From positions 1,910-65,909 of the forward strand of contig CAMJAP010000001.1 of the NCBI GenBank assembly GCA_946403625.1: a DNA stretch of 64,000 nucleotides, in the 5' to 3' direction. The DNA comes from an uncultured Lachnospiraceae bacterium. GTDB taxonomy: Bacteria; Bacillota; Clostridia; Lachnospirales; Lachnospiraceae. Below the pieces are notes generated by a model. That model was not told where the DNA came from. It saw only the letters and a program-made list of their open reading frames with translations, and made no database searches. The translations under genes and the position numbers were made by a program. Shown one piece after another: positions 1 through 64,000 of the stretch; position 1 is the first letter of the stretch; each line of letters starts with the position of its first letter.

Positions 1-688
1 ACAGTTTTTACAGTACAATGATCTGCTGCTGGAATGGAACAGCTTTATGAACCTGACCGCCATTACCGAAGCAGAAGAAGTATTGCAAAAACACTTTGCG
101 GACAGTCTGCTTCCTTTTTTGCTGCCGGAATGCAAAGCTACGGAAGCGGTCCGGAACGGAAAGGCAGCATCCCTCATCGACATCGGGACCGGTGCCGGTT
201 TCCCGGGCATCCCTTTAAAGATCGCGTTCCCGCAGCTGCAGATCACACTGCTGGATTCTTTAAACAAACGCGTAAATTTCTTAAATGAAGTGATCCGCCG
301 TCTGGAACTGGACGGTATCCAAGCAGTCCACGGCCGTGCCGAAGATTTTGCCAAGCCGGGACAGCTGCGGGAGACCTTTGACTTTGCGGTATCCCGTGCG
401 GTTGCCAATATGTCCACCCTGTCCGAATACTGCCTGCCCTATGTCCGGACCGGCGGCTGTTTTGTTGCCTACAAAGCATCCGGCTTTACTGCGGCAGATT
501 CCGAATCTTCCGAATACAGCGCCGCCGCAAAAGCGATCAGGCTGCTGGGCGGTACTGCCGATGCGGTGATCGAATACAGCCTGCCGGAATCCGGGGATCC
601 CAGATGTCTGGCCGTCATCAAAAAAACAGCCCCTACACCGAAGAAGTATCCCCGCAAAGCAGGGCTTCCGGCGAAGGAGCCGTTATAA
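1..688 (+). CDS. rsmG: 16S rRNA (guanine527-N7)-methyltransferase RsmG/GidB, 5' end cut by window edge
   Basis: The frame of ORF 47..688 stays open back to nt 2 (QFLQYNDLLLEWNSFMNLTAI...). It has the SAM-binding motif IDIGTGAGFPGIPLKI and RsmG-like length and C-terminus. Confidence 0.9.
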   Translation, partial: QFLQYNDLLLEWNSFMNLTAITEAEEVLQKHFADSLLPFLLPECKATEAVRNGKAASLIDIGTGAGFPGIPLKIAFPQLQITLLDSLNKRVNFLNEVIRRLELDGIQAVHGRAEDFAKPGQLRETFDFAVSRAVANMSTLSEYCLPYVRTGGCFVAYKASGFTAADSESSEYSAAAKAIRLLGGTADAVIEYSLPESGDPRCLAVIKKTAPTPKKYPRKAGLPAKEPL

Positions 689-701
689 GATTCACCATTG
701 A

Positions 702-878
702 TCACATCTGGTGTTTTACGATCTGATACTCATCTCCCTGTTGAAAAAAGGGGCAGCCTTTTGCATTGCCGGTCAGGAAACGATACATATCGTCCTCATC
801 CAGGCCGGCATCGCATTCATAATTATCAAATTCCTCATCATATTCATAGTGCATACACAGTTCACACGGATCGTTCAT
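702..878 (-). CDS. small (58 aa) acidic Cys-containing protein, DUF6472-like by recollection
   Basis: Hand translation gives MNDPCELCMHYEYDEEFDNYECDAGLDEDDMYRFLTGNAKGCPFFQQGDEYQIVKHQM*. ATG is at 878..876 and is preceded by GGAGGATAAC. It is below the 60-aa cutoff, so it is absent from the ORF track. Confidence 0.55.
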   Translation of the reverse strand: MNDPCELCMHYEYDEEFDNYECDAGLDEDDMYRFLTGNAKGCPFFQQGDEYQIVKHQM

Positions 879-928
879 GTTATCCTCCGGAAAGATTCAG
901 AGCCCGAAGGCCCTGAAACATATCTTGA

Positions 929-2206
929 TTACTTGTTGGTCTGCCGTCTTCGGACAAACTCGTGCCGGGTACCGGTGTACTTATCCGCCTGCCTTGTTAA
1001 GCCAAACGAATTGTTCACCAGGAAGCGATCGGCCTGGGTCTTTTCGGCTGCCACCATCGCCGCCTTTGCGGAAGACAATGCTACAAACGCGCCGATGAGG
1101 CCGACTACGATCGCACCGAGGATTGTCGTTGCACCAAATCCGTCCATGGCAAAATAGAGGATTGCCGCCGCGATCAACGCAATGATCACAAAACGACTCA
1201 AAAACAGTTTGGTACTCTTGCCCTGATCGATAGGCAGATCACCCACGACCTTGCCGCTCTGGCCGTTCATTGCAAAACTGTAGACCTGCCCGTTCCACTG
1301 GGTCGAGAGCATCCAGACCGGCAGCATACAATAGCGTACGCGGCCGTCCCGAATATGAATGTTCTCCGAAGTCGGATTGACCGAGGTGTAACCCTTTACG
1401 GTTTCACGGATCTTCTGCTTTGCCGTGTTGCGAATGCGGCCGTCCACACGCTCTTTTACCGCATTGGCATCTTCATCATATTTGCTGGCTACATAGCCGG
1501 ACATATAGGCCGGGTTGTAGTCCGTGATCTTGGAATAATCATACGGCTCCAGGGAATCCATATAGGCATCCTTCATCTCTTTGGAACCGTCTGCCGGCAC
1601 TTTTTCGAAACGCATCTTGGCGCTTCTGGTTACGGCATAATCCTGGATCTCTTTCCAGACTTCATCGCCCTTATCATACTGGCGCTCCTTGGTGGCGCGG
1701 TAAAAGCAGTCGCCCTCGGTATCGCAGTCAAAGAGCCAGAACGGTACATATACACCGTTAATATTGTCAATACGGTTCTTATCAATGAAGCTGTCCGGGA
1801 TCAGTTTCTTCCCTTTATAGAAATTGGTCAATGCTGCCTGGGCAGATCGTTTATCCACCGCAAACGGGATGATACCGTCCGGCAGATTGATGCCTTCGAA
1901 GGAATCCTTGATGACCAGCGGATTGCCGCAATACGGACATTCCGTTGCACCGACTTTCTCATCCGCCACCAGCACGGCTGCACATGTGTTGCAGACATAT
2001 TCCTTCATGCCCGCTCCGTCCATCTGCTGCGTGCTCGTCTGCTGCCAGTCGGTCACTTCCTCCTTCACCTGTGTATCCTGCGAAAACTCCGACATATCAA
2101 ACTGGCTGTCGCAATACTCGCAGGCCATCTTGTTCAGATCCCCGCGGAACGCCAGCGGAGCACCGCAATTCGGACATTTATAATCATGAAAACCGTTATC
2201 TGCCAT
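929..2206 (-). CDS. double zinc-ribbon membrane protein, function unknown
   Basis: Two CxxC...CxxC ribbons are present (YKCPNCG..CEYCDS and CNTCAA..CPYCGN). The C-terminus is hydrophobic (IIALIAAAILYFA, ILGAIVVGLIGAFVAL). I chose the internal ATG at 2206 (MADNGFHDYKCPNCG) because it has a G-rich RBS. The ORF extends to 2260. Confidence 0.6.
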   Translation of the reverse strand: MADNGFHDYKCPNCGAPLAFRGDLNKMACEYCDSQFDMSEFSQDTQVKEEVTDWQQTSTQQMDGAGMKEYVCNTCAAVLVADEKVGATECPYCGNPLVIKDSFEGINLPDGIIPFAVDKRSAQAALTNFYKGKKLIPDSFIDKNRIDNINGVYVPFWLFDCDTEGDCFYRATKERQYDKGDEVWKEIQDYAVTRSAKMRFEKVPADGSKEMKDAYMDSLEPYDYSKITDYNPAYMSGYVASKYDEDANAVKERVDGRIRNTAKQKIRETVKGYTSVNPTSENIHIRDGRVRYCMLPVWMLSTQWNGQVYSFAMNGQSGKVVGDLPIDQGKSTKLFLSRFVIIALIAAAILYFAMDGFGATTILGAIVVGLIGAFVALSSAKAAMVAAEKTQADRFLVNNSFGLTRQADKYTGTRHEFVRRRQTNK

Positions 2207-2380
2207 ACACTCTTTACCCCCATCCTTCTTTTTCGCGCAGGCTATTGCCCACAAAAACAACTATAGCAAACTAAAACCAGATTTGCAATGCGGAATCGTA
2301 GATGTCGGTTTACATAGTAAGATTACAGGCAATTGTGTATATTGTATAAAAACCGTTATTAAAGATGTGCATAAAATTTA

Positions 2381-2409
2381 TTGCGAATACCCCTAAAGTT
2401 TTGTATAAT
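2381..2409 (+). promoter_or_regulatory. sigma-A type promoter for the stand-alone pilin gene
   Basis: TTGCGA (2381..2386), an exact 17-nt spacer, then TATAAT (2404..2409). It lies about 75 nt upstream of the ATG at 2483. Confidence 0.55.
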
Positions 2410-2482
2410 TATACCGATAGATATAATAGTTGTGGCAGAGGGATAGGATGTCCCACCAAAAAAAATTAATGTAAAGGAGTAC

Positions 2483-2953
2483 ATGATTATGAAGAGAGCG
2501 AAAATGAACAACAAAGGTTTCACATTGGTTGAGTTGATCGTAGTATTGGTCATCCTCGCAATTCTGGCAGCCGTTCTGGTGCCGACTCTGTTGGGTTACA
2601 TTGACAGAGCAAAATCCGAGAAGGATTACTCTACGGCACAGTCCATCCGTGTGGCATGCCAGTCAGCGATTGCTGAAGCGTATGCAAAGAAAACATCAGG
2701 CGCTTCTGTTGGCGAGGATGATATAAGTTATGATACGGTATGGCAGTTGGTTGGTGCTACCGCCACCGGTACGAACAGCAAAAAGGCAACTCTTGATGGG
2801 GTTAATGTTGAGATTTCTTCGATCACAATAGTAGACAACCAGATTACCGCAATGAAAGTGATCATTAATTCGAACGAATATAACTTGAAGGATAATGTAT
2901 GGAGCGGTAAATCCGATAGCGCTTCTACACCTGAAACTCCTACTGAAGGATGA
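2483..2953 (+). CDS. type IV pilin / pseudopilin with prepilin-type N-terminal cleavage-methylation motif (candidate major pilin)
   Basis: Leader MIMKRAKMNNKG|FTLVELIVVLVILAILAAVLV with Glu at +5. AGGAG RBS lies 5 nt upstream. At 156 aa it is monocistronic between its own promoter and terminator. Confidence 0.85.
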   Translation: MIMKRAKMNNKGFTLVELIVVLVILAILAAVLVPTLLGYIDRAKSEKDYSTAQSIRVACQSAIAEAYAKKTSGASVGEDDISYDTVWQLVGATATGTNSKKATLDGVNVEISSITIVDNQITAMKVIINSNEYNLKDNVWSGKSDSASTPETPTEG

Positions 2954-3006
2954 TCTTGAGTTGTATATAGCAACCCGGCTACAACAAAATTGCATAAGTA
3001 ATAAAG

Positions 3007-3038
3007 ATCCCGTACAGAAATCTGTACGGGATTTTTTT
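3007..3038 (+). terminator. rho-independent terminator of the pilin gene
   Basis: Perfect 12-bp stem ATCCCGTACAGA/TCTGTACGGGAT with a 2-nt loop, followed by T7. Confidence 0.8.
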
Positions 3039-3070
3039 GTAGCAAGAAGATTTTACACTCTTGTAAACTA

Positions 3071-3098
3071 AAAAAGCCTTCCCCCCAAAGGGGGAAGG
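3071..3098 (-). terminator. terminator of gpmI; also one copy of the C/G-tract hairpin repeat
   Basis: On the minus strand, CCTTCCCCC-TTT-GGGGGGAAGG is followed by CTTTTT. It lies 25 nt past the gpmI stop. Confidence 0.6.
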
Positions 3099-3122
3099 TG
3101 AGGGGCCCTCCCTCTAATATTC

Positions 3123-4718
3123 TTACGCTTTCTTTACCAGCAGAGACTCACCGGTCATCTCCTTCGGCTGCGGCAGATCCATGATCTGGAGCAGTGTCGG
3201 AGCGATATCGCAAAGGCGGCCGCCCTCACGCAGGGTATATGCCGGATCGTAGTTGTACAGGATGAACGGTACCGGATTGGTGGTGTGTGCGGTATGCGGT
3301 GCGCCGGTCTCCGGGTTCACCATCTGCTCGCAGTTTCCGTGGTCTGCACAGATGAAAAGTACACCGTCCATCTGCTTTACTGCTTCTACTGCAGCACCTA
3401 CACACTGATCGATGCGCTCTACTGCCTTAACAGCAGCTTCCAGCACGCCGGTGTGGCCGACCATATCCGGGTTTGCAAAGTTGATGATCACTACATCATA
3501 CTTGCCGGAGGTGATCATCGCATCCAGCTTCTCGCTGACTTCCGGTGCGCTCATTTCCGGCTTCAGGTCATAGGTTGCAACCGCCGGAGAGTTTACCAGG
3601 ATGCGGTCTTCGTCTTTGTTCGGCTCTTCGATACCGCCGTTGAAGAAGAAGGTTACATGTGCGTATTTCTCGGTCTCGGCAATTCTCAGCTGCTTCAGAC
3701 CGTTGTTTGCCAGATATTCACCCAGAGTGTTTGTGATCTCTTCCTTCTTGAATGCTACGAACTTGTTCGGGATGGTCTCGTCATAGTCCTTGAAGCATAC
3801 ATAGGTCAGCGGCATGTAGCCGTTTGCACGCTTCAGGTACTTGATGCACTTGGTATCTGCTGCATCGCCCGGCTGCGCTGCGATATCTTCATCGGTAAAG
3901 CAGAATGCCTTGGTGATCTCTCTTGCACGGTCCGGACGGAAGTTGAAGAAGATCACGGAGTCGTTCGGCTTTACAAGGCTGAGCGGCTGGCCTGCTTCGT
4001 CGGTGATCACGGTCGGAAGTACGAATTCGTCGGTTACGCCGTTGTCATAGGAAGCCTGCATAGCAGCTACCGGATCGGTTGCCTTCTCGCCTTCGCCCAG
4101 TACCAGGCTGTCATAAGCCTTCTGGATACGATCCCAGTTGTTATCACGATCCATTGCATAGTAACGGCCGGATAAGGATGCTACCTTACCTACGCCGATC
4201 TCGTTTGCCTTATCTACCAGTTCCTGCAGGTAATCCTTACCGGATGCAGGCGGTGTATCACGACCGTCGAAGAACGGATGGATGAATACTTTCTCCAGCC
4301 CTTCGCGCTTGCACAGCTCAAGGATTGCATACAGATGTGTGTTGTGGCTGTGTACACCACCGTCGGAAAGCAGACCCCAGATGTGCAGATCGGAATTGTT
4401 CTTCTTGCAGTTCTCGATCGCACGCAGCAGTTCTTCGTTCTTGAAGAATACGCCGTCTTCGATATATTTGGTGATGAGGGTCAGGTCCTGATAAATGATG
4501 CGGCCGGAACCGATGTTCATATGACCTACCTCAGAGTTGCCCATCTGACCGTCCGGCAGACCTACTGCCAAACCGGAAGCAAAGCCCTTTACGAAAGGAC
4601 ATTCTGCCTCTAGCTTATCCATTACGGGTGTGTTTGCGATCGCAATGGCATTTGCCTCTTTGTTGTCAGACAGACCGTAGCCGTCCAGCACCATTAAAAC
4701 AACAGGTCTTTGTTTCAT
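3123..4718 (-). CDS. gpmI: 2,3-bisphosphoglycerate-independent phosphoglycerate mutase
   Basis: N-terminus MKQRPVVLMVLDGYGLS, plus the GNSEVGH and ADHGN motifs typical of iPGM. AGGAGAA RBS. 531 aa. Confidence 0.95.
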   Translation of the reverse strand: MKQRPVVLMVLDGYGLSDNKEANAIAIANTPVMDKLEAECPFVKGFASGLAVGLPDGQMGNSEVGHMNIGSGRIIYQDLTLITKYIEDGVFFKNEELLRAIENCKKNNSDLHIWGLLSDGGVHSHNTHLYAILELCKREGLEKVFIHPFFDGRDTPPASGKDYLQELVDKANEIGVGKVASLSGRYYAMDRDNNWDRIQKAYDSLVLGEGEKATDPVAAMQASYDNGVTDEFVLPTVITDEAGQPLSLVKPNDSVIFFNFRPDRAREITKAFCFTDEDIAAQPGDAADTKCIKYLKRANGYMPLTYVCFKDYDETIPNKFVAFKKEEITNTLGEYLANNGLKQLRIAETEKYAHVTFFFNGGIEEPNKDEDRILVNSPAVATYDLKPEMSAPEVSEKLDAMITSGKYDVVIINFANPDMVGHTGVLEAAVKAVERIDQCVGAAVEAVKQMDGVLFICADHGNCEQMVNPETGAPHTAHTTNPVPFILYNYDPAYTLREGGRLCDIAPTLLQIMDLPQPKEMTGESLLVKKA

Positions 4719-4792
4719 GATAGTTCTCCTTTATGATTGAAATGTGTAAATTAGGTTTCTTCGCAACGCCCTACATTATACAATAAGAATAT

Positions 4793-4972
4793 TTATTTCG
4801 CAACAAAACGATTTTGCGCGGCATCGTAGGTATAGCCGATGGCCGCCAGTTTCTCCGTGATCTCGGATTCGGCAATGCCGTTGGAGGCGGCAAAATCTTC
4901 CAAAGTAGAATAGTGATCACGCAATTGCGTATTAACATAGCTCAGTAACATGACCGGGTCTTTCGGTATCAT
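4793..4972 (-). CDS. DUF4250-like small protein (59 aa)
   Basis: Hand translation gives MIPKDPVMLLSYVNTQLRDHYSTLEDFAASNGIAESEITEKLAAIGYTYDAAQNRFVAK*. GGAGGAG RBS precedes the ATG at 4972. It is below the track cutoff. Confidence 0.7.
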   Translation of the reverse strand: MIPKDPVMLLSYVNTQLRDHYSTLEDFAASNGIAESEITEKLAAIGYTYDAAQNRFVAK

Positions 4973-5063
4973 AAATGCTCCTCCTAAATCGGTGTTAGTT
5001 TATTCTAACATTCTATATCTGCGGGATAAATAATGCAATCCTTTTTCCCTCGGAAAAACTCCC

Positions 5064-5093
5064 AAAAAAATCTCCCCTGCCGGGGAGATTTTT
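5064..5093 (-). terminator. terminator closing the type IV pilus operon (after pilB)
   Basis: On the minus strand, AAATCTCCCC-GGCA-GGGGAGATTT is followed by a T-run. It sits immediately after the pilB stop at 5095. Confidence 0.7.
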
Positions 5094-5094
5094 G

Positions 5095-6783
5095 TTATTC
5101 GTTGTATGCGATTCTCTGCAGTTCTTCCATCGTGGTGATCCCTTCTTCCACCAGACGAAGGCCTGCCATCTTGATACTCTCCATGCCCTGGTACTCGATC
5201 GCGTAGCGGGTGATCTCCTCCGCAGTGGCTCCTGCAGCGATCATACCACGCACCTTTTTGTCCGATACCAGCACTTCGTGCACCGCGATACGGCCGGAAT
5301 AGCCGGTATTGTGGCACTTTGCGCAGCCCACTGCCCGTTTTGCCGTCGGAATATCCCGTCCCGCAAATGCGATCTCGGATTCATTCAAACCTACCACCTG
5401 TCCGCAGTACGGACATACCTTACGCAAAAGTCGCTGTGCCACGGCTCCCACCAGCGCCGAGGAAAGCAGATAGGGTTCCGCACCCATATCGATCAGACGG
5501 ACGATCGTGGATACCGCATCGTTAGTATGCAGTGTGGAAAGCACGAGGTGACCGGTGATCGCGGCTCTCAGGGAGATCGTCGCCGTCTCCGAATCTCGGG
5601 TCTCACCAACCATGATAACATCCGGGTCCTGTCGTAACAGAGCTCTTAAGCCCACTTCAAAGGTCAGTCCCGCGGTAGGATGCACCTGCATCTGGTTTAA
5701 GTGTGCCAGGTTCTTCTCCACCGGGTCCTCGATGGTGGAAATATTTACCGGCTTGCTCGCCAGAGAACCAAGTGCCATATACAGCGTGGTCGTTTTACCG
5801 GAACCGGTCGGTCCCGTGATATAGATCAGACCGTTCGGCGATTTGAGCATCTTGGAAAACTTTGCGTAGTTGTCCGGTGTCATACCGAAGGTATCGCTGC
5901 GGTCGATGTCGGCATTGGATGCCAGGATTCGCATTACCACCTTTTCTCCGAATACGGTAGGGATAACGCTGACGCGGACATTGACGATCTGATCGCGGAT
6001 ACGGATACGGAAATGTCCGTCCTGCGGAACACGACGCTCTGCGATATCCAGCTCACCGATAATCTTGATACGGGCTACCAATGCGTTCTGCACATTTTTG
6101 TTCAGCGTGATGTAGTTGAGCAATACACCGTCGGTACGCATACGCACCAGGATTTCTTTTTCAAAGGGCTCGATATGCACATCGGATACACCGTCCTGAT
6201 ATGCCTTGTCCAGCAGGGAGTTTACCAGGTTGATAATCGGCGCGTCATCGGCCGTTACATTGGCATCGATGATGACTTCCTGGGTCTCACTGGCCGATGC
6301 GGTTTCACTTGCGTTTGCCGCTGCCTGCTTGGTCTTGATCGCTGCGTAATGATAAGTAATGGCATCTTTTAACGCCTGCGACTCTGCCAGCAGCGAATGA
6401 ATATTCATACCGGTGGTCTGACGAAGATCCTCGATCGCGTACAGGTTCAGCGGGTCGTTCATTGCTACCGTCAGCACACCTTCCTGGAGCGAAACCGGCA
6501 GGATCAGATACTGCTGCGCCATCTGAATGGGAATGGTCTTCACCGCTTCTTCTTCTACCGGATAGGTCGCAATGTCGATCAAACTGGTCTGCAGACGATC
6601 CGCCAATGCCGTCAGCATCTGCCGCTCCTGCACATACCCCTGCTCGATCAGGATCTGACCGATACGCTTGGAGCGATCCTGTTTCTGCAGTGCCAGCGCC
6701 TCCATCAGCTGCTGCTCCGTGATGTAGCCGGAGTTGACCATCAGGTCGCCCAATCGTATTTCTTTTATAAGTTTATTATCCAT
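5095..6783 (-). CDS. pilB: type IV pilus assembly ATPase, GspE/PilB family
   Basis: N-terminal T2SSE_N-like region (LGDLMVNSGYITEQQLMEALALQKQ). Walker A is GPTGSGKTTT. The tetracysteine motif CPYC...CAKC is typical of PilB/GspE. Confidence 0.9.
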   Translation of the reverse strand: MDNKLIKEIRLGDLMVNSGYITEQQLMEALALQKQDRSKRIGQILIEQGYVQERQMLTALADRLQTSLIDIATYPVEEEAVKTIPIQMAQQYLILPVSLQEGVLTVAMNDPLNLYAIEDLRQTTGMNIHSLLAESQALKDAITYHYAAIKTKQAAANASETASASETQEVIIDANVTADDAPIINLVNSLLDKAYQDGVSDVHIEPFEKEILVRMRTDGVLLNYITLNKNVQNALVARIKIIGELDIAERRVPQDGHFRIRIRDQIVNVRVSVIPTVFGEKVVMRILASNADIDRSDTFGMTPDNYAKFSKMLKSPNGLIYITGPTGSGKTTTLYMALGSLASKPVNISTIEDPVEKNLAHLNQMQVHPTAGLTFEVGLRALLRQDPDVIMVGETRDSETATISLRAAITGHLVLSTLHTNDAVSTIVRLIDMGAEPYLLSSALVGAVAQRLLRKVCPYCGQVVGLNESEIAFAGRDIPTAKRAVGCAKCHNTGYSGRIAVHEVLVSDKKVRGMIAAGATAEEITRYAIEYQGMESIKMAGLRLVEEGITTMEELQRIAYNE

Positions 6784-6819
6784 ACCCCGTGTATTCCCCC
6801 TTATTGATTTTTATCCCGA

Positions 6820-7698
6820 TCATTTTTTCGGTGCTTCATATCCTGCATCTTCGTCGTTATACATATACAGTTTCAAACGGATGGTCAGCATCTTTTCGCC
6901 GGTATCTACTACTTCTACGGAACCGTCTTCATAGGTGCGCACCACCGGCGGCAGCTCATCCCATGCAAATCCGGTCACGCGGATCGACGGCTTTACCAAA
7001 AGATCGTCCAACAGTTTTTGCGCCCGAAACTCGGTACCGGTCAGAACGATCGTAACATCCGCCGCAGTGATCCCGGCCGCCGTTGTATCTTTTACCGTCA
7101 TATACTTTTCCATATAAGCATCCAACGCGGTCTTGGTGATACTCACAGCAAATGTATCGGCAGATGCCTGTGATGATGAAGATGACGAATTCGCGGTGCC
7201 CGTCCCCGTAGAAGAAAGCTGCGCAATCTCGTCCTCCACAGTACCGGATGAGGATGACGATGACGACGAGGATGAGGAGGATGAGGATTTTTTCTGCTTG
7301 TCATATTCGATTCTTTCGTCCGAATACTTATACGGTATCTCCTCCAGCGCCTCCGTCGGCATGGAGATCAGCAGATCCTTTGCACTCAGTCCGAATTCCA
7401 AAACATACATAGTAAACATTTTGTCGATTTCCGAGGAATCCATGGGTGCGTAATACTCTTCCGTAGCCGCTGCCAGATCCTCATCATACTTTTCGACCAG
7501 CAACTGCGCCGATGTCAGCCCCATAACCTTGTTATCGTTCTGCTGTTTCAGCGCCTGCGCCGAAGCAATACTATCCGTAGTCTTGTTGATGGATTTCACG
7601 ATCGGTCGTATCAATACCCACCCGAATACAAACGCGATCACGATAAATCCCAGCATATACAAGAGTTTTTTGTCCCGTGCTGTTAATGTAGCTTCCAT
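6820..7698 (-). CDS. PilO-like bitopic membrane protein with poly-Ser linker
   Basis: Single N-terminal TM (LLYMLGFIVIAFVFGWVLI) followed by a coiled-coil-like segment. It lies between the PilM/N and PilB genes. GGAGGG RBS. The assignment rests on position and topology only. Confidence 0.45.
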   Translation of the reverse strand: MEATLTARDKKLLYMLGFIVIAFVFGWVLIRPIVKSINKTTDSIASAQALKQQNDNKVMGLTSAQLLVEKYDEDLAAATEEYYAPMDSSEIDKMFTMYVLEFGLSAKDLLISMPTEALEEIPYKYSDERIEYDKQKKSSSSSSSSSSSSSSGTVEDEIAQLSSTGTGTANSSSSSSQASADTFAVSITKTALDAYMEKYMTVKDTTAAGITAADVTIVLTGTEFRAQKLLDDLLVKPSIRVTGFAWDELPPVVRTYEDGSVEVVDTGEKMLTIRLKLYMYNDEDAGYEAPKK

Positions 7699-7701
7699 AG
7701 A

Positions 7702-9159
7702 TCAGCCCTCCGCCAATGTGCATACTACATGAATCGACCATGTATTGTCCGATTCATTTTTGGTATATCCGGTATAATCTACCGTTTCAAAGATATCCAT
7801 TGCCAAAAGTCTGGCGATAAACCTATTTACCTTTTCGACATCCTCCGCGATCGCGATGATCTCAAAGACACCGCTTTCCGCAGAATAGGAATCCATTACC
7901 ACGCCGACTGCTTCCTGCTCTGCCGCCTCCTGGATTTTCTTATTCACATCCGAATTCGGGATCGGATAGGTATCACGAAACTCCTTCAACAGATCGACCG
8001 CGCCCTGTGCCTTGCCCAGTCTTCCCGCATCCTTCAGAAGCCGATCATACTCCGCTGCAGACTGCACGATCATCGGTTGTGTGTTATACTCCTGCAAAGC
8101 CGCCAGTTCCTTTTTCTTATTTCCCATTACGATCGCCAGTCCTATGGTGACACAGATCAGTATGATAATGACCACCGCATACGGAACCGCCAGCGTCAGT
8201 ATGGTTTTCTTCTTCCGATACGCATCGGACCCTCTCCACAGAGCCTCCAGAAGGGACATTCCTTCCTGCGTACCGAAAAAGCCTGCGATCGAAAACAGAT
8301 AATCCCCAAACCGGTCAGCTCCCGTATTGATCACCACACTGTCCGGACATGTCATAATCCCTACCACATCCCCCAGCGGATAGCCCTGCAATTCCGTCTT
8401 GAGCAGTGCCATATCTTCCGTATTCAGTCCGGCGATATAAATATTACTGATGGGATCCTCAATGTGCTGCGCCGTAGCGAACTGCCGGATAGAGGAGATT
8501 GCGTTTCGGATCTCCGCAGAAAACTCCGAAGTGCCCGGTATCGAATACACACGGGTATTTAAGTTATTGAAATACTGTCCCTGTGCAAACAGGATCGTGG
8601 TCAGGTTCATACCGTCCAGGATCATGTAGACCACGGTGTTACTGCCCACCTGTGTCTGCATCATATTAACGGCCAGATTGATACCTGCGTGAATGGAATT
8701 TAATTTGATCCCTGCTGCCTCAAAAATGCGGATGTAGGTTTCCACAAATTCTTTCTCCGCCATTTCCGAGATCACCAGCTGTGTCTTTTTCTTTTTACTG
8801 ACCGGATACCAGCCCATGATCGGTTCCGAAAAACGCGCGGTATCTTTTTCATCCACCTCGTTGTTTACATATTTGATCGCTTTGTTTCCGTTCAACAAAG
8901 GCATTTCGATTCGTCTTGCCATCAGATTCGGGCTGTTGATCACCAGGTCTACTGTCTTTTCCTTGATCGCATGCTTGCGCCATGCATCACGAAGGGTATC
9001 CTGCAATGCATTTTCATTGATCACGGTACCGTTTAACAGTGTGCCGTCCGGGATCTCATCCGCATAGAACGCCTTGATCTTTACTTTCTTGCCTGACCGT
9101 TCTCCCAGCACTACCTGTATGCTGCTGTTTGACAAAAAGACATTTACTTTCATCCGCAT
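7702..9159 (-). CDS. PilM-PilN-like fusion (cytoplasmic actin-like domain + TM + extracytoplasmic domain)
   Basis: About 320 aa of soluble N-terminal domain, one TM (ILTLAVPYAVVIIILICVTIGLAIVMG), then about 130 aa of C-terminal domain. It sits next to pilC and pilO-like genes, as in clostridial T4P clusters. The start could be the third codon (ATG at 9153), which has better RBS spacing. Confidence 0.6.
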   Translation of the reverse strand: MRMKVNVFLSNSSIQVVLGERSGKKVKIKAFYADEIPDGTLLNGTVINENALQDTLRDAWRKHAIKEKTVDLVINSPNLMARRIEMPLLNGNKAIKYVNNEVDEKDTARFSEPIMGWYPVSKKKKTQLVISEMAEKEFVETYIRIFEAAGIKLNSIHAGINLAVNMMQTQVGSNTVVYMILDGMNLTTILFAQGQYFNNLNTRVYSIPGTSEFSAEIRNAISSIRQFATAQHIEDPISNIYIAGLNTEDMALLKTELQGYPLGDVVGIMTCPDSVVINTGADRFGDYLFSIAGFFGTQEGMSLLEALWRGSDAYRKKKTILTLAVPYAVVIIILICVTIGLAIVMGNKKKELAALQEYNTQPMIVQSAAEYDRLLKDAGRLGKAQGAVDLLKEFRDTYPIPNSDVNKKIQEAAEQEAVGVVMDSYSAESGVFEIIAIAEDVEKVNRFIARLLAMDIFETVDYTGYTKNESDNTWSIHVVCTLAEG

Positions 9160-9197
9160 TCTCTCCGTATCGTAAGAATTTTAGAATCCGCTTTTCT

Positions 9198-10391
9198 TTA
9201 GTTTGCTCCGATCGACGAATAGCTCTGATAGATCGGTGTAATAACACCAAGCATAACGAAACCGACGATGACTGCCATGATAATGATCGTCACCGGTTCG
9301 ATATATTTTACCAGTCGTCCCATTGCCTGTTCTGCCTTGAAATCCAGGTCATTGGCAATGGAAGTCAGCATCTTGTCCAACATACCGGTTTCCTCACCGA
9401 CACGGATAACCGACGGCAGTTTGATGATAAATCCGTCCACCTTCTCGATCGCATCCGAAAGGGATACACCGGCCTGCAGATCACGATTGACCTGATCAAA
9501 CTGTTTTTCTACATATTTGTTGCCAATGGTCTGACTGGCAATGACTACGCATCGATCCACCGGGATACCCGCAGAATACAGAGAACTCAGAGTTCTTGCA
9601 AAACGAGCGGAGTAGATCGTATTATTCAGTTTACCGATCTTTCCCTTCGTTTTGAGCGTATCAATGAACAGCTTGATACTGGGAACACGCGCCAGGATAC
9701 GGCCGAAGAAGAAACAGGCAGCGCCTCCGATAATGAGCACATACCAGTATCCGGATACAAAATCACTGATGGCGATCAGGATACGGGTAGCGATCGGCAG
9801 CGATTCCATCTGAGCGAACAGTTCCTCAAACTGCGGCATAACGAATCCGAAGATCGCCAGTACCACGCCGACGATCATCGCCATCAGGATCTTGGGATAA
9901 ACCAAAGCACTTTTGGTATTTTCTTCCAGCTGAAACTCTCTGGTGAACTGATCTGCCAGATTCAACGCGGTGATATCCATATTACCGGAAGTTTCCGCAG
10001 CACGGAACATGTAGATCATCAGAGGCGGAAATGCCGGATACAGGTTTTCCATAGTGGTAGATAAAGCGATACCCTGTACAACCTTGGTCCGCAATTCCTG
10101 AAACAAATATCTTTCGTAGGGTGTGATGGATTCGTTTCCGGCCAGGATCTCCAGCAAGCGCACCAACGGTACACCGGCCTGTGTCATGGTTCCCAGCTCT
10201 GTACAAAAATTCGCCAGCTCACTCTTTTTCAACGGCTTTAACGAAACCTTTTTCGCCGCAGAAGTGGCGCTGATCAGCATCTGCCCGTTATTTCGGAGTT
10301 TCTTCTGCAGATCCGCCTCATCCAGGGCATTCATTTTGCCGCTAAACTGTTTTCCGTCCGCATCCTGCGATTTAAATCTGTATTCCGGCAT
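9198..10391 (-). CDS. pilC: type II secretion system F family platform protein (PilC)
   Basis: 397 aa with two T2SSF repeats and three hydrophobic segments. The N-terminus is PilC-like (FSGKMNALDEADLQKKLRNNGQMLIS). Confidence 0.9.
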   Translation of the reverse strand: MPEYRFKSQDADGKQFSGKMNALDEADLQKKLRNNGQMLISATSAAKKVSLKPLKKSELANFCTELGTMTQAGVPLVRLLEILAGNESITPYERYLFQELRTKVVQGIALSTTMENLYPAFPPLMIYMFRAAETSGNMDITALNLADQFTREFQLEENTKSALVYPKILMAMIVGVVLAIFGFVMPQFEELFAQMESLPIATRILIAISDFVSGYWYVLIIGGAACFFFGRILARVPSIKLFIDTLKTKGKIGKLNNTIYSARFARTLSSLYSAGIPVDRCVVIASQTIGNKYVEKQFDQVNRDLQAGVSLSDAIEKVDGFIIKLPSVIRVGEETGMLDKMLTSIANDLDFKAEQAMGRLVKYIEPVTIIIMAVIVGFVMLGVITPIYQSYSSIGAN

Positions 10392-10458
10392 CTTCTCTCT
10401 CCCGCTGCCATAGTATTTCCGTTACTACGGATTTTAGAGACTTGCTGTATCTGAAATG

Positions 10459-10923
10459 TTACTCATTCCATTGCGTGGTATACTGCATAATCTGAACGGT
10501 ATAGTAAATATCCCACTGCCCGTCCATTTCATCCCCGTCAACCAGTGCTTTGTACTCCACCAGATAGGGGCCTTTCTTGTAAGTAAAGGATAGTGGCATT
10601 CCGATATCATCATCCCATCCGGTCAGAATGATATAACCATCGGCGTAAGATAAAGCGTGCAGCCGTTCCGCCTGGCCTTCCAGCATCCCGTCCGGCCTTC
10701 CGGGATCATACAGTTTCTCTCCGAGTGCATGACATTCCAGATTCGCCAGACGCATTGCCACACGAACATCGCGGGCTTCCTGCATCACGCGACGCGCTTT
10801 AATGTTGATCCTGCTTATCGTAAATAAGATCGTCAGAACAACCAGCAGAATGATAAACGGAAGGAGCATTTTCTTCAGAACCGTCCATATTGTACGTTTT
10901 TCAAATACGATTTCTTCTTCCAT
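10459..10923 (-). CDS. bitopic membrane protein of unknown function within the pilus operon
   Basis: 154 aa with one TM (MLLPFIILLVVLTILFTI). There is no recognisable motif and no clear RBS. Confidence 0.5.
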   Translation of the reverse strand: MEEEIVFEKRTIWTVLKKMLLPFIILLVVLTILFTISRINIKARRVMQEARDVRVAMRLANLECHALGEKLYDPGRPDGMLEGQAERLHALSYADGYIILTGWDDDIGMPLSFTYKKGPYLVEYKALVDGDEMDGQWDIYYTVQIMQYTTQWNE

Positions 10924-11005
10924 ACAATCAGTATACCATATTTTCCTTTTTTATGCTTGTTTGAAGTCAGGTTGCGTCGGTCTATGCCGGATATCATAAT
11001 AGCGA

Positions 11006-14000
11006 TCAATTTTGAATATATATGTTATGCTGATTACTATTAATTAGCGGCTCATTTCTTCCGCAATACCCATCGCAAGTATTCGCATTATTCCATTCGT
11101 GACCGGTCCGTTTCACAGATGTTATATAAGTCAATGTTCCGCTACCCTTTGCAACATATGTGCCATCCGCTTGCTGCGTCAATATACCGCAAGGTGCGCT
11201 GTGAGCATATCCCAATATATATCCGGTATAACCGGTACAACTCCAACCTAAAGGATACCACTTGCCAGCCCTCAGTTGTACCTTATCTCCTCCTGTAACA
11301 GGCACCGTATAAGTGGTAGTGCTCGTTCGTCCGAATGCCCCTAGATTCCGCCCCATTACAGTACCGACATAGCCTCTTTCTCCAAAGATCTGGAAACCAT
11401 ATCCATCCGTTCCAGCTGTAATATAGTAATCAGCCGAAACATTCATGATCGGGTTGGCAAGGAAATTACCCGAATTCGAGCCTACAATTCCGCCTGCATA
11501 ACAATTTGCTGCAGCATTGATATAAGATGCAGTAGCCACATTTACATAGGTCGTACGGTCCTCACCAAGTGTAGTGCCCGCCTTGATGTATCCGATCATA
11601 CCACCGGCATTCACCGTACCGTTAATCGTTACATTAGACAGCGTTACCGTCAGATCCGAATTAAATACCGCTGCATAGTCCTTATTATTGCTTCCCTTTT
11701 CCACTGCTCCGGCATTGCCGATGATACCACCGACTCCCGCGCTTTCTCCGGAGCCGGAACATTCGATCGTTGAGTCTTTCAAGTTCGCAATCAGATCATA
11801 ATTGATCACACCGGATGCGTGCCATCTGCCCATCGTTCCGATCACACCGCCGGCGCCGTAGCTCGATGCCGTGATATTCATTGTACCGGTCGCAGTCAGA
11901 GTACCTCCCCTTGGAGTCTCTCCCAGTTTTCCGTCCAAACTGCCGATCCAGCCGCCCACACCGGAAACACCTTTTGCGGTAACCGTGATCTTATCCATCG
12001 TAATGCTCTGTTTCAGAGTTCCGTACAAATATCCTGCTACACCACCCACATCGAAAGCATTGCCTCCATTAGGCTGCAGGATCAGTTTGTGGGTATTGCC
12101 GTCCTCCGATTTGACGGACATATCCAGGATCTCTCCGTTCTGAGATTCACAACGGCCCAATACACCACCCACGGAATTCTTACCGCTCAGGATCGCAAAA
12201 TCATTCTTCAGGCGAAGGAACATACCGTCCACCTTCACCTCACTGGTTGCATTACCTTCCCAAGACATCTGACCAACTACGCCTCCAACTCCCGGATAAT
12301 GGCTATTACCGGTGTTGATTGCACTTGCCGATACATTTGTCTGAGAATAAGCATATTCCACATAGGTCGTCAGGTTGCCTGCGCTGCCCTTACCCATGGT
12401 ACCGACTACACCGCCCAGGCCCTGACCGGAGCCGACCACATAACCGCCTGCCAGATGTACGGTAAGATTTTGTGCCGCATCTGTACCATAGCCCTGTCCG
12501 ATATCACCATTATCCACCTGACCGATCATGCCGCCGGTGTGCACGGTACCGGTGATCCGTGAGCCTGCTGCCAGTCTCAGATCCGCATTGCCATAGGCCG
12601 TTGCGCCGCCCTGAAGCAGACCGATCATACCGCCGGTGCTTTCATGTCCGCTGACGGAGCACTGTGAACCCAGCACGATCTCTTTCGTTCCGTTTACACT
12701 GCCTGCTTCGATCTTTCCGAACAAACCACCTATATTATTGCCGCTACCGGTTACGGTGCATCCCGCTACCGGCTTAAACTCGATCGCGCCGGAAATATTA
12801 CCGGAAGAACAACCGACCAAACCGCCCGCATTGTTGCCGCCGGTCAATGCAAATGCTGCTGCCGGTGCAAAGGAAATATTACCGGCTACGATACCGTGAT
12901 CCACCTCGCCGATCACACCACCGACCGAATCGCCACCTGTGATGGCACAATCCGCTACAGGTGCAAATTGAATATTGCTGTTCCAGGTTCCGCCGTTTGC
13001 CACCAAGCCGATCACACCGCCTGCATGGGATGTTGCAGCCGTTGCCGCTACCGCTCTGATTCCGGTTACTTCCAATGTGCTTTCTGCCGTACCTACAACA
13101 GCGCCGTCCATCTGACCGATATATCCGCCCAGATTCTGCTGTCCGCTAATGGTTACGGACGGTACGATCTGCATATTCTGAACCAAAACATTTGCACTTT
13201 CCAGATAACCGGCAATACCTCCGGCATCCTTGCACTCCGGAACATTCATAAACAGCTCGGTACTGTTACCGTCCACGATCGCATTCTCCAGAGTACCGCT
13301 CTGCGTCATACCTCCGACAACACCGCCGAGACAGCATAATTCTTCTACACTGCCCGGATTCCTCGTAATGATATTTCCGGTCGTATTTACGGTTGTTGCA
13401 GCATTTTTGATCACCGGATTATTATTACCTTCCACCCATCCGATGCAACCACCGACCCGGTTGTTGCCATAGATCGGGGATACGCTGCCAACACCTTCCT
13501 CTGCTCCCAGAATCGCCTTCACCGAGGTATAGACACCCGATTCGCCGATACTGCCGATGCAGCCGCCGGCCTGCTTTTCTGCCGTAATCGCAGCTTCTGC
13601 ATCCAACACAGCGGTAACATCTCCCATCGTTTGGGTCAGAGAACAATATCCGACTGCTCCGCCAACCCCGGCCTGACCGGTAACCGCACCGGTAGAACCA
13701 AGGTAAGTGGATACCTTGCCATCCATATAGGAGATGTAGAACGCTCCGACTGCTCCGCCGGCACAGTTGCTTGCGGAAACATACGGCTGGGTACCGTTCT
13801 TCGGAAGCATTGCACTGATATTCGCATAAAAGTGCGCATTCGTTTTCCCGTTTGCAGCTACCGATGTGCTTCCGTCTGCACCAGGAGGGTTACCATCCGT
13901 AATAATTCCAACGGCACCACCGGCATAATCACCGACAGACTGAATCGATGACTGCGGATGCAGGGTAATCGAAAAGTCTAATGCTTTGTAATTCAATATA

Positions 14001-17000
14001 CCGGTTACTCCAGCTACACCATTCGTATTGCAAAGATAGAATCCTCCTACAAGACCACCGATTTGTGAATACCCCTTTACATCCAAGATCATCCGGTCAT
14101 CACTTGTCTGAGTTGCCGACTTATATTCCGTAGAAGAAGTTTGCGTGTTTTTAGCATTTAATCCGGACATTCCAACACAACCGCCCGCATTTATATTCTC
14201 ACTTGTACAGTTTCCCCCCTGATCTTGTGCGCATACTACCAATCTGGGTGCATCCGCTGTTCCTTGCAATACAATTTGGGTACCTGCCGTATCGCCACCG
14301 GTTTGGCTACATCCAACTACGCCGCCTACATTTCTGCGTCCATAGATACCACAATCCACCATCACCTGTGTTCTAACAGCAGCATATTCTTTAAGTTTTC
14401 TTAAATAACCAGCACAACCACCAACATTATCTCCTGTACCACATATCCCGTCGCTGTTCATAATAGTTGCTGTGATCGTAATCAGGTTCGTTTTGGTTCC
14501 TTTTGCTTCTCCCTTAATGCAACCTACTGCGCCACCCACATTATTGCCGGTTGCCGACAAAACTGCATTTTCTTCCTGTAAAGCATAGATATGAGAACCA
14601 TTCTGTAAACCCAACAAATATCCTACAGCCCCGCCGGCTCCACTATCCTCCTGTTCCTGATTCGTCGCCAAAATTGTCCCTTTATTGACTGCTCGAATTT
14701 GAAACGACGGACAAGAACCGGAGTCATTTGCTCCCAAAGCAACACCAATTCCTGTATTTCCCTTATTATTTGTATTGCAGGCGATACTCCCTTCGTTGAT
14801 CACATCCAGCACATACGGCGCTCCATTTTTGCCGAAACTATGCATATATGCAATTCCCGCAGAAGCTGAATGCCCTTTTCCAAACGGACTTATGCCATCC
14901 TTTGTTCCAATCAGCCCCTTATTTTCAGCATAAATATACATTTGGCTGGCTGATCCGCCGTTTATATACCCTATTGCACCACCAACATACTTTCCGCTTA
15001 TGATATCACCTGTATTTCCGCTTAAGATCAGCCCCTTATTTATTGCTCTGACACTAAGCATCATATCTGCAGGATGATTATCAATTCTGCCTACAGCGCC
15101 TCCAATTCCTTCATAAGTTTCAGCACTTGAACTATACCACTTTCCAAACTGCCAGACATATGTATTTTCTGCCAGATTTACATCTACTGCATAATCTGCC
15201 TTTTCCGCGTCTGCTATTGTAACTACGCCTTCATTGCTAACATTGTATGTAAGCTGAGTTACATCTTGCGCAAAATGACCACCTTTCATATAGCCAATTG
15301 CTCCGCCCACAGTAGTTCTGCCCATAACCAGTGCCCGTACACCATCCGGATAGGAAATGACCGTGTTTTCACTCTCACCTTCTTTTCCGCTATCCAGACT
15401 CAGGCGTGCGTCCACCATGCCTTGTACCTGCCCTATCACACCGCCAACATTTTGAGCTCCTGATATGGCAAATCTACCACAGGTTTCAATCGTCCCATAT
15501 GCCTTTGCACCCGAAGTATATACGCCTACAACGCCGCCGGTGCCGTCAAACATTTTAAAAAGCTTCCAGGTACTTCCATCCCAGGCGCCCGCCAAAACGA
15601 TCGTATTACTCATCCGGATCGTATTCTGAGTCGAATCCGAGCCTTCTTCCCCAAGCGATCCATTATGCTCACCAATCAAACCGCCGATCGGTATATAGCC
15701 TCGCCCATCCTTCCCTCCAAGGTACGCATTGGTTTCTTCCAAATTGGGACGATTTTGCTTATAATCCTGATCCACACTATCACCGTAGGAAAACAGCGTA
15801 TCTACTACGCCGGAAAGTTTCTCCGTGTTTGCCGAGCCATCTACTATGTTCTCAAGCACCAGGCACAAATTTTCACATCGTATATTCCGGATTGTTCCGT
15901 TATTTGTACAAATCATTCCTACCCCATGGGCATCTGTTGACATGAAAGACTGCCTGCGCATCTGCACATTACGGATCACGGCAGTTTTATCCTCCGTATC
16001 TGCACTAACCGCATTTTCCACTGCTACCAGTGTCTGATTTACAGACACTTCCGGCAATGCCGGCCATGACACCAGTTTCAGATCTGCCGCTTTTGACACA
16101 CCTCTGCTATGTCCCACAGGAGAATACCCTGTCAACGGAGTATTTTTTTTGTTTGCAACAAAACCATATACCACCACTTCGCTGGTATAGTCATCCTGCG
16201 TATCTTTGATCTTGCGATACCAGTCCAGATCCCTCTGAATCTCATATACCACCGGCTTATTTTCCGCCGCATACGAAATTCCTTTTGTGTATCGCATATT
16301 ATAAAGATGCCGGAACGATGTGATACTTGCCAGCTGCACTTTGTCCGGGATATTATTCTTTCCGCGATCTACATAATCATTTTCATTCCCAAAGCTGCCG
16401 TATCCGAGATCTCCGAACAAAGTATTGCATACGGCATATCCGCCGATATCCCGCGTTGCACATTCTTCCGGATCACATTTCTCCGGATTCTTATAAACAT
16501 ATTTTCCATCCTCAACAAAATAAACCGGATCATCATAAGCCCGCTTCGCATTCACATTCTCCGAAGCCGGCAGATTGGATGTCAGATTGTAATCCGTCAG
16601 ATCCGGATCCGAAAATGCATCCGCAGCTGCCGTCATTGCTACACGGATGTTTTTCGGAGTATAATCATTATTTACATCATTGTATGGCATAAATAATCTG
16701 GTGATACTGTAGTTATACGTTTTGTCTACAGAACTATTATTATCCTTTACATACGCCGCATACCGAGACATCATTGCGTCCAGCGCAATCGTATAAGAAA
16801 TATATTCCTTCGGGTCAGCGTCCGCATACTCCTTGCGCACATACGAAATTGTCAGCGGGAATTTATAAAAATTGCCTTCTGTCAGCTTATTGGCTTCCAG
16901 CGAATTATAATCTATCTTCTGATCTTTTGTGTTCACATACACCATGGCTGTTGTTTCGATCGAAGCCTTGTAACGCACAAACGATTTGTTGGTATCGTCC

Positions 17001-18142
17001 GTCATACGGTCAATCGTACACAGCACATCATAATCAGTACCGGCAATATTCCGCTTCACCACGGATCCGTTTCCGAGTTTCTGCTCTCCAACTGCCTTCA
17101 ACGGAGTCATATAATCCACCGGTTTGCGTCCATCCGGTCTTCCCGAAGTAAGATAGGCCTCGCTGATCACAAGATCCATAAGCCATTTGTCATCCTGCAT
17201 TCCCGGTGTAAACTCGCCCGTTTTAGGATGGGTATCATAAAGCGATGCCGTATAGTGGATATAGGTTTCTTTCTCACCCAGCAACCCTTTTCCGGTCACA
17301 TTCGCGCCATCATACATCACGCTGAAAGACAGTTCCAGCTTTTCACCGTTGCGCATTGCCAGTTCCGCAAAATCCATTTGCTTATTGATCAGCGGGGTAT
17401 ATACCGAATCGACTGCGGCCGGATTGCCGCCGTTAAAATATCCTACCAGACTGGTGTCGGAACGATAAGCAAACTCTCTCCAGGGAACCACACCGGATGT
17501 TTCTTTTTTCGCCACCGGGTCCCACTCGGTTCTCTTTTCATCATAAAAGACAGCATAAGTATTTACGGCATAGTGAAGTCGTTCATCACCGCCGATGGTC
17601 TTTTCCACATCAAATTCGATGGTAAAGGTAGCATTCAGGATCGAGGTATCGTAAAAATATCCGCCTACCAGATCCTGGATGATCGCATTATCATTATCCG
17701 TACCGCTTCCGCCCTTTTGATAGGTCAGGGTATATCGCATATGCACGGACTCGCCGACGGAATTGTGTGTCGTGTCAAACGCATCAAATGCCGTCTGATC
17801 AAAGCAACTATCCAACACATTTCCCGCCGCATCACGATCATTATTGGGTTGGGAGCTCGTATCACAGGGATCCTGCACTCCTTCTACCAGCAGCGTATCC
17901 TTGATCCATCTCTCGATCTCTCCGCTGTTCTTCTTGCGAACCAGCGCTGTCTGCACCGCCTGATAAATGTTCTGCGCATTCTGCTCATTGCTGTCAAAAC
18001 GCGATTTATCGATATATCCGATCAGAGACATCACTGCGGCAGAGGCCAGGATCGCCAAAATAGCCAGCACGACAATAAGCTCCACCAGAGTGAAGCCCTT
18101 CCGTTTGCTAATGCAGTTGTTTCGTTTTGCCTGTTTGCTCAT
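11006..18142 (-). CDS. giant (2,378 aa) prepilin-signal protein with GLUG-like repeat array (modular pilin / putative pilus adhesin)
   Basis: MSKQAKRNNCISKRKG|FTLVELIVVLAILAILASAAV is a class III signal with Glu+5. The ATG at 18142 overlaps the upstream pilin stop (TAATG). About 35 x-G-G-[AVILCM]-x-G motifs occur between ORF residues 830 and 2234. A 4-Cys C-terminal domain follows. The ORF is uninterrupted at 7.1 kb. Confidence 0.85.
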   Translation of the reverse strand: MSKQAKRNNCISKRKGFTLVELIVVLAILAILASAAVMSLIGYIDKSRFDSNEQNAQNIYQAVQTALVRKKNSGEIERWIKDTLLVEGVQDPCDTSSQPNNDRDAAGNVLDSCFDQTAFDAFDTTHNSVGESVHMRYTLTYQKGGSGTDNDNAIIQDLVGGYFYDTSILNATFTIEFDVEKTIGGDERLHYAVNTYAVFYDEKRTEWDPVAKKETSGVVPWREFAYRSDTSLVGYFNGGNPAAVDSVYTPLINKQMDFAELAMRNGEKLELSFSVMYDGANVTGKGLLGEKETYIHYTASLYDTHPKTGEFTPGMQDDKWLMDLVISEAYLTSGRPDGRKPVDYMTPLKAVGEQKLGNGSVVKRNIAGTDYDVLCTIDRMTDDTNKSFVRYKASIETTAMVYVNTKDQKIDYNSLEANKLTEGNFYKFPLTISYVRKEYADADPKEYISYTIALDAMMSRYAAYVKDNNSSVDKTYNYSITRLFMPYNDVNNDYTPKNIRVAMTAAADAFSDPDLTDYNLTSNLPASENVNAKRAYDDPVYFVEDGKYVYKNPEKCDPEECATRDIGGYAVCNTLFGDLGYGSFGNENDYVDRGKNNIPDKVQLASITSFRHLYNMRYTKGISYAAENKPVVYEIQRDLDWYRKIKDTQDDYTSEVVVYGFVANKKNTPLTGYSPVGHSRGVSKAADLKLVSWPALPEVSVNQTLVAVENAVSADTEDKTAVIRNVQMRRQSFMSTDAHGVGMICTNNGTIRNIRCENLCLVLENIVDGSANTEKLSGVVDTLFSYGDSVDQDYKQNRPNLEETNAYLGGKDGRGYIPIGGLIGEHNGSLGEEGSDSTQNTIRMSNTIVLAGAWDGSTWKLFKMFDGTGGVVGVYTSGAKAYGTIETCGRFAISGAQNVGGVIGQVQGMVDARLSLDSGKEGESENTVISYPDGVRALVMGRTTVGGAIGYMKGGHFAQDVTQLTYNVSNEGVVTIADAEKADYAVDVNLAENTYVWQFGKWYSSSAETYEGIGGAVGRIDNHPADMMLSVRAINKGLILSGNTGDIISGKYVGGAIGYINGGSASQMYIYAENKGLIGTKDGISPFGKGHSASAGIAYMHSFGKNGAPYVLDVINEGSIACNTNNKGNTGIGVALGANDSGSCPSFQIRAVNKGTILATNQEQEDSGAGGAVGYLLGLQNGSHIYALQEENAVLSATGNNVGGAVGCIKGEAKGTKTNLITITATIMNSDGICGTGDNVGGCAGYLRKLKEYAAVRTQVMVDCGIYGRRNVGGVVGCSQTGGDTAGTQIVLQGTADAPRLVVCAQDQGGNCTSENINAGGCVGMSGLNAKNTQTSSTEYKSATQTSDDRMILDVKGYSQIGGLVGGFYLCNTNGVAGVTGILNYKALDFSITLHPQSSIQSVGDYAGGAVGIITDGNPPGADGSTSVAANGKTNAHFYANISAMLPKNGTQPYVSASNCAGGAVGAFYISYMDGKVSTYLGSTGAVTGQAGVGGAVGYCSLTQTMGDVTAVLDAEAAITAEKQAGGCIGSIGESGVYTSVKAILGAEEGVGSVSPIYGNNRVGGCIGWVEGNNNPVIKNAATTVNTTGNIITRNPGSVEELCCLGGVVGGMTQSGTLENAIVDGNSTELFMNVPECKDAGGIAGYLESANVLVQNMQIVPSVTISGQQNLGGYIGQMDGAVVGTAESTLEVTGIRAVAATAATSHAGGVIGLVANGGTWNSNIQFAPVADCAITGGDSVGGVIGEVDHGIVAGNISFAPAAAFALTGGNNAGGLVGCSSGNISGAIEFKPVAGCTVTGSGNNIGGLFGKIEAGSVNGTKEIVLGSQCSVSGHESTGGMIGLLQGGATAYGNADLRLAAGSRITGTVHTGGMIGQVDNGDIGQGYGTDAAQNLTVHLAGGYVVGSGQGLGGVVGTMGKGSAGNLTTYVEYAYSQTNVSASAINTGNSHYPGVGGVVGQMSWEGNATSEVKVDGMFLRLKNDFAILSGKNSVGGVLGRCESQNGEILDMSVKSEDGNTHKLILQPNGGNAFDVGGVAGYLYGTLKQSITMDKITVTAKGVSGVGGWIGSLDGKLGETPRGGTLTATGTMNITASSYGAGGVIGTMGRWHASGVINYDLIANLKDSTIECSGSGESAGVGGIIGNAGAVEKGSNNKDYAAVFNSDLTVTLSNVTINGTVNAGGMIGYIKAGTTLGEDRTTYVNVATASYINAAANCYAGGIVGSNSGNFLANPIMNVSADYYITAGTDGYGFQIFGERGYVGTVMGRNLGAFGRTSTTTYTVPVTGGDKVQLRAGKWYPLGWSCTGYTGYILGYAHSAPCGILTQQADGTYVAKGSGTLTYITSVKRTGHEWNNANTCDGYCGRNEPLINSNQHNIYIQN

Positions 18143-19041
18143 TATTCCGTTACTTTCTCGTTGTCCTCTGCAAAGCAAATAACTGCTCTACGACTATATA
18201 CCAGGGTATCCGCAGATTCCTCTCCGTTACTCTTTTCGTGAATTTCTATGTTTGCCACCACATAAGCCGGCCGCCGATCCGCTATGGATGTTGCGGGATT
18301 CACTACGGTTTGATAGGTCAGCGGAGAATAGGTGACCTTGACCGTATATCCGTTATACACACCAACGGAAAACGGATTGGTATAGTCATACGGCTCCTTG
18401 TAGCGAAACAGTTCTACTTCTTTTTCGTCACTGAACACTTTTTCCGAAGTGATCGCATAGTATGCACAATGCAGATAGCCCGGTCTGGTTTCGATCGGCA
18501 TTTTGTCCGGCTGCAGATTGGTTGCGCCATTCGGGAACAGACGGTACACTGCTTTGGAGGTAACGGGGCTGGGTGTGAATCCTTCTTCCAGCAGGCTGTT
18601 ATAATTATTTGCCGATACTCCGGTATTCCAATAGATGGCCTTGGCATATCCCATATTGATCCGGAACACCAACGCATTGCCGCCTTCATTCTTTTTAATA
18701 TCCGCCAGCATTACTTCATTCGCCCGGCTCAAAGATGTGATCAGGTCATTATCACCGACCGTTGCATCCAGCGGGTCCGGAATATTAACAACCCTGACAT
18801 CCCCCGCACCGGTCACATAAGCCGCCGCGCATTCCTTACGCAGGGTATCCGTCACGGTATCCGCCACCAGCTGCGCTCTGGATAGTTTCTGCATATCCAT
18901 AAAGATGCTTACCACCGGAAACATCAGTGCTGCGACCGCAGTTGCCAGGATCGCGGTCAGCGCCATGGAAACCACCAGTTCCACCAGCGTGAAACCCTTA
19001 TCTTTCATTCGGTTGTGGTTTTTCCGATGTCTCTGTATCAT
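18142..19041 (-). CDS. minor pilin / pseudopilin (299 aa) with prepilin-type motif
   Basis: MIQRHRKNHNRMKDKG|FTLVELVVSMALTAILATAV. Its ATG overlaps the upstream stop (ATGA). Confidence 0.8.
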   Translation of the reverse strand: MIQRHRKNHNRMKDKGFTLVELVVSMALTAILATAVAALMFPVVSIFMDMQKLSRAQLVADTVTDTLRKECAAAYVTGAGDVRVVNIPDPLDATVGDNDLITSLSRANEVMLADIKKNEGGNALVFRINMGYAKAIYWNTGVSANNYNSLLEEGFTPSPVTSKAVYRLFPNGATNLQPDKMPIETRPGYLHCAYYAITSEKVFSDEKEVELFRYKEPYDYTNPFSVGVYNGYTVKVTYSPLTYQTVVNPATSIADRRPAYVVANIEIHEKSNGEESADTLVYSRRAVICFAEDNEKVTE

Positions 19042-19391
19042 TCAAATACCCAGTAGATCACTTTTCCGTCGTTTGTTACTGATTCATACTTTACGGCCTT
19101 TATTTCATACTCTTCGTCCAGTCCCGAAATGTCCGCCGTTTTCGCCGGATGCCCCAAAAGCTTACTTGCCCCCGGCTCGTTTCCCCCGTATTTTACGCTC
19201 TGCAATTGCCGCATTCCCTGGTCTGCCTTCCTTCTGGTGTCGATCGCGTATTGTTGCGCTTCGCCGGCCGCCAGGATCGAATTGCTGAAAATGCCCAAAA
19301 CGATCAGCAAAATCATAAATGCGACCATCACTTCTACGATGGTTTCGCCCTTATTTTTCAGCGATTTTTTCAATATACTTACTCGGCGCAT
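19038..19391 (-). CDS. minor pilin / pseudopilin (117 aa)
   Basis: KSLKNKG|ETIVEVMVAFMILLIVLGIF has a Gly cleavage site, Glu at +5 and a hydrophobic helix. Confidence 0.7.
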   Translation of the reverse strand: MRRVSILKKSLKNKGETIVEVMVAFMILLIVLGIFSNSILAAGEAQQYAIDTRRKADQGMRQLQSVKYGGNEPGASKLLGHPAKTADISGLDEEYEIKAVKYESVTNDGKVIYWVFE

Positions 19392-19882
19392 TTCTCATAT
19401 CCCTCACTAAAACTGCCCTGATAGATCCCGGTCCAGAAATATACCGCCTTACCCACATGCGCTTCCACGGTAACGACATAACGGTCTTTTTCCGCATCCT
19501 TTTCCACATCTGCCTTCACTCTGGCATCCGGCATGCCGTCAAATCCATCCATTTCTCCAACCAGTTTTCCGCCCTTTTGCACGACCACATTATTCAGATC
19601 GATCAGTGCTTTCTTCGGTGTGGCAGCTTCTCCCTCACCACCGGTCACCGTTTGGGTTTCCCCGTTCACGATCCTCTCTTCCAGCGCATTTCCCAGGCTG
19701 GTCGCCAATTCGTAGGCCTGATCCTGATTTAACTGCTGGTTTGCGGACGCCATAATGATCCCGGATAGGATCCGCAGTGATACTGCCAGTCCGATGATCA
19801 CCACGGTTAAGGCGGCTACCAAAATCAGGCTGGAGCCCTTATTCGATTTTAAAATACCTCTTATCCTTCTGTTTCTGTGCAT
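19379..19882 (-). CDS. pseudopilin-like protein lacking Glu+5 (PilX/GspK-like position)
   Basis: ILKSNKG|SSLILVAALTVVIIGLAV. It is the first gene of the operon and has no Glu at +5. Confidence 0.55.
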   Translation of the reverse strand: MHRNRRIRGILKSNKGSSLILVAALTVVIIGLAVSLRILSGIIMASANQQLNQDQAYELATSLGNALEERIVNGETQTVTGGEGEAATPKKALIDLNNVVVQKGGKLVGEMDGFDGMPDARVKADVEKDAEKDRYVVTVEAHVGKAVYFWTGIYQGSFSEGYEKCAE

Positions 19883-19984
19883 ATTTTTCCGCCCATGCCA
19901 AAAAAAGCCTAAATTACCCTATCTAATTTATCGGCATTAGTGCCAAAAAGTTTAGGAATAATGCTAAAATATTAGTAAAAATAG

Positions 19985-20071
19985 CCCTCATCCGCCCTTC
20001 GGGGAACAGTCCTGCTAAACCCGCAAGCTCGTTAAGCAGGAACCGGTTTCCCCCCGCTTGCAGGGGGAAGG
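19985..20071. repeat. intergenic C/G-tract hairpin repeat cluster (copy set C)
   Basis: CCCTCATCCGCCCTTCGGGG (19985..20004), the CCTGCT..AGCAGG hairpin, and TTCCCCCCGCTTGCAGGGGGAAGG (20048..20071). Related blocks occur at 20829..20873 and 3077..3098. Confidence 0.6.
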
Positions 20072-20074
20072 CGC

Positions 20075-20099
20075 AAAAAAACCGGGGTATCCCCCGGTT
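20075..20099 (-). terminator. terminator of nadD
   Basis: On the minus strand, AACCGGGGG-ATA-CCCCGGTT is followed by T7. Confidence 0.7.
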
Positions 20100-20166
20100 T
20101 TCTCATAAATACAGTCTTTTTCCTTCATTCCGGTCATTGTTACATCGAAGTTTAATCTTTCAAACA

Positions 20167-20769
20167 TTATCGATACAGTCCCTTTTCTTCGATATATTCC
20201 GCCACTTTTTCCGGCACATACTCCGAAATATCTTCCCCATCCCGGATCTTTTGACGCAGTTCCGTCGAGGAAAGCTCCGACGATTCCATATGGTAGATGC
20301 GGATCCGGGCCGCAAAACGCTCCTTGAGTTCTGCTGCCTTTGCCTCCATCTCCTGCGGATCAAAGCCGCCCCGGTCGGCTACCAGGATCGTAGCCAGCCG
20401 GAAAATCTCCTCCGGTTTCTTCCACTGTTCCAAGATAAAGAGCTGGTCGGCCCCGATGATGAAGTAAATGTCGTCTTCGGGATATTGCGCCTTTAGCTTT
20501 TGCAGGGTTTCGTAAGAATAGGTCGGTCCGTCCTGGTCGGTTTCGATGGTGGAGACCGTAAAACCCTCACACCCCTCCGCTGCCAGCTCCGCCATACGCA
20601 GGCGGTCTTCTTTGGAGGCGATCTCTCTCGGATCTTTCATCCATGAATAGCCGGACGGCACCAAAAGAATGCGGTCCAGATCGAATCGCTTCTGTGCCTC
20701 CTGCGCGATGCACAGGTGTGCTTTATGAATGGGGTTGAATGTGCCCCCAAAGAAACCGAGTTTTGACAT
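20167..20769 (-). CDS. nadD: nicotinate-nucleotide adenylyltransferase
   Basis: GFFGGTFNPIHKAHL (the (T/H)xGH motif) and 200 aa, matching NadD length and organisation. Confidence 0.92.
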   Translation of the reverse strand: MSKLGFFGGTFNPIHKAHLCIAQEAQKRFDLDRILLVPSGYSWMKDPREIASKEDRLRMAELAAEGCEGFTVSTIETDQDGPTYSYETLQKLKAQYPEDDIYFIIGADQLFILEQWKKPEEIFRLATILVADRGGFDPQEMEAKAAELKERFAARIRIYHMESSELSSTELRQKIRDGEDISEYVPEKVAEYIEEKGLYR

Positions 20770-20785
20770 GTTCTATTTACTCCCT

Positions 20786-20873
20786 ATACATCGCAAGGAA
20801 TCCCCCCAGAGGGTCCCTTCCAGAGTTTCCCCTCATCCGTCCTTCGGGCACCTTCCCCCCAAAGGGGGGAAGG
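20786..20873. repeat. intergenic repeat cluster (copy set B)
   Basis: ATACATCGCAAGGAATCCCCCC (20786..20807) matches 23182..23203. CCCCTCATCCGTCCTTCGGGC (20829..20849) matches 19985..20004. CCTTCCCCCCAAAGGGGGGAAGG (20851..20873) matches 3077..3098. Confidence 0.65.
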
Positions 20874-20924
20874 CAAGAAAAACATCTTTCCGCCACCACT
20901 TAGATTCACATCCCGGGCAGCTTT

Positions 20925-23144
20925 TTATGCTTCTGTGATATGTAACAGCATTCCCTTAAAGTCGCCCCATGTCTTGTCGATCAGGAGGCCGGCCTGCATC
21001 AGCGTATCTCCGTAGAACGGCTGCTTTGCGCTGTAGGCCTCTTCTTTGCCGGTTTCGATGTTGAACCGCTTGATCTTGTAGCGTTTCTGCGGATCCAGCC
21101 CCTGCAGGCGGATCTTCTTTGTATGCTGCTGTGCCTGCGCCAACACCTGAATATAGGTCAGCAGCGCCTCCGATTTGTCCTTCTTTACGGTCATATAGCA
21201 GTCGTAGATGTGGTTTTCGCCATAGGATGCGATACGGTAATAATCCCCGTCTGCCACCAGATTGTGGTACTTATGGTACATCGCTACCTGCTTCGGGATC
21301 ATCGCACGATCCGCTTCCGGGATCCTGGTCACATCCAGCTCATAGCCGAAGGTGCCTGCCAATGCTACATAGCCTCGGGTCTCAAACGGCGTCACGCGGC
21401 CCACGGCATGGTTCGGGCAGTCACTGACATGTGCTCCCATCGTGGACAGCGGGTAGATCAGCGCCGTACCTTCCTGTATCATCAGACGCTCGATCGCGTC
21501 CGTATCGTCCGAGCACCAGATCTGCGGGCTGTAATACAGCATACCCGGATCAAATCTTGCGCCGCCGCCGGAGCAGTTTTCCAGCAGCAGCTTCGGATAA
21601 CGCTTGATCAAGCGCTCCTGCAGTTCATACACACCCAGCACATAGCGGTGGGAAAGCTCTCCCTGCTGATCGGCCGGCAATTCATAGGATCCCAGATCCG
21701 TCAGCTGACGGTTCATATCCCATTTCACATATTCGATATTGGCACTGTCCAGAATGGCGGATATCCGCTCAAACACGTAATCGCGGATCTCCTTTCGGGA
21801 CAGATCCAGCACATACTGGTCGCGTCCCATCACGGCCCTGCGTCCCGGTACGGCGATCGCCCAGTCCGGATGCGCCCGGTACAGATCCGAATCCGGCGAG
21901 ATCATCTCCGGCTCAAACCAGATACCAAACTTCATGCCCAGGGCATTCACCCCGTCCACCAGTTTCTTCAGGCCGCCTTTTAACTTCTTTTCATTGACAA
22001 ACCAGTCGCCCAAAGCGGAACGGTCGTCGTTGCGGCTGCCAAACCATCCGTCATCCATGACCAGCATCTCGATACCGCTCTTGGAAGCCTCCTTGGCAAT
22101 GGCCAGCAGTTTCTTCTCATCAAAATCAAAATAGGTCGCTTCCCAGTTGTTGATCAGGATCGGCCGTTTCTTCTTCAGGTAAGGTGAACGGATCAGATGC
22201 TGCCGGTACAGATCGTGATAGGTCCGGCTCATTCCGCCCAGACCTTCTGCGGAATAGGTGAGCACCACCTCCGGTGCCTGGAAATCCGCTCCCGCTTCCA
22301 GTTTCCAGCAGAAATTCTCATCCGCGATCCCCATCGATACGCGCAGCTGGTCAAACTGTCCCTTGTAAACCGTGCCGCAGAAGTTACCGGAATACACAAA
22401 ATGCACGCCATAGACTTCGCCCTTCGTCTGGTCGGCGCCCTTTGCCGCCAGTGCCATGAACGGATGATGCTGGTGGGAGGACTCGCCGCGGATGGAGGAC
22501 AGGCCCTGGAAACCGTAATTGATCGCATTTCGGCTGATATGGCGCTCTCTTGCCCATGCGCCGTGCAGCGTGATCAGGTCAAAGCCCGTATCATCCATAT
22601 CAAAGGATGCGGACAGTACTTTTTCCAGATATACCGGTGCTTTGCCGGTATTGCGGATCCGTACGGAACGCATCAGTGCATCGCTGTCGGCAAAGATGGA
22701 ATAGGACAGCTCCGCCTGAATGCCGGCCACCTTATCCTCTGTCAGGATCGTTAAGGTCTCGGCATCTTTGCCCCATGTTGCCGGCAAACCCTTCAGCTTC
22801 GGCTTGTCCTTTCGGATCTCATAGGATACATAATGCAAATCCAGCACTGCGGTGCCTTCTTCTTTGCGCACCTTCAGCGCCGTTCCGCGGAAATCGCCGG
22901 TTCCATGCACCGGGTATTCCATCGGATAGGTATCCATAAACAGGAGCTTGTCTCGCAGATTATGTGAGGGAACAAAGGGCATCTCTTCCGTGCGCAGCAA
23001 ATACGACAGATCGTGATCCGAGATGCGCGCTCCGTAATAGATGTGTCCCACATAGGCCGGCTTGTCCACCAGGCCGATCAGATAGGATGTGTTGTTGGTG
23101 TCGATCTTGAATACTTTTTCTTTTTCGAAATAAGCAATGGACAT
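20925..23144 (-). CDS. alpha-galactosidase, glycoside hydrolase family 36
   Basis: 739 aa with YVKWDMNR and ENCSGGGARFD catalytic-region motifs and a GH36-type N-terminus (FKIDTNNTSYLI). Confidence 0.92.
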   Translation of the reverse strand: MSIAYFEKEKVFKIDTNNTSYLIGLVDKPAYVGHIYYGARISDHDLSYLLRTEEMPFVPSHNLRDKLLFMDTYPMEYPVHGTGDFRGTALKVRKEEGTAVLDLHYVSYEIRKDKPKLKGLPATWGKDAETLTILTEDKVAGIQAELSYSIFADSDALMRSVRIRNTGKAPVYLEKVLSASFDMDDTGFDLITLHGAWARERHISRNAINYGFQGLSSIRGESSHQHHPFMALAAKGADQTKGEVYGVHFVYSGNFCGTVYKGQFDQLRVSMGIADENFCWKLEAGADFQAPEVVLTYSAEGLGGMSRTYHDLYRQHLIRSPYLKKKRPILINNWEATYFDFDEKKLLAIAKEASKSGIEMLVMDDGWFGSRNDDRSALGDWFVNEKKLKGGLKKLVDGVNALGMKFGIWFEPEMISPDSDLYRAHPDWAIAVPGRRAVMGRDQYVLDLSRKEIRDYVFERISAILDSANIEYVKWDMNRQLTDLGSYELPADQQGELSHRYVLGVYELQERLIKRYPKLLLENCSGGGARFDPGMLYYSPQIWCSDDTDAIERLMIQEGTALIYPLSTMGAHVSDCPNHAVGRVTPFETRGYVALAGTFGYELDVTRIPEADRAMIPKQVAMYHKYHNLVADGDYYRIASYGENHIYDCYMTVKKDKSEALLTYIQVLAQAQQHTKKIRLQGLDPQKRYKIKRFNIETGKEEAYSAKQPFYGDTLMQAGLLIDKTWGDFKGMLLHITEA

Positions 23145-23181
23145 GAGTGTTTTCCCCCTTTATTTACATTTATCCCCTTTA

Positions 23182-23220
23182 ATACATCGAAAGGAATCCC
23201 CCCCCCCCGCAAGGGGATTG
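23182..23220. repeat. intergenic repeat (copy set D) containing a C11 homopolymer
   Basis: ATACATCGAAAGGAATC followed by C11 (23198..23208), then GCAAGGGGATTG. It forms the hairpin AATCCCC/GGGGATT. Confidence 0.65.
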
Positions 23221-23224
23221 CCTT

Positions 23225-25945
23225 TTATTCAAATGTATTCGTTGACTTGGAAAGGTGTATCTGCGTATCGGTCTTTCTGTCTTTCGACTCCTTGCCTTTG
23301 GACTCTTTGCTCTTCGCCTCTTTATTTTCCAAAGCTTTGCCCTTGGACTCTTTGTTTTCCGGCTCTTTCTTCTCCGGGTTTTCCGTAGCCGATTCTTTCA
23401 CTTCCGGGGTATCTGCGACCGGCGCCTTTACGCCGCCTTCATAGGAGCCCTGCAGGGTGTAGACCACCAGTTCATCCAACAGCCCCTGCGCATCCTTGAT
23501 CTCCACGCCCTCCGGACAATGGATGCCGTCCTTACGCACAAACACAGATCTGCCCAGATCTTTCTGCAGTGAAAAGAGATTGTCGGAAAAGATCACATCC
23601 GCATCACGCAGTTCCAGCATCACAAACGGTACATACCCTTCCGCGGTCAGATGAATCTCGTAACTTTCGCCCCGGTCGATCACTTCCACCTCCGGTGCGA
23701 TCGTCGGGAGACGCAGCTGCTTGTACGGAACAAACACAGCATCTTCATACAGGAATGTGCCATCCCCCAGATCATACTCGGCGATCACGCATACATCCCG
23801 CAGAGTATACTCGTTCAGGAAATGCTCCAGCTCGTGTCCTCTGCCCTTCCAAACACTGCGCGCCGCACACTTGGCATCTTCACGATAGGAAGTCAGTTCC
23901 CGCCCTTCCATCGTCCGCAGGCTCACTTTGATGCGGATCTGCAGATCGTCGTTCGTATCGTTCACAATATAGGTACGGGATGCCGTTCCCTTCAGCACAA
24001 GGCTCGGTGCGATGGGTGCATAGAAACGACACGCCATATAGTGCAGTGCCTTCCAACGTCCATAGTAATCGATGCTCGACCAGGATGCCACCGGCCAGTT
24101 ATCATTCAGCTGCCAGTACAGGGTTCCCATACACCGTCCGCGCTGGCGCCGGAAATGTTCCACACCGCTTTTGATCGCCATTCCCTGCAGGATCTGGCTC
24201 ACATACAGCATCTGCTCAAAATCCTTGGGATAGCGGAAATTCTCCGACAGATAATACAGGATCTTTCCGTTTCCCGCCGGGTTCTTCTGATGGCTCTCCA
24301 TCACCGGCGAAAAGATGTTCCAGTCCTCCGACTCGGTAAATGCCCGTACCGTCTTGATCCCCGGAAAGGACTGGAAACCGAATTCCGAAAGGAAGCGGAA
24401 TTTGTGCTCCTGAAAAGCACTGAGCGGTTTCTGCCCATGCCACACATCCCAGTAATGCGAATCTCCGCGGTCCTCACAATCAGGATCGTCAAAGCATCCG
24501 CCCGAGGAAGGCGATGACGGCCAGTAAAAGGTCTGCTCGTCATTTTCCCGCACTGCCTTGGGCAACAGATATTCAAACATCTTGATGTAATCCGCCTTTA
24601 ACTGCGGCGATTCCTTCTGAAACTCCGCCCAGTGATGCCAGCCGGATTCCATTTCATTGTTGCCGCACCACAGACCGAGACATGCGTGATGCCGCAGTCT
24701 TGCCACATTATCCCGGGTCTCTGCCAGAATGCTGTTTTCAAAGCCCGGCGTCAGATCATAGACATTGCATGCATACATCAGATCCTGCCATACGACGATA
24801 CCGTACGCATCGCACAGATCATAAAATTCATCCGACGGATAATAACCGCCGCCCCATACGCGCAGACAGTTAAAGTGTGCCAGATAAGCACTCTCGATCA
24901 GGGTGCGGATCTTTTCTTCCTTGATGTACGGATAGATGGCATCCTCCGGAATATAATTTGCGCCCTTGGCAAACATCTTCTGCCCGTTGACCACAAAGCA
25001 GAATTCCTCGCCATATTCATCCGCTTCACGGCTCACCGTAATGGTGCGCAGACCGATGCGGAAACTCTTCTCGTCATAGACCTTGTCCGCTTTGCGAAGC
25101 GTTACTTTCACATCGTACAGCGGCTGTGCTCCCATACCGTTCGGCCACCACAGCTGCGGATCCCGAATGGGCACACCCACTTCGTTCTCGCCTTTTTCCG
25201 TCAATAACCTCGAAGCATCCGTCATTCGCGTCATCACGATCACCGGTTCTTCTCCGGTCACGGTTACCACGATCTCCACCGGGATCGGGTCCGAAAATTC
25301 AATGATCGGATCGACAAAAAGCGTCACTTCGCCGTCGATATGCTCCTGGAAAAAGGAAACCTCCCGAATGCGGGCATAGGAAAAGGCCTCAACACAGATA
25401 TCACGAACGATCCCCATATCCGGCAGCTGCGGTCCCCAGTCCCATCCGAAGGAAGACTGTGCCTTGCGCAGGTACTGTCCGCCCGGCAGTGCCCCTACCG
25501 GACATACCGAGATCTCTTTGTGCGCTTCCGGCTGATAATCTTTGATATACTGCAACGGCGAATGAAAATGGATAAACAGTTCGTTGGCCCCCATATGCAG
25601 ACGGTCCTTCACTTCAAAGCGATAGGTCCGGTGCATATTCTTGGTGATCGCCAGTTTTTCCCCATTCAAAAAGATCTCCGTAACGGTATCCAGGCCGTAA
25701 AAGATCAGTTCGATGCGGTCTTCCTGCATCAATTCGCCATCCACATTAAAATTACGGGAAAAGATAAAATCCTTCTCCAGAAAAGGTAAGATCGTTTTTT
25801 CGTTTTCACGATAGTACGGGTCTTTGATCACACCCGCTTCCAATAAAACAGACAGGACGGAACACGGCGCTGTAGCAGCATAACTCTCTCCGCTGCTGCA
25901 ATCCGTCATCTTCCAGCCTGTCCCGCACAGACTCATATGATTCAT
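23225..25945 (-). CDS. beta-mannosidase, glycoside hydrolase family 2, with Lys/Glu-rich C-terminal tail
   Basis: 906 aa with LWWPNGMGAQPLY and CGNNEMESGW motifs typical of GH2 beta-mannosidases. The last ~69 aa are low complexity (KESKGK repeats). Confidence 0.85.
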   Translation of the reverse strand: MNHMSLCGTGWKMTDCSSGESYAATAPCSVLSVLLEAGVIKDPYYRENEKTILPFLEKDFIFSRNFNVDGELMQEDRIELIFYGLDTVTEIFLNGEKLAITKNMHRTYRFEVKDRLHMGANELFIHFHSPLQYIKDYQPEAHKEISVCPVGALPGGQYLRKAQSSFGWDWGPQLPDMGIVRDICVEAFSYARIREVSFFQEHIDGEVTLFVDPIIEFSDPIPVEIVVTVTGEEPVIVMTRMTDASRLLTEKGENEVGVPIRDPQLWWPNGMGAQPLYDVKVTLRKADKVYDEKSFRIGLRTITVSREADEYGEEFCFVVNGQKMFAKGANYIPEDAIYPYIKEEKIRTLIESAYLAHFNCLRVWGGGYYPSDEFYDLCDAYGIVVWQDLMYACNVYDLTPGFENSILAETRDNVARLRHHACLGLWCGNNEMESGWHHWAEFQKESPQLKADYIKMFEYLLPKAVRENDEQTFYWPSSPSSGGCFDDPDCEDRGDSHYWDVWHGQKPLSAFQEHKFRFLSEFGFQSFPGIKTVRAFTESEDWNIFSPVMESHQKNPAGNGKILYYLSENFRYPKDFEQMLYVSQILQGMAIKSGVEHFRRQRGRCMGTLYWQLNDNWPVASWSSIDYYGRWKALHYMACRFYAPIAPSLVLKGTASRTYIVNDTNDDLQIRIKVSLRTMEGRELTSYREDAKCAARSVWKGRGHELEHFLNEYTLRDVCVIAEYDLGDGTFLYEDAVFVPYKQLRLPTIAPEVEVIDRGESYEIHLTAEGYVPFVMLELRDADVIFSDNLFSLQKDLGRSVFVRKDGIHCPEGVEIKDAQGLLDELVVYTLQGSYEGGVKAPVADTPEVKESATENPEKKEPENKESKGKALENKEAKSKESKGKESKDRKTDTQIHLSKSTNTFE

Positions 25946-25988
25946 GGTAATACCTGATTTCTACATAATAATTCTACGGATACCGATG

Positions 25989-27131
25989 CTATTTCTTCCT
26001 GCTTATAACGGGTTCCTTGCCCGTACGCAATGCCTCCTGATATTCCGCATACATATCCGTCATTACATAACGATTGTCCATCGTCTTTAACAGATCCTTG
26101 ATCTGAATCTTTTCAAATACCCTGCCGTCTCCCAGATTGTAGATCTGATTATCATGGAAGGACAGTACGAACGGCCGCAGGATATCGCCTTCATTTTCGG
26201 TCAGAACAATACCCTTGGTACCATTGGAGAACTGCACCGTGCAGCCCACCGGAACCAGACGCACCGCCTGGGTAAACGCGCGCACCACCTGCTGGTTCAT
26301 GCGGTTGCGCGGATGATGCAAAAACTTGTATGCCGCCACATCCGACTGCGGATCCTCTCCAAATTTCATCGCGGTCATGGTATCAAACAGATAGGCAACC
26401 TTCAGGGTCTCCACCTGTGCATCCGGCGCCTTGATGCTCTGTACGGAACCGGTGATACGCAGTTCCTTCAGGTCCTTGAGCAGATAGGAGATATTCTTCA
26501 TTACTTCGGAATCCAGATCGCAGTTTTCGCGGAGCATGCGATACCCCTCCTCCTTACAGCGATCGATCACATCATAATCCTCTTTGGTCAGTTCCTTTGT
26601 TTTCTTATGAGAGATCTCGTCCGGAATATCCAGACTTCCGATATCGTGCAAAAGAGCCGACATCACGACATATCTCTGGCGTTCCGGGTTGTGAGCCAGT
26701 TTTCCGTAGATCGCCGCCGCAAGGATCGCCACATTCAACGAATGCTTATAGACATTATCTTCCGGGCTGCGCAGATTCTGCGTAAAACCGATCTTATCCA
26801 CATTGTTGCCGAAACGACGCAGCACATCCATCGTAAGGTTCTGCAACTTGGCCGGCTGATGACCGTCACGGATATCCTGCATGATCTCCTGCAGGGTAAA
26901 CACCGACATCGTCTGGAAGCGCTCAAACTCCCTGTCCGCTTCCGTAAACGGAGGCAGCGGCTCTGCCGGCTCCAGAATATACAGACCGATCAGCCCAAAG
27001 TTTTTCACACTTTGAATGCCCTGACTGGTCAGTTTGGAATTCCGCTCATACAGCATGACACCCTGCTTGTTGTAGATCGGTTTGGCAAGGCGCATCCCTT
27101 TTTTCAGTTTCTCCGCCGGAACAAAGATCAT
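25989..27131 (-). CDS. HD-domain protein of the HD-GYP architecture but lacking the GYP signature
   Basis: The N-terminus (MIFVPAEKLKKGMRLAKPIYNKQGVMLYE) resembles HD-GYP N-domains. H...HD is present (HSLNVA..LLHDIGS). No HHExxDGxGYP motif was seen. Confidence 0.7.
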   Translation of the reverse strand: MIFVPAEKLKKGMRLAKPIYNKQGVMLYERNSKLTSQGIQSVKNFGLIGLYILEPAEPLPPFTEADREFERFQTMSVFTLQEIMQDIRDGHQPAKLQNLTMDVLRRFGNNVDKIGFTQNLRSPEDNVYKHSLNVAILAAAIYGKLAHNPERQRYVVMSALLHDIGSLDIPDEISHKKTKELTKEDYDVIDRCKEEGYRMLRENCDLDSEVMKNISYLLKDLKELRITGSVQSIKAPDAQVETLKVAYLFDTMTAMKFGEDPQSDVAAYKFLHHPRNRMNQQVVRAFTQAVRLVPVGCTVQFSNGTKGIVLTENEGDILRPFVLSFHDNQIYNLGDGRVFEKIQIKDLLKTMDNRYVMTDMYAEYQEALRTGKEPVISRKK

Positions 27132-27212
27132 AGTCTTAACCCCTCTTATGTCGCATATATAGTGTATTATAACAAATTTACGGATATTTGTATATTAAAT
27201 TTTGTGAATATT

Positions 27213-27803
27213 TTAGGCAAAGATCCGTGCCAGATCGATCGTCAGTCCCGGATAGCTTTGTATCGACAGCGTTGCCGCATTTGCATAGGCAAATACTTCC
27301 GGAGCAAATCCGTTTTCTGCCAGATACCGCACCACAACTTTTCTCTGCAGATCCACGACCCAATACTCCTGCACACCGATCTCACTATAGGTCAGCATCT
27401 TTTTCCCGTAATCATTTCTTCGGGTAGACTCGTAGGTAACCTCCGCCACAAACACCGGCGCTGTATGAATTCCGTCATCCTTTATTCCGTTCTCTCCGCA
27501 TACCGCCATAACATCCGGCAGATACAGGTTGCCTTTGTCACTGCTCAATTCCTTGCTCAGTTCATTGCAATACAACGCAACGTTTTCGGTGAACACTTTG
27601 CACTTCCCGCCATTTGACGCAATAAACTGCCGCATCGCCATCGCAATCTCCAAAACCGCATTATTGTGCATAACGCTGGTTTGATCCGTGATCACAAGCA
27701 CATCATCGATCAATTCCGCGTGATTCTCCATAGCGGCGACTTCTTTAACGGTATGTTTCTGCTGGTCTTTCTTTCCCGAATTCTCTGAATTATCCATGAT
27801 CAT
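27213..27803 (-). CDS. Uma2 (DUF820) family restriction-endonuclease-like protein
   Basis: LPDVMAV...PVFVAEVTYESTRRNDYGKKMLTYSEIGVQEYWVVD matches the Uma2 PD-(D/E)xK core pattern. Confidence 0.75.
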   Translation of the reverse strand: MIMDNSENSGKKDQQKHTVKEVAAMENHAELIDDVLVITDQTSVMHNNAVLEIAMAMRQFIASNGGKCKVFTENVALYCNELSKELSSDKGNLYLPDVMAVCGENGIKDDGIHTAPVFVAEVTYESTRRNDYGKKMLTYSEIGVQEYWVVDLQRKVVVRYLAENGFAPEVFAYANAATLSIQSYPGLTIDLARIFA

Positions 27804-27884
27804 TTCCCCCGGGGGCGACGCTTTTTATGACTGCATTTTACTTCTTTCCCGTCAAAAAAGCAACCGACCGGCCACTGTTAAAGG

Positions 27885-29270
27885 CTATATATACCGCAAT
27901 TTCACTTTCCCGATCTCAATCTCGTCATCCTTCTCCAGCATTACCGTTTCTTCCGCTTCCAATTGCACCCCGTTTATGTAGGTACCGTTCGTACTATGAC
28001 AATCCTGCAGATAGGCCTTTCCGTTCTTTTGCAGGATGCGTGCATGGATACGGCTCACCGAGCGGTCGGTCAATGCCAGATCCACGCAGTCTTTCATCTT
28101 GCCGATGGTGAAGGGGAAGTGGTCGATACGATACTCTTTCTTTTTCGCCACCTCCAGAAGAATGTTTCCTGCCGGCACATCCAGATCGCCGGTAAACACG
28201 GTCCTGCCGTATTCTTCCTCTGCCGCATCCCTTGGATCCAAATAATCTTCCGCTTCACTATCCTGCCCGGCAAAACGGCCCGAAACCTCTTCCTTCTTGA
28301 CCGGGTCCAGATCTGCAAAAATATCCTCCAGATCCGGTGCTTCTTTTTCCACGGTTGCAGGTGATGCCTGTCCTGCCCGCTTCCCCCGGATCTGCTGCAA
28401 CACAAATACGGCAACACCGGCTGCCATCATCGCCACCGCTGCCAGTTTTCCCGCTTTGTCCGGATACACACCCGGGATGTTACCGCTGCAGAATAACGCC
28501 CCGGCCAAAACCAGGACCACCGCAAGGATCAACGGCGCATGCCCGGTCTTATCCGGCTCCTCCCCGGATCGTTCCGTCGTTTTTCCCGGCTCTTTGGGCT
28601 TCTTTCTGCTCCGCGGTTCTTTCTCCGCCTCATAAAGCGGATCCGTAAAATCCTCTGTTGCTTCTTCCGTTACCTGCGGGATCCGTTCGGTCCTGCCGTC
28701 CATAGTTCCTGCATTCTCTTCCAAGATCCTGCGCAGATCCGCCATAACATAGTTGCCCTTCCGAACCGTCTGATAGATCCGGTAGGCAAACAACGCAGCC
28801 TGCGGATCGCGATGATCGGCATGTTCCATCAGAAATTCCGCCAGCTGCAACATGGGATCCTCTTCTTTTTCCGTCCCTTCCTCCGTAGCCGGACAAAACA
28901 ATAACCGTACCGCTCCGCTCTCCATCTCCGTAAAAATATATTGCGGATCCAAAACCACACCGTTTTCGTCCAGCAGATAATCCCGCAGTCCGCCCAAAAT
29001 ATCCAATATCCCGACCAGGACTTTGCGGATCTCCTCCCCCCTCAGTTCCTTTCGTTCATAGATCCTGCCCAACGGCTGCAGAGAACTCACATCATAGTAA
29101 AGCTCTTTTTTCCCTTCCCGCAGCTTTACCTCCATCGGAAGCAGACCGGGAATACGATTTTCCAAAACCATCTGCAACTGATAATCTTCCCGTTCCTCCG
29201 TTTTTCCCGATAGAACCAGATAGTGATGTTCCATACTTTTCCGATAACTGACCTGTAATGTCTTTTTCAT
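27885..29270 (-). CDS. FHA-domain membrane protein (DUF6382-like N-domain, two TMs, C-terminal FHA)
   Basis: C-terminus FTIGKMKDCVDLALTDRSVSRIHARILQKNGKAYLQDCHSTNGTYINGVQL is a canonical FHA. TMs are LILAVVLVLAGALF and AAVAMMAAGVAVFVL. Its ATG overlaps the upstream stop (ATGA), with a GGAGGAG RBS. Confidence 0.8.
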   Translation of the reverse strand: MKKTLQVSYRKSMEHHYLVLSGKTEEREDYQLQMVLENRIPGLLPMEVKLREGKKELYYDVSSLQPLGRIYERKELRGEEIRKVLVGILDILGGLRDYLLDENGVVLDPQYIFTEMESGAVRLLFCPATEEGTEKEEDPMLQLAEFLMEHADHRDPQAALFAYRIYQTVRKGNYVMADLRRILEENAGTMDGRTERIPQVTEEATEDFTDPLYEAEKEPRSRKKPKEPGKTTERSGEEPDKTGHAPLILAVVLVLAGALFCSGNIPGVYPDKAGKLAAVAMMAAGVAVFVLQQIRGKRAGQASPATVEKEAPDLEDIFADLDPVKKEEVSGRFAGQDSEAEDYLDPRDAAEEEYGRTVFTGDLDVPAGNILLEVAKKKEYRIDHFPFTIGKMKDCVDLALTDRSVSRIHARILQKNGKAYLQDCHSTNGTYINGVQLEAEETVMLEKDDEIEIGKVKLRYI

Positions 29271-29731
29271 TTCGTCTCCTCCGTTTCTTTCGTTTCTCCT
29301 TTTTCCGTCATCCGGTCCACCCGCTGTATGGTCCGTACGATCTGGGATGCCCGCATACGATCCGCACTGTGCTGCGCAGATACACTCCAGTCCCCGGCAA
29401 ACCCGACCAGCGGCGGTGCATCCAGGCTGCCGTCTACACTCGCGCTGATATTACCGTACGACACCTTCACTTTCATTTCCATTTGCGACAGTTCCAGCAA
29501 TACCAGTTTATGTTCCAACAATTCCGCGATCTTATCCTGCACATAAGCACTGATCTCTTCATTGCTTTCCTCCGCCATACGACTGCCCCGGATCACCGCC
29601 ACGGACACTGCATAATTCACCGCCGCGCGGTCATACAAAAGCATCCCGGTCCACAGAAGCAGAAAGGAGATCATCAGCGCCAGCGGAATGATCACTACCG
29701 CTTCGATCGTCATCATGCCCCGATTATTCAT
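29267..29731 (-). CDS. TadE-like pseudopilin
   Basis: MNNRG|MMTIEAVVIIPLALMISFLLLW is a TadE/Flp-type leader. I chose the ATG at 29731 because it overlaps the upstream peptidase stop (ATGA). The track ORF runs to 29890. Confidence 0.7.
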   Translation of the reverse strand: MNNRGMMTIEAVVIIPLALMISFLLLWTGMLLYDRAAVNYAVSVAVIRGSRMAEESNEEISAYVQDKIAELLEHKLVLLELSQMEMKVKVSYGNISASVDGSLDAPPLVGFAGDWSVSAQHSADRMRASQIVRTIQRVDRMTEKGETKETEETK

Positions 29732-30171
29732 ACTGCCAAAACCCTCAGCAGAAACACCGCATACCCTGCTGTCAAAAACGGTACAAAGGGCAAGCGACTT
29801 TTGGTATTTGCTTTGTGCAATGCGATCGCACCGATGGCAACAACCGCTGTAAACAGTATGGAGATCATGAGCAGTTCCGCACACTCCCATCCTCCGTATA
29901 AGAGTCCCATGACCGCCACCATAATGCCATCTGCCACACCGATACAGCCGCTCAATTTTCCAAGCAGCAAAATACTTCCGCCCAACAATACACCAATGGC
30001 TTTTTGCTGCCAGTCACCATCCCCTGCCATAGCAACCACTGCCAGACTGCCCCCGGCAAACACTGTCATAAACCACGCCGGCAGCCGTTTCGTTTTGATA
30101 TCCATTACGCTGCCGCAAAGCAATGCGATCGCTGTCCAAATCTCTCTGCTCTGTATCACCAAATCCTTCAT
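29728..30171 (-). CDS. A24-family prepilin peptidase, short CpaA/TadV type (second copy)
   Basis: Polytopic membrane protein. The first Asp context is VMDIKTKRLP and the second is GVADGIMV. I chose the ATG at 30171, which follows GGAACGGAG. Confidence 0.75.
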   Translation of the reverse strand: MKDLVIQSREIWTAIALLCGSVMDIKTKRLPAWFMTVFAGGSLAVVAMAGDGDWQQKAIGVLLGGSILLLGKLSGCIGVADGIMVAVMGLLYGGWECAELLMISILFTAVVAIGAIALHKANTKSRLPFVPFLTAGYAVFLLRVLAV

Positions 30172-30185
30172 ACTCCGTTCCTTTC

Positions 30186-31058
30186 TTATAAGTTCCCGCC
30201 GCATCGTGAACATGCTCTCTTTTCTCCGACCTGTGAGATCGGTATCTCATAGATCGTTCGTTTCAATCCGCTGCACCCAAGCGATGTGTGATAGCAATCT
30301 CCTTCTTTCGTAATGTAATAGGTCTCCTGCGTGGAAAAACGCCTCCCGCAGATCTCACACGCCTGATAGATCTCCCCCGCCGCATTCCTGCAGTTCTCCA
30401 CCGTCCCCGCATCAATCGCCGTGATCGACAGATCCAGATGCGTACAGCTGCGACTCAGATGATATACCGTCCCCTTCTCGGTCACATAAACGATCCGCTC
30501 TGCTTCCGTTTCTTTTGCACCCTGTATCGGATATCCCGTCCATGCGTGGGTTCTTGCCCGATGGAGCAGCAGCTGTTTGGGAATGCCGAATACATTACAT
30601 CGCGGTTGCATCTGTGATGTTGCGATCAGATCCACCATATCGTCTTTTTGCAACACGCTCGACCGCCACAGATTCAGATCTCCGGATACACCCATCTGTT
30701 TTCGATATTCCGCCGGGATCCGTTCCCGTAATGTCTCCGATGCATACAGATCCGCCAGTACCGTTGCCGCTACTCCTTCCACCTGTTCCGATGCCGCACT
30801 TCCTCCGTTTGCCGCATCCTGTTCTCCCCGGTCTTTTTCTGCCTGTACCGCACCTGCATTTTCCAACAGACATTCCGCCGATGCATACAGCGCGATCTGC
30901 TTACTGATCCGGCTCAATTCATGATCGAGCGTCATGGAATACTGCAACATTTCCATAACAGAAAGAAGTGCGAGAAAGAAAAACAGATACAACGGTAATA
31001 CGATCGCCGCTTCCAGCGTCAGCGATGCCGGGTACTGTTTTTTCAGGCGGCTATGCAT
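30186..31058 (-). CDS. TadE-like N-terminus fused to two YH-x4-C...CxxC modules
   Basis: N-terminus ASLTLEAAIVLPLYLFFFLALL. The C-terminus has YVTEKGTVYHLSRSCTHL...ACEICG and YYITKEGDCYHTSLGCSGL...CSRCGG. Confidence 0.55.
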   Translation of the reverse strand: MHSRLKKQYPASLTLEAAIVLPLYLFFFLALLSVMEMLQYSMTLDHELSRISKQIALYASAECLLENAGAVQAEKDRGEQDAANGGSAASEQVEGVAATVLADLYASETLRERIPAEYRKQMGVSGDLNLWRSSVLQKDDMVDLIATSQMQPRCNVFGIPKQLLLHRARTHAWTGYPIQGAKETEAERIVYVTEKGTVYHLSRSCTHLDLSITAIDAGTVENCRNAAGEIYQACEICGRRFSTQETYYITKEGDCYHTSLGCSGLKRTIYEIPISQVGEKRACSRCGGNL

Positions 31059-32553
31059 ACCGAAATCTCCTTTCCATCAGGAAGGTATATCCGTAGCGAC
31101 TGCGAAAGATCAGTTGTACCGTTGCTCCCGCTACACAGTCATCCAGACGAAAATGCTCATACCCCTGCACTTTCCGGATATCCGTTTCCACAACATTCAT
31201 ACATCGGTTCAACCGATCCTGTTCCGGCGTGAGATACAATAACAGGCGCAGATGATCTTTATAACTCAGTCCCCTTCCCTTTGCTCCGCCTGTATTTTCT
31301 TCTTCCCCTGTATCGGAACGTGTCACCGTATCGATCGCAACGGAAAGCGCATTGCCGAGACTCAGATTCCAGTCACTGTGTTCTTTGATCAGCGGTACCT
31401 TTCCTCCGTCCAAAAGCAAGCGAACATCTGCCAGGCTTTCCGCATAGATCCACGCCGATGCGATCAGTGTTTCAAATAACGGTTCGCATTGCGGCATAAA
31501 ACAGACAAACGACAATCCCGCCGCCAGCGCCTTGGCCTCCCCTTGCAGAGCCGCATCGCGAAAATAATGCACCGTGTTCGCACCGCCGCGAAACAAAAGC
31601 AGACGATGTGCAACGGCCTTCAGATTGTCCGTATCATTATCTTTTCCCATCGCGATGTATTCGATCTCATACTGCAGATGACTGTTTGCTTTTACTTCCG
31701 TGTAACAGCCACACTTTTCCATAATAAATTCGTTGAACAAAAGCTGCTCTGCGACAGAGTTTCGCTCTTCCCAGTCTTCACAATAACCGTCGCCTTTCAC
31801 CAGACTTCTTTGATCCACCCCCGTTTGTGCCGCAAATGTATTTTGCGAAACTGCTTTTTTACAAACCAGAGAAAGGATGCCCTGCGAACGCACTGCATTC
31901 ACATTCCCTGCGGGATCATCTTTTCCCGGCGTCGTCCAGTCCTGCTCGATCTCATTTCCGTATTCATCATAAACCGGATCCGGCCCCGGCACTTCGATCG
32001 CATTTACCGATCCCTGTGCCGATGCACAATCCGCTTCGATATCACTCTCATACAAATGCAGCGCCGTCGAGGTTTCGATCATATCCTGTACATCCGCAAC
32101 ATACGCGATACCGTATTTTTCCAACATCGCAGATATCACCAGATAGCGAAACACCCTGCCTCCTTCGTCCGTTGCTCTGGAAACACGAACGATCTCGGCC
32201 GACTCCAATTGCAATCCCAGCAAATCCCGATCGGTATAGATGTATTGCTCTTTGTCCGGCTGCAGATTATAGGAAAGATATTCCTCCAGGTGATTCAGCA
32301 GATGATCCAGCGAACCGCTGCCCTGATCATACGCCGTATCGATCAGCAACAGATCATACTGTTTCAAAAGTTCACGGTTATATTCCGAAAGCAGCGAATC
32401 CGCCATCAGATCTGCCGCGCATTCCAAGCGCAGTTTGATCGCACTGATCCTTGCACCTTCGATCATCGTCAGGATGAGAGGTATCATCACCGCCATCATT
32501 AAGGTAAGATACAAACTGACCGCTGCGTTTTCTTTTTGATTTTTTCGTTTCAT
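31051..32553 (-). CDS. DUF5702/TadG-like large pilus-associated protein
   Basis: MKRKNQKENAAVSLYLTLMMAVMIPLILTMIEGA is an N-terminal anchor. It is ~500 aa and sits directly after the Flp pilin gene. The family name is from recollection. Confidence 0.5.
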   Translation of the reverse strand: MKRKNQKENAAVSLYLTLMMAVMIPLILTMIEGARISAIKLRLECAADLMADSLLSEYNRELLKQYDLLLIDTAYDQGSGSLDHLLNHLEEYLSYNLQPDKEQYIYTDRDLLGLQLESAEIVRVSRATDEGGRVFRYLVISAMLEKYGIAYVADVQDMIETSTALHLYESDIEADCASAQGSVNAIEVPGPDPVYDEYGNEIEQDWTTPGKDDPAGNVNAVRSQGILSLVCKKAVSQNTFAAQTGVDQRSLVKGDGYCEDWEERNSVAEQLLFNEFIMEKCGCYTEVKANSHLQYEIEYIAMGKDNDTDNLKAVAHRLLLFRGGANTVHYFRDAALQGEAKALAAGLSFVCFMPQCEPLFETLIASAWIYAESLADVRLLLDGGKVPLIKEHSDWNLSLGNALSVAIDTVTRSDTGEEENTGGAKGRGLSYKDHLRLLLYLTPEQDRLNRCMNVVETDIRKVQGYEHFRLDDCVAGATVQLIFRSRYGYTFLMERRFRYA

Positions 32554-32630
32554 TTTTTGCCTTCTTTTTTCACTCGCAAACAGACGACTGCCGGTGCATC
32601 CATACAACCGGCAGCCACGCATTCCATTTT

Positions 32631-32804
32631 TTATTTTGCGACTTCTGCTGATTTTGTGACGATACTGTCAAAGAGTTCGTTGACGATCTGCGTGATCTGT
32701 TTTTTAAAGATCAACACCAGTCCTACCAGAACCACGATGATCAGGATCACTTCCACAGTACCCATACCTTCTTCATCCCAAAAGTATTCTTTCAACTGTT
32801 CCAT
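32631..32804 (-). CDS. flp: Flp-family type IVb pilin (57 aa)
   Basis: Hand translation gives MEQLKEYFWDEEGMGTVEVILIIVVLVGLVLIFKKQITQIVNELFDSIVTKSAEVAK*. A strong RBS (GAAAGGAGGTAAACCG) precedes the ATG at 32804. It is below the track cutoff. Confidence 0.7.
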   Translation of the reverse strand: MEQLKEYFWDEEGMGTVEVILIIVVLVGLVLIFKKQITQIVNELFDSIVTKSAEVAK

Positions 32805-32889
32805 CGGTTTACCTCCTTTCTGTTTTTTGATTTATGAAAATTCGTTCCGGCTGTGTGCATATCCGCAATCCCACAGTAAGCCTACATGC

Positions 32890-34395
32890 CTAGATGGACA
32901 TGAATGCCGGAACGATGATCACCACCATAACGATCGCGAGCATCAATATCATGGGAACCAGCAGTTTGGTTCCCGCTTCTTCTCCCAGAGTCTTGGCCCG
33001 ACTGCGCCGCTCTTCCAATGCTTCCTCCGTTTCTTTTCGTAACGATTCCAAAAATCCTTTTGCCCCCAGTTTGACATTCTGTTCCAGTAAAGAAACAAGT
33101 TTTACATATTTCTGCAACCGGGCTCGTTTTGCAAAATGCCGGTACGCCTGCAATTCACTGACGCCGCTTTCCATCTCACGCATCGTAAGTACCATTTCTT
33201 CGTAGACAAATCGTTTGCCGCTCTTCTCTGTGTTTTGTTTGTTTAAATATTCCGCAGTCAGTTTTTTCCATGCCAGCCGCACCGTCATTCCGGCACCCAC
33301 ATACAATGCCAGTTTGCTGATCACTTCCGGATAATCTTCCGTCATCTGCGCATCCCGTTCTTTTACCTGCCGTTCCAGATCGTGATCTTTTCCCCACCAC
33401 ACGGCAACTGTTGCAACCAACACCAGCACAAGCAACAGCAAAAATGAATTTTTCTTTTCTTCTCTCCACAATATCGTGATCCCATCTGCTTCCTCCGGCA
33501 GGCGCAGTATGTCCGAGGTACGACTGTTCTCATCCGATGCCCGCAGTGCTTCCAAAATACTCTCCCGTATTTTTTCACTGCCGTTTTTTTCTTTGGGCCA
33601 TACCATCACCGAAAAACAATGATGTGCTTCAAAACGATCGCAACCGATCCGTGCATCCAAAGTAAGCAGCGCACCTTCCTCCGGTATTTCTTCTTTCAAT
33701 TGTCCCTGCGGCCGGATCAGAGAATGATCGCTGTATTCCCAGCTGACGCTAAACGGATAGGCTTCCAGTGCATCCACCAGATTCAGATCGCTGCATACAC
33801 GATCCGCACTTTCATTTTTGGCAAGCACTGCTTTTTCCAAAGCACTTTCAAATTCCGGCAGCATCTCCTGCAATTCTTCTTCCGTATAACTGCGCTGCAG
33901 CACTTCGATATCAATGGTTTCTTCCTGCACCACACCTTCCGCATCTTTGTCCCTCTCCTGCACAACCGCCGTCAGTTCCACTTCGTAATTTCCTTTACCG
34001 AATTCTCTTCGCCCCAGCGTATTTCCGTTTTCCAGAAGCGTATCCTGCGATTCACTGTAGGAAACCAGCAAACAGAAAAGCAATCCGACCGTAAGCAGTA
34101 ATAAAGCAATCCCGGTCTTTTGTACAAACTGAAGATACAGCACCGTAGGAACATCCCCCGCAGGATCCAGCAACCGCAGGTTCTCTTCGTTTTTCCGAAA
34201 CAGCAATTGTTTCAGTTTTGTTCGAAGGGATCCCCCTTCCCCGGGATCCGATAATTTCCGGTGTAAAAATACCGCCATCTGAAAAAACGGTTTGGTTACC
34301 GCAGATGCTTTACACGTATCCGGTACGGTCTCACTTCTTGCAAACATCCACAAAACAAAAACCAAAAACAAAATACCTGCCGCAATCCATTCCAT
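32890..34395 (-). CDS. TadC-like T2SSF platform protein with ~200-aa inserted domain
   Basis: The C-terminal ~165 aa are T2SSF-like (YPEVISKLALYVGAGMTVRLAWKKL ... LLVPMILMLAIVMVVIIVPAFMSI). The N-terminal 330 aa are extra and include TM helices at about aa 3-17, 95-113 and 318-334. Confidence 0.75.
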   Translation of the reverse strand: MEWIAAGILFLVFVLWMFARSETVPDTCKASAVTKPFFQMAVFLHRKLSDPGEGGSLRTKLKQLLFRKNEENLRLLDPAGDVPTVLYLQFVQKTGIALLLLTVGLLFCLLVSYSESQDTLLENGNTLGRREFGKGNYEVELTAVVQERDKDAEGVVQEETIDIEVLQRSYTEEELQEMLPEFESALEKAVLAKNESADRVCSDLNLVDALEAYPFSVSWEYSDHSLIRPQGQLKEEIPEEGALLTLDARIGCDRFEAHHCFSVMVWPKEKNGSEKIRESILEALRASDENSRTSDILRLPEEADGITILWREEKKNSFLLLLVLVLVATVAVWWGKDHDLERQVKERDAQMTEDYPEVISKLALYVGAGMTVRLAWKKLTAEYLNKQNTEKSGKRFVYEEMVLTMREMESGVSELQAYRHFAKRARLQKYVKLVSLLEQNVKLGAKGFLESLRKETEEALEERRSRAKTLGEEAGTKLLVPMILMLAIVMVVIIVPAFMSI

Positions 34396-34418
34396 AAAAT
34401 TCTTTCCTCAAAAAAACA

Positions 34419-35222
34419 TCAGTATGCAATATCCAATATCTTCTCTGCCATCAGATACGCCGCCACATAAACCGCCATCATCACACTCATCAATGCGACA
34501 CCGACCACATTGTGATACAGCGCTGCAAAGAAGCCCGGCGTGGTCGCATCGATATAGAGTATGATCCCAAACGGCACCAGATCCATGATGGTCTGTTCCA
34601 TCTTTTTTGCGCTGATCTGCGTAGCGATCTCCCTTCGTATCTCGATCTTGTCGCTGATCAGATCCGCCGTGTTCTTCAGGATTCCCGGCAGGTCCCCGCC
34701 GCTTCTTTTGGCGATGCGAAACACTTCCGCAAAATCCCGGATATCCTGGATATGCGAGCGTACAGCCAGGTCATTTAACACATCCTCCAGATTGTGATTG
34801 TTCCGCAGTTCCCGGTTGATGTGCAGCAGTTCTGCGCAGATCATCGCATCCCTTCCGTACAAAAGACGCATATCCTCATACGCATGCACAAATGCATTTT
34901 CGATCGAATACCCTGCCTGCAATCCGGCGATCACGGCATGCATCATCTCGCGAAACTGCAGTGTTAATTCTTCTTTTCTTTTCCGCACATAGGATTTTCG
35001 TCGAAACTTCAGAAACGGCAGAAGCGCCGGCAGCAACAGAACAAACACGATCACCGAACGATAGAATACATAAGCAAACAATGCCAGGATTCCTATGCCC
35101 TGCCCCAGACAAAACATTGTCTCCGCAGGGTTTAATCGATATTCGTCATAATCCGGCGGCTCTGAGTTTTTCACAATGCGCAAGCGGATTACACTTTGCA
35201 AGTGTTCCGATAATCTTCCCAT
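34419..35222 (-). CDS. TadB-like T2SSF platform protein (start uncertain)
   Basis: T2SSF-like core (REMMHAVIAGLQAGYSIENAF ... DLVPFGIILYID). The ORF runs to 35279 and overlaps cpaF. Candidate starts are ATG 35222, GTG ~35169 or ATG 35117. Confidence 0.75.
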   Translation of the reverse strand: MGRLSEHLQSVIRLRIVKNSEPPDYDEYRLNPAETMFCLGQGIGILALFAYVFYRSVIVFVLLLPALLPFLKFRRKSYVRKRKEELTLQFREMMHAVIAGLQAGYSIENAFVHAYEDMRLLYGRDAMICAELLHINRELRNNHNLEDVLNDLAVRSHIQDIRDFAEVFRIAKRSGGDLPGILKNTADLISDKIEIRREIATQISAKKMEQTIMDLVPFGIILYIDATTPGFFAALYHNVVGVALMSVMMAVYVAAYLMAEKILDIAY

Positions 35223-36363
35223 ACTCATCTTCTCCTTCTTCGCGAAATTCGTACAATACCGAAGTTGCAATCTTATCATTCACATAATCCAACACTTCCA
35301 CGACCTGCAATACCTTTCGGCTCTTGTCCCGCAGTCTTCCCAGATGTACGATCACATCGATCCCGCTTGCCAGCTGGCCGCGGATTGCGGATAGCGGCAG
35401 ATCCATTCCCATCAGGATCATCGTTTCCAGGCGGCTCAACATATCCGCCGCACTGTTTGCGTGACCGGTGGACAACGATCCGTCATGGCCTGTATTCATA
35501 GCCTGTATCATATCCAGTGCTTCACTGCCGCGTACCTCACCGACCACGATACGATCCGGTCGCATACGCAGGCTGGACTTGATCAGGTCGCGCATCGTGA
35601 TCTCTTTGCAACCTTCCACATTTGCATTTCTGGTTTCCAGGCGCACCAGATTGGAAACGCCCTGTATCTGCAACTCGGCGCTGTCTTCGATGGTAATGAT
35701 CCTTTCATCTTTTGGGATAAAATCGGAAAGTGCATTGAGAAATGTGGTCTTACCGCTGCCGGTTCCGCCACTGATAAAGATATTGTAGCCTGCGATCACC
35801 AGGCTGTGCAAAAAATCGATCACTTCCTGCGTTACGGCTCCGAATCGTTTGAGATCTTCCATACGGATCGGTTGTTCCGGAAAACGCCGTATCGTTACGA
35901 TCGGACCGTTTAACGCCACCGGTGCAAGTACCACATTCACACGGGATCCGTTTTCCAGTCTTGCATCCACGATGGGGGATGCTTCGTTTACCGTACGATT
36001 GCATTTGGCTACGATCTGCTGGATCACATCTTCCAGTTTTTCCGTAGAAGAAAACTGTTTTTCCCATTGATACAGTCTGCCGTTTCGTTCGATAAAGATA
36101 TGATCTTTTCCGTTGATCATGATCTCCGTCACCTTCGGATCATCCGTCAATTCCTGCAGGATATCCAGACGCCGTATCGCATAAAACAGTTCTTTGGACA
36201 GTTCCTGTTTTTCTTTTAATGACAATCCCAGTTCCCGGCTGTTCTGCAGGATCGCATCATCCACGATCTCCCGCACTTCTTCATCTTCCAACTCGCGGGA
36301 ATAACTGATCCGGTCCATGATCTTTTCCTTCAGCGTTTCACGGATCTCTGTCATACTTCTCAT
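35146..36363 (-). CDS. cpaF: CpaF/TadA-family pilus assembly ATPase
   Basis: Walker A is GGTGSGKTTFLNAL. Also present are the Asp box ITIEDSAEL, Walker B RIVVGEVRG and the His box GHDGSLSTGHANS. Confidence 0.92.
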   Translation of the reverse strand: MRSMTEIRETLKEKIMDRISYSRELEDEEVREIVDDAILQNSRELGLSLKEKQELSKELFYAIRRLDILQELTDDPKVTEIMINGKDHIFIERNGRLYQWEKQFSSTEKLEDVIQQIVAKCNRTVNEASPIVDARLENGSRVNVVLAPVALNGPIVTIRRFPEQPIRMEDLKRFGAVTQEVIDFLHSLVIAGYNIFISGGTGSGKTTFLNALSDFIPKDERIITIEDSAELQIQGVSNLVRLETRNANVEGCKEITMRDLIKSSLRMRPDRIVVGEVRGSEALDMIQAMNTGHDGSLSTGHANSAADMLSRLETMILMGMDLPLSAIRGQLASGIDVIVHLGRLRDKSRKVLQVVEVLDYVNDKIATSVLYEFREEGEDEYGKIIGTLAKCNPLAHCEKLRAAGL

Positions 36364-37379
36364 GCGTACTCCTCCCGCACCAGATTTTTTACATACGCCG
36401 CCATCTCACTGTAGGGCAATTCTTCCGGGCTCGACGGCTTTTTTCGAAAACCCGGCAGATCACATTTTGTGGTATTTCGCAGCACATCTTCATATTCCAG
36501 TTTTCGCAGCAGTTCTTCATAATGCGCCTGGCGGTTCTGCGCCATACCTTCGTGATCGTTGAGCGTATAGACTTTTTCACAGATCCTCAAAATGTTCAGC
36601 ACTCCCTGAATGTGTTCCGAAAGATCCAGCAGAATATAGTCGTAATGTCCCATCTCCTTTAATGTCTGCAGCAACAGCATCCAGCTTTCTTCTTTCACTT
36701 CCGCCAGATCCACAAAAGAAAATGCCGGAGAAACATAATCCAATCCGTTTAAGTTACCTACCATACTTTCCAGTTTGCAGACCAGCCGTTCCTTTCCGCC
36801 TTCCATATAGTAGACCAGATCCGTCAGGTCTCTGCCGTCCGTATGCTCCAACAGTTTGGTGAAACCGGAGAACGATTCAAAATTCAGATACAGCACATTC
36901 GCCTGTTTTGCCAGTTGCTGTCCGAGCAATACGGAAAAGGATGACTGCCATTCTCTTCCGGCAGGAGAAAACACACCAAGCAAGGTTCCTTTCTTTCTGC
37001 CCGGCGTATACGGCAGGTCTTCTTCTTCCCGATCCGCATAATGCTCCATGATCTGTCTGCGAATGTTATCCGCTGACTGATACTTCCAGATATAATCGCG
37101 GATCTGCGGCATTCCTTCCGTCCCTTTTAACAAGAGCAGTCGTTCTTCCCCGATGCCCTCCTGTTGCAATGCCTGCTGCAGCGGCTCATAAAACGATTCT
37201 CCCGCAAGGATCAGTTTGTATTTCTTTCCCATCTCCTGCATTTCTTTTTGCGAGATATTTTCTTTTCCGGTAAATACACTGATCTCAAACGGAAAAGAAT
37301 CGCGCTGTTCCAATATCTCCTGCAAACGATAAACATATTTTCCGTCATTGTCGCAGATCGCCATCTGTTCTTTTTTCAT
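36360..37379 (-). CDS. TadZ/CpaE-like protein: receiver-like N-domain + ParA/MinD-like domain with degenerate P-loop
   Basis: It sits between the peptidase and cpaF. GVFSPAGREWQSS occupies the position where CpaE/TadZ proteins carry SPKGGVGKT(T/S). AGGAGG RBS. Its stop overlaps the cpaF ATG. Confidence 0.6.
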   Translation of the reverse strand: MKKEQMAICDNDGKYVYRLQEILEQRDSFPFEISVFTGKENISQKEMQEMGKKYKLILAGESFYEPLQQALQQEGIGEERLLLLKGTEGMPQIRDYIWKYQSADNIRRQIMEHYADREEEDLPYTPGRKKGTLLGVFSPAGREWQSSFSVLLGQQLAKQANVLYLNFESFSGFTKLLEHTDGRDLTDLVYYMEGGKERLVCKLESMVGNLNGLDYVSPAFSFVDLAEVKEESWMLLLQTLKEMGHYDYILLDLSEHIQGVLNILRICEKVYTLNDHEGMAQNRQAHYEELLRKLEYEDVLRNTTKCDLPGFRKKPSSPEELPYSEMAAYVKNLVREEYA

Positions 37380-37393
37380 CTACAATCATCCTC

Positions 37394-37843
37394 CTAAAAA
37401 ATCAACTGCGAAACATTCATATAACAGATCAGGGTTGCAAGCATGATGGGCACACTGTAGTGGATCCGTGTCAGTTCGTTTTTCTTTCTCTCTTTTTTCA
37501 TCGTCTGCCACAGGATCTTTCCCGCACCGATCACGATTGCCAGAATCATCGAATACAACAATATCGTAACGCCCATACGGATCCCCAGTATTGCTGCAAG
37601 TGCACACAGCAGTTTTCCGTCACCGCCGCGCAGCGCCCGCACCCGGAACAACAAAAAGGTCATCAAAAACATCAGCGCCGCATCCCGTATTCCCAAAAGC
37701 AGTCCCTCCGGGCCGGCCCGCCCTGATACCAAAAGCAGACCGGCCGTCAGTCCTGTGATCGTCAAAGCATTCGGTATCTTATCCGTCATCAGGTCTGCCG
37801 TAACCGATGCCGTAAGCAGACACACGATCAAAACTGCAAGCAT
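37394..37843 (-). CDS. A24-family prepilin peptidase, short CpaA/TadV type (first gene of Tad operon)
   Basis: TADLMTDKIPN and RGGDGKLL supply the two catalytic Asp contexts. It is a 149-aa polytopic protein with an AGGGAGGA RBS. Confidence 0.8.
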   Translation of the reverse strand: MLAVLIVCLLTASVTADLMTDKIPNALTITGLTAGLLLVSGRAGPEGLLLGIRDAALMFLMTFLLFRVRALRGGDGKLLCALAAILGIRMGVTILLYSMILAIVIGAGKILWQTMKKERKKNELTRIHYSVPIMLATLICYMNVSQLIF

Positions 37844-38055
37844 TTTGTTTCCTCCCTAAAACACACAACTGAATCACGCCACAGTAAAAACACTGCGAAA
37901 CGCATTGTACTTTTTTCTTCATTCACAAAACGCAATCCAAAGAGTTTTTCAAAAACTCCCAAAACAAAACTTTCATCAAATGGGATTCTGCTGATTGACT
38001 ATCCGACATCGGATTCAACAGATCGCCGCAGTTGACTCTGCCTTGACAGAAACGA

Positions 38056-38084
38056 ATGATAGCATAAAGATCTTTTTTTGACAA
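38056..38084 (-). promoter_or_regulatory. candidate sigma-A promoter of the Tad operon (implies a ~200-nt leader)
   Basis: On the minus strand, TTGTCA (38084..38079), a 17-nt spacer, then TATCAT (38061..38056). It lies just downstream of the hairpin that ends the preceding gene. Confidence 0.35.
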
Positions 38085-38198
38085 GAGGACTTATCGACAA
38101 CTTTTCAACAACTTTATCAACATTCTTTTTGGACAAACAAAAAAACGGACCGATCGTTTCGGATCCGCCCGTTTCAAAAATTTCTTTTCCCTTATTTC

Positions 38199-38804
38199 TT
38201 ATTTCAGTCCTTCGCGTCTGCGGATCAGATCATCGATGATGCCTGCCACACCTTCCACGCCCAGGTTGCTGCTGTTGATGCACAGATCGTAATTTCTGGA
38301 ATCGCCCCATTTGCCGTCACAATAATAATTGTGATAGTTCTTTCGGGTAGCATCCTTTCGCTTCATCATCCGCAATGCTTCTTCTTCCGACAGATTGTAT
38401 TTTTCCATAATGCGTCTGCACTTGGTTGCGGTGTTGCCCAGCACAAAGATCGATACCATGGCCGGATGTTTCCGCAAAATATATTCGCCGCAACGCCCCA
38501 CGATCACGAAGGACTTGCCCTGCTCTGCCAGTTCGCGGATATAATCAAACTGCAGTTTTGCCACGGTCTCTTCCAGCGAATTGGTGTAGCCCGCAACGGT
38601 TCTGGTCAAAAACGGATTGCGCGGTTTCTCATCATATTTCTGCAGTTCCATAATATCCACATTTTTTTCGTCGGAAATATTCTCCAGCAGTTTATGATCC
38701 AAAAACGGGATCCCGTATTTTTTGGCCAGTTCTTCCGCCGCTTCGTGTCCGCCGCTGCCGAACTCTCTGCCCAGTGCGATGATGATCTGCTTTTCCATTT
38801 CCAT
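38199..38804 (-). CDS. cytidylate kinase-like family protein
   Basis: IIALGREFGSGGHEAAEELAKKYGIPFLD is a P-loop-like AAA_28/cytidylate-kinase-like N-terminus. 201 aa. Confidence 0.8.
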   Translation of the reverse strand: MEMEKQIIIALGREFGSGGHEAAEELAKKYGIPFLDHKLLENISDEKNVDIMELQKYDEKPRNPFLTRTVAGYTNSLEETVAKLQFDYIRELAEQGKSFVIVGRCGEYILRKHPAMVSIFVLGNTATKCRRIMEKYNLSEEEALRMMKRKDATRKNYHNYYCDGKWGDSRNYDLCINSSNLGVEGVAGIIDDLIRRREGLK

Positions 38805-38825
38805 ACCGTTACCCCCTTATTTTTC

Positions 38826-40187
38826 TTACATATATCTTACGTAGATAACACCCATTCCGATGAGCAATACCACGATGGTGATCGCTACCAGATATTTACA
38901 ATATTTTCCCCAGCCGATCATATGACCGTTCTGTGCCGCAATTGCGATACCCACAACATTTGCGGATGCACCGATCGGAGTTGCCGAACCGCCGATATCC
39001 GTTCCCAGTGCCAGTGTCCAGGCAAGTACCCGCAGGTCGATGCCGCTGGCTGCCGCAAGCGAGCGGATCACCGGGATCATCGTTGCCGCAAACGGAATAT
39101 TATCTACAAAGGCGCTGGCGATCGCCGAGATCCACAGGATGATCGCGATCATCAGCTTGGCATCATTTCCGGCAATTCCTTCGATTGCCGATGCGATCAG
39201 TTCCAATATACCGGTCTTTTCCAAACCGCCGACTACCATAAACAATCCGGTGAAGAACAACAGGGTTTTGTAGTCCACTTTCTTTAATAATACACCGGCT
39301 TCTTTTCCTGCCGTAAGCAATGTGATGATCGCAATGCTCGTTCCGATGGTTGCCACCGTCAGGCCGGTCATAGCGTGCGTTACCAGCAGCACAACCGCCA
39401 GAGCAAAGATCACGCAGCTGACGGTAAAATCCTTCTTGCTCTGAATGGCACTGGCCGGTTTCGGATAGTTCTTTTCATTTCCGTCCCCTTCCTTCTGTTT
39501 CAGCTGCTTGCGGAAACACATATAGAAATAGAACAGTGTCACAAAAAAGGAAATAAACGCGATCACACCGGTATTAGCAACAAAGTCCGCAAACGAATAT
39601 CCCAGCGAGGTACCGATGATGATATTGGGCGGATCCCCGCACATGGTCGCGCTGCCGCCCAGATTCGCACAGAACACTTCCGCAAGAATGACCGGAACCG
39701 GTGAAAACTTGAGCAACTCTCCCAATTCCACGGTAACCGCTGCCAAAAACAGGATTACCGTAATACTGTCAATGAACATGGAAAGAACAAAGGAGATCAC
39801 CATAAAGGAGATCAGTATCGGGATCGCACGGTATTTCACTGTCTTGGCGATCTGCAGGCAGAGCCAGCGGAAAAATCCGGCCCGTCCCATACCTTCTACC
39901 ATAACCATCATGCCGGCGATAAAAATGATCGTCGCCCAGTTGATACCGGCCGATGCACTTTCTCCTTCGCCCTTGGCATACCAGAATGCAGAAGTCGCGA
40001 TCTCTTTGAGATTGATGATCTCCCAGATGGTCGAGCCGCTGTGTAAACAGATCCCGAATACAACAATCAGCATCAGGATACCGCATCCCATGGATACCAA
40101 ATGGCGTTCAATCTTGTCCGTGACGATCAGGATAAACATCACGACAAAGATACTAACCGCTAATATTTGTGGCATCATAACTTTCAT
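38826..40187 (-). CDS. ArsB/NhaD-superfamily (CitMHS/SLC13-like) anion permease
   Basis: 453 aa with 10 or more hydrophobic segments and the internal two-fold pattern typical of this superfamily. Confidence 0.75.
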   Translation of the reverse strand: MKVMMPQILAVSIFVVMFILIVTDKIERHLVSMGCGILMLIVVFGICLHSGSTIWEIINLKEIATSAFWYAKGEGESASAGINWATIIFIAGMMVMVEGMGRAGFFRWLCLQIAKTVKYRAIPILISFMVISFVLSMFIDSITVILFLAAVTVELGELLKFSPVPVILAEVFCANLGGSATMCGDPPNIIIGTSLGYSFADFVANTGVIAFISFFVTLFYFYMCFRKQLKQKEGDGNEKNYPKPASAIQSKKDFTVSCVIFALAVVLLVTHAMTGLTVATIGTSIAIITLLTAGKEAGVLLKKVDYKTLLFFTGLFMVVGGLEKTGILELIASAIEGIAGNDAKLMIAIILWISAIASAFVDNIPFAATMIPVIRSLAAASGIDLRVLAWTLALGTDIGGSATPIGASANVVGIAIAAQNGHMIGWGKYCKYLVAITIVVLLIGMGVIYVRYM

Positions 40188-40284
40188 CCTCTCCTTCGCA
40201 AAACATCATGACGGGTATCTTACTACAAAATCGGATGTCTGTCACTAACTTTTTTCGTTTACCTGCCACACAGCGGTCTTTTTT

Positions 40285-42681
40285 CTACTGCTGCTCTGCC
40301 CCTCTCCGGATCTTTATCCCGGTCAAAGCACACTGATCGCCGGACAAAGCCGCATAGATCTTGGGCGTCGGGGTATCGATCCTGGTCACGTCTTTTAGAC
40401 GCACCCCTTCATTATAAGTATGTACGGTCACGGTATTGTCCCGGATCCGGATCGTCACCCGGCAATCCACACCCTGCTTTTGTTTTTCTTTCCAGGTCTC
40501 CCAGCCTTCAAAGTCTTCCTCTTTATTTACGGAGATCTTGGACACGACGCCTTCATGCATTTCCCAGCCTTCTCCGTCCATTCGCATCAGCGCAAATTCC
40601 TTGAACCCCGGGCCGCCCACTTCACCGTTTTCGGAGTAAAAAAGGATGACAAAGGGGCAATGCCACAACAGCCTTGCCGTCGGAAGGCTTAAGCTGTGCA
40701 GACGGATCTCGATATCTCCGTCCAGCTCGATCCCCTTGGAAGAAGCGGTTCTCCATCCGTCGATCTGCACATTCGGGATATCCCCCGCCGGCACATCAAT
40801 ATAGCTGATCTCTTCCGCAATCCTCGGAATATAATCGTTTCCGATCAGCTCATCCGACTTTTCGATCTTTACATCGTAGATACGGCACTGCTCTCCGGTC
40901 AGTCCCAGATACGCGTATCGCGTACTGTCCGGAAGTGCCAGGATCACCGTACTCTCCTCTTCTCCGTCACAGATCTTCAGCATCAGATGATCTTTGTACT
41001 TCACGCATTCGAGTTCATATTCAAAACCCGCTTTTCCGATCTGCGCACCTTTTTCATCTTTGGTTTTGGTGACCCGGCTCTTTCTTACTCCCGCATCATT
41101 GATCGTGCCGTCATGATCGATCTCACTATAGACATAGTAGATCATATCTTTGGCTTTGTTGTCTTTTTCATGTGCATGCGCATCCAGGGAATCAAAGATC
41201 AAAAAGTCCGGTCCCCATTTATTTCCCTTATAATCCTCCAGCGGTTCACAACGGAAGCGGATCTTTGTGATCGCCGGATCGATCAGAATGCCTTCCGCCA
41301 CCTGTTCATGCCGCGCTTTGATCGACAGATCGAGCTTGCCGGACACCTCCTTTCCGTCTCGCTCCTGCATCACATATTCTTCGTCCATATCCAGAAGATG
41401 CAGCATAATGCGCACAAACTTCGGATCAAACTGGGTCTCCATACCCTTGACCAGTTCTTCCCTTACCATCTGCTGCGGAATGGTCTGGCGATAACTGCGC
41501 TTGCTGGTCATGGCGTCATAGGCATCCGCAACCGCAATGATACGGGCGATCTCCGGAATATCATCCCCTTTCAGGCCTTCCGGATATCCCCTGCCGTCAT
41601 ATCGCTCATGATGATAGTGCGCGCCAACGCTCAGATACGGTGATTCGCTGATACTGGACAGGATCTGCTTTCCGATCACGGGATGCCGTTTGATCTGGGC
41701 ATATTCCTTCTCGGTCAGCTTGCCGTTCTTATTGATGATGCTGTCCTCAATGCCGATCTTCCCTACATCATGAAGCAGACCCGCATAATAGATCTTGGTG
41801 CATTCCTCTTCGCTCTTGCCCGCAAGCTTTGCGATCTTTTCGGAGTACTCCGCCACTCTTGCCGAATGTCCCCTTGTATAGGAATCTTTCGCATCGATCG
41901 CGCTGGCCAGTGCCTCTGCCGTCTGTTCAAACAACAACTGCATCTTTTCTTTTTCATCTTTGAAATGCTCGACTTCGATCCGGTTCAGCTCGATCAGACG
42001 CTGGCCCATGTCCAGAAGCGCAAAGATATAGAGCAGTTCCACCGTGGCCACGAAGGTGATGTTGACCAGCGAAATGCCATAGGCAAAGTACTGCACGATC
42101 CCTGCAAACTCCGGTAAGACACTGAACAACAAAAGAGAAATCGAAATACCGATGCTGAGTCTGCGAAAATGGATGATGATGACCACGATCTGCATAAGCA
42201 CCGCCACATACAAAAGGACGAAGCTGAGCAGCACGCCCGGCCCGCGCTGATAGCAGTTCGATTCATCAATATAATAGTAGAATCCGGTAAATTGCGATAC
42301 CACCAGCATGGTGATCTCGAAAAGGACCAAAAACGGCACGATCCGCAGCCGCAGCGGTGTTTTTTCCAATCCGCCTTCATTCGCATACAGATCTTTCAAA
42401 TAGAAGTTGAAGATCAACACTTCAAATCGTATCATGAAGAATACAAGAAAATTACATACCCGGACCATCCAGTACCCGGTCATGCTCATATCGCCCCGGT
42501 AAATATACGCATACCGGTCGGAGATCAGCAAAACCGCGGCGCCCATCTCAAGTACAAACAGGATGATCCTTCGTTTGGTACTCGTATTGACCATCATCAG
42601 CGACAAAAAAGCCGTAAGACAACAGATCCCGCTCAGGATCAGCATGATGTTTAATTGATACGTCCGAAAAAACTCAAACAT
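40285..42681 (-). CDS. polytopic membrane HD-GYP phosphodiesterase with a ~360-aa duplicated C-terminal domain of unknown function
   Basis: About 7-8 TM segments precede HD (GLLHDVGK) and HHERYDGRGYPEGLKG. I chose the ATG at 42681 (MFEFFRTYQ). The track ORF extension to 43092 crosses the divergent promoter region. Confidence 0.85.
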   Translation of the reverse strand: MFEFFRTYQLNIMLILSGICCLTAFLSLMMVNTSTKRRIILFVLEMGAAVLLISDRYAYIYRGDMSMTGYWMVRVCNFLVFFMIRFEVLIFNFYLKDLYANEGGLEKTPLRLRIVPFLVLFEITMLVVSQFTGFYYYIDESNCYQRGPGVLLSFVLLYVAVLMQIVVIIIHFRRLSIGISISLLLFSVLPEFAGIVQYFAYGISLVNITFVATVELLYIFALLDMGQRLIELNRIEVEHFKDEKEKMQLLFEQTAEALASAIDAKDSYTRGHSARVAEYSEKIAKLAGKSEEECTKIYYAGLLHDVGKIGIEDSIINKNGKLTEKEYAQIKRHPVIGKQILSSISESPYLSVGAHYHHERYDGRGYPEGLKGDDIPEIARIIAVADAYDAMTSKRSYRQTIPQQMVREELVKGMETQFDPKFVRIMLHLLDMDEEYVMQERDGKEVSGKLDLSIKARHEQVAEGILIDPAITKIRFRCEPLEDYKGNKWGPDFLIFDSLDAHAHEKDNKAKDMIYYVYSEIDHDGTINDAGVRKSRVTKTKDEKGAQIGKAGFEYELECVKYKDHLMLKICDGEEESTVILALPDSTRYAYLGLTGEQCRIYDVKIEKSDELIGNDYIPRIAEEISYIDVPAGDIPNVQIDGWRTASSKGIELDGDIEIRLHSLSLPTARLLWHCPFVILFYSENGEVGGPGFKEFALMRMDGEGWEMHEGVVSKISVNKEEDFEGWETWKEKQKQGVDCRVTIRIRDNTVTVHTYNEGVRLKDVTRIDTPTPKIYAALSGDQCALTGIKIRRGAEQQ

Positions 42682-42870
42682 CCGCGGCTCACTTTCTGTT
42701 TGATAACACATTGATGAATGGCCTCTGATATATATATTGAAAATATTACCATAAATAAGTGTTTTTCGCAATGCCATATTGTTTATAATGCACAAGTATC
42801 GAAACTCTTGCGTTTCGTCCCGTACTCGTCTTATAATGAGAGAAATATGATCCCGAAAGGAGTTCTTTCT

Positions 42871-43839
42871 ATGGAAGTAAGAGGGTTTACTTATGGCTAT
42901 GACGGTCGGGACGGTGTGTATCGTTCCGAGGCGGGAAAACTTTCCCAGCAGCGCCTTTTCGAAACCGGTGTCAACTGGATCTGTCTTTGTTTTACGGTAG
43001 AACAGGACAATGTCTTCAGCAGGGATATCCGTTTTCGCTTCGGTCACAATGTGAATGACCGTGACCTGATGGCCGTGATCGAGAATGCACATAAAAATAA
43101 TGTAAAAGTATGCTTAAAGCCCATCCTGAATTCCGCGGACGGCATCTGGCGTGCCCGTATCACTTTCCCGGATTCGGACCAGTGGGGCCGCGACCAGTAT
43201 TGGGATGCCTGGTTTGATGCTTATGGCAGTTTCATCCGCTATTATGCACAGCTGGCAGAAGAGACCGGCTGCGAGATGTTCTGCATCGGCTGTGAAATGC
43301 TGGGAACGGAACAGAAGGAGCAGCACTGGCGCAAGCTGATCGCCGATGTGCGTGCCGCCTACAAAGGCCGGATCTCCTACAATACCAACCACGGGCACGA
43401 AACCGAGGTCAAATGGTTTGACGCCGTGGATCTGGTCGGTACCAGCGCCTACTTCCCGGTCGGTGAAGGCGGCAAGACCTCCGTGGACGAAATGGCTGCC
43501 AAATGGGCCGCGATCCGGGAGGAATTAAAAGTCGTCCACGAAACCTTCGGGAAGCCCATCATCTTTATGGAGATCGGCTGCCGCAGCGCCCACGGCTGTT
43601 CCGCAATGCCCTGGGATTTTGAGCACAAGGATCTGCCCCACGATGAGGACGAGCAGGCTGCTTTTTACGAATCCTGCTTAAAAACCTTCTTTGATACCGA
43701 CTGGTTCGCCGGTTGTTTCTGGTGGGACTGGGGCAGCACCATTTACGATACCCCGGAAGAAGCCGCCAAAGAAAACGGATTTAACATCCATCTGAAAAAG
43801 GCCGAACAGGTACTGAAAACCTGGTACGCCAAAGCATAA
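42871..43839 (+). CDS. TIM-barrel glycoside hydrolase, clan GH-A (GH113/GH5-like; possible beta-mannanase)
   Basis: 322 aa. The ATG at 42871 has AGGAG 9 nt upstream. Motifs CIGCEM (putative acid/base Glu) and IIFMEIGC (putative nucleophile Glu) fit a retaining (beta/alpha)8 hydrolase. The family call is tentative. Confidence 0.65.
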   Translation: MEVRGFTYGYDGRDGVYRSEAGKLSQQRLFETGVNWICLCFTVEQDNVFSRDIRFRFGHNVNDRDLMAVIENAHKNNVKVCLKPILNSADGIWRARITFPDSDQWGRDQYWDAWFDAYGSFIRYYAQLAEETGCEMFCIGCEMLGTEQKEQHWRKLIADVRAAYKGRISYNTNHGHETEVKWFDAVDLVGTSAYFPVGEGGKTSVDEMAAKWAAIREELKVVHETFGKPIIFMEIGCRSAHGCSAMPWDFEHKDLPHDEDEQAAFYESCLKTFFDTDWFAGCFWWDWGSTIYDTPEEAAKENGFNIHLKKAEQVLKTWYAKA

Positions 43840-43844
43840 AAAAT

Positions 43845-43884
43845 ACAGCCTGCATCCGCATTGCCGCGGAGCAGGCTGTTTTCC
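43845..43884. terminator. bidirectional terminator between the convergent GH and SDR genes
   Basis: Stem ACAGCCTGC/GCAGGCTGT, with A-rich sequence 5' and TTTTCC 3'. Confidence 0.7.
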
Positions 43885-43889
43885 TGTTC

Positions 43890-44636
43890 TTAATACGGAC
43901 TGTCAAATTCGGCTTCCGCTTTTTTGACTGCCTCTTCCAGGGAAAGCCCGGCAAAGTTCTGTGCCCCCAGAATACGGCCGGATTTTTTATCTTCCATAAA
44001 GACACCAACCACGATCCCCGGGATCGCGCTCTCCGGCGCATTCGGCGCATGAGGGCCTCCAAGATCCGTGCGGCACCAGCCGGGATCGGTCAGATTGATC
44101 ATCACATCACTTCCCTGTACGGTCTTGCCCAGATCAATGGTCACCTTATCCAAAGCTGCCTTGCTTGCCGAGTAACCGGCCTGCTCCGGCTCCAGACGGA
44201 TCCCGCTCGTCGTATTTAAGATACGACCGAATCCGCGCTCGATCATCTTCGGCATAAAATGATAGCAGATCATCATCGGAGCGATCGTATTGACATTAAA
44301 GCTCACCAGATAATCTTCTGCCGGCGTTTCGAAATATTCCGTACGATAGGCGATCTGCAGTCCGGCATTATTCAGCACGATATCCACCTGCACGCCCAGA
44401 GCATCGATCTCCTGCAGCATCCGCTCCACGGAAGCCAGATCATTCAGATCTGCCGCCACAGCCCGCGCCGATACGCCCAGTTCCCGTACTTCCTGCAGCA
44501 CTTTTTGCGTATGATCCGTGCTTCTGCTGTGCAGGATCAGATTGCATCCCTGCTTTGCCATAAATTTGGCCGTCAGATAGCCGATCCCTCTGGCTGCACC
44601 GGTGATCAGCGCCCATCTTCCCTTTACATCTATCAT
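43890..44636 (-). CDS. SDR-family oxidoreductase
   Basis: ALITGAARGIGY (TGxxxGxG), NNAG and YSASKAAL (YxxxK). The ATG at 44636 follows AGGAGG. Confidence 0.9.
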   Translation of the reverse strand: MIDVKGRWALITGAARGIGYLTAKFMAKQGCNLILHSRSTDHTQKVLQEVRELGVSARAVAADLNDLASVERMLQEIDALGVQVDIVLNNAGLQIAYRTEYFETPAEDYLVSFNVNTIAPMMICYHFMPKMIERGFGRILNTTSGIRLEPEQAGYSASKAALDKVTIDLGKTVQGSDVMINLTDPGWCRTDLGGPHAPNAPESAIPGIVVGVFMEDKKSGRILGAQNFAGLSLEEAVKKAEAEFDSPY

Positions 44637-44765
44637 TTCCGATCGTCCTCCTTCTATTAAATAAGTTTTATATAGAAAACAAAACACTTCGGTATCAATC
44701 TTACCGAAGTGCCTCATCCGTTTCTTCTTATTCTTTGACCTGCGCAATATCAGATTTCGAAAACT

Positions 44766-45149
44766 TTACGACATCAGATCATTTCCCGTACCGCCTTCCA
44801 GAAGCCGTACATATTTTCCCGGATCCCTCAGCATCCGTGCCATCAGCAAAAAGGTATCCAGCGCCAGTCCTTCTTTGTTACAGTCGGCATAATTCTTTCC
44901 GATATCCTGCCGCAGCTCCACCAGCCGCATATTATAGAAATACAGATCCGTCAGGCCATATCCCTCGCACTGTACGGTATCATTGAAGGTATGATGATCC
45001 AGATAATACATAAATGCGCCCATCAGATCGTCATTCATCAGGAATTCTCCCCACAGTTCCTCGAGATATTCCTCTTCTTTTCCGGCGATCTTTCCGAGTT
45101 CTTCCAGACACTCGTATGCTTTGATCCGCCTTGCATCCAAAATGATCAT
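44766..45149 (-). CDS. hypothetical protein (127 aa)
   Basis: The ATG at 45149 follows GGGAGGA. The longer track ORF (to 45344) reads through the tRNA terminator and the tRNA itself. I recognised no motif. Confidence 0.5.
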   Translation of the reverse strand: MIILDARRIKAYECLEELGKIAGKEEEYLEELWGEFLMNDDLMGAFMYYLDHHTFNDTVQCEGYGLTDLYFYNMRLVELRQDIGKNYADCNKEGLALDTFLLMARMLRDPGKYVRLLEGGTGNDLMS

Positions 45150-45286
45150 GTATTCCTCCCGATAAACCAAAAACCTTTTAAAGCCGTTCTCCGGCAGGAC
45201 GATTATAACATGGGAACCGACGGAATAAAAGGGCGAATGCCCGTCAAAAAAAGGATCCCGAATCCGGAATCCCTGAAATAAAAAAA

Positions 45287-45360
45287 TCGATGCGACAGGA
45301 TTTGAACCTGCGACCTCTGCGTCCCGAACGCAGCGCTCTACCAAGCTGAGCCACGCATCG
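45287..45360 (-). tRNA. tRNA-Pro (anticodon CGG), CCA not encoded
   Basis: Hand-folded cloverleaf: acceptor CGATGCG/CGCATCG, D-arm GCTC..GAGC, anticodon stem CTGCG/CGCAG with loop TTCGGGA, T-arm GCAGG-TTCAAAT-CCTGT, discriminator A. 74 nt. A hairpin plus T-run follows at ~45250..45286. Confidence 0.9.
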
Positions 45361-45386
45361 ATATGTCTTTCTAACAGACGAATGTT

Positions 45387-45415
45387 ATTATATATCGGGT
45401 CCTCCTATTTGTCAA
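45387..45415 (-). promoter_or_regulatory. consensus sigma-A promoter of tRNA-Pro
   Basis: On the minus strand, TTGACA (45415..45410), a 17-nt spacer, then TATAAT (45392..45387). It lies 26 nt upstream of the mature tRNA 5' end. Confidence 0.7.
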
Positions 45416-45444
45416 TCACTTTTTTTGTTTTATTTTCAAACTGC

Positions 45445-45473
45445 TTGCGATTTGGTTTTATGCGTGATAAAAT
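45445..45473 (+). promoter_or_regulatory. candidate promoter of the 45528 gene
   Basis: TTGCGA (45445..45450), a 17-nt spacer, then TAAAAT (45468..45473). Confidence 0.45.
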
Positions 45474-45527
45474 AAAGCGGAAATGCAATTTGCAATATCT
45501 TCTGATTCTATAAGGGGAGGGGCTTAT

Positions 45528-47108
45528 ATGCTTAACGAAATCATCAATGACAAAAAATTTAAGATTTTTGTTATCTTGCTGGTGTTAGGTATCATGTTTA
45601 CATTTACCGCTGTGCCCGATGTCATCTCGCTCAGCAAACCGGCAACCGACATAACAAATCTTTGGGAAGCGGATATGTCTGCCTTGAAAAACGGCGCTCA
45701 TCTCTCTCTCGACATTACTTTGGTTTATGAAAACATCGGTTCCGAGATCACCACGCGCAAGACTATGGGTGTCACTACTTCCGAAAAGGAAACCGCTCAT
45801 TACTATCTGTTGCCTCTGGTCTCCACCGACAGTACCGGATTTATCTACCCGTATCCGTTCATGGTCGCAAAACTGCCCAGCAGCTACAACTCCGTTATGT
45901 CCTCGCAGATCACCAAGAGCGATGCATGGTGGGAAAACGAAGATGCTACCTTTGACCAGGTACCGAGATCCGGTGTTCATCTGGATGGCCGCCTGAAGAA
46001 AATGCCTTCCAAGATGCGTAAAGCTTTGGAAGAATCTCTGGAACAGGGCGAAACTTTTGAGGATTATTTCATTCCTTATGTATTTGAGCCGATCGCAGTA
46101 CCGTCTGCCTGCTATATTATGCTCGCACTCGGCCTGGGCTGCCTGATCGCCAGCATTGTGATCGTTCTCCTGACGATCAAATCCATCAAGGAAACCCCGA
46201 CCTTTACCCCGACCTCGGGTACCAAATATGAATACTATGGTCCGCAGGGTGCTGACCAGCCTTATCAGGGCGGTTATTCCACCACGGCAAGAACCGCAAA
46301 TATCGTAAACAAAGGTCCTTCCGTAAAAGATATGGTCGGAGGCGCTTTTGCAAACTCCGGTTCCCTGCCGCCCACAACACCGGCTACCCCGTTTGGCGGA
46401 CAGACCATTTCCGGATCCGATTCCGTTCTGAGCTCCTTAAAGCATCGTGAACAGCCGAAGATGCCGGAAGCTCAGCCGTATGTTTCACCGTTTACCCCTG
46501 CCGGCGCAGATGCTTCGCAGAATCCGCTTTACGGCAGCACCGTTACTCCGGCCGGCGCAGATGCCGCAGCCAATCCGCTTTATGGCGGTGCCGCAACTCC
46601 GACGGCTCCGGAAGAATATGTTTCCCCTCTGGCGAACCAGGGCGCGAATCTGAACTACAATCCCGCTTACGGACAGGCTCCGGGCGAGAACTATGCTGCA
46701 CCGGTTGCAAATGAGATCACCGCCGATGCACTTGCCGCAAACTCCCAGTTCCTGGGTGGTATGAATATGGATCCGATGCTCGCACAGACCGCACCGATCG
46801 CACCGCCTACCAACCCGCTGGAAACTGCCGAGAACCAGAACGGCCCGGCCGGCGGACTGAATCCGGCATTGACCGGCCAGCGCGTTCAGCCGTCACCGTA
46901 CACACAGCCCACCGTAACGCCTTATGCTACTCCGGATGCAGCACAATATGCCTCTCAGCAGCAGGCCGCAGGGCAGTATACACAGCCGACTCCGGCACCG
47001 TACGCCCCGCAGGAAGCTGCACCGTATACGCAGCCGACTCCGGCCCCGTACACACAGCCGTTACCGGCTCCGGGACAGAATTACGCTTCGAACAACAACG
47101 GACAGTAA
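45528..47108 (+). CDS. membrane protein with long Pro/Gln/Ala/Tyr-rich repetitive C-terminal tail
   Basis: The ATG at 45528 follows GGGGAGGGG. TMs are FKIFVILLVLGIMFTFTAV and CYIMLALGLGCLIASIVIVLLTI. The last ~290 aa are low complexity with 17-aa and 16-aa tandem repeats. Confidence 0.6.
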   Translation: MLNEIINDKKFKIFVILLVLGIMFTFTAVPDVISLSKPATDITNLWEADMSALKNGAHLSLDITLVYENIGSEITTRKTMGVTTSEKETAHYYLLPLVSTDSTGFIYPYPFMVAKLPSSYNSVMSSQITKSDAWWENEDATFDQVPRSGVHLDGRLKKMPSKMRKALEESLEQGETFEDYFIPYVFEPIAVPSACYIMLALGLGCLIASIVIVLLTIKSIKETPTFTPTSGTKYEYYGPQGADQPYQGGYSTTARTANIVNKGPSVKDMVGGAFANSGSLPPTTPATPFGGQTISGSDSVLSSLKHREQPKMPEAQPYVSPFTPAGADASQNPLYGSTVTPAGADAAANPLYGGAATPTAPEEYVSPLANQGANLNYNPAYGQAPGENYAAPVANEITADALAANSQFLGGMNMDPMLAQTAPIAPPTNPLETAENQNGPAGGLNPALTGQRVQPSPYTQPTVTPYATPDAAQYASQQQAAGQYTQPTPAPYAPQEAAPYTQPTPAPYTQPLPAPGQNYASNNNGQ

Positions 47109-47116
47109 ATACACAG

Positions 47117-47151
47117 CAAAAAAGAACGGTTCCGCGGAACCGTTCTTTTTT
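47117..47151. terminator. bidirectional terminator
   Basis: GAACGGTTC-CGC-GGAACCGTTC flanked by A6 and T6. Confidence 0.75.
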
Positions 47152-47767
47152 AGTGTTCTGTTTCTTTCAGGATTTGTTCCAGCTGCATACGGGCCTCTTC
47201 ATATTCCGTAAACAATATGCCCTGCATTCCGATAGCTACTGCCGCATCGATATTGACCTGCCGATCATCCAGGAAAACACATTCTTCTGCATTTAACTGA
47301 TACCGATCCATCAAAAGCCGGTATATCTTCGGATCCGGTTTGGCGATCTTCTCGAATGCCGAGATCACCATTCCGTCAACGACATCGGTAAAATCAAAGC
47401 GCTCCTTCTGATGAAGCAGGAAGGTGCTGCTCGGATAATTGGAAAGCAGATACACATGATATCCGCGCTCCTTCAGTTCCAGGATCCACCGACGACTGTA
47501 GGGATATGTCCCAATGATATCTACAAGGCCGTCAAAAAAGGCATTCACTTCCTCCGGATACTCCGGAACGGTTGCTTTCATATCCGCTATGATCTCTTCC
47601 GTATCTCTCACTCCGAGATCAAACTCGTCCCATAACGGATGTACAATGAAACGCTCGCCGAAAGTCTTAACGATCTCTTCGGAATATCCCAGATCGTAAC
47701 GGATGTAATCTTCCCAGCGAAACTTCGCCAGTACATTTCCGATATCAAATACAATATTCTTTATCAT
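47150..47767 (-). CDS. HAD-superfamily hydrolase
   Basis: MIKNIVFDIGNVL (the DxG variant of HAD motif I), LLSN, and the FLDD region. 205 aa. Confidence 0.85.
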   Translation of the reverse strand: MIKNIVFDIGNVLAKFRWEDYIRYDLGYSEEIVKTFGERFIVHPLWDEFDLGVRDTEEIIADMKATVPEYPEEVNAFFDGLVDIIGTYPYSRRWILELKERGYHVYLLSNYPSSTFLLHQKERFDFTDVVDGMVISAFEKIAKPDPKIYRLLMDRYQLNAEECVFLDDRQVNIDAAVAIGMQGILFTEYEEARMQLEQILKETEH

Positions 47768-48306
47768 TACTTGATTGCAATACAGGGTTCATCTTCCAGT
47801 TCCGTCCATACAGTAGGATCATAATCGAGGCATTTGTTGCCTGTGCTGTCCGTTTCGGTGATCCACATAGCGATCGGATTCATCACACCGCCCTTGTACT
47901 GGATATAGATCTCCGCATTTCCGCCATGAGTCGATGTGATAATCGTCTGATATCTGGTTTTGCTCAGATCCGGCCAGTTCAGAGAATCTCTGATCTCCTC
48001 ATAAAAGAGGGTATTGGCCGCACTGACACCGGCACCGCTCTGCAACTGTGACAACTCCACCGGAGCCGTTAAGCTGTTGATCAGAATCTGCGAATCCGGA
48101 TCCTGCACCACATTGGAATCGTTCATTGCATAAATGACCGCCTGGTACACCGCATCCAAAGATCTCAAATCCGTTGATACCTTTGACTTCTCAATATACT
48201 TGAGCAAAAACGGCGCCATAATAGCGACCAGGATCGCCATGATCGCGATCACAATGATCAACTCCACCAAAGAAAAACCCTTGTTGTTCCTCCCTAAACC
48301 TTTCAT
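47767..48306 (-). CDS. type IV pilin-like protein with prepilin-type motif (third stand-alone pilin paralogue)
   Basis: MKGLGRNNKG|FSLVELIIVIAIMAILVAIMAPFLL with Glu+5. GGGAGG RBS. Its stop overlaps the HAD start (TAATG). Confidence 0.8.
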   Translation of the reverse strand: MKGLGRNNKGFSLVELIIVIAIMAILVAIMAPFLLKYIEKSKVSTDLRSLDAVYQAVIYAMNDSNVVQDPDSQILINSLTAPVELSQLQSGAGVSAANTLFYEEIRDSLNWPDLSKTRYQTIITSTHGGNAEIYIQYKGGVMNPIAMWITETDSTGNKCLDYDPTVWTELEDEPCIAIK

Positions 48307-48431
48307 AGTATATTAACCTCCCTGTCAATACATACTACTCCCCCAATAATGTATTCTAGCACTGTACGCTACTAAATAATAGTGTTTTTATAACTTTTTT
48401 TTCGTCATTCGTCATTTACCTTTCTTTTTTC

Positions 48432-48460
48432 TTGACCGCAAAGCCGCTTTGCTTTATGAT
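48432..48460 (+). promoter_or_regulatory. sigma-A type promoter of thrH
   Basis: TTGACC (48432..48437), a 17-nt spacer, then TATGAT (48455..48460). Confidence 0.55.
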
Positions 48461-48509
48461 ACTACCGTTGAAGATAATCTGAATCGCATATAATTTGGAG
48501 GAAAATGAA

Positions 48510-49112
48510 ATGTATATCACCTGTTTGGACCTTGAAGGCGTACTCGTTCCGGAAATCTGGATTGCTTTTTCCGAAGCAAGCGGTATTCCCGAGTTGAAGC
48601 GTACCACCCGCGACGAACCGGATTATGACAAACTGATGCGTTGGCGTCTGGGTATCTTAAAAGAGCACGGATTGGGCCTGAAAGAGATTCAGGAAACGAT
48701 CGCAAAGATCGATCCGCTGCCGGGCGCAAAGGAGTTTTTGGATGAACTGCGCAGCTTCACCCAGGTGATCATCATCTCCGATACCTTTACACAGTTTGCT
48801 ACTCCGCTGATGGAAAAACTGGGCTGGCCGACCATCTTCTGCAACTCTCTGGTAGTAGCACCGAGCGGCGAGATCACGGATTTTAAGATGCGCATCGAAA
48901 ATTCCAAGCTGACTACCGTGAAGGCTCTGCAGTCCATCGGCTACGATACCATCGCCAGCGGTGACAGCTATAACGATCTGGGAATGATCCTGGCCAGCAA
49001 AGCAGGCTTCCTGTTCCGCAGCACGGAGCAGATCAAGAAAGATCATCCGGAACTGCCGGCATTTGAAGAGTATTCCGATCTGCTGAAGGCGATCAAAGAC
49101 GCAATGAACTAA
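48510..49112 (+). CDS. thrH: phosphoserine phosphatase / homoserine phosphotransferase ThrH-like (HAD family)
   Basis: MYITCLDLEGVLVPEIWIAFSE...ISDTF...GDSYND closely parallels my recollection of Pseudomonas ThrH (MEIACLDLEGVLVPEIWIAFAE...). I chose the second ATG because GGAGG is 8 nt upstream. Confidence 0.85.
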   Translation: MYITCLDLEGVLVPEIWIAFSEASGIPELKRTTRDEPDYDKLMRWRLGILKEHGLGLKEIQETIAKIDPLPGAKEFLDELRSFTQVIIISDTFTQFATPLMEKLGWPTIFCNSLVVAPSGEITDFKMRIENSKLTTVKALQSIGYDTIASGDSYNDLGMILASKAGFLFRSTEQIKKDHPELPAFEEYSDLLKAIKDAMN

Positions 49113-49117
49113 AATAA

Positions 49118-49161
49118 TACCCCTGCCTTTCCCTTATAAAGAAGGCGGGGGTATTTTCTTA
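49118..49161. terminator. bidirectional terminator between thrH and trmB
   Basis: 13-bp stem ATACCCCTGCCTT/AAGGCGGGGGTAT with one G-U pair, followed by TTTCTT. Confidence 0.7.
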
Positions 49162-49797
49162 TCTTGATATGATGTATTTGCAGATCGGATTGCCCTGGGA
49201 GGAGAATCGTTCTTCGTACTCCGTCATAACATTTCCTTCCATCATTTTTTCATCGTGATGCAGGTCATAAGTTACGGCATCGATCTGCCATTTGGTCTCT
49301 GCGATCTCTTCCACCGCAAAATCAAACAGGTCCCGGTTATCCGTCTTAAACTCGATGATACCGTCTTTTTTCAGGATCTCATCGTAGCGCTCCAAGAACT
49401 GCCGGCTGGGAAGGCGGCGTTTTGCGTGCCGGTCCTTCGGCCACGGATCCGAAAAGTTCAGATAGATCCGATCGATCTCTTCTTTTCCGAACACATCCGT
49501 GATATATTCGGCATCCATACGGATGAAACGCAGATTCGGGAGCGGATTTTCCTCCATCTTTTGCAGCGCGCGCAGCAATACGGAAGAATACTTCTCGATC
49601 CCAAGGTAATTGATCCCGGGATTCTGCGCCGCCAGCGTCATCAAAAACCGGCCCTTGCCCATTCCGATCTCCAGCCGTATGGGAGCATCATTGCCGAAAA
49701 CAACCTTCCACTGCCCTTTTCTCTTTTCCGGATCATGGATCACAAACTCATTCTCCGCGATCACTTCCCTGGATCCCGTGATATTTCTCAAACGCAT
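49159..49797 (-). CDS. trmB: tRNA (guanine46-N7)-methyltransferase
   Basis: LEIGMGKGRF (SAM motif) and FSDPWPKDRHAKRRL, the canonical TrmB motif. 212 aa. Confidence 0.92.
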   Translation of the reverse strand: MRLRNITGSREVIAENEFVIHDPEKRKGQWKVVFGNDAPIRLEIGMGKGRFLMTLAAQNPGINYLGIEKYSSVLLRALQKMEENPLPNLRFIRMDAEYITDVFGKEEIDRIYLNFSDPWPKDRHAKRRLPSRQFLERYDEILKKDGIIEFKTDNRDLFDFAVEEIAETKWQIDAVTYDLHHDEKMMEGNVMTEYEERFSSQGNPICKYIISR

Positions 49798-49881
49798 AGC
49801 TTTCCGCTCTCTTTCCTCTGGTAATATTTTAATTTTATGTGAACTATGGAATTATAACACGCGATTTGCTATAATAGCAAT

Positions 49882-51498
49882 ATGCGTTTTTATGAGAGAC
49901 ACCGGGGGGCTGCACTGTTACTGCTGAAATGCTTACTGTTGCTGATCCCCTTTTTAACTTTTTCCACCCTGCCCCTGCGGGCAAATGCTACCGCACAGGA
50001 TTTTCTGGATGAAGCCGAAGAGCGAAAAGATGATCCCGTTGAGAGCAATGACCGTACTTCCTGGCCGCAGGGTCCTGCCATCGGTGCACAGGCTGCCGTT
50101 TTGATGGATGCCGACACCGGTGCGATTTTGTATGCCAAAAATATGGATGAGGAGCTCTATCCCGCTTCCATCACCAAGCTGATGACCTGTCTGGTAGCCA
50201 TCGAAAACTGTCCCCTGGATGAAGTGATCACCGTCAACCAGTCCGCGATCAATGCCAATGAACCGGACGGTTCCCATATGTATCTGCGCGCCGGCGAACA
50301 ACTGACTCTGGAAGAACTGCTCTACGGTATCCTGATCAATTCCGCCAACGAAGCCTGTAACGCCGTCGGAGAGCACATCGGCGGATCCATTGACGGCTAC
50401 GTGGATATGATGAATGCCAAGGCGCAGGAACTGGGCTGCACGCATACGCATTTTGTGACCGCAAACGGTCTGCACAACGAAGAGCACTATACCTCGGCAC
50501 ATGATATGGCGCTCATCGCACAGGCTTTCTTTTCCTACGATGTACTGTGCCGGATGTCCAGCACCGCCAGGTATCAGATTCCGGCAACCGATCTCCACGA
50601 CGAACACAATCTGCACAGCAAGAACAAATTGTATGCCGGCGCAGAATATGCTTACGAACCCCTGGTCGGCTCCAAAACCGGCTTTACCAGTCTGTCCCGC
50701 CAGACTCTGGTATCCTGTGCACAACAGGGGGATCTGCGACTGATCTGCGTGATCCTGCGGGAGGAAAGCCCCTATCAGTTCACAGATACCGTCACCCTGT
50801 TTGATTACGGTTTCGAACATTTTCAAAAGATCCGCACCGCACAATACGAAACACGATTCGGTATCAGCAATTCCGATTTCTTTGACGGCGAAAACGATGT
50901 CTTCGGCAGCACCTCTCCTTTGATGACACTGGATGAGGATTCCCTGATCCTGCTGCCGGACACCCTTTCCTTCACCTCGTTAAACACAGCGGTCTATTAT
51001 GATAACCTGCCGGAACATGCGGTGGCACGGATCGCTTATGACTACGAAGGCATCCCTATGGGCAATGCCTATGTCATGTTAAATGCATCGGCAACCCCGG
51101 AGGTCCATTTTACCGCCGGCGCTCCCGAACAGACAGCGCCCAAAACCTATATCAATATCTATACCGTGCTGAAGGTTCTTGGTTGCATCGCCGGCGCCGT
51201 TCTTCTGTTTCTTTTGGTTTCCCGGCTGTTCAGCAATACCATTGCCCACCGGAAACGCCTGGCAAAGATCCGCAAACAGCGCGGACAGGCAACTCGTTCC
51301 CGCGGGGAGTACAGTTTCATCAAAAAGCCTTCCCGCCGTCGCAGATCAAATGTGATGAAGCGCAGTTTCTCCGATCGTTCCCGCCGGCAGAAATCGTCTT
51401 TACGCAACAAAAACGGACAGCCGAATGCTGCCCGTAAAAAATCATCCGCTTCCGGAAACCGTCCGCGCAAAACAATCCATTTCAAAGACGAAGATTAA
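49882..51498 (+). CDS. D-alanyl-D-alanine carboxypeptidase (S11, PBP5-like) with basic cytoplasmic tail
   Basis: Signal peptide, then SITKLMT (SxxK), SANEA (SxN) and KTGFT (KTG). A C-terminal TM is followed by an 88-aa Arg/Lys/Ser-rich tail. Confidence 0.88.
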   Translation: MRFYERHRGAALLLLKCLLLLIPFLTFSTLPLRANATAQDFLDEAEERKDDPVESNDRTSWPQGPAIGAQAAVLMDADTGAILYAKNMDEELYPASITKLMTCLVAIENCPLDEVITVNQSAINANEPDGSHMYLRAGEQLTLEELLYGILINSANEACNAVGEHIGGSIDGYVDMMNAKAQELGCTHTHFVTANGLHNEEHYTSAHDMALIAQAFFSYDVLCRMSSTARYQIPATDLHDEHNLHSKNKLYAGAEYAYEPLVGSKTGFTSLSRQTLVSCAQQGDLRLICVILREESPYQFTDTVTLFDYGFEHFQKIRTAQYETRFGISNSDFFDGENDVFGSTSPLMTLDEDSLILLPDTLSFTSLNTAVYYDNLPEHAVARIAYDYEGIPMGNAYVMLNASATPEVHFTAGAPEQTAPKTYINIYTVLKVLGCIAGAVLLFLLVSRLFSNTIAHRKRLAKIRKQRGQATRSRGEYSFIKKPSRRRRSNVMKRSFSDRSRRQKSSLRNKNGQPNAARKKSSASGNRPRKTIHFKDED

Positions 51499-53501
51499 AC
51501 TGCGTGATCGTATAAGAGTTTCTTGCCTTCGTTATAGAACCGGGGTCTGGTAATATCTTCCCGCAGGATCAATACGGCACCGTTCACCGTTACCTTCGTA
51601 TTCTCGTGCGCCCCGTTGGTCACTTTGATATAGACTCTTTTGGAATCTGCCACACCGCTCTCCAGCATCTCCTGCTCCTTGCGCAGCTGCCGCATTTCCT
51701 CTTTCTGCCGCTCCAAAACTTCCTGGAATTTCAGATAAACACTGTTGGTACGTCCTTTCAGCGCTCCCACTTTCTGCAGTACCATATTCATTCCGGTACG
51801 GACCTTGTCCATCTCCAGATCCAGCTTACGCTTGCGCTGCAGCAGTTCCTTCAACTTCTCCGTGGTATCCGTTACTTTTCCGGCTTCCACCTCTGTACGC
51901 ACCTGATTCGGGCTGCCGATCGTACCGGTAACGATACCGCCGATCGCCCGAACCTTTCCTCCGCAGATCAGATTCTTCTTTCCTTCCGTGCGGACCAGTT
52001 CGTTACTGAACACCATACTGTCCAGGATATAGCCGCCTTCCACATTACCGCCGGCGATCACCGTTACATTTTCATAAAAAGCCGCCACGACATTGCGTCG
52101 GGCTTCCAGTCGTCCCTTGCCGTTGCCGTTCACACCACGACGGATGATGATATCACGCCCTGCCTTAAGCAGCGCATTCTCCACAAAGCCGTCTACCTGG
52201 ATATCTCCGGTTGCCTCGATCACCACATTTTCCCGTACCGAACCGGTGATATGCACGGTTCCGTCAAAGGAAATATTACCGTTTCCGTATGCAATATCCC
52301 CCTGAAACTCCAGATACTCCACCACGACCAGCTTATCGTTCTTCAGGGTAATGTATCCTTCCTTCATGGATACATAGGTTACCGAATCCGGGAGCAGGCG
52401 CACACCGCTGCAATCCAGTCTCGGAATGTTGCGGCCGGAATGGGACAGAATCTCGATTCCTTTTATGTTATAGCCCAGCTTTCCCTGCGTTGCGGGATGA
52501 TAAAGCGCTACCTTTTCTCCGGGATGCGTTGCCGCATACTCTTTCTTGGCACGATAATCAATCGAACCATCCTCTTTGATCGTCGGACGCGTATCCGTCA
52601 GATTATCGACAAAATACTCGTACCAGCCGTCCTTGCCTTCTTCCGGCGCCGTACCTTCCGCCACCAAAAACTCCTCACCCATGGGCAGACTGCCGAGATC
52701 CGGCCCCAGGGCATCAAAATTCAGCCCGTACTCGATCCCGTAGATCTTTAACCGTGTCTCCAGATTTTTTCTTGAAAAATTGCCGGGAAGCGGCTCTGTT
52801 AATTGAATCGTGGCACGCATCAATCCGTCTGTCGTACGGATCATCAGACCGGTGTCCATATCCACCAGCGTAAAATCCATGCTCTCCGGATCTTCTTTGT
52901 AGCGTTCCTTAAACTGCTCCCGCCGCATACGCTCCATATCCGGCAGGCTATAGATAAGACGCGCATAACTGCTCACATCCAGGCCTTCCATCAGTCCCAG
53001 ACGGATCTCGCGCATCTGACTGTCTTTATAAAACTTGTTGGCGTAGTAGGTTGCATCGATCCCGTGTTCCAGACCGATCCGCACCTCACGCATCTGCCGG
53101 AATGTCAGGTCGGCACTGTCATACATGGATACATCCAGTCCGCGCTTGATCCCGGTTTCGATCTCATCGAGTTGGGCAAATCCGTAAACCGATTTGTCAT
53201 ACTCTTCCATTTTCCGTTTCCGGATAGCTTCTTCGGAAAAATCCGCATCGGACAGCAGCTTCTCTTCCTCTTCGTTCAGACTACCCATCAGTTTCTGAAA
53301 AGCCTGTTCCGAAGAAACATTCCCTACCGCCGCGATCGTATCTTCCACATTTTCCAGCGCAGAATCCAGCGCTTCCGTAATACCGCCGTTATCCTGCTGT
53401 TTTTGTACGGAATCCAAAAGATTGAGGAGATCGTCCTCACCATCATTATCAAACAACCCGTCCAGGCCTAAGAGATCATCTTCTTCGTTGATATCAGCCA
53501 T
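51495..53501 (-). CDS. FapA/DUF342-family protein
   Basis: Beta-helix-like repeats (GNVEGGYI.., GDIQVDG.., GRDIIIRRGVNG..), a C-terminal coiled coil and an acidic N-terminus. 668 aa. The family call is from overall pattern. Confidence 0.7.
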   Translation of the reverse strand: MADINEEDDLLGLDGLFDNDGEDDLLNLLDSVQKQQDNGGITEALDSALENVEDTIAAVGNVSSEQAFQKLMGSLNEEEEKLLSDADFSEEAIRKRKMEEYDKSVYGFAQLDEIETGIKRGLDVSMYDSADLTFRQMREVRIGLEHGIDATYYANKFYKDSQMREIRLGLMEGLDVSSYARLIYSLPDMERMRREQFKERYKEDPESMDFTLVDMDTGLMIRTTDGLMRATIQLTEPLPGNFSRKNLETRLKIYGIEYGLNFDALGPDLGSLPMGEEFLVAEGTAPEEGKDGWYEYFVDNLTDTRPTIKEDGSIDYRAKKEYAATHPGEKVALYHPATQGKLGYNIKGIEILSHSGRNIPRLDCSGVRLLPDSVTYVSMKEGYITLKNDKLVVVEYLEFQGDIAYGNGNISFDGTVHITGSVRENVVIEATGDIQVDGFVENALLKAGRDIIIRRGVNGNGKGRLEARRNVVAAFYENVTVIAGGNVEGGYILDSMVFSNELVRTEGKKNLICGGKVRAIGGIVTGTIGSPNQVRTEVEAGKVTDTTEKLKELLQRKRKLDLEMDKVRTGMNMVLQKVGALKGRTNSVYLKFQEVLERQKEEMRQLRKEQEMLESGVADSKRVYIKVTNGAHENTKVTVNGAVLILREDITRPRFYNEGKKLLYDHAV

Positions 53502-53532
53502 TTGCGAATCTCCCCGTCGTATGAGTGTCAGA

Positions 53533-54606
53533 TCAGGTATATTTCTTGCAAGCCATCTCGATCACCGGTCTGGCCTTTGCGAAACAATCCAGCATCTTTT
53601 CCGAAAACACGCCCGCATCTCCCTGCATGATCATCGCATATGCCTTGTCCATATCAAAAGCATCACGATAACTACGATCCGAGATCAGGGAATCATAAAC
53701 ATCCGCCAAAGACACGATCTGTGCTTCGATCGGAATATCCTCTCCTGCCAGGTGATCCGGATATCCGCTGCCATCATACTTTTCATGATGATGACGAACG
53801 ATATTGTAACTGATCTCCACCGACTCCTTGCTCTGCAGTTCCTTGATCTGATCCAGGATCTCGCAGCCGCGGGTCGTATGGGATTTGATCACTTCAAATT
53901 CATCTGCCGTCAGTTTTCCCGGCTTGAGCAGGATCGTATCCGAGATGGCGATCATCCCGATATCGTGCAATGCCGAGGCACTCTCAATAATCTCGATCCT
54001 CTCCGGCGGCAGGTTGTAATCCGCAGGGTAATACCGTCCCAGCGCTTCCGCAAGAATATGAGAGATTGCTTTGATCTTTTTAATATGTCCGTTGGATTCC
54101 ATATTACGGAATTCCGTGATCGAGCCGACCAGTTCCATCAAACGGTCGTTCGTTGATTTGAGTTCTTTATTCTTTTCCTTGATCTGTGCGGTCTGCTGGC
54201 TGATGATGCTCTCCAGCTGAGACTTGCTGTGGAACAGGGAAAGTGTATTTTTGACACGACCGTATACGATCTCGGGAATAAACGGCTTGAGCACAAAGTC
54301 TACCGCACCGTTTTCGTAGCATTCCTTTACCAGCGACTCATCTTCGGATGTGGTCATCATGACAATGGGAATACGCTTGGTCACGCCCTTCTGATGCAGT
54401 ACCTTAAGCAGCGCGCGTCCGTCAACCACCGGCATATGCATGTCCAGCAGGATCACGGCAACGTCTTTCTGATGAACCATCAGATATTCCATCGCCTCAC
54501 GCCCGTTTGCCGTCACAGCCGTCTCATAATTTGCCTCAAACAGCTTCTTTAAAAAGGCTCTGTTCTCTTCATCATCATCTGAAATCAAGATCGTATTTCT
54601 GGCCAT
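53533..54606 (-). CDS. response regulator with HD-GYP output domain (RpfG-like)
   Basis: REC features are ILISDDDEENR...VILLDMHMPVVDG...KP. HD-GYP features are ALHDIGM and HHHEKYDGSGYPDHLAG. GGAGG RBS. Confidence 0.9.
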   Translation of the reverse strand: MARNTILISDDDEENRAFLKKLFEANYETAVTANGREAMEYLMVHQKDVAVILLDMHMPVVDGRALLKVLHQKGVTKRIPIVMMTTSEDESLVKECYENGAVDFVLKPFIPEIVYGRVKNTLSLFHSKSQLESIISQQTAQIKEKNKELKSTNDRLMELVGSITEFRNMESNGHIKKIKAISHILAEALGRYYPADYNLPPERIEIIESASALHDIGMIAISDTILLKPGKLTADEFEVIKSHTTRGCEILDQIKELQSKESVEISYNIVRHHHEKYDGSGYPDHLAGEDIPIEAQIVSLADVYDSLISDRSYRDAFDMDKAYAMIMQGDAGVFSEKMLDCFAKARPVIEMACKKYT

Positions 54607-54700
54607 ACCCGCCTCCGTTTACTTCCGTAATTTCAATGCTAACGCCGTGCAAATTCTTATACAAATCTCTATGCAGATTTCTATGCCGATTCCGACGATC

Positions 54701-55234
54701 TTAAAAAATCGTTTTTCCGGTCTTTTGGTTCACAAATTCCTTAAAGTCATCCAAAGAGATTTCTCCGGTAAATCCCCTTTTCCAAAGAGGCTGTCCGTGT
54801 TCCGCCATTCCTTCCCTTTTCAGGATGAGGATCAGCAGTTCGTCCGATTCATACGCCCGGACAATGGTGCCGTATTTGAACGAAAACTTCGTCTTGTTCA
54901 CCGTTACCTGCACCTGATCCGAATGAAAGCGGACCAGATTGACGATCGCCTTGCCGTGCAGATCCTGCAGTTCACGATACTTCAACCATTCCCGAAAGGC
55001 ATATCCGAAAAAGACAACAAACACAAAGTAGATGGCAACCACCAGCCCGATCACCGCTCCGACGATACTGTGCAGCCCGAAATACAGATAACCGGCTGCT
55101 CCCAGTGCAAGCAGCGCCAACAGTCCCGAGATCAGCTGCGTTCGTTTTTGCAGTTTACGATAACAAAACCGAAAATACTCTTTGTGCAACTTTCTCGTGA
55201 GTATGAAACGGTTCTCATACATCAATTTTGCCAT
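54701..55234 (-). CDS. YcxB-like membrane protein
   Basis: Two central TMs (LISGLLALLALGAAGYLYFGL, IVGAVIGLVVAIYFVFVVFF) are followed by a PH-like C-terminus. The family name is from recollection. Confidence 0.55.
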   Translation of the reverse strand: MAKLMYENRFILTRKLHKEYFRFCYRKLQKRTQLISGLLALLALGAAGYLYFGLHSIVGAVIGLVVAIYFVFVVFFGYAFREWLKYRELQDLHGKAIVNLVRFHSDQVQVTVNKTKFSFKYGTIVRAYESDELLILILKREGMAEHGQPLWKRGFTGEISLDDFKEFVNQKTGKTIF

Positions 55235-55562
55235 ATATCAGGTCATACCTTTCCAATAATATATATTAACATACGGTTTACATATTTTCCACATAAAATT
55301 TTTTGATCAAATGCCCCAAAACCCGCAAAACACGGGGAATTCAGGGCTTTTGTCTACATCTAGTACCCTTTCTTGTAAACCGGGCATTATGTAGTATGTA
55401 AATTGTTTAAAAACTATGGTGTAACAAATCGAAAAATGGGAAGGAAAGCAAGGGTACATGCCGCTCCTATAGGTTATATCGGGGAATATTTACATGGATT
55501 TTATACATTAACTATGATAAAATGAGGAAGAATTTACGAAAAAAGGATAACACAGATTTATT

Positions 55563-56456
55563 ATGAATAACGAAGCTAAAAAACTCGTGCAGGCCGGCCT
55601 GGTTTTGGAGGGCGGCGGAATGCGCGGACTGTATACCGCAGGCGTTTTGGACTATTTTATGGAGCGTGGACTGCAGTTTTCGTCCTGCTACGGCGTATCG
55701 GCAGGCGCCTGCCATTTGACCAGCTATATGTCGGGGCAGATCGGCAGAGCATACCGGATCTCGTTGGATTATCTGGACGATCCGGACTATTGCAGCTTAA
55801 AGAGTCTCGTTAAGACCGGCGACCTCTTTGGTGTGGATTACTGCTATAACCGTATTCCCAATGAGCTGGATCCGTACGATTATGAGGCGGCCGCAAAGTA
55901 CCCGGGAAACTGCTATGCGGTAGCCGTCAACATCGAAACCGGACACGCGGAATATCTGCCGCTAAAGGATATCCGGGAAGATATCACGGCAATACAGGCA
56001 TCCGCTTCTCTGCCGCTGGTATCCCGCAATGTGGAATTCCACGGCAAACAGTATTTGGACGGCGGTATGGTAGATTCCATTCCGATCCGGCAATCGATGC
56101 TGGACGGCAACAAAAAGATGGTAGTCGTCCTGACACAGCCGAACGGCTATCGAAAAAAACCGATCTCTTTCGTAAACCAACAGGCACTGCGCGTAAAATA
56201 TAAGGACTATCCGGGTGTGGTAATGGCGATGCAGCGCCGCCATATCATTTACAATAAGACTCTGGATTATATCCGCAAACTGGAGGAGAAAGGTCGCGTC
56301 TTTGTCTTCCGTCCCGAATCGATCATCAAGATCGACCGCATCGAAAAAGACAAAAAGAAACTGAAAGTGTTGTATCTGCAGGGGTATCACGATGCCGCGC
56401 AAAACTATGACGCGATGATGAAATATTTAAATTCCGGGAAAGAAAAACAATCGTGA
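55563..56456 (+). CDS. patatin-like phospholipase
   Basis: GLVLEGGGMRGLYTAGVLD (oxyanion GGGxRG), GVSAGA (GxSxG) and a DGG catalytic Asp context. Confidence 0.88.
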   Translation: MNNEAKKLVQAGLVLEGGGMRGLYTAGVLDYFMERGLQFSSCYGVSAGACHLTSYMSGQIGRAYRISLDYLDDPDYCSLKSLVKTGDLFGVDYCYNRIPNELDPYDYEAAAKYPGNCYAVAVNIETGHAEYLPLKDIREDITAIQASASLPLVSRNVEFHGKQYLDGGMVDSIPIRQSMLDGNKKMVVVLTQPNGYRKKPISFVNQQALRVKYKDYPGVVMAMQRRHIIYNKTLDYIRKLEEKGRVFVFRPESIIKIDRIEKDKKKLKVLYLQGYHDAAQNYDAMMKYLNSGKEKQS

Positions 56457-56554
56457 AAGTATAACCGTGATCGTATCAGAAACATAACACGGCGATCGCG
56501 AACCTATACAAGTATCCGAGAAAATACAGAGATATATCAGGAGGGAACTCACAA

Positions 56555-56803
56555 ATGAGAACAAAACATTCTTTTGCCACAAAAGGTACATGCTCCCAGC
56601 AGATCAATTTTGAACTGGAAGACGGAAAGATCTACAATGTCAGCTTTATGGGTGGCTGCAACGGAAACTTAAAAGCCATCGGCAAACTGGTGGAAGGAAA
56701 GGACGCAAAGGATATCAGTGATCTGCTGCGCGGCAATCTGTGCGGTATGCGCGGAACTTCCTGCGCAGATCAGCTCAGCAAGGCCATCGACGCAGCATTG
56801 TAA
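56555..56803 (+). CDS. TIGR03905-type 4-Cys TSCPD-like small protein
   Basis: 82 aa with the pattern CSQQINFELEDGKI..GGCNGNLKAI..LCGMRGTSCADQL. AGGAGGG RBS. Confidence 0.7.
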   Translation: MRTKHSFATKGTCSQQINFELEDGKIYNVSFMGGCNGNLKAIGKLVEGKDAKDISDLLRGNLCGMRGTSCADQLSKAIDAAL

Positions 56804-56817
56804 AGAGAGGATAGCCT

Positions 56818-58008
56818 ATGATCTATCGCAAAGACAAATCCGGAAACGAGATCTCCGAACTGGGCTACGGTTGCATGCGCTTTAGTCGCAAGGGTGCCGG
56901 CATTGACCTGGAAAAGGCAGAACAGGAAATCATGACGGCATTCAAAGCCGGCGTGAATTACTACGATACAGCCTACATCTATCCCGGCAGCGAAGTCGCA
57001 CTGGGCGAGATCGTGGCCCGCAACGGCATCCGTGACAAGATCCGTATCGCCACCAAACTGCCCCAGTACCTGATCGGCAGCACCGCGCAGATCGAGAAAT
57101 ATTTTCAGGAGCAGCTGTCCCGCTTAAAGACGGATTACATCGATTATTACCTGATGCATATGCTCACGGACATCGCGTCATGGCACAAGATGAAAGACCT
57201 GGGTATCCTGCAATGGATCGAGGAAAAGAAAGCCTCCGGTGCCATCCGCAACCTGGGCTTTTCGTTCCACGGCGATACCGATATGTTCCTGCAGATCTTA
57301 AATGACTATGACTGGGATTTCTGCCAGATCCAGTACAACTATCTGGATGAGCATACCCAGGCGGGACGACGCGGATTGGAAACCGCTTATGAGAAGGGCA
57401 TTCCCGTGATCATTATGGAGCCTCTGCGTGGCGGCAAACTGGTCAATCTCTTACCGGACAAGGCAAAGAAATGCATCGAGGAACATCCCAACAAATGGTC
57501 GGCGGCCGAATGGGCTCTGCGCTGGCTGTGGGATCAGCCGGGCGTAACCTGCATTCTCTCCGGTATGAATTCCGTAGAGATGGTGGAGGAAAACTGCCGC
57601 ATCGCTTCGGAAGCATCCGTCGGAAGTTTCACACAGGCCGATCAGGACACCATCGAGCAGCTGCGCGCGCTGATCAAAGAAAATGTCAAGATCGGCTGCA
57701 CCGGCTGCCGCTACTGTATGCCCTGCCCGAAAGGCGTGGACATCCCGGGACTGTTTCAGTGCTACAACAAGATCTACACCGAAAACAAGGCCGATGCCCG
57801 TCACGAATTCGCACAGGTCATCGGTCTGCGTAAGGATCCGGGCTTTGCCGATCAGTGCGTGGAATGCGGTAAATGCGAATCCCATTGCCCGCAGCACATC
57901 GAGATCCGCAAGATGATCAAAGTCGCCGACAAGGAACTGCGTCCGTTCTACTACAAGATCGGACTCAACATCGCCCGTTGGTGGATGTTACGCAAGAAAA
58001 AACAATAA
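56818..58008 (+). CDS. aldo/keto reductase with C-terminal 4Fe-4S ferredoxin-type cluster motifs
   Basis: AKR N-terminus (LGYGCMRF..NYYDTAYIY) plus CTGCRYCMPCP and CVECGKCESHCP. Confidence 0.88.
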   Translation: MIYRKDKSGNEISELGYGCMRFSRKGAGIDLEKAEQEIMTAFKAGVNYYDTAYIYPGSEVALGEIVARNGIRDKIRIATKLPQYLIGSTAQIEKYFQEQLSRLKTDYIDYYLMHMLTDIASWHKMKDLGILQWIEEKKASGAIRNLGFSFHGDTDMFLQILNDYDWDFCQIQYNYLDEHTQAGRRGLETAYEKGIPVIIMEPLRGGKLVNLLPDKAKKCIEEHPNKWSAAEWALRWLWDQPGVTCILSGMNSVEMVEENCRIASEASVGSFTQADQDTIEQLRALIKENVKIGCTGCRYCMPCPKGVDIPGLFQCYNKIYTENKADARHEFAQVIGLRKDPGFADQCVECGKCESHCPQHIEIRKMIKVADKELRPFYYKIGLNIARWWMLRKKKQ

Positions 58009-58056
58009 GAACAGGAGTTGTTCCGCCGTTGAAATTGCGGAACCGATAAAATCACT

Positions 58057-58920
58057 ATGAACGATCAGATCTTACAGGGGCTGGCCTTCGGCAACGAAGT
58101 GCGTTTTTTTGCCGCCTATACCAAAGAAACTGTAAACACCGCACAGCAGATCCATCACAGTTATCCGGTCTGTACTGCCGCTCTGGGGCGTTTGCTCACC
58201 GGCGCCGCAATGATGGCTGCGATGTGCAAAAACGAAGATGACCTCATCACCGTAAAGATCGACGGTGACGGCCCCATCCGTCAGGCAACCGTAACCGCAG
58301 ACCCGCACGGCAATGTAAAAGGCCTGGTCTACGATCCCGCCGTGGAACTGCCGCTCAAGGCGGACGGCCATCTGGATGTCGGCAACGCGATCGGCCGCGG
58401 CACCCTGTGCGTGATCAAAGATCTGGGATTGAAGGAACCGTATGTCGGCCAAACCTCTCTGGTTTCCGGTGAGATCGGCGATGACCTGACTTACTACTTT
58501 GCTTCCAGTGAACAGATCCCCACCTCCGTAGGACTGGGCGTTCTGGTCGATACCGATCTGTCCGTCAAACACGCCGGCGGTTTCATCATACAGCTGCTGC
58601 CCTTTGCTTCGGAAGAGACCATCTCCGCGCTGGAGCAGGCACTTACCAAAGTGCGCAGCGTGACCGATTATTTCCTACAGGGCAAAACACCGGAAGATAT
58701 GATGCGGGATATTTTAGGAGATATCGAGATTGAAGCCGTTCGTCCGGTGCAGTACCATTGCAACTGCGACCGCGAGCGTGTTACCAAAGCACTGATCAGC
58801 CTGGGGCGCAAGGAACTGGATGAAATGATCGCCGAGGACCAGCCGGTCACCCTGCATTGTGATTTCTGCAACAAGGACTATACCTTTACGATCGAAGAAC
58901 TGAAATCCCTGGTCGGATAA
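58057..58920 (+). CDS. hslO: redox-regulated chaperone Hsp33
   Basis: C-terminal zinc switch CNCDRERV...CDFCNKDY and an Hsp33-like N-domain. 287 aa. Confidence 0.92.
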   Translation: MNDQILQGLAFGNEVRFFAAYTKETVNTAQQIHHSYPVCTAALGRLLTGAAMMAAMCKNEDDLITVKIDGDGPIRQATVTADPHGNVKGLVYDPAVELPLKADGHLDVGNAIGRGTLCVIKDLGLKEPYVGQTSLVSGEIGDDLTYYFASSEQIPTSVGLGVLVDTDLSVKHAGGFIIQLLPFASEETISALEQALTKVRSVTDYFLQGKTPEDMMRDILGDIEIEAVRPVQYHCNCDRERVTKALISLGRKELDEMIAEDQPVTLHCDFCNKDYTFTIEELKSLVG

Positions 58921-58924
58921 CCCA

Positions 58925-58966
58925 AAAAGATCCTTCCCTTTTTGCATCGGGAAGGATCTTTTTTAT
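58925..58966. terminator. bidirectional terminator between hslO and the DUF4349-like gene
   Basis: 14-bp stem AAAAGATCCTTCCC/GGGAAGGATCTTTT followed by additional Ts. Confidence 0.75.
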
Positions 58967-58985
58967 GTTTTTTTATTATTCTCTT

Positions 58986-60161
58986 TTAGTTGTTATCACC
59001 GTCCGGCCAATGAAAACCGCCCTGATCATTACTCTGTGCATTTTCTGCGGTCTTGGTCTCTGCTGCTTTTGCAGCGCGCTTCTTTCCTTTCACCAGCTTG
59101 CCGAAAATTTCTTCGCCGGTGGCGGATGCATCACCTTCGGCTGCCATTGCAACTGCCGGCTGGTGATTACCCACACGCAGTACCTTCTTTGCGATCTTTA
59201 CGACGATAAAGATGATGACTGCCCATACCAGCAGGGTCGGCAGATTGCTCAGGAAGGCTACCAGCAGATCCGTAAAGCTTGTGATCACACGGTCCAGGTT
59301 ATCCGCAAAACCTTCGCTGATCCGCTCCCAGGTGGTCGGCTCTACCGGTTCCGGCTCCGGCTCTGTGATCTCGGTCAGTTCTACCACTTCCGATACATGC
59401 AGGCTGATGGTCGTATAATCCACTTTGTTGTCATAGGTACGCAACTGGGATTCCATACTCTCGATCTGATACCGCAGGTTGGAGATACGGTTCTCCAGCG
59501 TGATCATATCGTCGATATCGTTGGTCATCGACAGCATCTCCAGCAGATTCTCCTGCTCCGCCATCAGCACCTTTTTGTGGCTTTCCAGATCCACATAGTC
59601 CAGCGTTACATCCACCACATTTTCATTCTGCTGTGTGATATTGGACTGGTCGTTCAATTCCGTCAGGAAAGTATCTGCCTTGTTCGACGGGATACGCAGA
59701 GTCATCGTTGCATAGCGCTGTGCCTCGCCGGAATAGTTGCTGCCGTTATAGATATTGCTGTTTTCAATGTAGCCGCCCATGCTTCTTACACGGTCGGTCA
59801 CCGTACTGATCAGCGACTGGAACTCCTGCGTTTCCACTTCCAGGCTGAGATTGCGGATCAGCTTGCGGCTCGTTGCCTGCGGTGTATCGATCTCCAGACC
59901 TGCTGCTTCGTCGAAACTGCCGGAACTCTTGTAGATATCCCCGGACTCCTCCATATAGGCTTCCGTCGGCATTTCCATTCCTCCATAGCATGCCTCGTCT
60001 GCGGTTGCAACATAGGAAGCACTGTCTCCTGCGGCATTCGATGGCGCACTTCTGTATGTTCCCTCCGATTGCCCGCATCCACCCAGCAGCATTGCTGCGG
60101 TCAGACCACCGGTGATCACCCATCTGCGCAAACTGTTTCTTACACTCTTTGTTCCTTCCAT
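58986..60161 (-). CDS. DUF4349-like lipoprotein/membrane protein
   Basis: The ATG at 60161 follows GGGAGGG. Lipobox LLGGC, central coiled coil and a C-terminal TM (LLVWAVIIFIVVKIA). The family name is from recollection. Confidence 0.65.
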   Translation of the reverse strand: MEGTKSVRNSLRRWVITGGLTAAMLLGGCGQSEGTYRSAPSNAAGDSASYVATADEACYGGMEMPTEAYMEESGDIYKSSGSFDEAAGLEIDTPQATSRKLIRNLSLEVETQEFQSLISTVTDRVRSMGGYIENSNIYNGSNYSGEAQRYATMTLRIPSNKADTFLTELNDQSNITQQNENVVDVTLDYVDLESHKKVLMAEQENLLEMLSMTNDIDDMITLENRISNLRYQIESMESQLRTYDNKVDYTTISLHVSEVVELTEITEPEPEPVEPTTWERISEGFADNLDRVITSFTDLLVAFLSNLPTLLVWAVIIFIVVKIAKKVLRVGNHQPAVAMAAEGDASATGEEIFGKLVKGKKRAAKAAETKTAENAQSNDQGGFHWPDGDNN

Positions 60162-60292
60162 AATCGTTACCCTCCCTTTTTTGACTGCAGCCATCCGGTC
60201 CCGGTGACCGGCTTTTCTCTTGCTGCATTTTTCTGTATCTGAGTAGGATACGGAAACCGTGTAACGATTTTATGGGATTCCTAAAAATTTTT

Positions 60293-60976
60293 TTACGAAT
60301 TTTGAGAAGCGCCTTCCGCACTGCGATTCATTCGTTCTCTACGCGCATTATCCACTTCGATCCATTCGTCCAGGGAAAGCGGCATATAATCCGAAAACAT
60401 ACAAAAGCAATTGATCATCTGACACGGGATGCTTTTTTCTTCCACATAACCAAAGGCCATCCGCTTTGCATCTCTGGTCTCGTTCACAAAGCGATTGACC
60501 AGTACCTCATCGTAGGTATTGTGCACATGCCCGTACAGCATATAGCACTTGGGATCTCCTTTTGCATCCCGCCGGTACTGCCCGTCATAGCAGATGATCG
60601 GATAATGACTGAGCACCACGCCGCGATTGTTATCTCTCATCTTATCATAGTCCTTGATCCAGCCGAAACGGTCTTTATGAAATGCCCGGTCGGTCAGATA
60701 ACGGTCATCATGATTCCCGCGGATCAAATATAACTGCCCGTTCAATTGCTCCAGGATCCGGTTGGTCTCTTCCCCTTTGCCGAAGGAAAAATCTCCCAGG
60801 ATCACCACTTCATCATTTTTCCGTACTTTCTTATTCCACTGCTCGATCATATGCGCATTCATCTGCTCAACATCCGCAAAGCCGCGCATATCCATACGCT
60901 GGTTCAGATTGCCATGCCAAAAATGACAATCCGCAATATAATAACGCACCGGTCGTTTTCCTCCCTTTCGTCTCAT
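60293..60976 (-). CDS. metallophosphoesterase
   Basis: YYIADCHFWH, VILGDFSFG, IRGNHD and YGHVHN form the calcineurin-like motif series. Its ATG overlaps the upstream stop (ATGA). Confidence 0.8.
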   Translation of the reverse strand: MRRKGGKRPVRYYIADCHFWHGNLNQRMDMRGFADVEQMNAHMIEQWNKKVRKNDEVVILGDFSFGKGEETNRILEQLNGQLYLIRGNHDDRYLTDRAFHKDRFGWIKDYDKMRDNNRGVVLSHYPIICYDGQYRRDAKGDPKCYMLYGHVHNTYDEVLVNRFVNETRDAKRMAFGYVEEKSIPCQMINCFCMFSDYMPLSLDEWIEVDNARRERMNRSAEGASQNS

Positions 60977-61926
60977 AGCACACCGCTCCCGTCAAATGCA
61001 GGAATAAAACTCTCGGAAACCGTTCCGCCTTCCTGCATATACGCATTCTTTACGCCCAAGGACAATGCATACTCGATCAGCTCCGTGTATTCCGCTTCCG
61101 TTGCCCCCCGCTGCAATTCCGGATAGTTCCGCAAATGCGCGGCGATCGGCGTAAACTGATTCATCAGAGACAGATATACGCTGTCCCCGTAATTGTGATA
61201 AAGTTCCTTTACGATCATCTTCGCTTCCAGCAGTCCATGGGGCATCAGCAGATGGCGCACGATCACACCTTTTCGGATCTTTCCTTCCGCATTGAACCGG
61301 CATGCACCGGCCTGACGCACCATCTCTGCGATCGCTGCCCGCGCTGTTTGCGGGTAATCCGCAGCGTGCAGATACTTTGCCGCTTTTTGCGCCGTATAAA
61401 ATTTGAAATCCGGCAGATACACATCCACCAGCCCTTCCAGCATGCGCAGACTTTCTACCGTTATATACGATCCGCTGTTAAAGATCACCGGCAGATCCAG
61501 CCCCTGTGCCTTCGCCAGCGCGATTGCCTGCGCCACCGCCGGGATATGGATATCCGCCGTCACCAGATTGATGTTGTTTGCCTGCTGGTCTTTTAAAGAA
61601 AAAAAGAGTTCTGCCAGACGCTCCGGGCTGACCGCGATCCCCGCTTCCATATCGACACCGGGGTCCTTGCTTTTTTGATGGGAGATCTCATAATTCTGAC
61701 AGAATACACATCCCAGATTGCAGCCCACAAAAAACACGGCTCCGGATCCTTCCGAAGCCGATATACATGGTTCCTCCCAAAAATGTAGTGCTGCCCTGGC
61801 CACGCGGATCTGTGCGTCTGCGCCGCAGTATCCGCGCATTCCGTCTGCACGGTCCACACCGCAATTTCGCGGACACAGCCGACACCGACGGTAGGCATCC
61901 ATAGTATGATTGATCTGATCTGACAT
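60973..61926 (-). CDS. radical SAM enzyme (PflX / activase-like)
   Basis: GCNLGCVFCQN (CX3CX2C) plus the N-terminal CRLCPRNC. I chose the ATG at 61926, just after the upstream stop. The track extension to 62088 is a basic out-of-context run overlapping the EAL gene. Confidence 0.85.
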   Translation of the reverse strand: MSDQINHTMDAYRRCRLCPRNCGVDRADGMRGYCGADAQIRVARAALHFWEEPCISASEGSGAVFFVGCNLGCVFCQNYEISHQKSKDPGVDMEAGIAVSPERLAELFFSLKDQQANNINLVTADIHIPAVAQAIALAKAQGLDLPVIFNSGSYITVESLRMLEGLVDVYLPDFKFYTAQKAAKYLHAADYPQTARAAIAEMVRQAGACRFNAEGKIRKGVIVRHLLMPHGLLEAKMIVKELYHNYGDSVYLSLMNQFTPIAAHLRNYPELQRGATEAEYTELIEYALSLGVKNAYMQEGGTVSESFIPAFDGSGVL

Positions 61927-61930
61927 ATAC

Positions 61931-64000
61931 TTACTGACTATCCTGCTGCTCGGAATGCGCGTGTTCCTCCGATTCGACCACCAGATCCTGCATTTCGCTC
62001 TTGATCTCTTCTGCCTTGGTCTCCGACAGTTCCGCTTCACGGATCGGTAACTCTTTCTCTTCGGAACTGCTTTCCGCTTCTTTCTCATCCTGTGCGGTTA
62101 CGGTTTCTTCGGATACTTTTTCCTTTTCGGATTCCTTTGCTTCCTCCGCATTCTTTTCTGCGTCGTTTTCCTTCTGCTCTTTTTCCGCTTCTACCTTTTC
62201 CATCTCTTCCTTCAGGCAGTTCTCATACTGGCTCTTGGGCAGCGGTTTGGAATAATAGTATCCCTGGATCATATCGCAGCCTTTTTCTGCCAGGAAATCT
62301 ACCTGCTCTCTGGCTTCCACGCCCTCGGCAACGGTACGCATATGCAATTTCTTCGCCAGCTGCAGCGCCTCGGAGATAACGATCTCACCACGGCCGTCGC
62401 CGCCGTCACCGCGGAAAAATTCCGCATCCAGTTTCAAAACATCCAGTGGCATATCCTTCAATGAATTCAGGGAAGAATATCCTGCGCCGAAATCGTCCAT
62501 CGATACCACAAAACCGAATTCTTTCAGTTTCTTGATCGTGGATACCAGTGCGGTCTTGTCATCAAAGAACGCACTCTCGGTCAACTCGATCTCGATCAGT
62601 TCGTGCGGTGCATTCTCGGCATCCACCAGATCCCGGATCTGCTGTGCCAGATTGCTCTCGGCAAAATGCGCTCTCGAAACATTGACCGAAATAGGTACAC
62701 AGGGATAACCCTTATCCACCCATTCCTTCTGATCCCTTGCCACACGGCGGATCATATAGGTATCGATCTCGGTGATAAAACCGTTCTTTTCAAAGATCGG
62801 GATAATGGTATCCGGTCCCTTAAATCCGTATACCGGCGACTCCCAGCGGATCAACGCTTCCGCACCGCACAGGCGGTCGGTCTTCGGATCAAACTTCGGC
62901 TGATAGAATACCACGAACTCCTCATCCTGCAAAGCCCTCTGCTGGTTCTCCTGTACGATATCGAGCCACTGCTGCTCTTTGATCATCTGCTCATCAAAGA
63001 AAGCGATCGCGGAATTGTCATTCTCAGCCAGTGTCTCTCTTGCGGTGCTGGCATTGTTGTACTCTTTTTCCAGATCCGCCATACGGCGCTTGAAGATCCA
63101 CCATTTCCGTACTTCATGCCATTCCTGGATAACGCTCACGCCGATATGGAAACTGAATTTGTGAATACCGTCTACGATCTCCAGGTCTTTTAACAGTCTC
63201 TCCAAAAAGCTGTGCAGCTGTTTTTCATCCGTAAACTTCATCAACACACCAAAGTTTGCCGATGAATTGTGCGCACACAGATCGTACTTTTCAATATATC
63301 TCACCAGCAGTTTATCCACCTTGGAAAGGATCTCCTCACCTTCCTTGATGGAATGGCACATACAGAAATTACGATATTTGATGAAGGACACATTGATCAT
63401 CGCATAATTGTTTCTCTGCGAAGATGCCTTTTGGAACAGCTGCTCACCCTTGATCTGGAACCACATCCAGTTCCGGCCGCCGGTCACATCATCCATAAAG
63501 AACAGGTTGGTCATCTTGCGCTGGCGAACGATGCTGCCGACAACGTGATAGATGAGCATAAAGGACATTCCCAGGATCATCACCGCGATGGATCCGGAGA
63601 TCGCCGCCAAAAAGATGAGATCCGCTGCATCCACGCTCAGATAAGCTTTTCCGTACAAGGCCGTATTGGTATAGCCGATCTCTTCTACCACCCAGAACGG
63701 AATGTCCAGTGTGGCACCCTTGTCGGCCAGGCGCTGCAAGCCGTTGCTGTCATTCACCCACTCAAAGAATGCCGGAACATCAAACGAAACCCCGTCGGCT
63801 CTGCGCAGCAACAGGCGGATATCTCTGTCCTCAAACAGATACACCTTCTCACCCAGCATATCCAGCTGCACCTGCCCGCCGTTTTTACTGCAGGTATTCT
63901 CGCCTTTTTGATCCAGAACATTCTGGTTCTTATCCGCAATGAAATACTCCCGTTCTTCCTGATCCAGGAATTCCGAAATATCTCCGAGAACCCCCTGCTT
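61931..64000 (-). CDS. sensor protein with degenerate GGDEF-like domain, EAL phosphodiesterase domain and acidic tail; 5' end beyond window
   Basis: EALIRWESP, DDFGAGYSSL and EGVE are EAL motifs. The GGDEF position reads SSANF. There is a TM at FLAAISGSIAVMILGMSFMLIY. The frame stays open from the GTG at 63871 to nt 64000. Confidence 0.85.
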   Translation of the reverse strand, partial: KQGVLGDISEFLDQEEREYFIADKNQNVLDQKGENTCSKNGGQVQLDMLGEKVYLFEDRDIRLLLRRADGVSFDVPAFFEWVNDSNGLQRLADKGATLDIPFWVVEEIGYTNTALYGKAYLSVDAADLIFLAAISGSIAVMILGMSFMLIYHVVGSIVRQRKMTNLFFMDDVTGGRNWMWFQIKGEQLFQKASSQRNNYAMINVSFIKYRNFCMCHSIKEGEEILSKVDKLLVRYIEKYDLCAHNSSANFGVLMKFTDEKQLHSFLERLLKDLEIVDGIHKFSFHIGVSVIQEWHEVRKWWIFKRRMADLEKEYNNASTARETLAENDNSAIAFFDEQMIKEQQWLDIVQENQQRALQDEEFVVFYQPKFDPKTDRLCGAEALIRWESPVYGFKGPDTIIPIFEKNGFITEIDTYMIRRVARDQKEWVDKGYPCVPISVNVSRAHFAESNLAQQIRDLVDAENAPHELIEIELTESAFFDDKTALVSTIKKLKEFGFVVSMDDFGAGYSSLNSLKDMPLDVLKLDAEFFRGDGGDGRGEIVISEALQLAKKLHMRTVAEGVEAREQVDFLAEKGCDMIQGYYYSKPLPKSQYENCLKEEMEKVEAEKEQKENDAEKNAEEAKESEKEKVSEETVTAQDEKEAESSSEEKELPIREAELSETKAEEIKSEMQDLVVESEEHAHSEQQDSQ

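What the first reader, a model, noticed from the sequence alone, without database searches (positions are those of the whole stretch)
11006..18142. Giant 2,378-aa protein with a canonical prepilin leader: a modular type IV pilin carrying a GLUG-like beta-solenoid
Seen in sequence:
- A single uninterrupted 7.1-kb ORF begins MSKQAKRNNCISKRKG|FTLVELIVVLAILAILASAAV. This has a basic leader, Gly-1, Phe+1, Glu+5 and a hydrophobic helix.
- Its ATG overlaps the stop of the preceding pilin gene (TAATG).
- It lies inside an operon with PilB/PilC/PilMN.
- After ~770 non-repetitive residues come ~35 copies of x-G-G-[AVILCM]-x-G (VGGVIGQ, AGGAVGY, IGGLVGG and so on).
- It ends in a ~100-aa domain with 4 Cys (WSCTGY, APCGIL, NTCDGYCG).

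Established knowledge:
- Pilins are normally ~100-200 aa.
- Pilins with grafted functional modules are known but are far smaller.
- The GGLVG-type GLUG motif occurs in large surface proteins.

Inference: the pilus machinery may display, probably at the tip via the minor-pilin complex, a very large repeat adhesin or enzyme scaffold. I do not know of a described system of this type.
Basis: partly seen in the sequence, partly recalled or inferred. Interest (0 to 1): 0.88.

Follow-up and report, generated by a model that had tools for sequence, protein, structure and literature searches.

The report
Giant beta-helix type IV pilin
A 2,378-residue protein in a gut or rumen Clostridia type IV pilus operon is a real pilus subunit with a roughly 1,800-residue rigid beta-helix rod fused to its end; it belongs to a conserved, uncharacterised family several times larger than any pilin studied so far.

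Summary
On the minus strand, window 11006-18142 is one 2,378-codon ORF. It starts with a canonical class III (prepilin) signal peptide, overlaps the stop of the upstream pilin gene (TAATG), and lies in the operon 167aa-117aa-299aa-GIANT-154aa-PilC-PilMN-PilO-PilB.

It is not an artefact. More than 100 protein clusters of 1,800-3,750 aa carry the same GFTLVE leader. They come from independent assemblies and cultured rumen isolates, and the gene order is the same.

Anatomy:
- aa 1-545 are colinear with stand-alone 460-575-aa minor pilins that occupy the same locus position in related operons.
- aa 546-600 are a low-confidence linker.
- aa 601-2378 are predicted as a continuous all-beta solenoid of about 48 coils (about 23 nm, inferred). 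It carries 35 GGxxG motifs, against 3.7 expected.

The "4-Cys C-terminal domain" is the degenerate end of the solenoid, and only one Cys is conserved.

Against a syntenic relative, identity falls from 72% (N-terminus) to 20-30% (distal solenoid), while neighbouring housekeeping genes are 82-90% identical.

Best reading: a modular minor pilin that displays a long adhesive rod at the pilus tip. This is a new, extreme variant of a known kind (S. sanguinis PilB/PilC, Thermus ComZ, cyanobacterial PilX/HpsA). Function is inferred, not shown.

The parts
18095..18142 (-). Class III (prepilin) leader peptide, aa 1-16 (MSKQAKRNNCISKRKG), ending in Gly-1. The ATG overlaps the TAA of the upstream gene (TAATG).
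   Evidence: The leader and GFTLVE motif are conserved in about 113 of 120 homologues.
17882..18094 (-). Mature N-terminus (Phe+1, Glu+5) and the long alpha1 helix of the pilin fold, aa 17-87. It contains the only transmembrane or hydrophobic segment of the protein.
   Evidence: AlphaFold helices 19-73 and 76-87. PDB sequence hits are limited to pilin alpha1N. Hydropathy.
16508..17881 (-). Globular part of a large minor-pilin module, aa 88-545: a pilin beta-sheet plus beta-rich domains. It is colinear with stand-alone 460-575-aa minor pilins.
   Evidence: Model strands 132-201 and 257-455, pLDDT mostly above 85. Alignment A4 with short pilins that end at about aa 545. phmmer hits. No PDB relative by sequence or fold.
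16343..16507 (-). Linker, aa 546-600, between the pilin module and the solenoid.
   Evidence: pLDDT is 52-61 in four of the five 10-residue blocks covering aa 551-600 and 80 in the fifth. It lies just beyond the C-terminus of the short homologues.
11009..16342 (-). Right-handed beta-solenoid, aa 601-2378. It starts with a conserved cap motif (ITSFRHLYNMR...RDLDWY) and carries 35 GG-hydrophobic-x-G coils at aa 819-2222. The last ~100 aa are degenerate terminal coils, not a separate Cys domain. It is the fastest-evolving part of the protein.
   Evidence: motifs. (aa 601-770 modelled). (aa 1500-2378: pLDDT 84, pTM 0.85, all-beta). (only beta-helix proteins among fold matches). (C-terminus). (identity gradient).
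18142..19041 (-). 299-aa minor pilin (KG|FTLVELVVSM), translationally coupled to the giant gene.
   Evidence: N_methyl E=1e-8. Conserved at this position as 293, 300, 257 and 271 aa in L001, L083, L002 and L084.
19038..19391 (-). 117-aa minor pilin (KG|ETIVEVMVAF), the smallest of the set.
   Evidence: N_methyl E=5e-5. A 121-aa homologue is present in L001.
19379..19882 (-). 167-aa pilin-like protein (NKG|SSLILVAALTVV) without Phe+1 or Glu+5. It is the candidate Glu5-less cap subunit of the tip complex.
   Evidence: Sequence. A 148-aa homologue (RG|ASLVLVSIL) is present in L001. No Pfam or NCBIfam hit. The cap rule is from PMC10191384.
10459..10923 (-). 154-aa conserved membrane-anchored protein of unknown role, always found beside PilC.
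   Evidence: Sequence. Homologues of 162, 175, 152, 170 and 159 aa lie at the same place in L001, L002, L083, L086 and L084. No family hit.
9198..10391 (-). PilC/GspF platform protein.
   Evidence: T2SSF E=1.6e-48; GspF and PilC models.
7702..9159 (-). PilM-like protein (485 aa) with a C-terminal membrane segment, i.e. a PilM-N-type fusion.
   Evidence: Weak PilM_2 and TIGR01175 hits, E about 1e-5 to 1e-6, below the curated cut-offs. Conserved at this position.
6820..7698 (-). PilO/GspM-like membrane protein (292 aa) with a poly-Ser tract.
   Evidence: Weak T2SSM hit, E=1.3e-3. Sequence. Conserved at this position.
5095..6783 (-). PilB extension ATPase with an N-terminal MshEN c-di-GMP-binding motif.
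   Evidence: T2SSE E=9e-124; MshEN E=4e-18. NF053729 c-di-GMP motif E=4e-17.
2483..2953 (+). 156-aa candidate major pilin. Its mature N-terminus (FTLVELIVVLVILAILA...GYID) closely matches that of the giant.
   Evidence: N_methyl E=9e-10. Sequence. A 157-aa pilin follows PilB in L001.
37394..37843 (-). The only prepilin peptidase (Peptidase_A24, 149 aa) found in the window. It sits beside a separate Tad-like locus and is a possible processing enzyme for the giant.
   Evidence: PF01478 E=4e-13. In related loci a 194-263-aa A24 peptidase is part of the giant-pilin locus.

Best explanation
The gene encodes a giant modular minor pilin of a Gram-positive (Clostridia, probably Lachnospiraceae) type IV pilus.

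What is shown:
1. The protein has a canonical prepilin leader, Phe+1, Glu+5 and a long alpha1 helix.
2. aa 1-545 are homologous to, and colinear with, ordinary stand-alone 460-575-aa minor pilins found at the same position of the same kind of operon.
3. About 1,780 residues of beta-solenoid are fused to its C-terminus through a ~55-aa linker.
4. The gene is co-transcribed and translationally coupled with three other pilin-like genes, and it sits upstream of PilC-PilMN-PilO-PilB. This arrangement is conserved across many genomes.

What is inferred:
1. The prepilin is inserted into the membrane by its alpha1N segment, and the roughly 2,300 C-terminal residues are translocated unfolded.
2. A prepilin peptidase cleaves after Gly16.
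3. The mature pilin joins the 167-, 117- and 299-aa subunits in the priming complex that starts filament assembly. It therefore ends up at the distal end of the pilus.
4. The solenoid is a rod no wider than the pilus and about 23 nm long (about 48 coils at 0.48 nm each). It is carried outward through the cell wall as PilB polymerises the 156-aa major pilin beneath it.
5. The exposed, fast-evolving distal coils bind a ligand such as plant fibre or polysaccharide, host mucus, or other cells.
6. Assembly is probably stimulated by c-di-GMP through the MshEN domain of PilB.
For: Leader and pilin fold:
- Pfam and TIGRFAM hits.
- AlphaFold alpha1 helix 19-73 followed by a beta-sheet.
- The PDB hits with E<=0.06 are all pilin alpha1N.
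- GFTLVE is conserved in about 113 of 120 family members.

Pilin-module homology:
- phmmer of aa 80-780 against 1.84 billion representatives finds only 93 clusters, always starting at subject residue ~80-130. They include about 25 full-length pilins of 460-575 aa.
- Those short pilins align end-to-end with aa 1-545.
- One of them (532 aa) sits at the giant's position in an otherwise identical cassette.

Solenoid:
- 35 motifs against 3.7 expected, with a 32-40-aa unit.
- AlphaFold model: pLDDT 84, pTM 0.85, all-beta.
- All fold matches are right-handed beta-helices, including adhesins (HxuA, SepA, Fap2) and IgA1 protease.

Operon:
-.
- Same gene order in L001 and L083, and the same gene sets in L002 and L084, which also include PilD and a PilT-like ATPase.

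Not an artefact:
- More than 100 clusters of 1,800-3,750 aa.
- Identical lengths in more than 10 independent assemblies.
- No long DNA repeats in the gene.
- Present in the cultured isolate Lachnospiraceae bacterium XPB1003.

Surface-exposure signature:
- Against the syntenic relative L083, housekeeping neighbours are 82-90% identical and minor pilins 56-67%. The giant falls from 72% (aa 1-200) to 20-30% (aa 1400-2378).
- More distant members replace or extend the C-terminus with Listeria-Bacteroides (Flg_new) repeats, which recur in large surface-type proteins.

No other anchor:
- No Sec-type leader, LPXTG motif or second transmembrane segment.

Precedent:
- Modular pilins are tip-exposed adhesins (PMC8179133).
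- Tip complexes prime assembly (PMC10191384).
Against: - There is no experimental evidence of processing, piliation or binding for any family member.
- The giant retains Glu5. By the usual rule the cap is the Glu5-less subunit, here the 167-aa protein, so the giant's exact place in the tip complex is unknown.
- No prepilin peptidase or PilT lies in this operon. The only A24 peptidase in the window is a short (149 aa) one beside a Tad-like locus.
- It is unexplained how a ~250-kDa module crosses a Gram-positive wall.
- No ligand-binding or lectin domain is recognisable.
- The rod length comes from coil counting, not from measured coordinates.
- The identity gradient could reflect relaxed constraint rather than diversifying selection.
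Confidence: 0.62

Rival explanations
1. Membrane-anchored wall-spanning surface protein. The prepilin N-terminus serves only as a signal-anchor. The processed or unprocessed protein stays in the membrane, or on a very short pseudopilus as in a type II secretion system. The ~23-nm rod itself spans the peptidoglycan and exposes its distal end, and no long pilus carries it.
For: - The rod length inferred from about 48 coils is comparable with the thickness of a Gram-positive wall (general knowledge).
- No PilT lies in this operon.
- The protein keeps Glu5, so it is not the cap.
- NCBI names several homologues 'type II secretion system protein' or 'GspH family'.
Against: - Conserved coupling with three further minor pilins, a separate major pilin gene and a full PilB/PilC/PilMN/PilO set.
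- Some loci include a PilT-like ATPase.
- Short homologues at the same position are ordinary minor pilins with no rod.
- Conservation of Glu5 points to filament incorporation.
Confidence: 0.2
2. Pilus-displayed or pilus-secreted enzyme. The beta-helix would be a polysaccharide lyase, hydrolase or protease-type catalytic scaffold acting on plant or host glycans, rather than an adhesin.
For: - Top Foldseek matches include PL6 alginate lyases, fucoidan lyase, Lam55A glucanase, polygalacturonase and IgA1 protease.
- The habitat is rumen or herbivore gut.
- GH36 and GH2 genes lie nearby.
- Modular pilins with predicted peptidase modules are on record (PMC8179133).
Against: - No fold match is significant (best E=0.2, TM 0.1-0.2).
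- No catalytic family is detected by Pfam, NCBIfam or PDB sequence search.
- The solenoid is far longer and more regular than enzymatic beta-helices, and its sequence is very poorly conserved (20-30%).
- The glycoside hydrolase neighbours are separated from the operon by nadD and are not conserved in L001 or L002.
Confidence: 0.08
3. Artefact or pseudogene: a mis-assembled or fused ORF, or a repeat expansion created by the assembler, that is not expressed as one protein.
For: This exact protein is known from a single contig (row P0001). Repeat-rich genes are prone to assembly error.
Against: - 2,378 codons run without a stop.
- There are no long or high-identity DNA repeats.
- Colinear homologues of 1,800-3,750 aa occur in more than 100 clusters, many recovered at identical length from more than 10 independent assemblies and from isolate genomes.
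- The gene context is conserved.
Confidence: 0.02

Closest known systems
Modular minor pilins PilB (vWA module) and PilC (lectin module) of Streptococcus sanguinis type IV pili (Raynaud et al. 2021, PMC8179133; PMC9934059)
   Same: Both are from Gram-positive type IV pili. Each has a canonical class III signal peptide and a pilin module with a non-pilin module grafted onto its C-terminus through a linker. Each is encoded with other minor pilins that form the tip or priming complex.
   Different: The S. sanguinis modules are single globular domains with recognisable folds, and the proteins are a few hundred residues long. The most extreme case in that paper's survey was 860 aa. Here the graft is ~1,780 aa of beta-solenoid on an already large 545-aa pilin module. 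It has no InterPro or Pfam signature, so such surveys would not have detected it. There is no experimental evidence for the giant.
ComZ of Thermus thermophilus (competence pilus tip pilin with a beta-solenoid; Salleh et al. 2019, PMC6561018)
   Same: A pilin fold combined with a beta-solenoid, proposed to sit at the pilus tip.
   Different: In ComZ the solenoid is described as inserted into the pilin beta-sheet, as relayed in PMC8179133 and the cyanobacterial preprint. It is small, it comes from a diderm, and it is proposed to bind DNA. Here the solenoid is appended after the end of the pilin module and is several-fold longer. No sequence similarity was detected in the PDB searches.
Cyanobacterial PilX minor pilins and HpsA-like proteins, the 'PilX-EPS' subfamily (bioRxiv 10.64898/2026.02.12.705559)
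   Same: Minor pilins carry bulky beta-solenoids. Some members exceed 1,280 aa with 'particularly extensive solenoids', and they are proposed as tip plugs or adhesins replacing PilY1. This is the nearest precedent for very large solenoid pilins.
   Different: The solenoid is inserted between the last beta-strands of the pilin fold. The organisms are diderm cyanobacteria and the genes are linked to polysaccharide secretion loci. The giant gives no hit to the NCBIfam HpsA model; only a weak N-terminal hit to the HpsC pseudopilin is seen. The phylum, repeat type and locus organisation all differ.
PilY1/PilC tip adhesins of diderm T4aP, and GspK of type II secretion systems
   Same: A large protein at the pilus tip, associated with a four-subunit minor-pilin priming complex. 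The giant follows three minor-pilin genes, much as GspK or PilX-PilY1 do in their operons.
   Different: PilY1 is not a pilin and is defined by a C-terminal beta-propeller. GspK lacks Glu5 and carries an alpha-domain insertion. The giant has a pilin leader with Glu5 and neither a propeller nor an alpha-domain.
GLUG-motif beta-helix regions of large Firmicutes surface proteins, e.g. the IgA1 protease/M26 family (Pfam PF07581)
   Same: A repeated GG-hydrophobic-x-G turn motif with a period of about 30-40 aa. IgA1 protease beta-helices appear among the weak local fold matches (6xja and 7jgj: probability 0.28, rmsd 7.7-9.2 A over ~330 columns).
   Different: Pfam GLUG is not matched by the query, even when fragments are scanned at E<=10. 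It is also not listed among the precomputed Pfam domains of any of the 120 homologues. No peptidase domain is present.

Membership tests
Type IV pilin / class III signal peptide proteins (Pfam PF07963, TIGR02532) | Short, basic leader ending in Gly, followed by Phe+1 (or another hydrophobic residue) and Glu+5 | tested here: met
   The sequence is ...KRKG|FTLVE. PF07963 scores 34.2 bits (cut-off 21.2) and TIGR02532 scores 32.1 bits (cut-off 16.3). The motif is conserved in about 113 of 120 homologues.
Type IV pilin / class III signal peptide proteins (Pfam PF07963, TIGR02532) | Long N-terminal alpha1 helix with a hydrophobic first half, packed against an antiparallel beta-sheet | tested here: met
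   AlphaFold gives a helix at 19-73 followed by strands 132-141, 172-183 and 189-201, at pLDDT 80-95. This is a prediction, not a solved structure.
Type IV pilin / class III signal peptide proteins (Pfam PF07963, TIGR02532) | Cleavage and N-methylation by a prepilin peptidase, then incorporation into a filament | not testable with these tools
   An A24 peptidase gene lies in the window at 37394-37843 and within related loci. Processing itself needs an experiment.
Type IV pilin / class III signal peptide proteins (Pfam PF07963, TIGR02532) | Genetic linkage to the assembly machinery (extension ATPase, platform protein, PilMNO-type proteins) | tested here: met
   The gene is in the same-strand operon as PilC, PilMN, PilO-like and PilB. 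The linkage is conserved in L001, L002, L083, L084 and L086.
Modular pilins (sensu Raynaud et al. 2021) | An N-terminal pilin module fused through a linker to a module that is not part of the pilin fold | tested here: met
   Stand-alone homologues end at about aa 545. A low-pLDDT linker covers aa 546-600, and the solenoid runs from about aa 601 to the C-terminus.
Modular pilins (sensu Raynaud et al. 2021) | The extra module corresponds to a defined functional domain that is not specific to pilus biology | tested here: inconclusive
   The fold class (right-handed beta-helix) is common outside pili. No defined domain family matches it.
GLUG motif family (Pfam PF07581) | Match to the GLUG profile at or above Pfam's gathering threshold | tested here: not met
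   There is no GLUG hit for the whole protein at E<=0.01 or for four fragments at E<=10. PF07581 is absent from the precomputed Pfam domains of 120 homologues.
Tip-cap minor pilin (GspK / PilK / ComGG type) | Lacks the conserved Glu5, as stated for the capping subunit in PMC10191384 | tested here: not met
   The giant has Glu at +5. The 167-aa protein encoded at 19379-19882 lacks it.
HpsA-like / PilX-EPS solenoid pilins of cyanobacteria | Sequence match to the HpsA family model, with the solenoid inserted within the pilin fold | tested here: not met
   No NCBIfam HpsA hit at E<=0.01; there is only a weak N-terminal HpsC hit (E=8.5e-4, 19 bits against a cut-off of 200). The solenoid is C-terminal to the whole pilin module.
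Sortase-anchored (LPXTG) or S-layer/cell-wall-binding surface adhesins | Sec signal peptide plus a C-terminal LPXTG-TM-basic tail, or a wall-binding domain | tested here: not met
   The only hydrophobic segment is aa 13-46. The single [LIVS]PxTG-like string (VPVTG, aa 2280) has no following transmembrane segment. No wall-binding Pfam domain is detected.

The most novel reading that the evidence does not exclude
Rumen and gut Clostridia have turned one subtype of type IV pilus machine into a dedicated display system for megadalton-scale rods. A ~545-aa tip pilin has repeatedly acquired 1,300-3,200-aa beta-helix and repeat modules, giving proteins of 1,800-3,750 aa, the largest pilins known by three- to four-fold. 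These fold outside the membrane into a rod co-axial with, and no wider than, the pilus. The rod is pushed through the thick Gram-positive wall as a rapidly diversifying 20-40-nm 'probe' for attachment to plant fibre, mucus or partner cells. This would be a monoderm functional equivalent of PilY1 or of autotransporter/TpsA beta-helix adhesins, but delivered by a pilus.
Probability: 0.45. Interest if true: 0.72.

Novelty: new variant of a known kind. Interest (0 to 1): 0.6.

Why it matters
1. If the protein really is built into pili, it raises the size limit for a pilus subunit from under 1,000 to 2,400-3,750 residues. That poses a concrete biophysical problem: how a 250-400-kDa module is exported, folded and threaded through a Gram-positive wall by a type IV filament machine.

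2. It would give abundant but poorly studied rumen and gut Lachnospiraceae, Saccharofermentans and related Clostridiales a candidate long-reach adhesin. The fast-evolving tip of that adhesin may determine substrate or host specificity.

3. The family is invisible to domain-based surveys of modular pilins, because neither the 545-aa pilin module nor the solenoid has a Pfam or InterPro signature. The diversity of modular pilins is therefore underestimated, as Raynaud et al. suspected.

4. Carriers include cultured Hungate-collection isolates, so the hypothesis can be tested directly.

Tried and rejected
1. Plus-strand reading of the given coordinates. It is full of stops; the gene is on the minus strand.

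2. Pfam GLUG membership. There is no hit, even at E<=10 on fragments.

3. PDB sequence search with the whole protein and with a profile of the pilin module. The matches with E<=0.06 are all pilin alpha1N.

4. Foldseek of the aa 1-830 model against the PDB. Nothing reaches E<=0.001 (best 0.076, implausible targets). A multi-domain query lowers sensitivity, and I could not submit single domains.

5. Foldseek of the C-terminal model. It gives the fold class only, with no significant match. An enzymatic reading is not supported.

6. The idea of a distinct C-terminal Cys-rich domain. It is rejected by the alignment with 15 close homologues.

7. Assembly artefact through repeat collapse. It is rejected because the DNA has no long repeats and homologues are reproducible.

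8. The genome-contig scan was partly wasted. One of the two patterns used (GFTLVE[LM]IV) is generic to pilins, so most of the 79 loci are ordinary pilins. Only L004, L005, L006, L007, L019, L034 and L082 are true relatives.

9. Alignment A2 (fragment against full-length homologues) misplaced the first ~100 residues. I replaced it with A3, built from fragments.

10. Literature searches for 'giant/large pilin', pilin plus GLUG, and Lachnospiraceae type IV pili adhesins found no description of this family.

11. I could not obtain model coordinates, so the rod length is estimated from the coil count only.


Full report

Yes. It runs from ATG at 18142 to TAA at 11008-11006 and encodes 2,378 aa. The plus-strand translation of the same coordinates is full of stops.

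The product starts MSKQAKRNNCISKRKG|FTLVELIVVLAILAILASAAV. It matches Pfam N_methyl (E=1.6e-8, 34.2 bits against a 21.2 cut-off) and TIGR02532. The ATG shares a base with the stop of the upstream 299-aa gene (…GGAATAATGAGC…).

All 35 x-GG-[hydrophobic]-x-G motifs lie between aa 819 and 2222, spaced 30-49 aa apart (median 38). Shuffles of the same region give 3.7 ± 1.8, with a maximum of 10 in 2,000. The only hydrophobic segment is aa 13-46, and there is no sortase signal.

**2. Is it an artefact?**

No.
- At the DNA level the gene has no long or high-identity repeats, only 20-29-nt families at 66-85% identity. Repeat collapse or expansion by the assembler is therefore unlikely.
- A search of 5.8 billion proteins returned more than 100 clusters of 1,800-3,750 aa, almost all carrying PF07963. 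They come from Lachnospiraceae, Saccharofermentans and Clostridiales genomes and metagenomes.
- Individual homologues are recovered at identical length from many independent assemblies: 1,933 aa seven times, and 2,057-2,059 aa in at least twelve cluster members.
- Relatives occur in the cultured isolate Lachnospiraceae bacterium XPB1003, in an NCBI genome assembly (GCA_900099715.1), and in rumen and herbivore-gut MAGs.
- Databases give them only generic names: 'prepilin-type N-terminal cleavage/methylation domain-containing protein', 'type II secretion system protein', 'InlB B-repeat-containing protein'.

**3. Context**

On the minus strand the operon reads, in order:

| Position | Product |
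|---|---|
| 19379-19882 | 167 aa, NKG\|SSLILV; pilin-like, but no Phe+1 or Glu+5 |
| 19038-19391 | 117 aa, KG\|ETIVEV; N_methyl |
| 18142-19041 | 299 aa, KG\|FTLVEL; N_methyl |
| 11006-18142 | GIANT |
| 10459-10923 | 154 aa membrane protein |
| 9198-10391 | PilC |
| 7702-9159 | PilM-N-like, 485 aa |
| 6820-7698 | PilO/GspM-like, 292 aa |
| 5095-6783 | PilB with an MshEN c-di-GMP-binding motif |

A 156-aa candidate major pilin, whose mature N-terminus closely matches the giant's, lies at 2483-2953 on the plus strand.

The same order is found around a 1,933-aa homologue on a 631-kb contig (L001). It is also found around the 2,411-aa homologue in L083, whose flanks are syntenic with the window. 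More distant members of 2,697 and 3,573 aa keep the same gene sets, split into two divergent units. Those loci add a prepilin peptidase and, in one case, a PilT-like ATPase.

In the window, the only A24 peptidase is a 149-aa gene at 37394-37843, beside a separate Tad-like locus.

**4. Anatomy**

*(a) Pilin module, aa 1-545.*
- AlphaFold with a 42-sequence alignment (mean pLDDT 79, pTM 0.66) gives a helix at 19-73 (continuing to 87), a pilin-type sheet at 132-201, and beta-rich domains to about aa 455-507.
- An exhaustive phmmer search of aa 80-780 against 1.84 billion representatives finds only 93 clusters. The match always begins at subject residue ~80-130. The hits include about 25 complete pilins of 460-575 aa.
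- Seven of these short pilins align colinearly with aa 1-545 and end there.
- One of them (532 aa) occupies exactly the giant's position in an otherwise identical cassette: X-170aa-PilC-PilMN-PilO-PilB-PilD-pilin.
- The giant is therefore an ordinary, if large, minor pilin of this pilus subtype with something added to its C-terminus.
- Beyond alpha1N, the module has no detectable relative in the PDB by sequence or by fold (with the caveat that the query was multi-domain).

*(b) Linker, aa 546-600.* This stretch has low confidence.

*(c) Solenoid, aa ~601-2378.*
- It begins with a conserved cap motif (ITSFRHLYNMR…RDLDWY…NVQMRR.SF). R611, H612, N615, R617, L639 and W641 of that motif are invariant in 42 sequences.
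- The unit is about 32-40 aa, for example AITGGDSVGGVIGEVDHGIVAGNISFAPAAAF.
- The model of aa 1500-2378 is confident (pLDDT 84, pTM 0.85) and consists of short strands throughout.
- Every Foldseek match is a right-handed parallel beta-helix: PL6 lyases, HxuA, IgA1 protease, SepA/EspP, Fap2 and tailspikes. None is significant; the best is E=0.2.
- With about 20 motifs plus about 4 degenerate coils in 879 aa, the whole region should hold about 48 coils. At the standard 0.48 nm per coil that gives a rod of about 23 nm. This is an inference; I had no coordinates.

*(d) The 'C-terminal 4-Cys domain'.* It is the degenerate end of the solenoid. It aligns with 15 homologues through GxxLGxN…CG…GTLxY…GYVGxN, and only one Cys is conserved. 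Unlike most close homologues, this protein lacks an acidic or Pro/Thr-rich tail.

**5. Evolutionary pattern**

The comparison is with the syntenic relative L083.

| Genes compared | Identity |
|---|---|
| HD, GH2, GH36, NadD neighbours | 82-90% |
| Three small pilins and the 154-aa protein | 56-67% |
| Giant, aa 1-200 | 72% |
| Giant, aa 601-800 | 56% |
| Giant, aa 1400-2378 | 20-30% |

The distal part of the rod is by far the fastest-evolving sequence in the neighbourhood. That fits an exposed, ligand- or immune-facing surface, although relaxed constraint is not excluded.

In more distant members the C-terminal half also carries Listeria-Bacteroides (Flg_new) repeats and other repeat arrays. 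So the pilin module is the constant part and the distal modules vary.

**6. Mechanism**

*Shown:* a prepilin-type N-terminus with Glu5; a pilin fold (predicted); homology of the first 545 aa to stand-alone minor pilins; a C-terminal graft of a beta-solenoid; conserved operonic linkage with three pilin-like genes and a complete assembly machinery.

*Inferred:*
- Insertion into the membrane by alpha1N, and cleavage after Gly16 by an A24 peptidase.
- Assembly with the 167-, 117- and 299-aa subunits into the complex that primes filament growth. Type 4 filaments grow from tip to base, and the tip complex is capped by the Glu5-less subunit (PMC10191384). The complex, and with it the solenoid, would therefore end up at the distal end.
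- The Glu5-less protein here is the 167-aa one, so the giant is probably a sub-apical member of the complex whose rod projects beyond it.
- A rod no thicker than a pilus could lead the filament through the wall.
- PilB's MshEN motif, together with the GGDEF-EAL and HD-GYP genes in the window, suggests control by c-di-GMP.
- An adhesive role is the default for modular pilins (PMC8179133) and for long beta-helix surface proteins. However, no ligand-binding domain is recognisable.

**7. Rivals**

- *Membrane-anchored, wall-spanning protein or short pseudopilus (about 0.2).* Favoured by the lack of PilT here and by the rod length. Disfavoured by the complete pilus gene set and by the existence of rod-less homologues.
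- *Enzyme (about 0.08).* Supported only by non-significant fold matches.
- *Artefact (about 0.02).*

**8. Comparison with what is known**

It works like the modular pilins PilB and PilC of S. sanguinis, and like the solenoid-bearing tip pilins ComZ (Thermus) and PilX/HpsA (cyanobacteria). In the cyanobacterial group, proteins above 1,280 aa with 'particularly extensive solenoids' have just been proposed as tip plugs or adhesins.

It differs in four ways:
- Phylum and envelope: a monoderm.
- Topology: the solenoid is appended after the pilin module, not inserted into it.
- Repeat type: GLUG-like by eye, but not a Pfam GLUG member.
- Scale: 2,378 aa here and up to about 3,750 aa in the family, against 860 aa for the most extreme case in the 2021 InterPro survey.

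No paper in the searchable library describes this family.

**9. Verdict**

The finding is real, and its core interpretation (a modular type IV pilin carrying a huge beta-solenoid) is right.

It is a new and extreme variant of a known kind. Its function is untested, it matters ecologically, and cultured carriers exist for experiments. Interest 0.6.

Noticed in passing
window 27885-37843 (minus strand): A second, separate type IV filament locus of Tad/Flp type. It comprises DUF6382+FHA (27885-29270), DUF5702 (31051-32622), a T2SSF-like protein with an atrophied Ig domain (32890-34395), a TadA/CpaF-like T2SSE ATPase (35146-36363), an unannotated 339-aa gene (36360-37379) and a short 149-aa A24 prepilin peptidase (37394-37843). 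That peptidase is the only one in the window, so it may also process the giant pilin.
   Followed up: partly
window 47767-48306 (-): A further 179-aa N_methyl pilin gene lies far from both pilus loci, next to a HAD hydrolase gene. It is not clear which machine it belongs to.
   Followed up: no
window 5095-6783; 25989-27131; 40285-43092; 53533-54606; 61931-63859: The window is dense in c-di-GMP signalling genes. PilB carries an MshEN c-di-GMP-binding motif. There are also three HD/HD-GYP proteins (one fused to a response-regulator receiver) and a GGDEF-EAL protein. This suggests second-messenger control of piliation.
   Followed up: no
window 10459-10923 (-); L001 15812-16300; L002 9273-9800; L086 9678-10190: A conserved 150-175-aa protein with one N-terminal membrane segment and no family match always sits immediately beside PilC. 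When the locus is split (L002, L084) it stays with the machinery genes rather than with the giant pilin. It may be an uncharacterised machinery component of this pilus subtype.
   Followed up: partly
window 6820-7698 (-): The PilO/GspM-like protein contains a run of 13 serines and a second Ser-rich stretch between its membrane segment and its C-terminal domain. This is an unusual low-complexity linker for an alignment-complex protein.
   Followed up: no
L086 16191-17599: In the locus that carries the short 532-aa homologue, the pilin genes downstream of PilD are followed by a gene of more than 933 aa with DUF285 (BspA-like repeat). It runs off the end of the locus. It may be another large protein associated with this pilus type.
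   Followed up: no
Homologues P0003-P0017 (C-termini); window 11009-11100: Most close homologues end in long acidic (D/E/N-rich) or Pro/Thr-rich low-complexity tails after the last solenoid coil. The window's protein stops right after the solenoid and has no tail.
   Followed up: partly
L083 7530-8164 versus window 19883-20166: The syntenic relative has a 77-aa gene plus a PIN-domain gene (a toxin-antitoxin-like pair) inserted between nadD and the first pilin gene. This pair is absent from the window.
   Followed up: no
window 51495-53501 (-): A 668-aa FapA-like protein (FapA_N plus the FapA beta-solenoid domain) lies next to a response-regulator-HD-GYP gene. It has no obvious connection to the pilus loci.
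   Followed up: no
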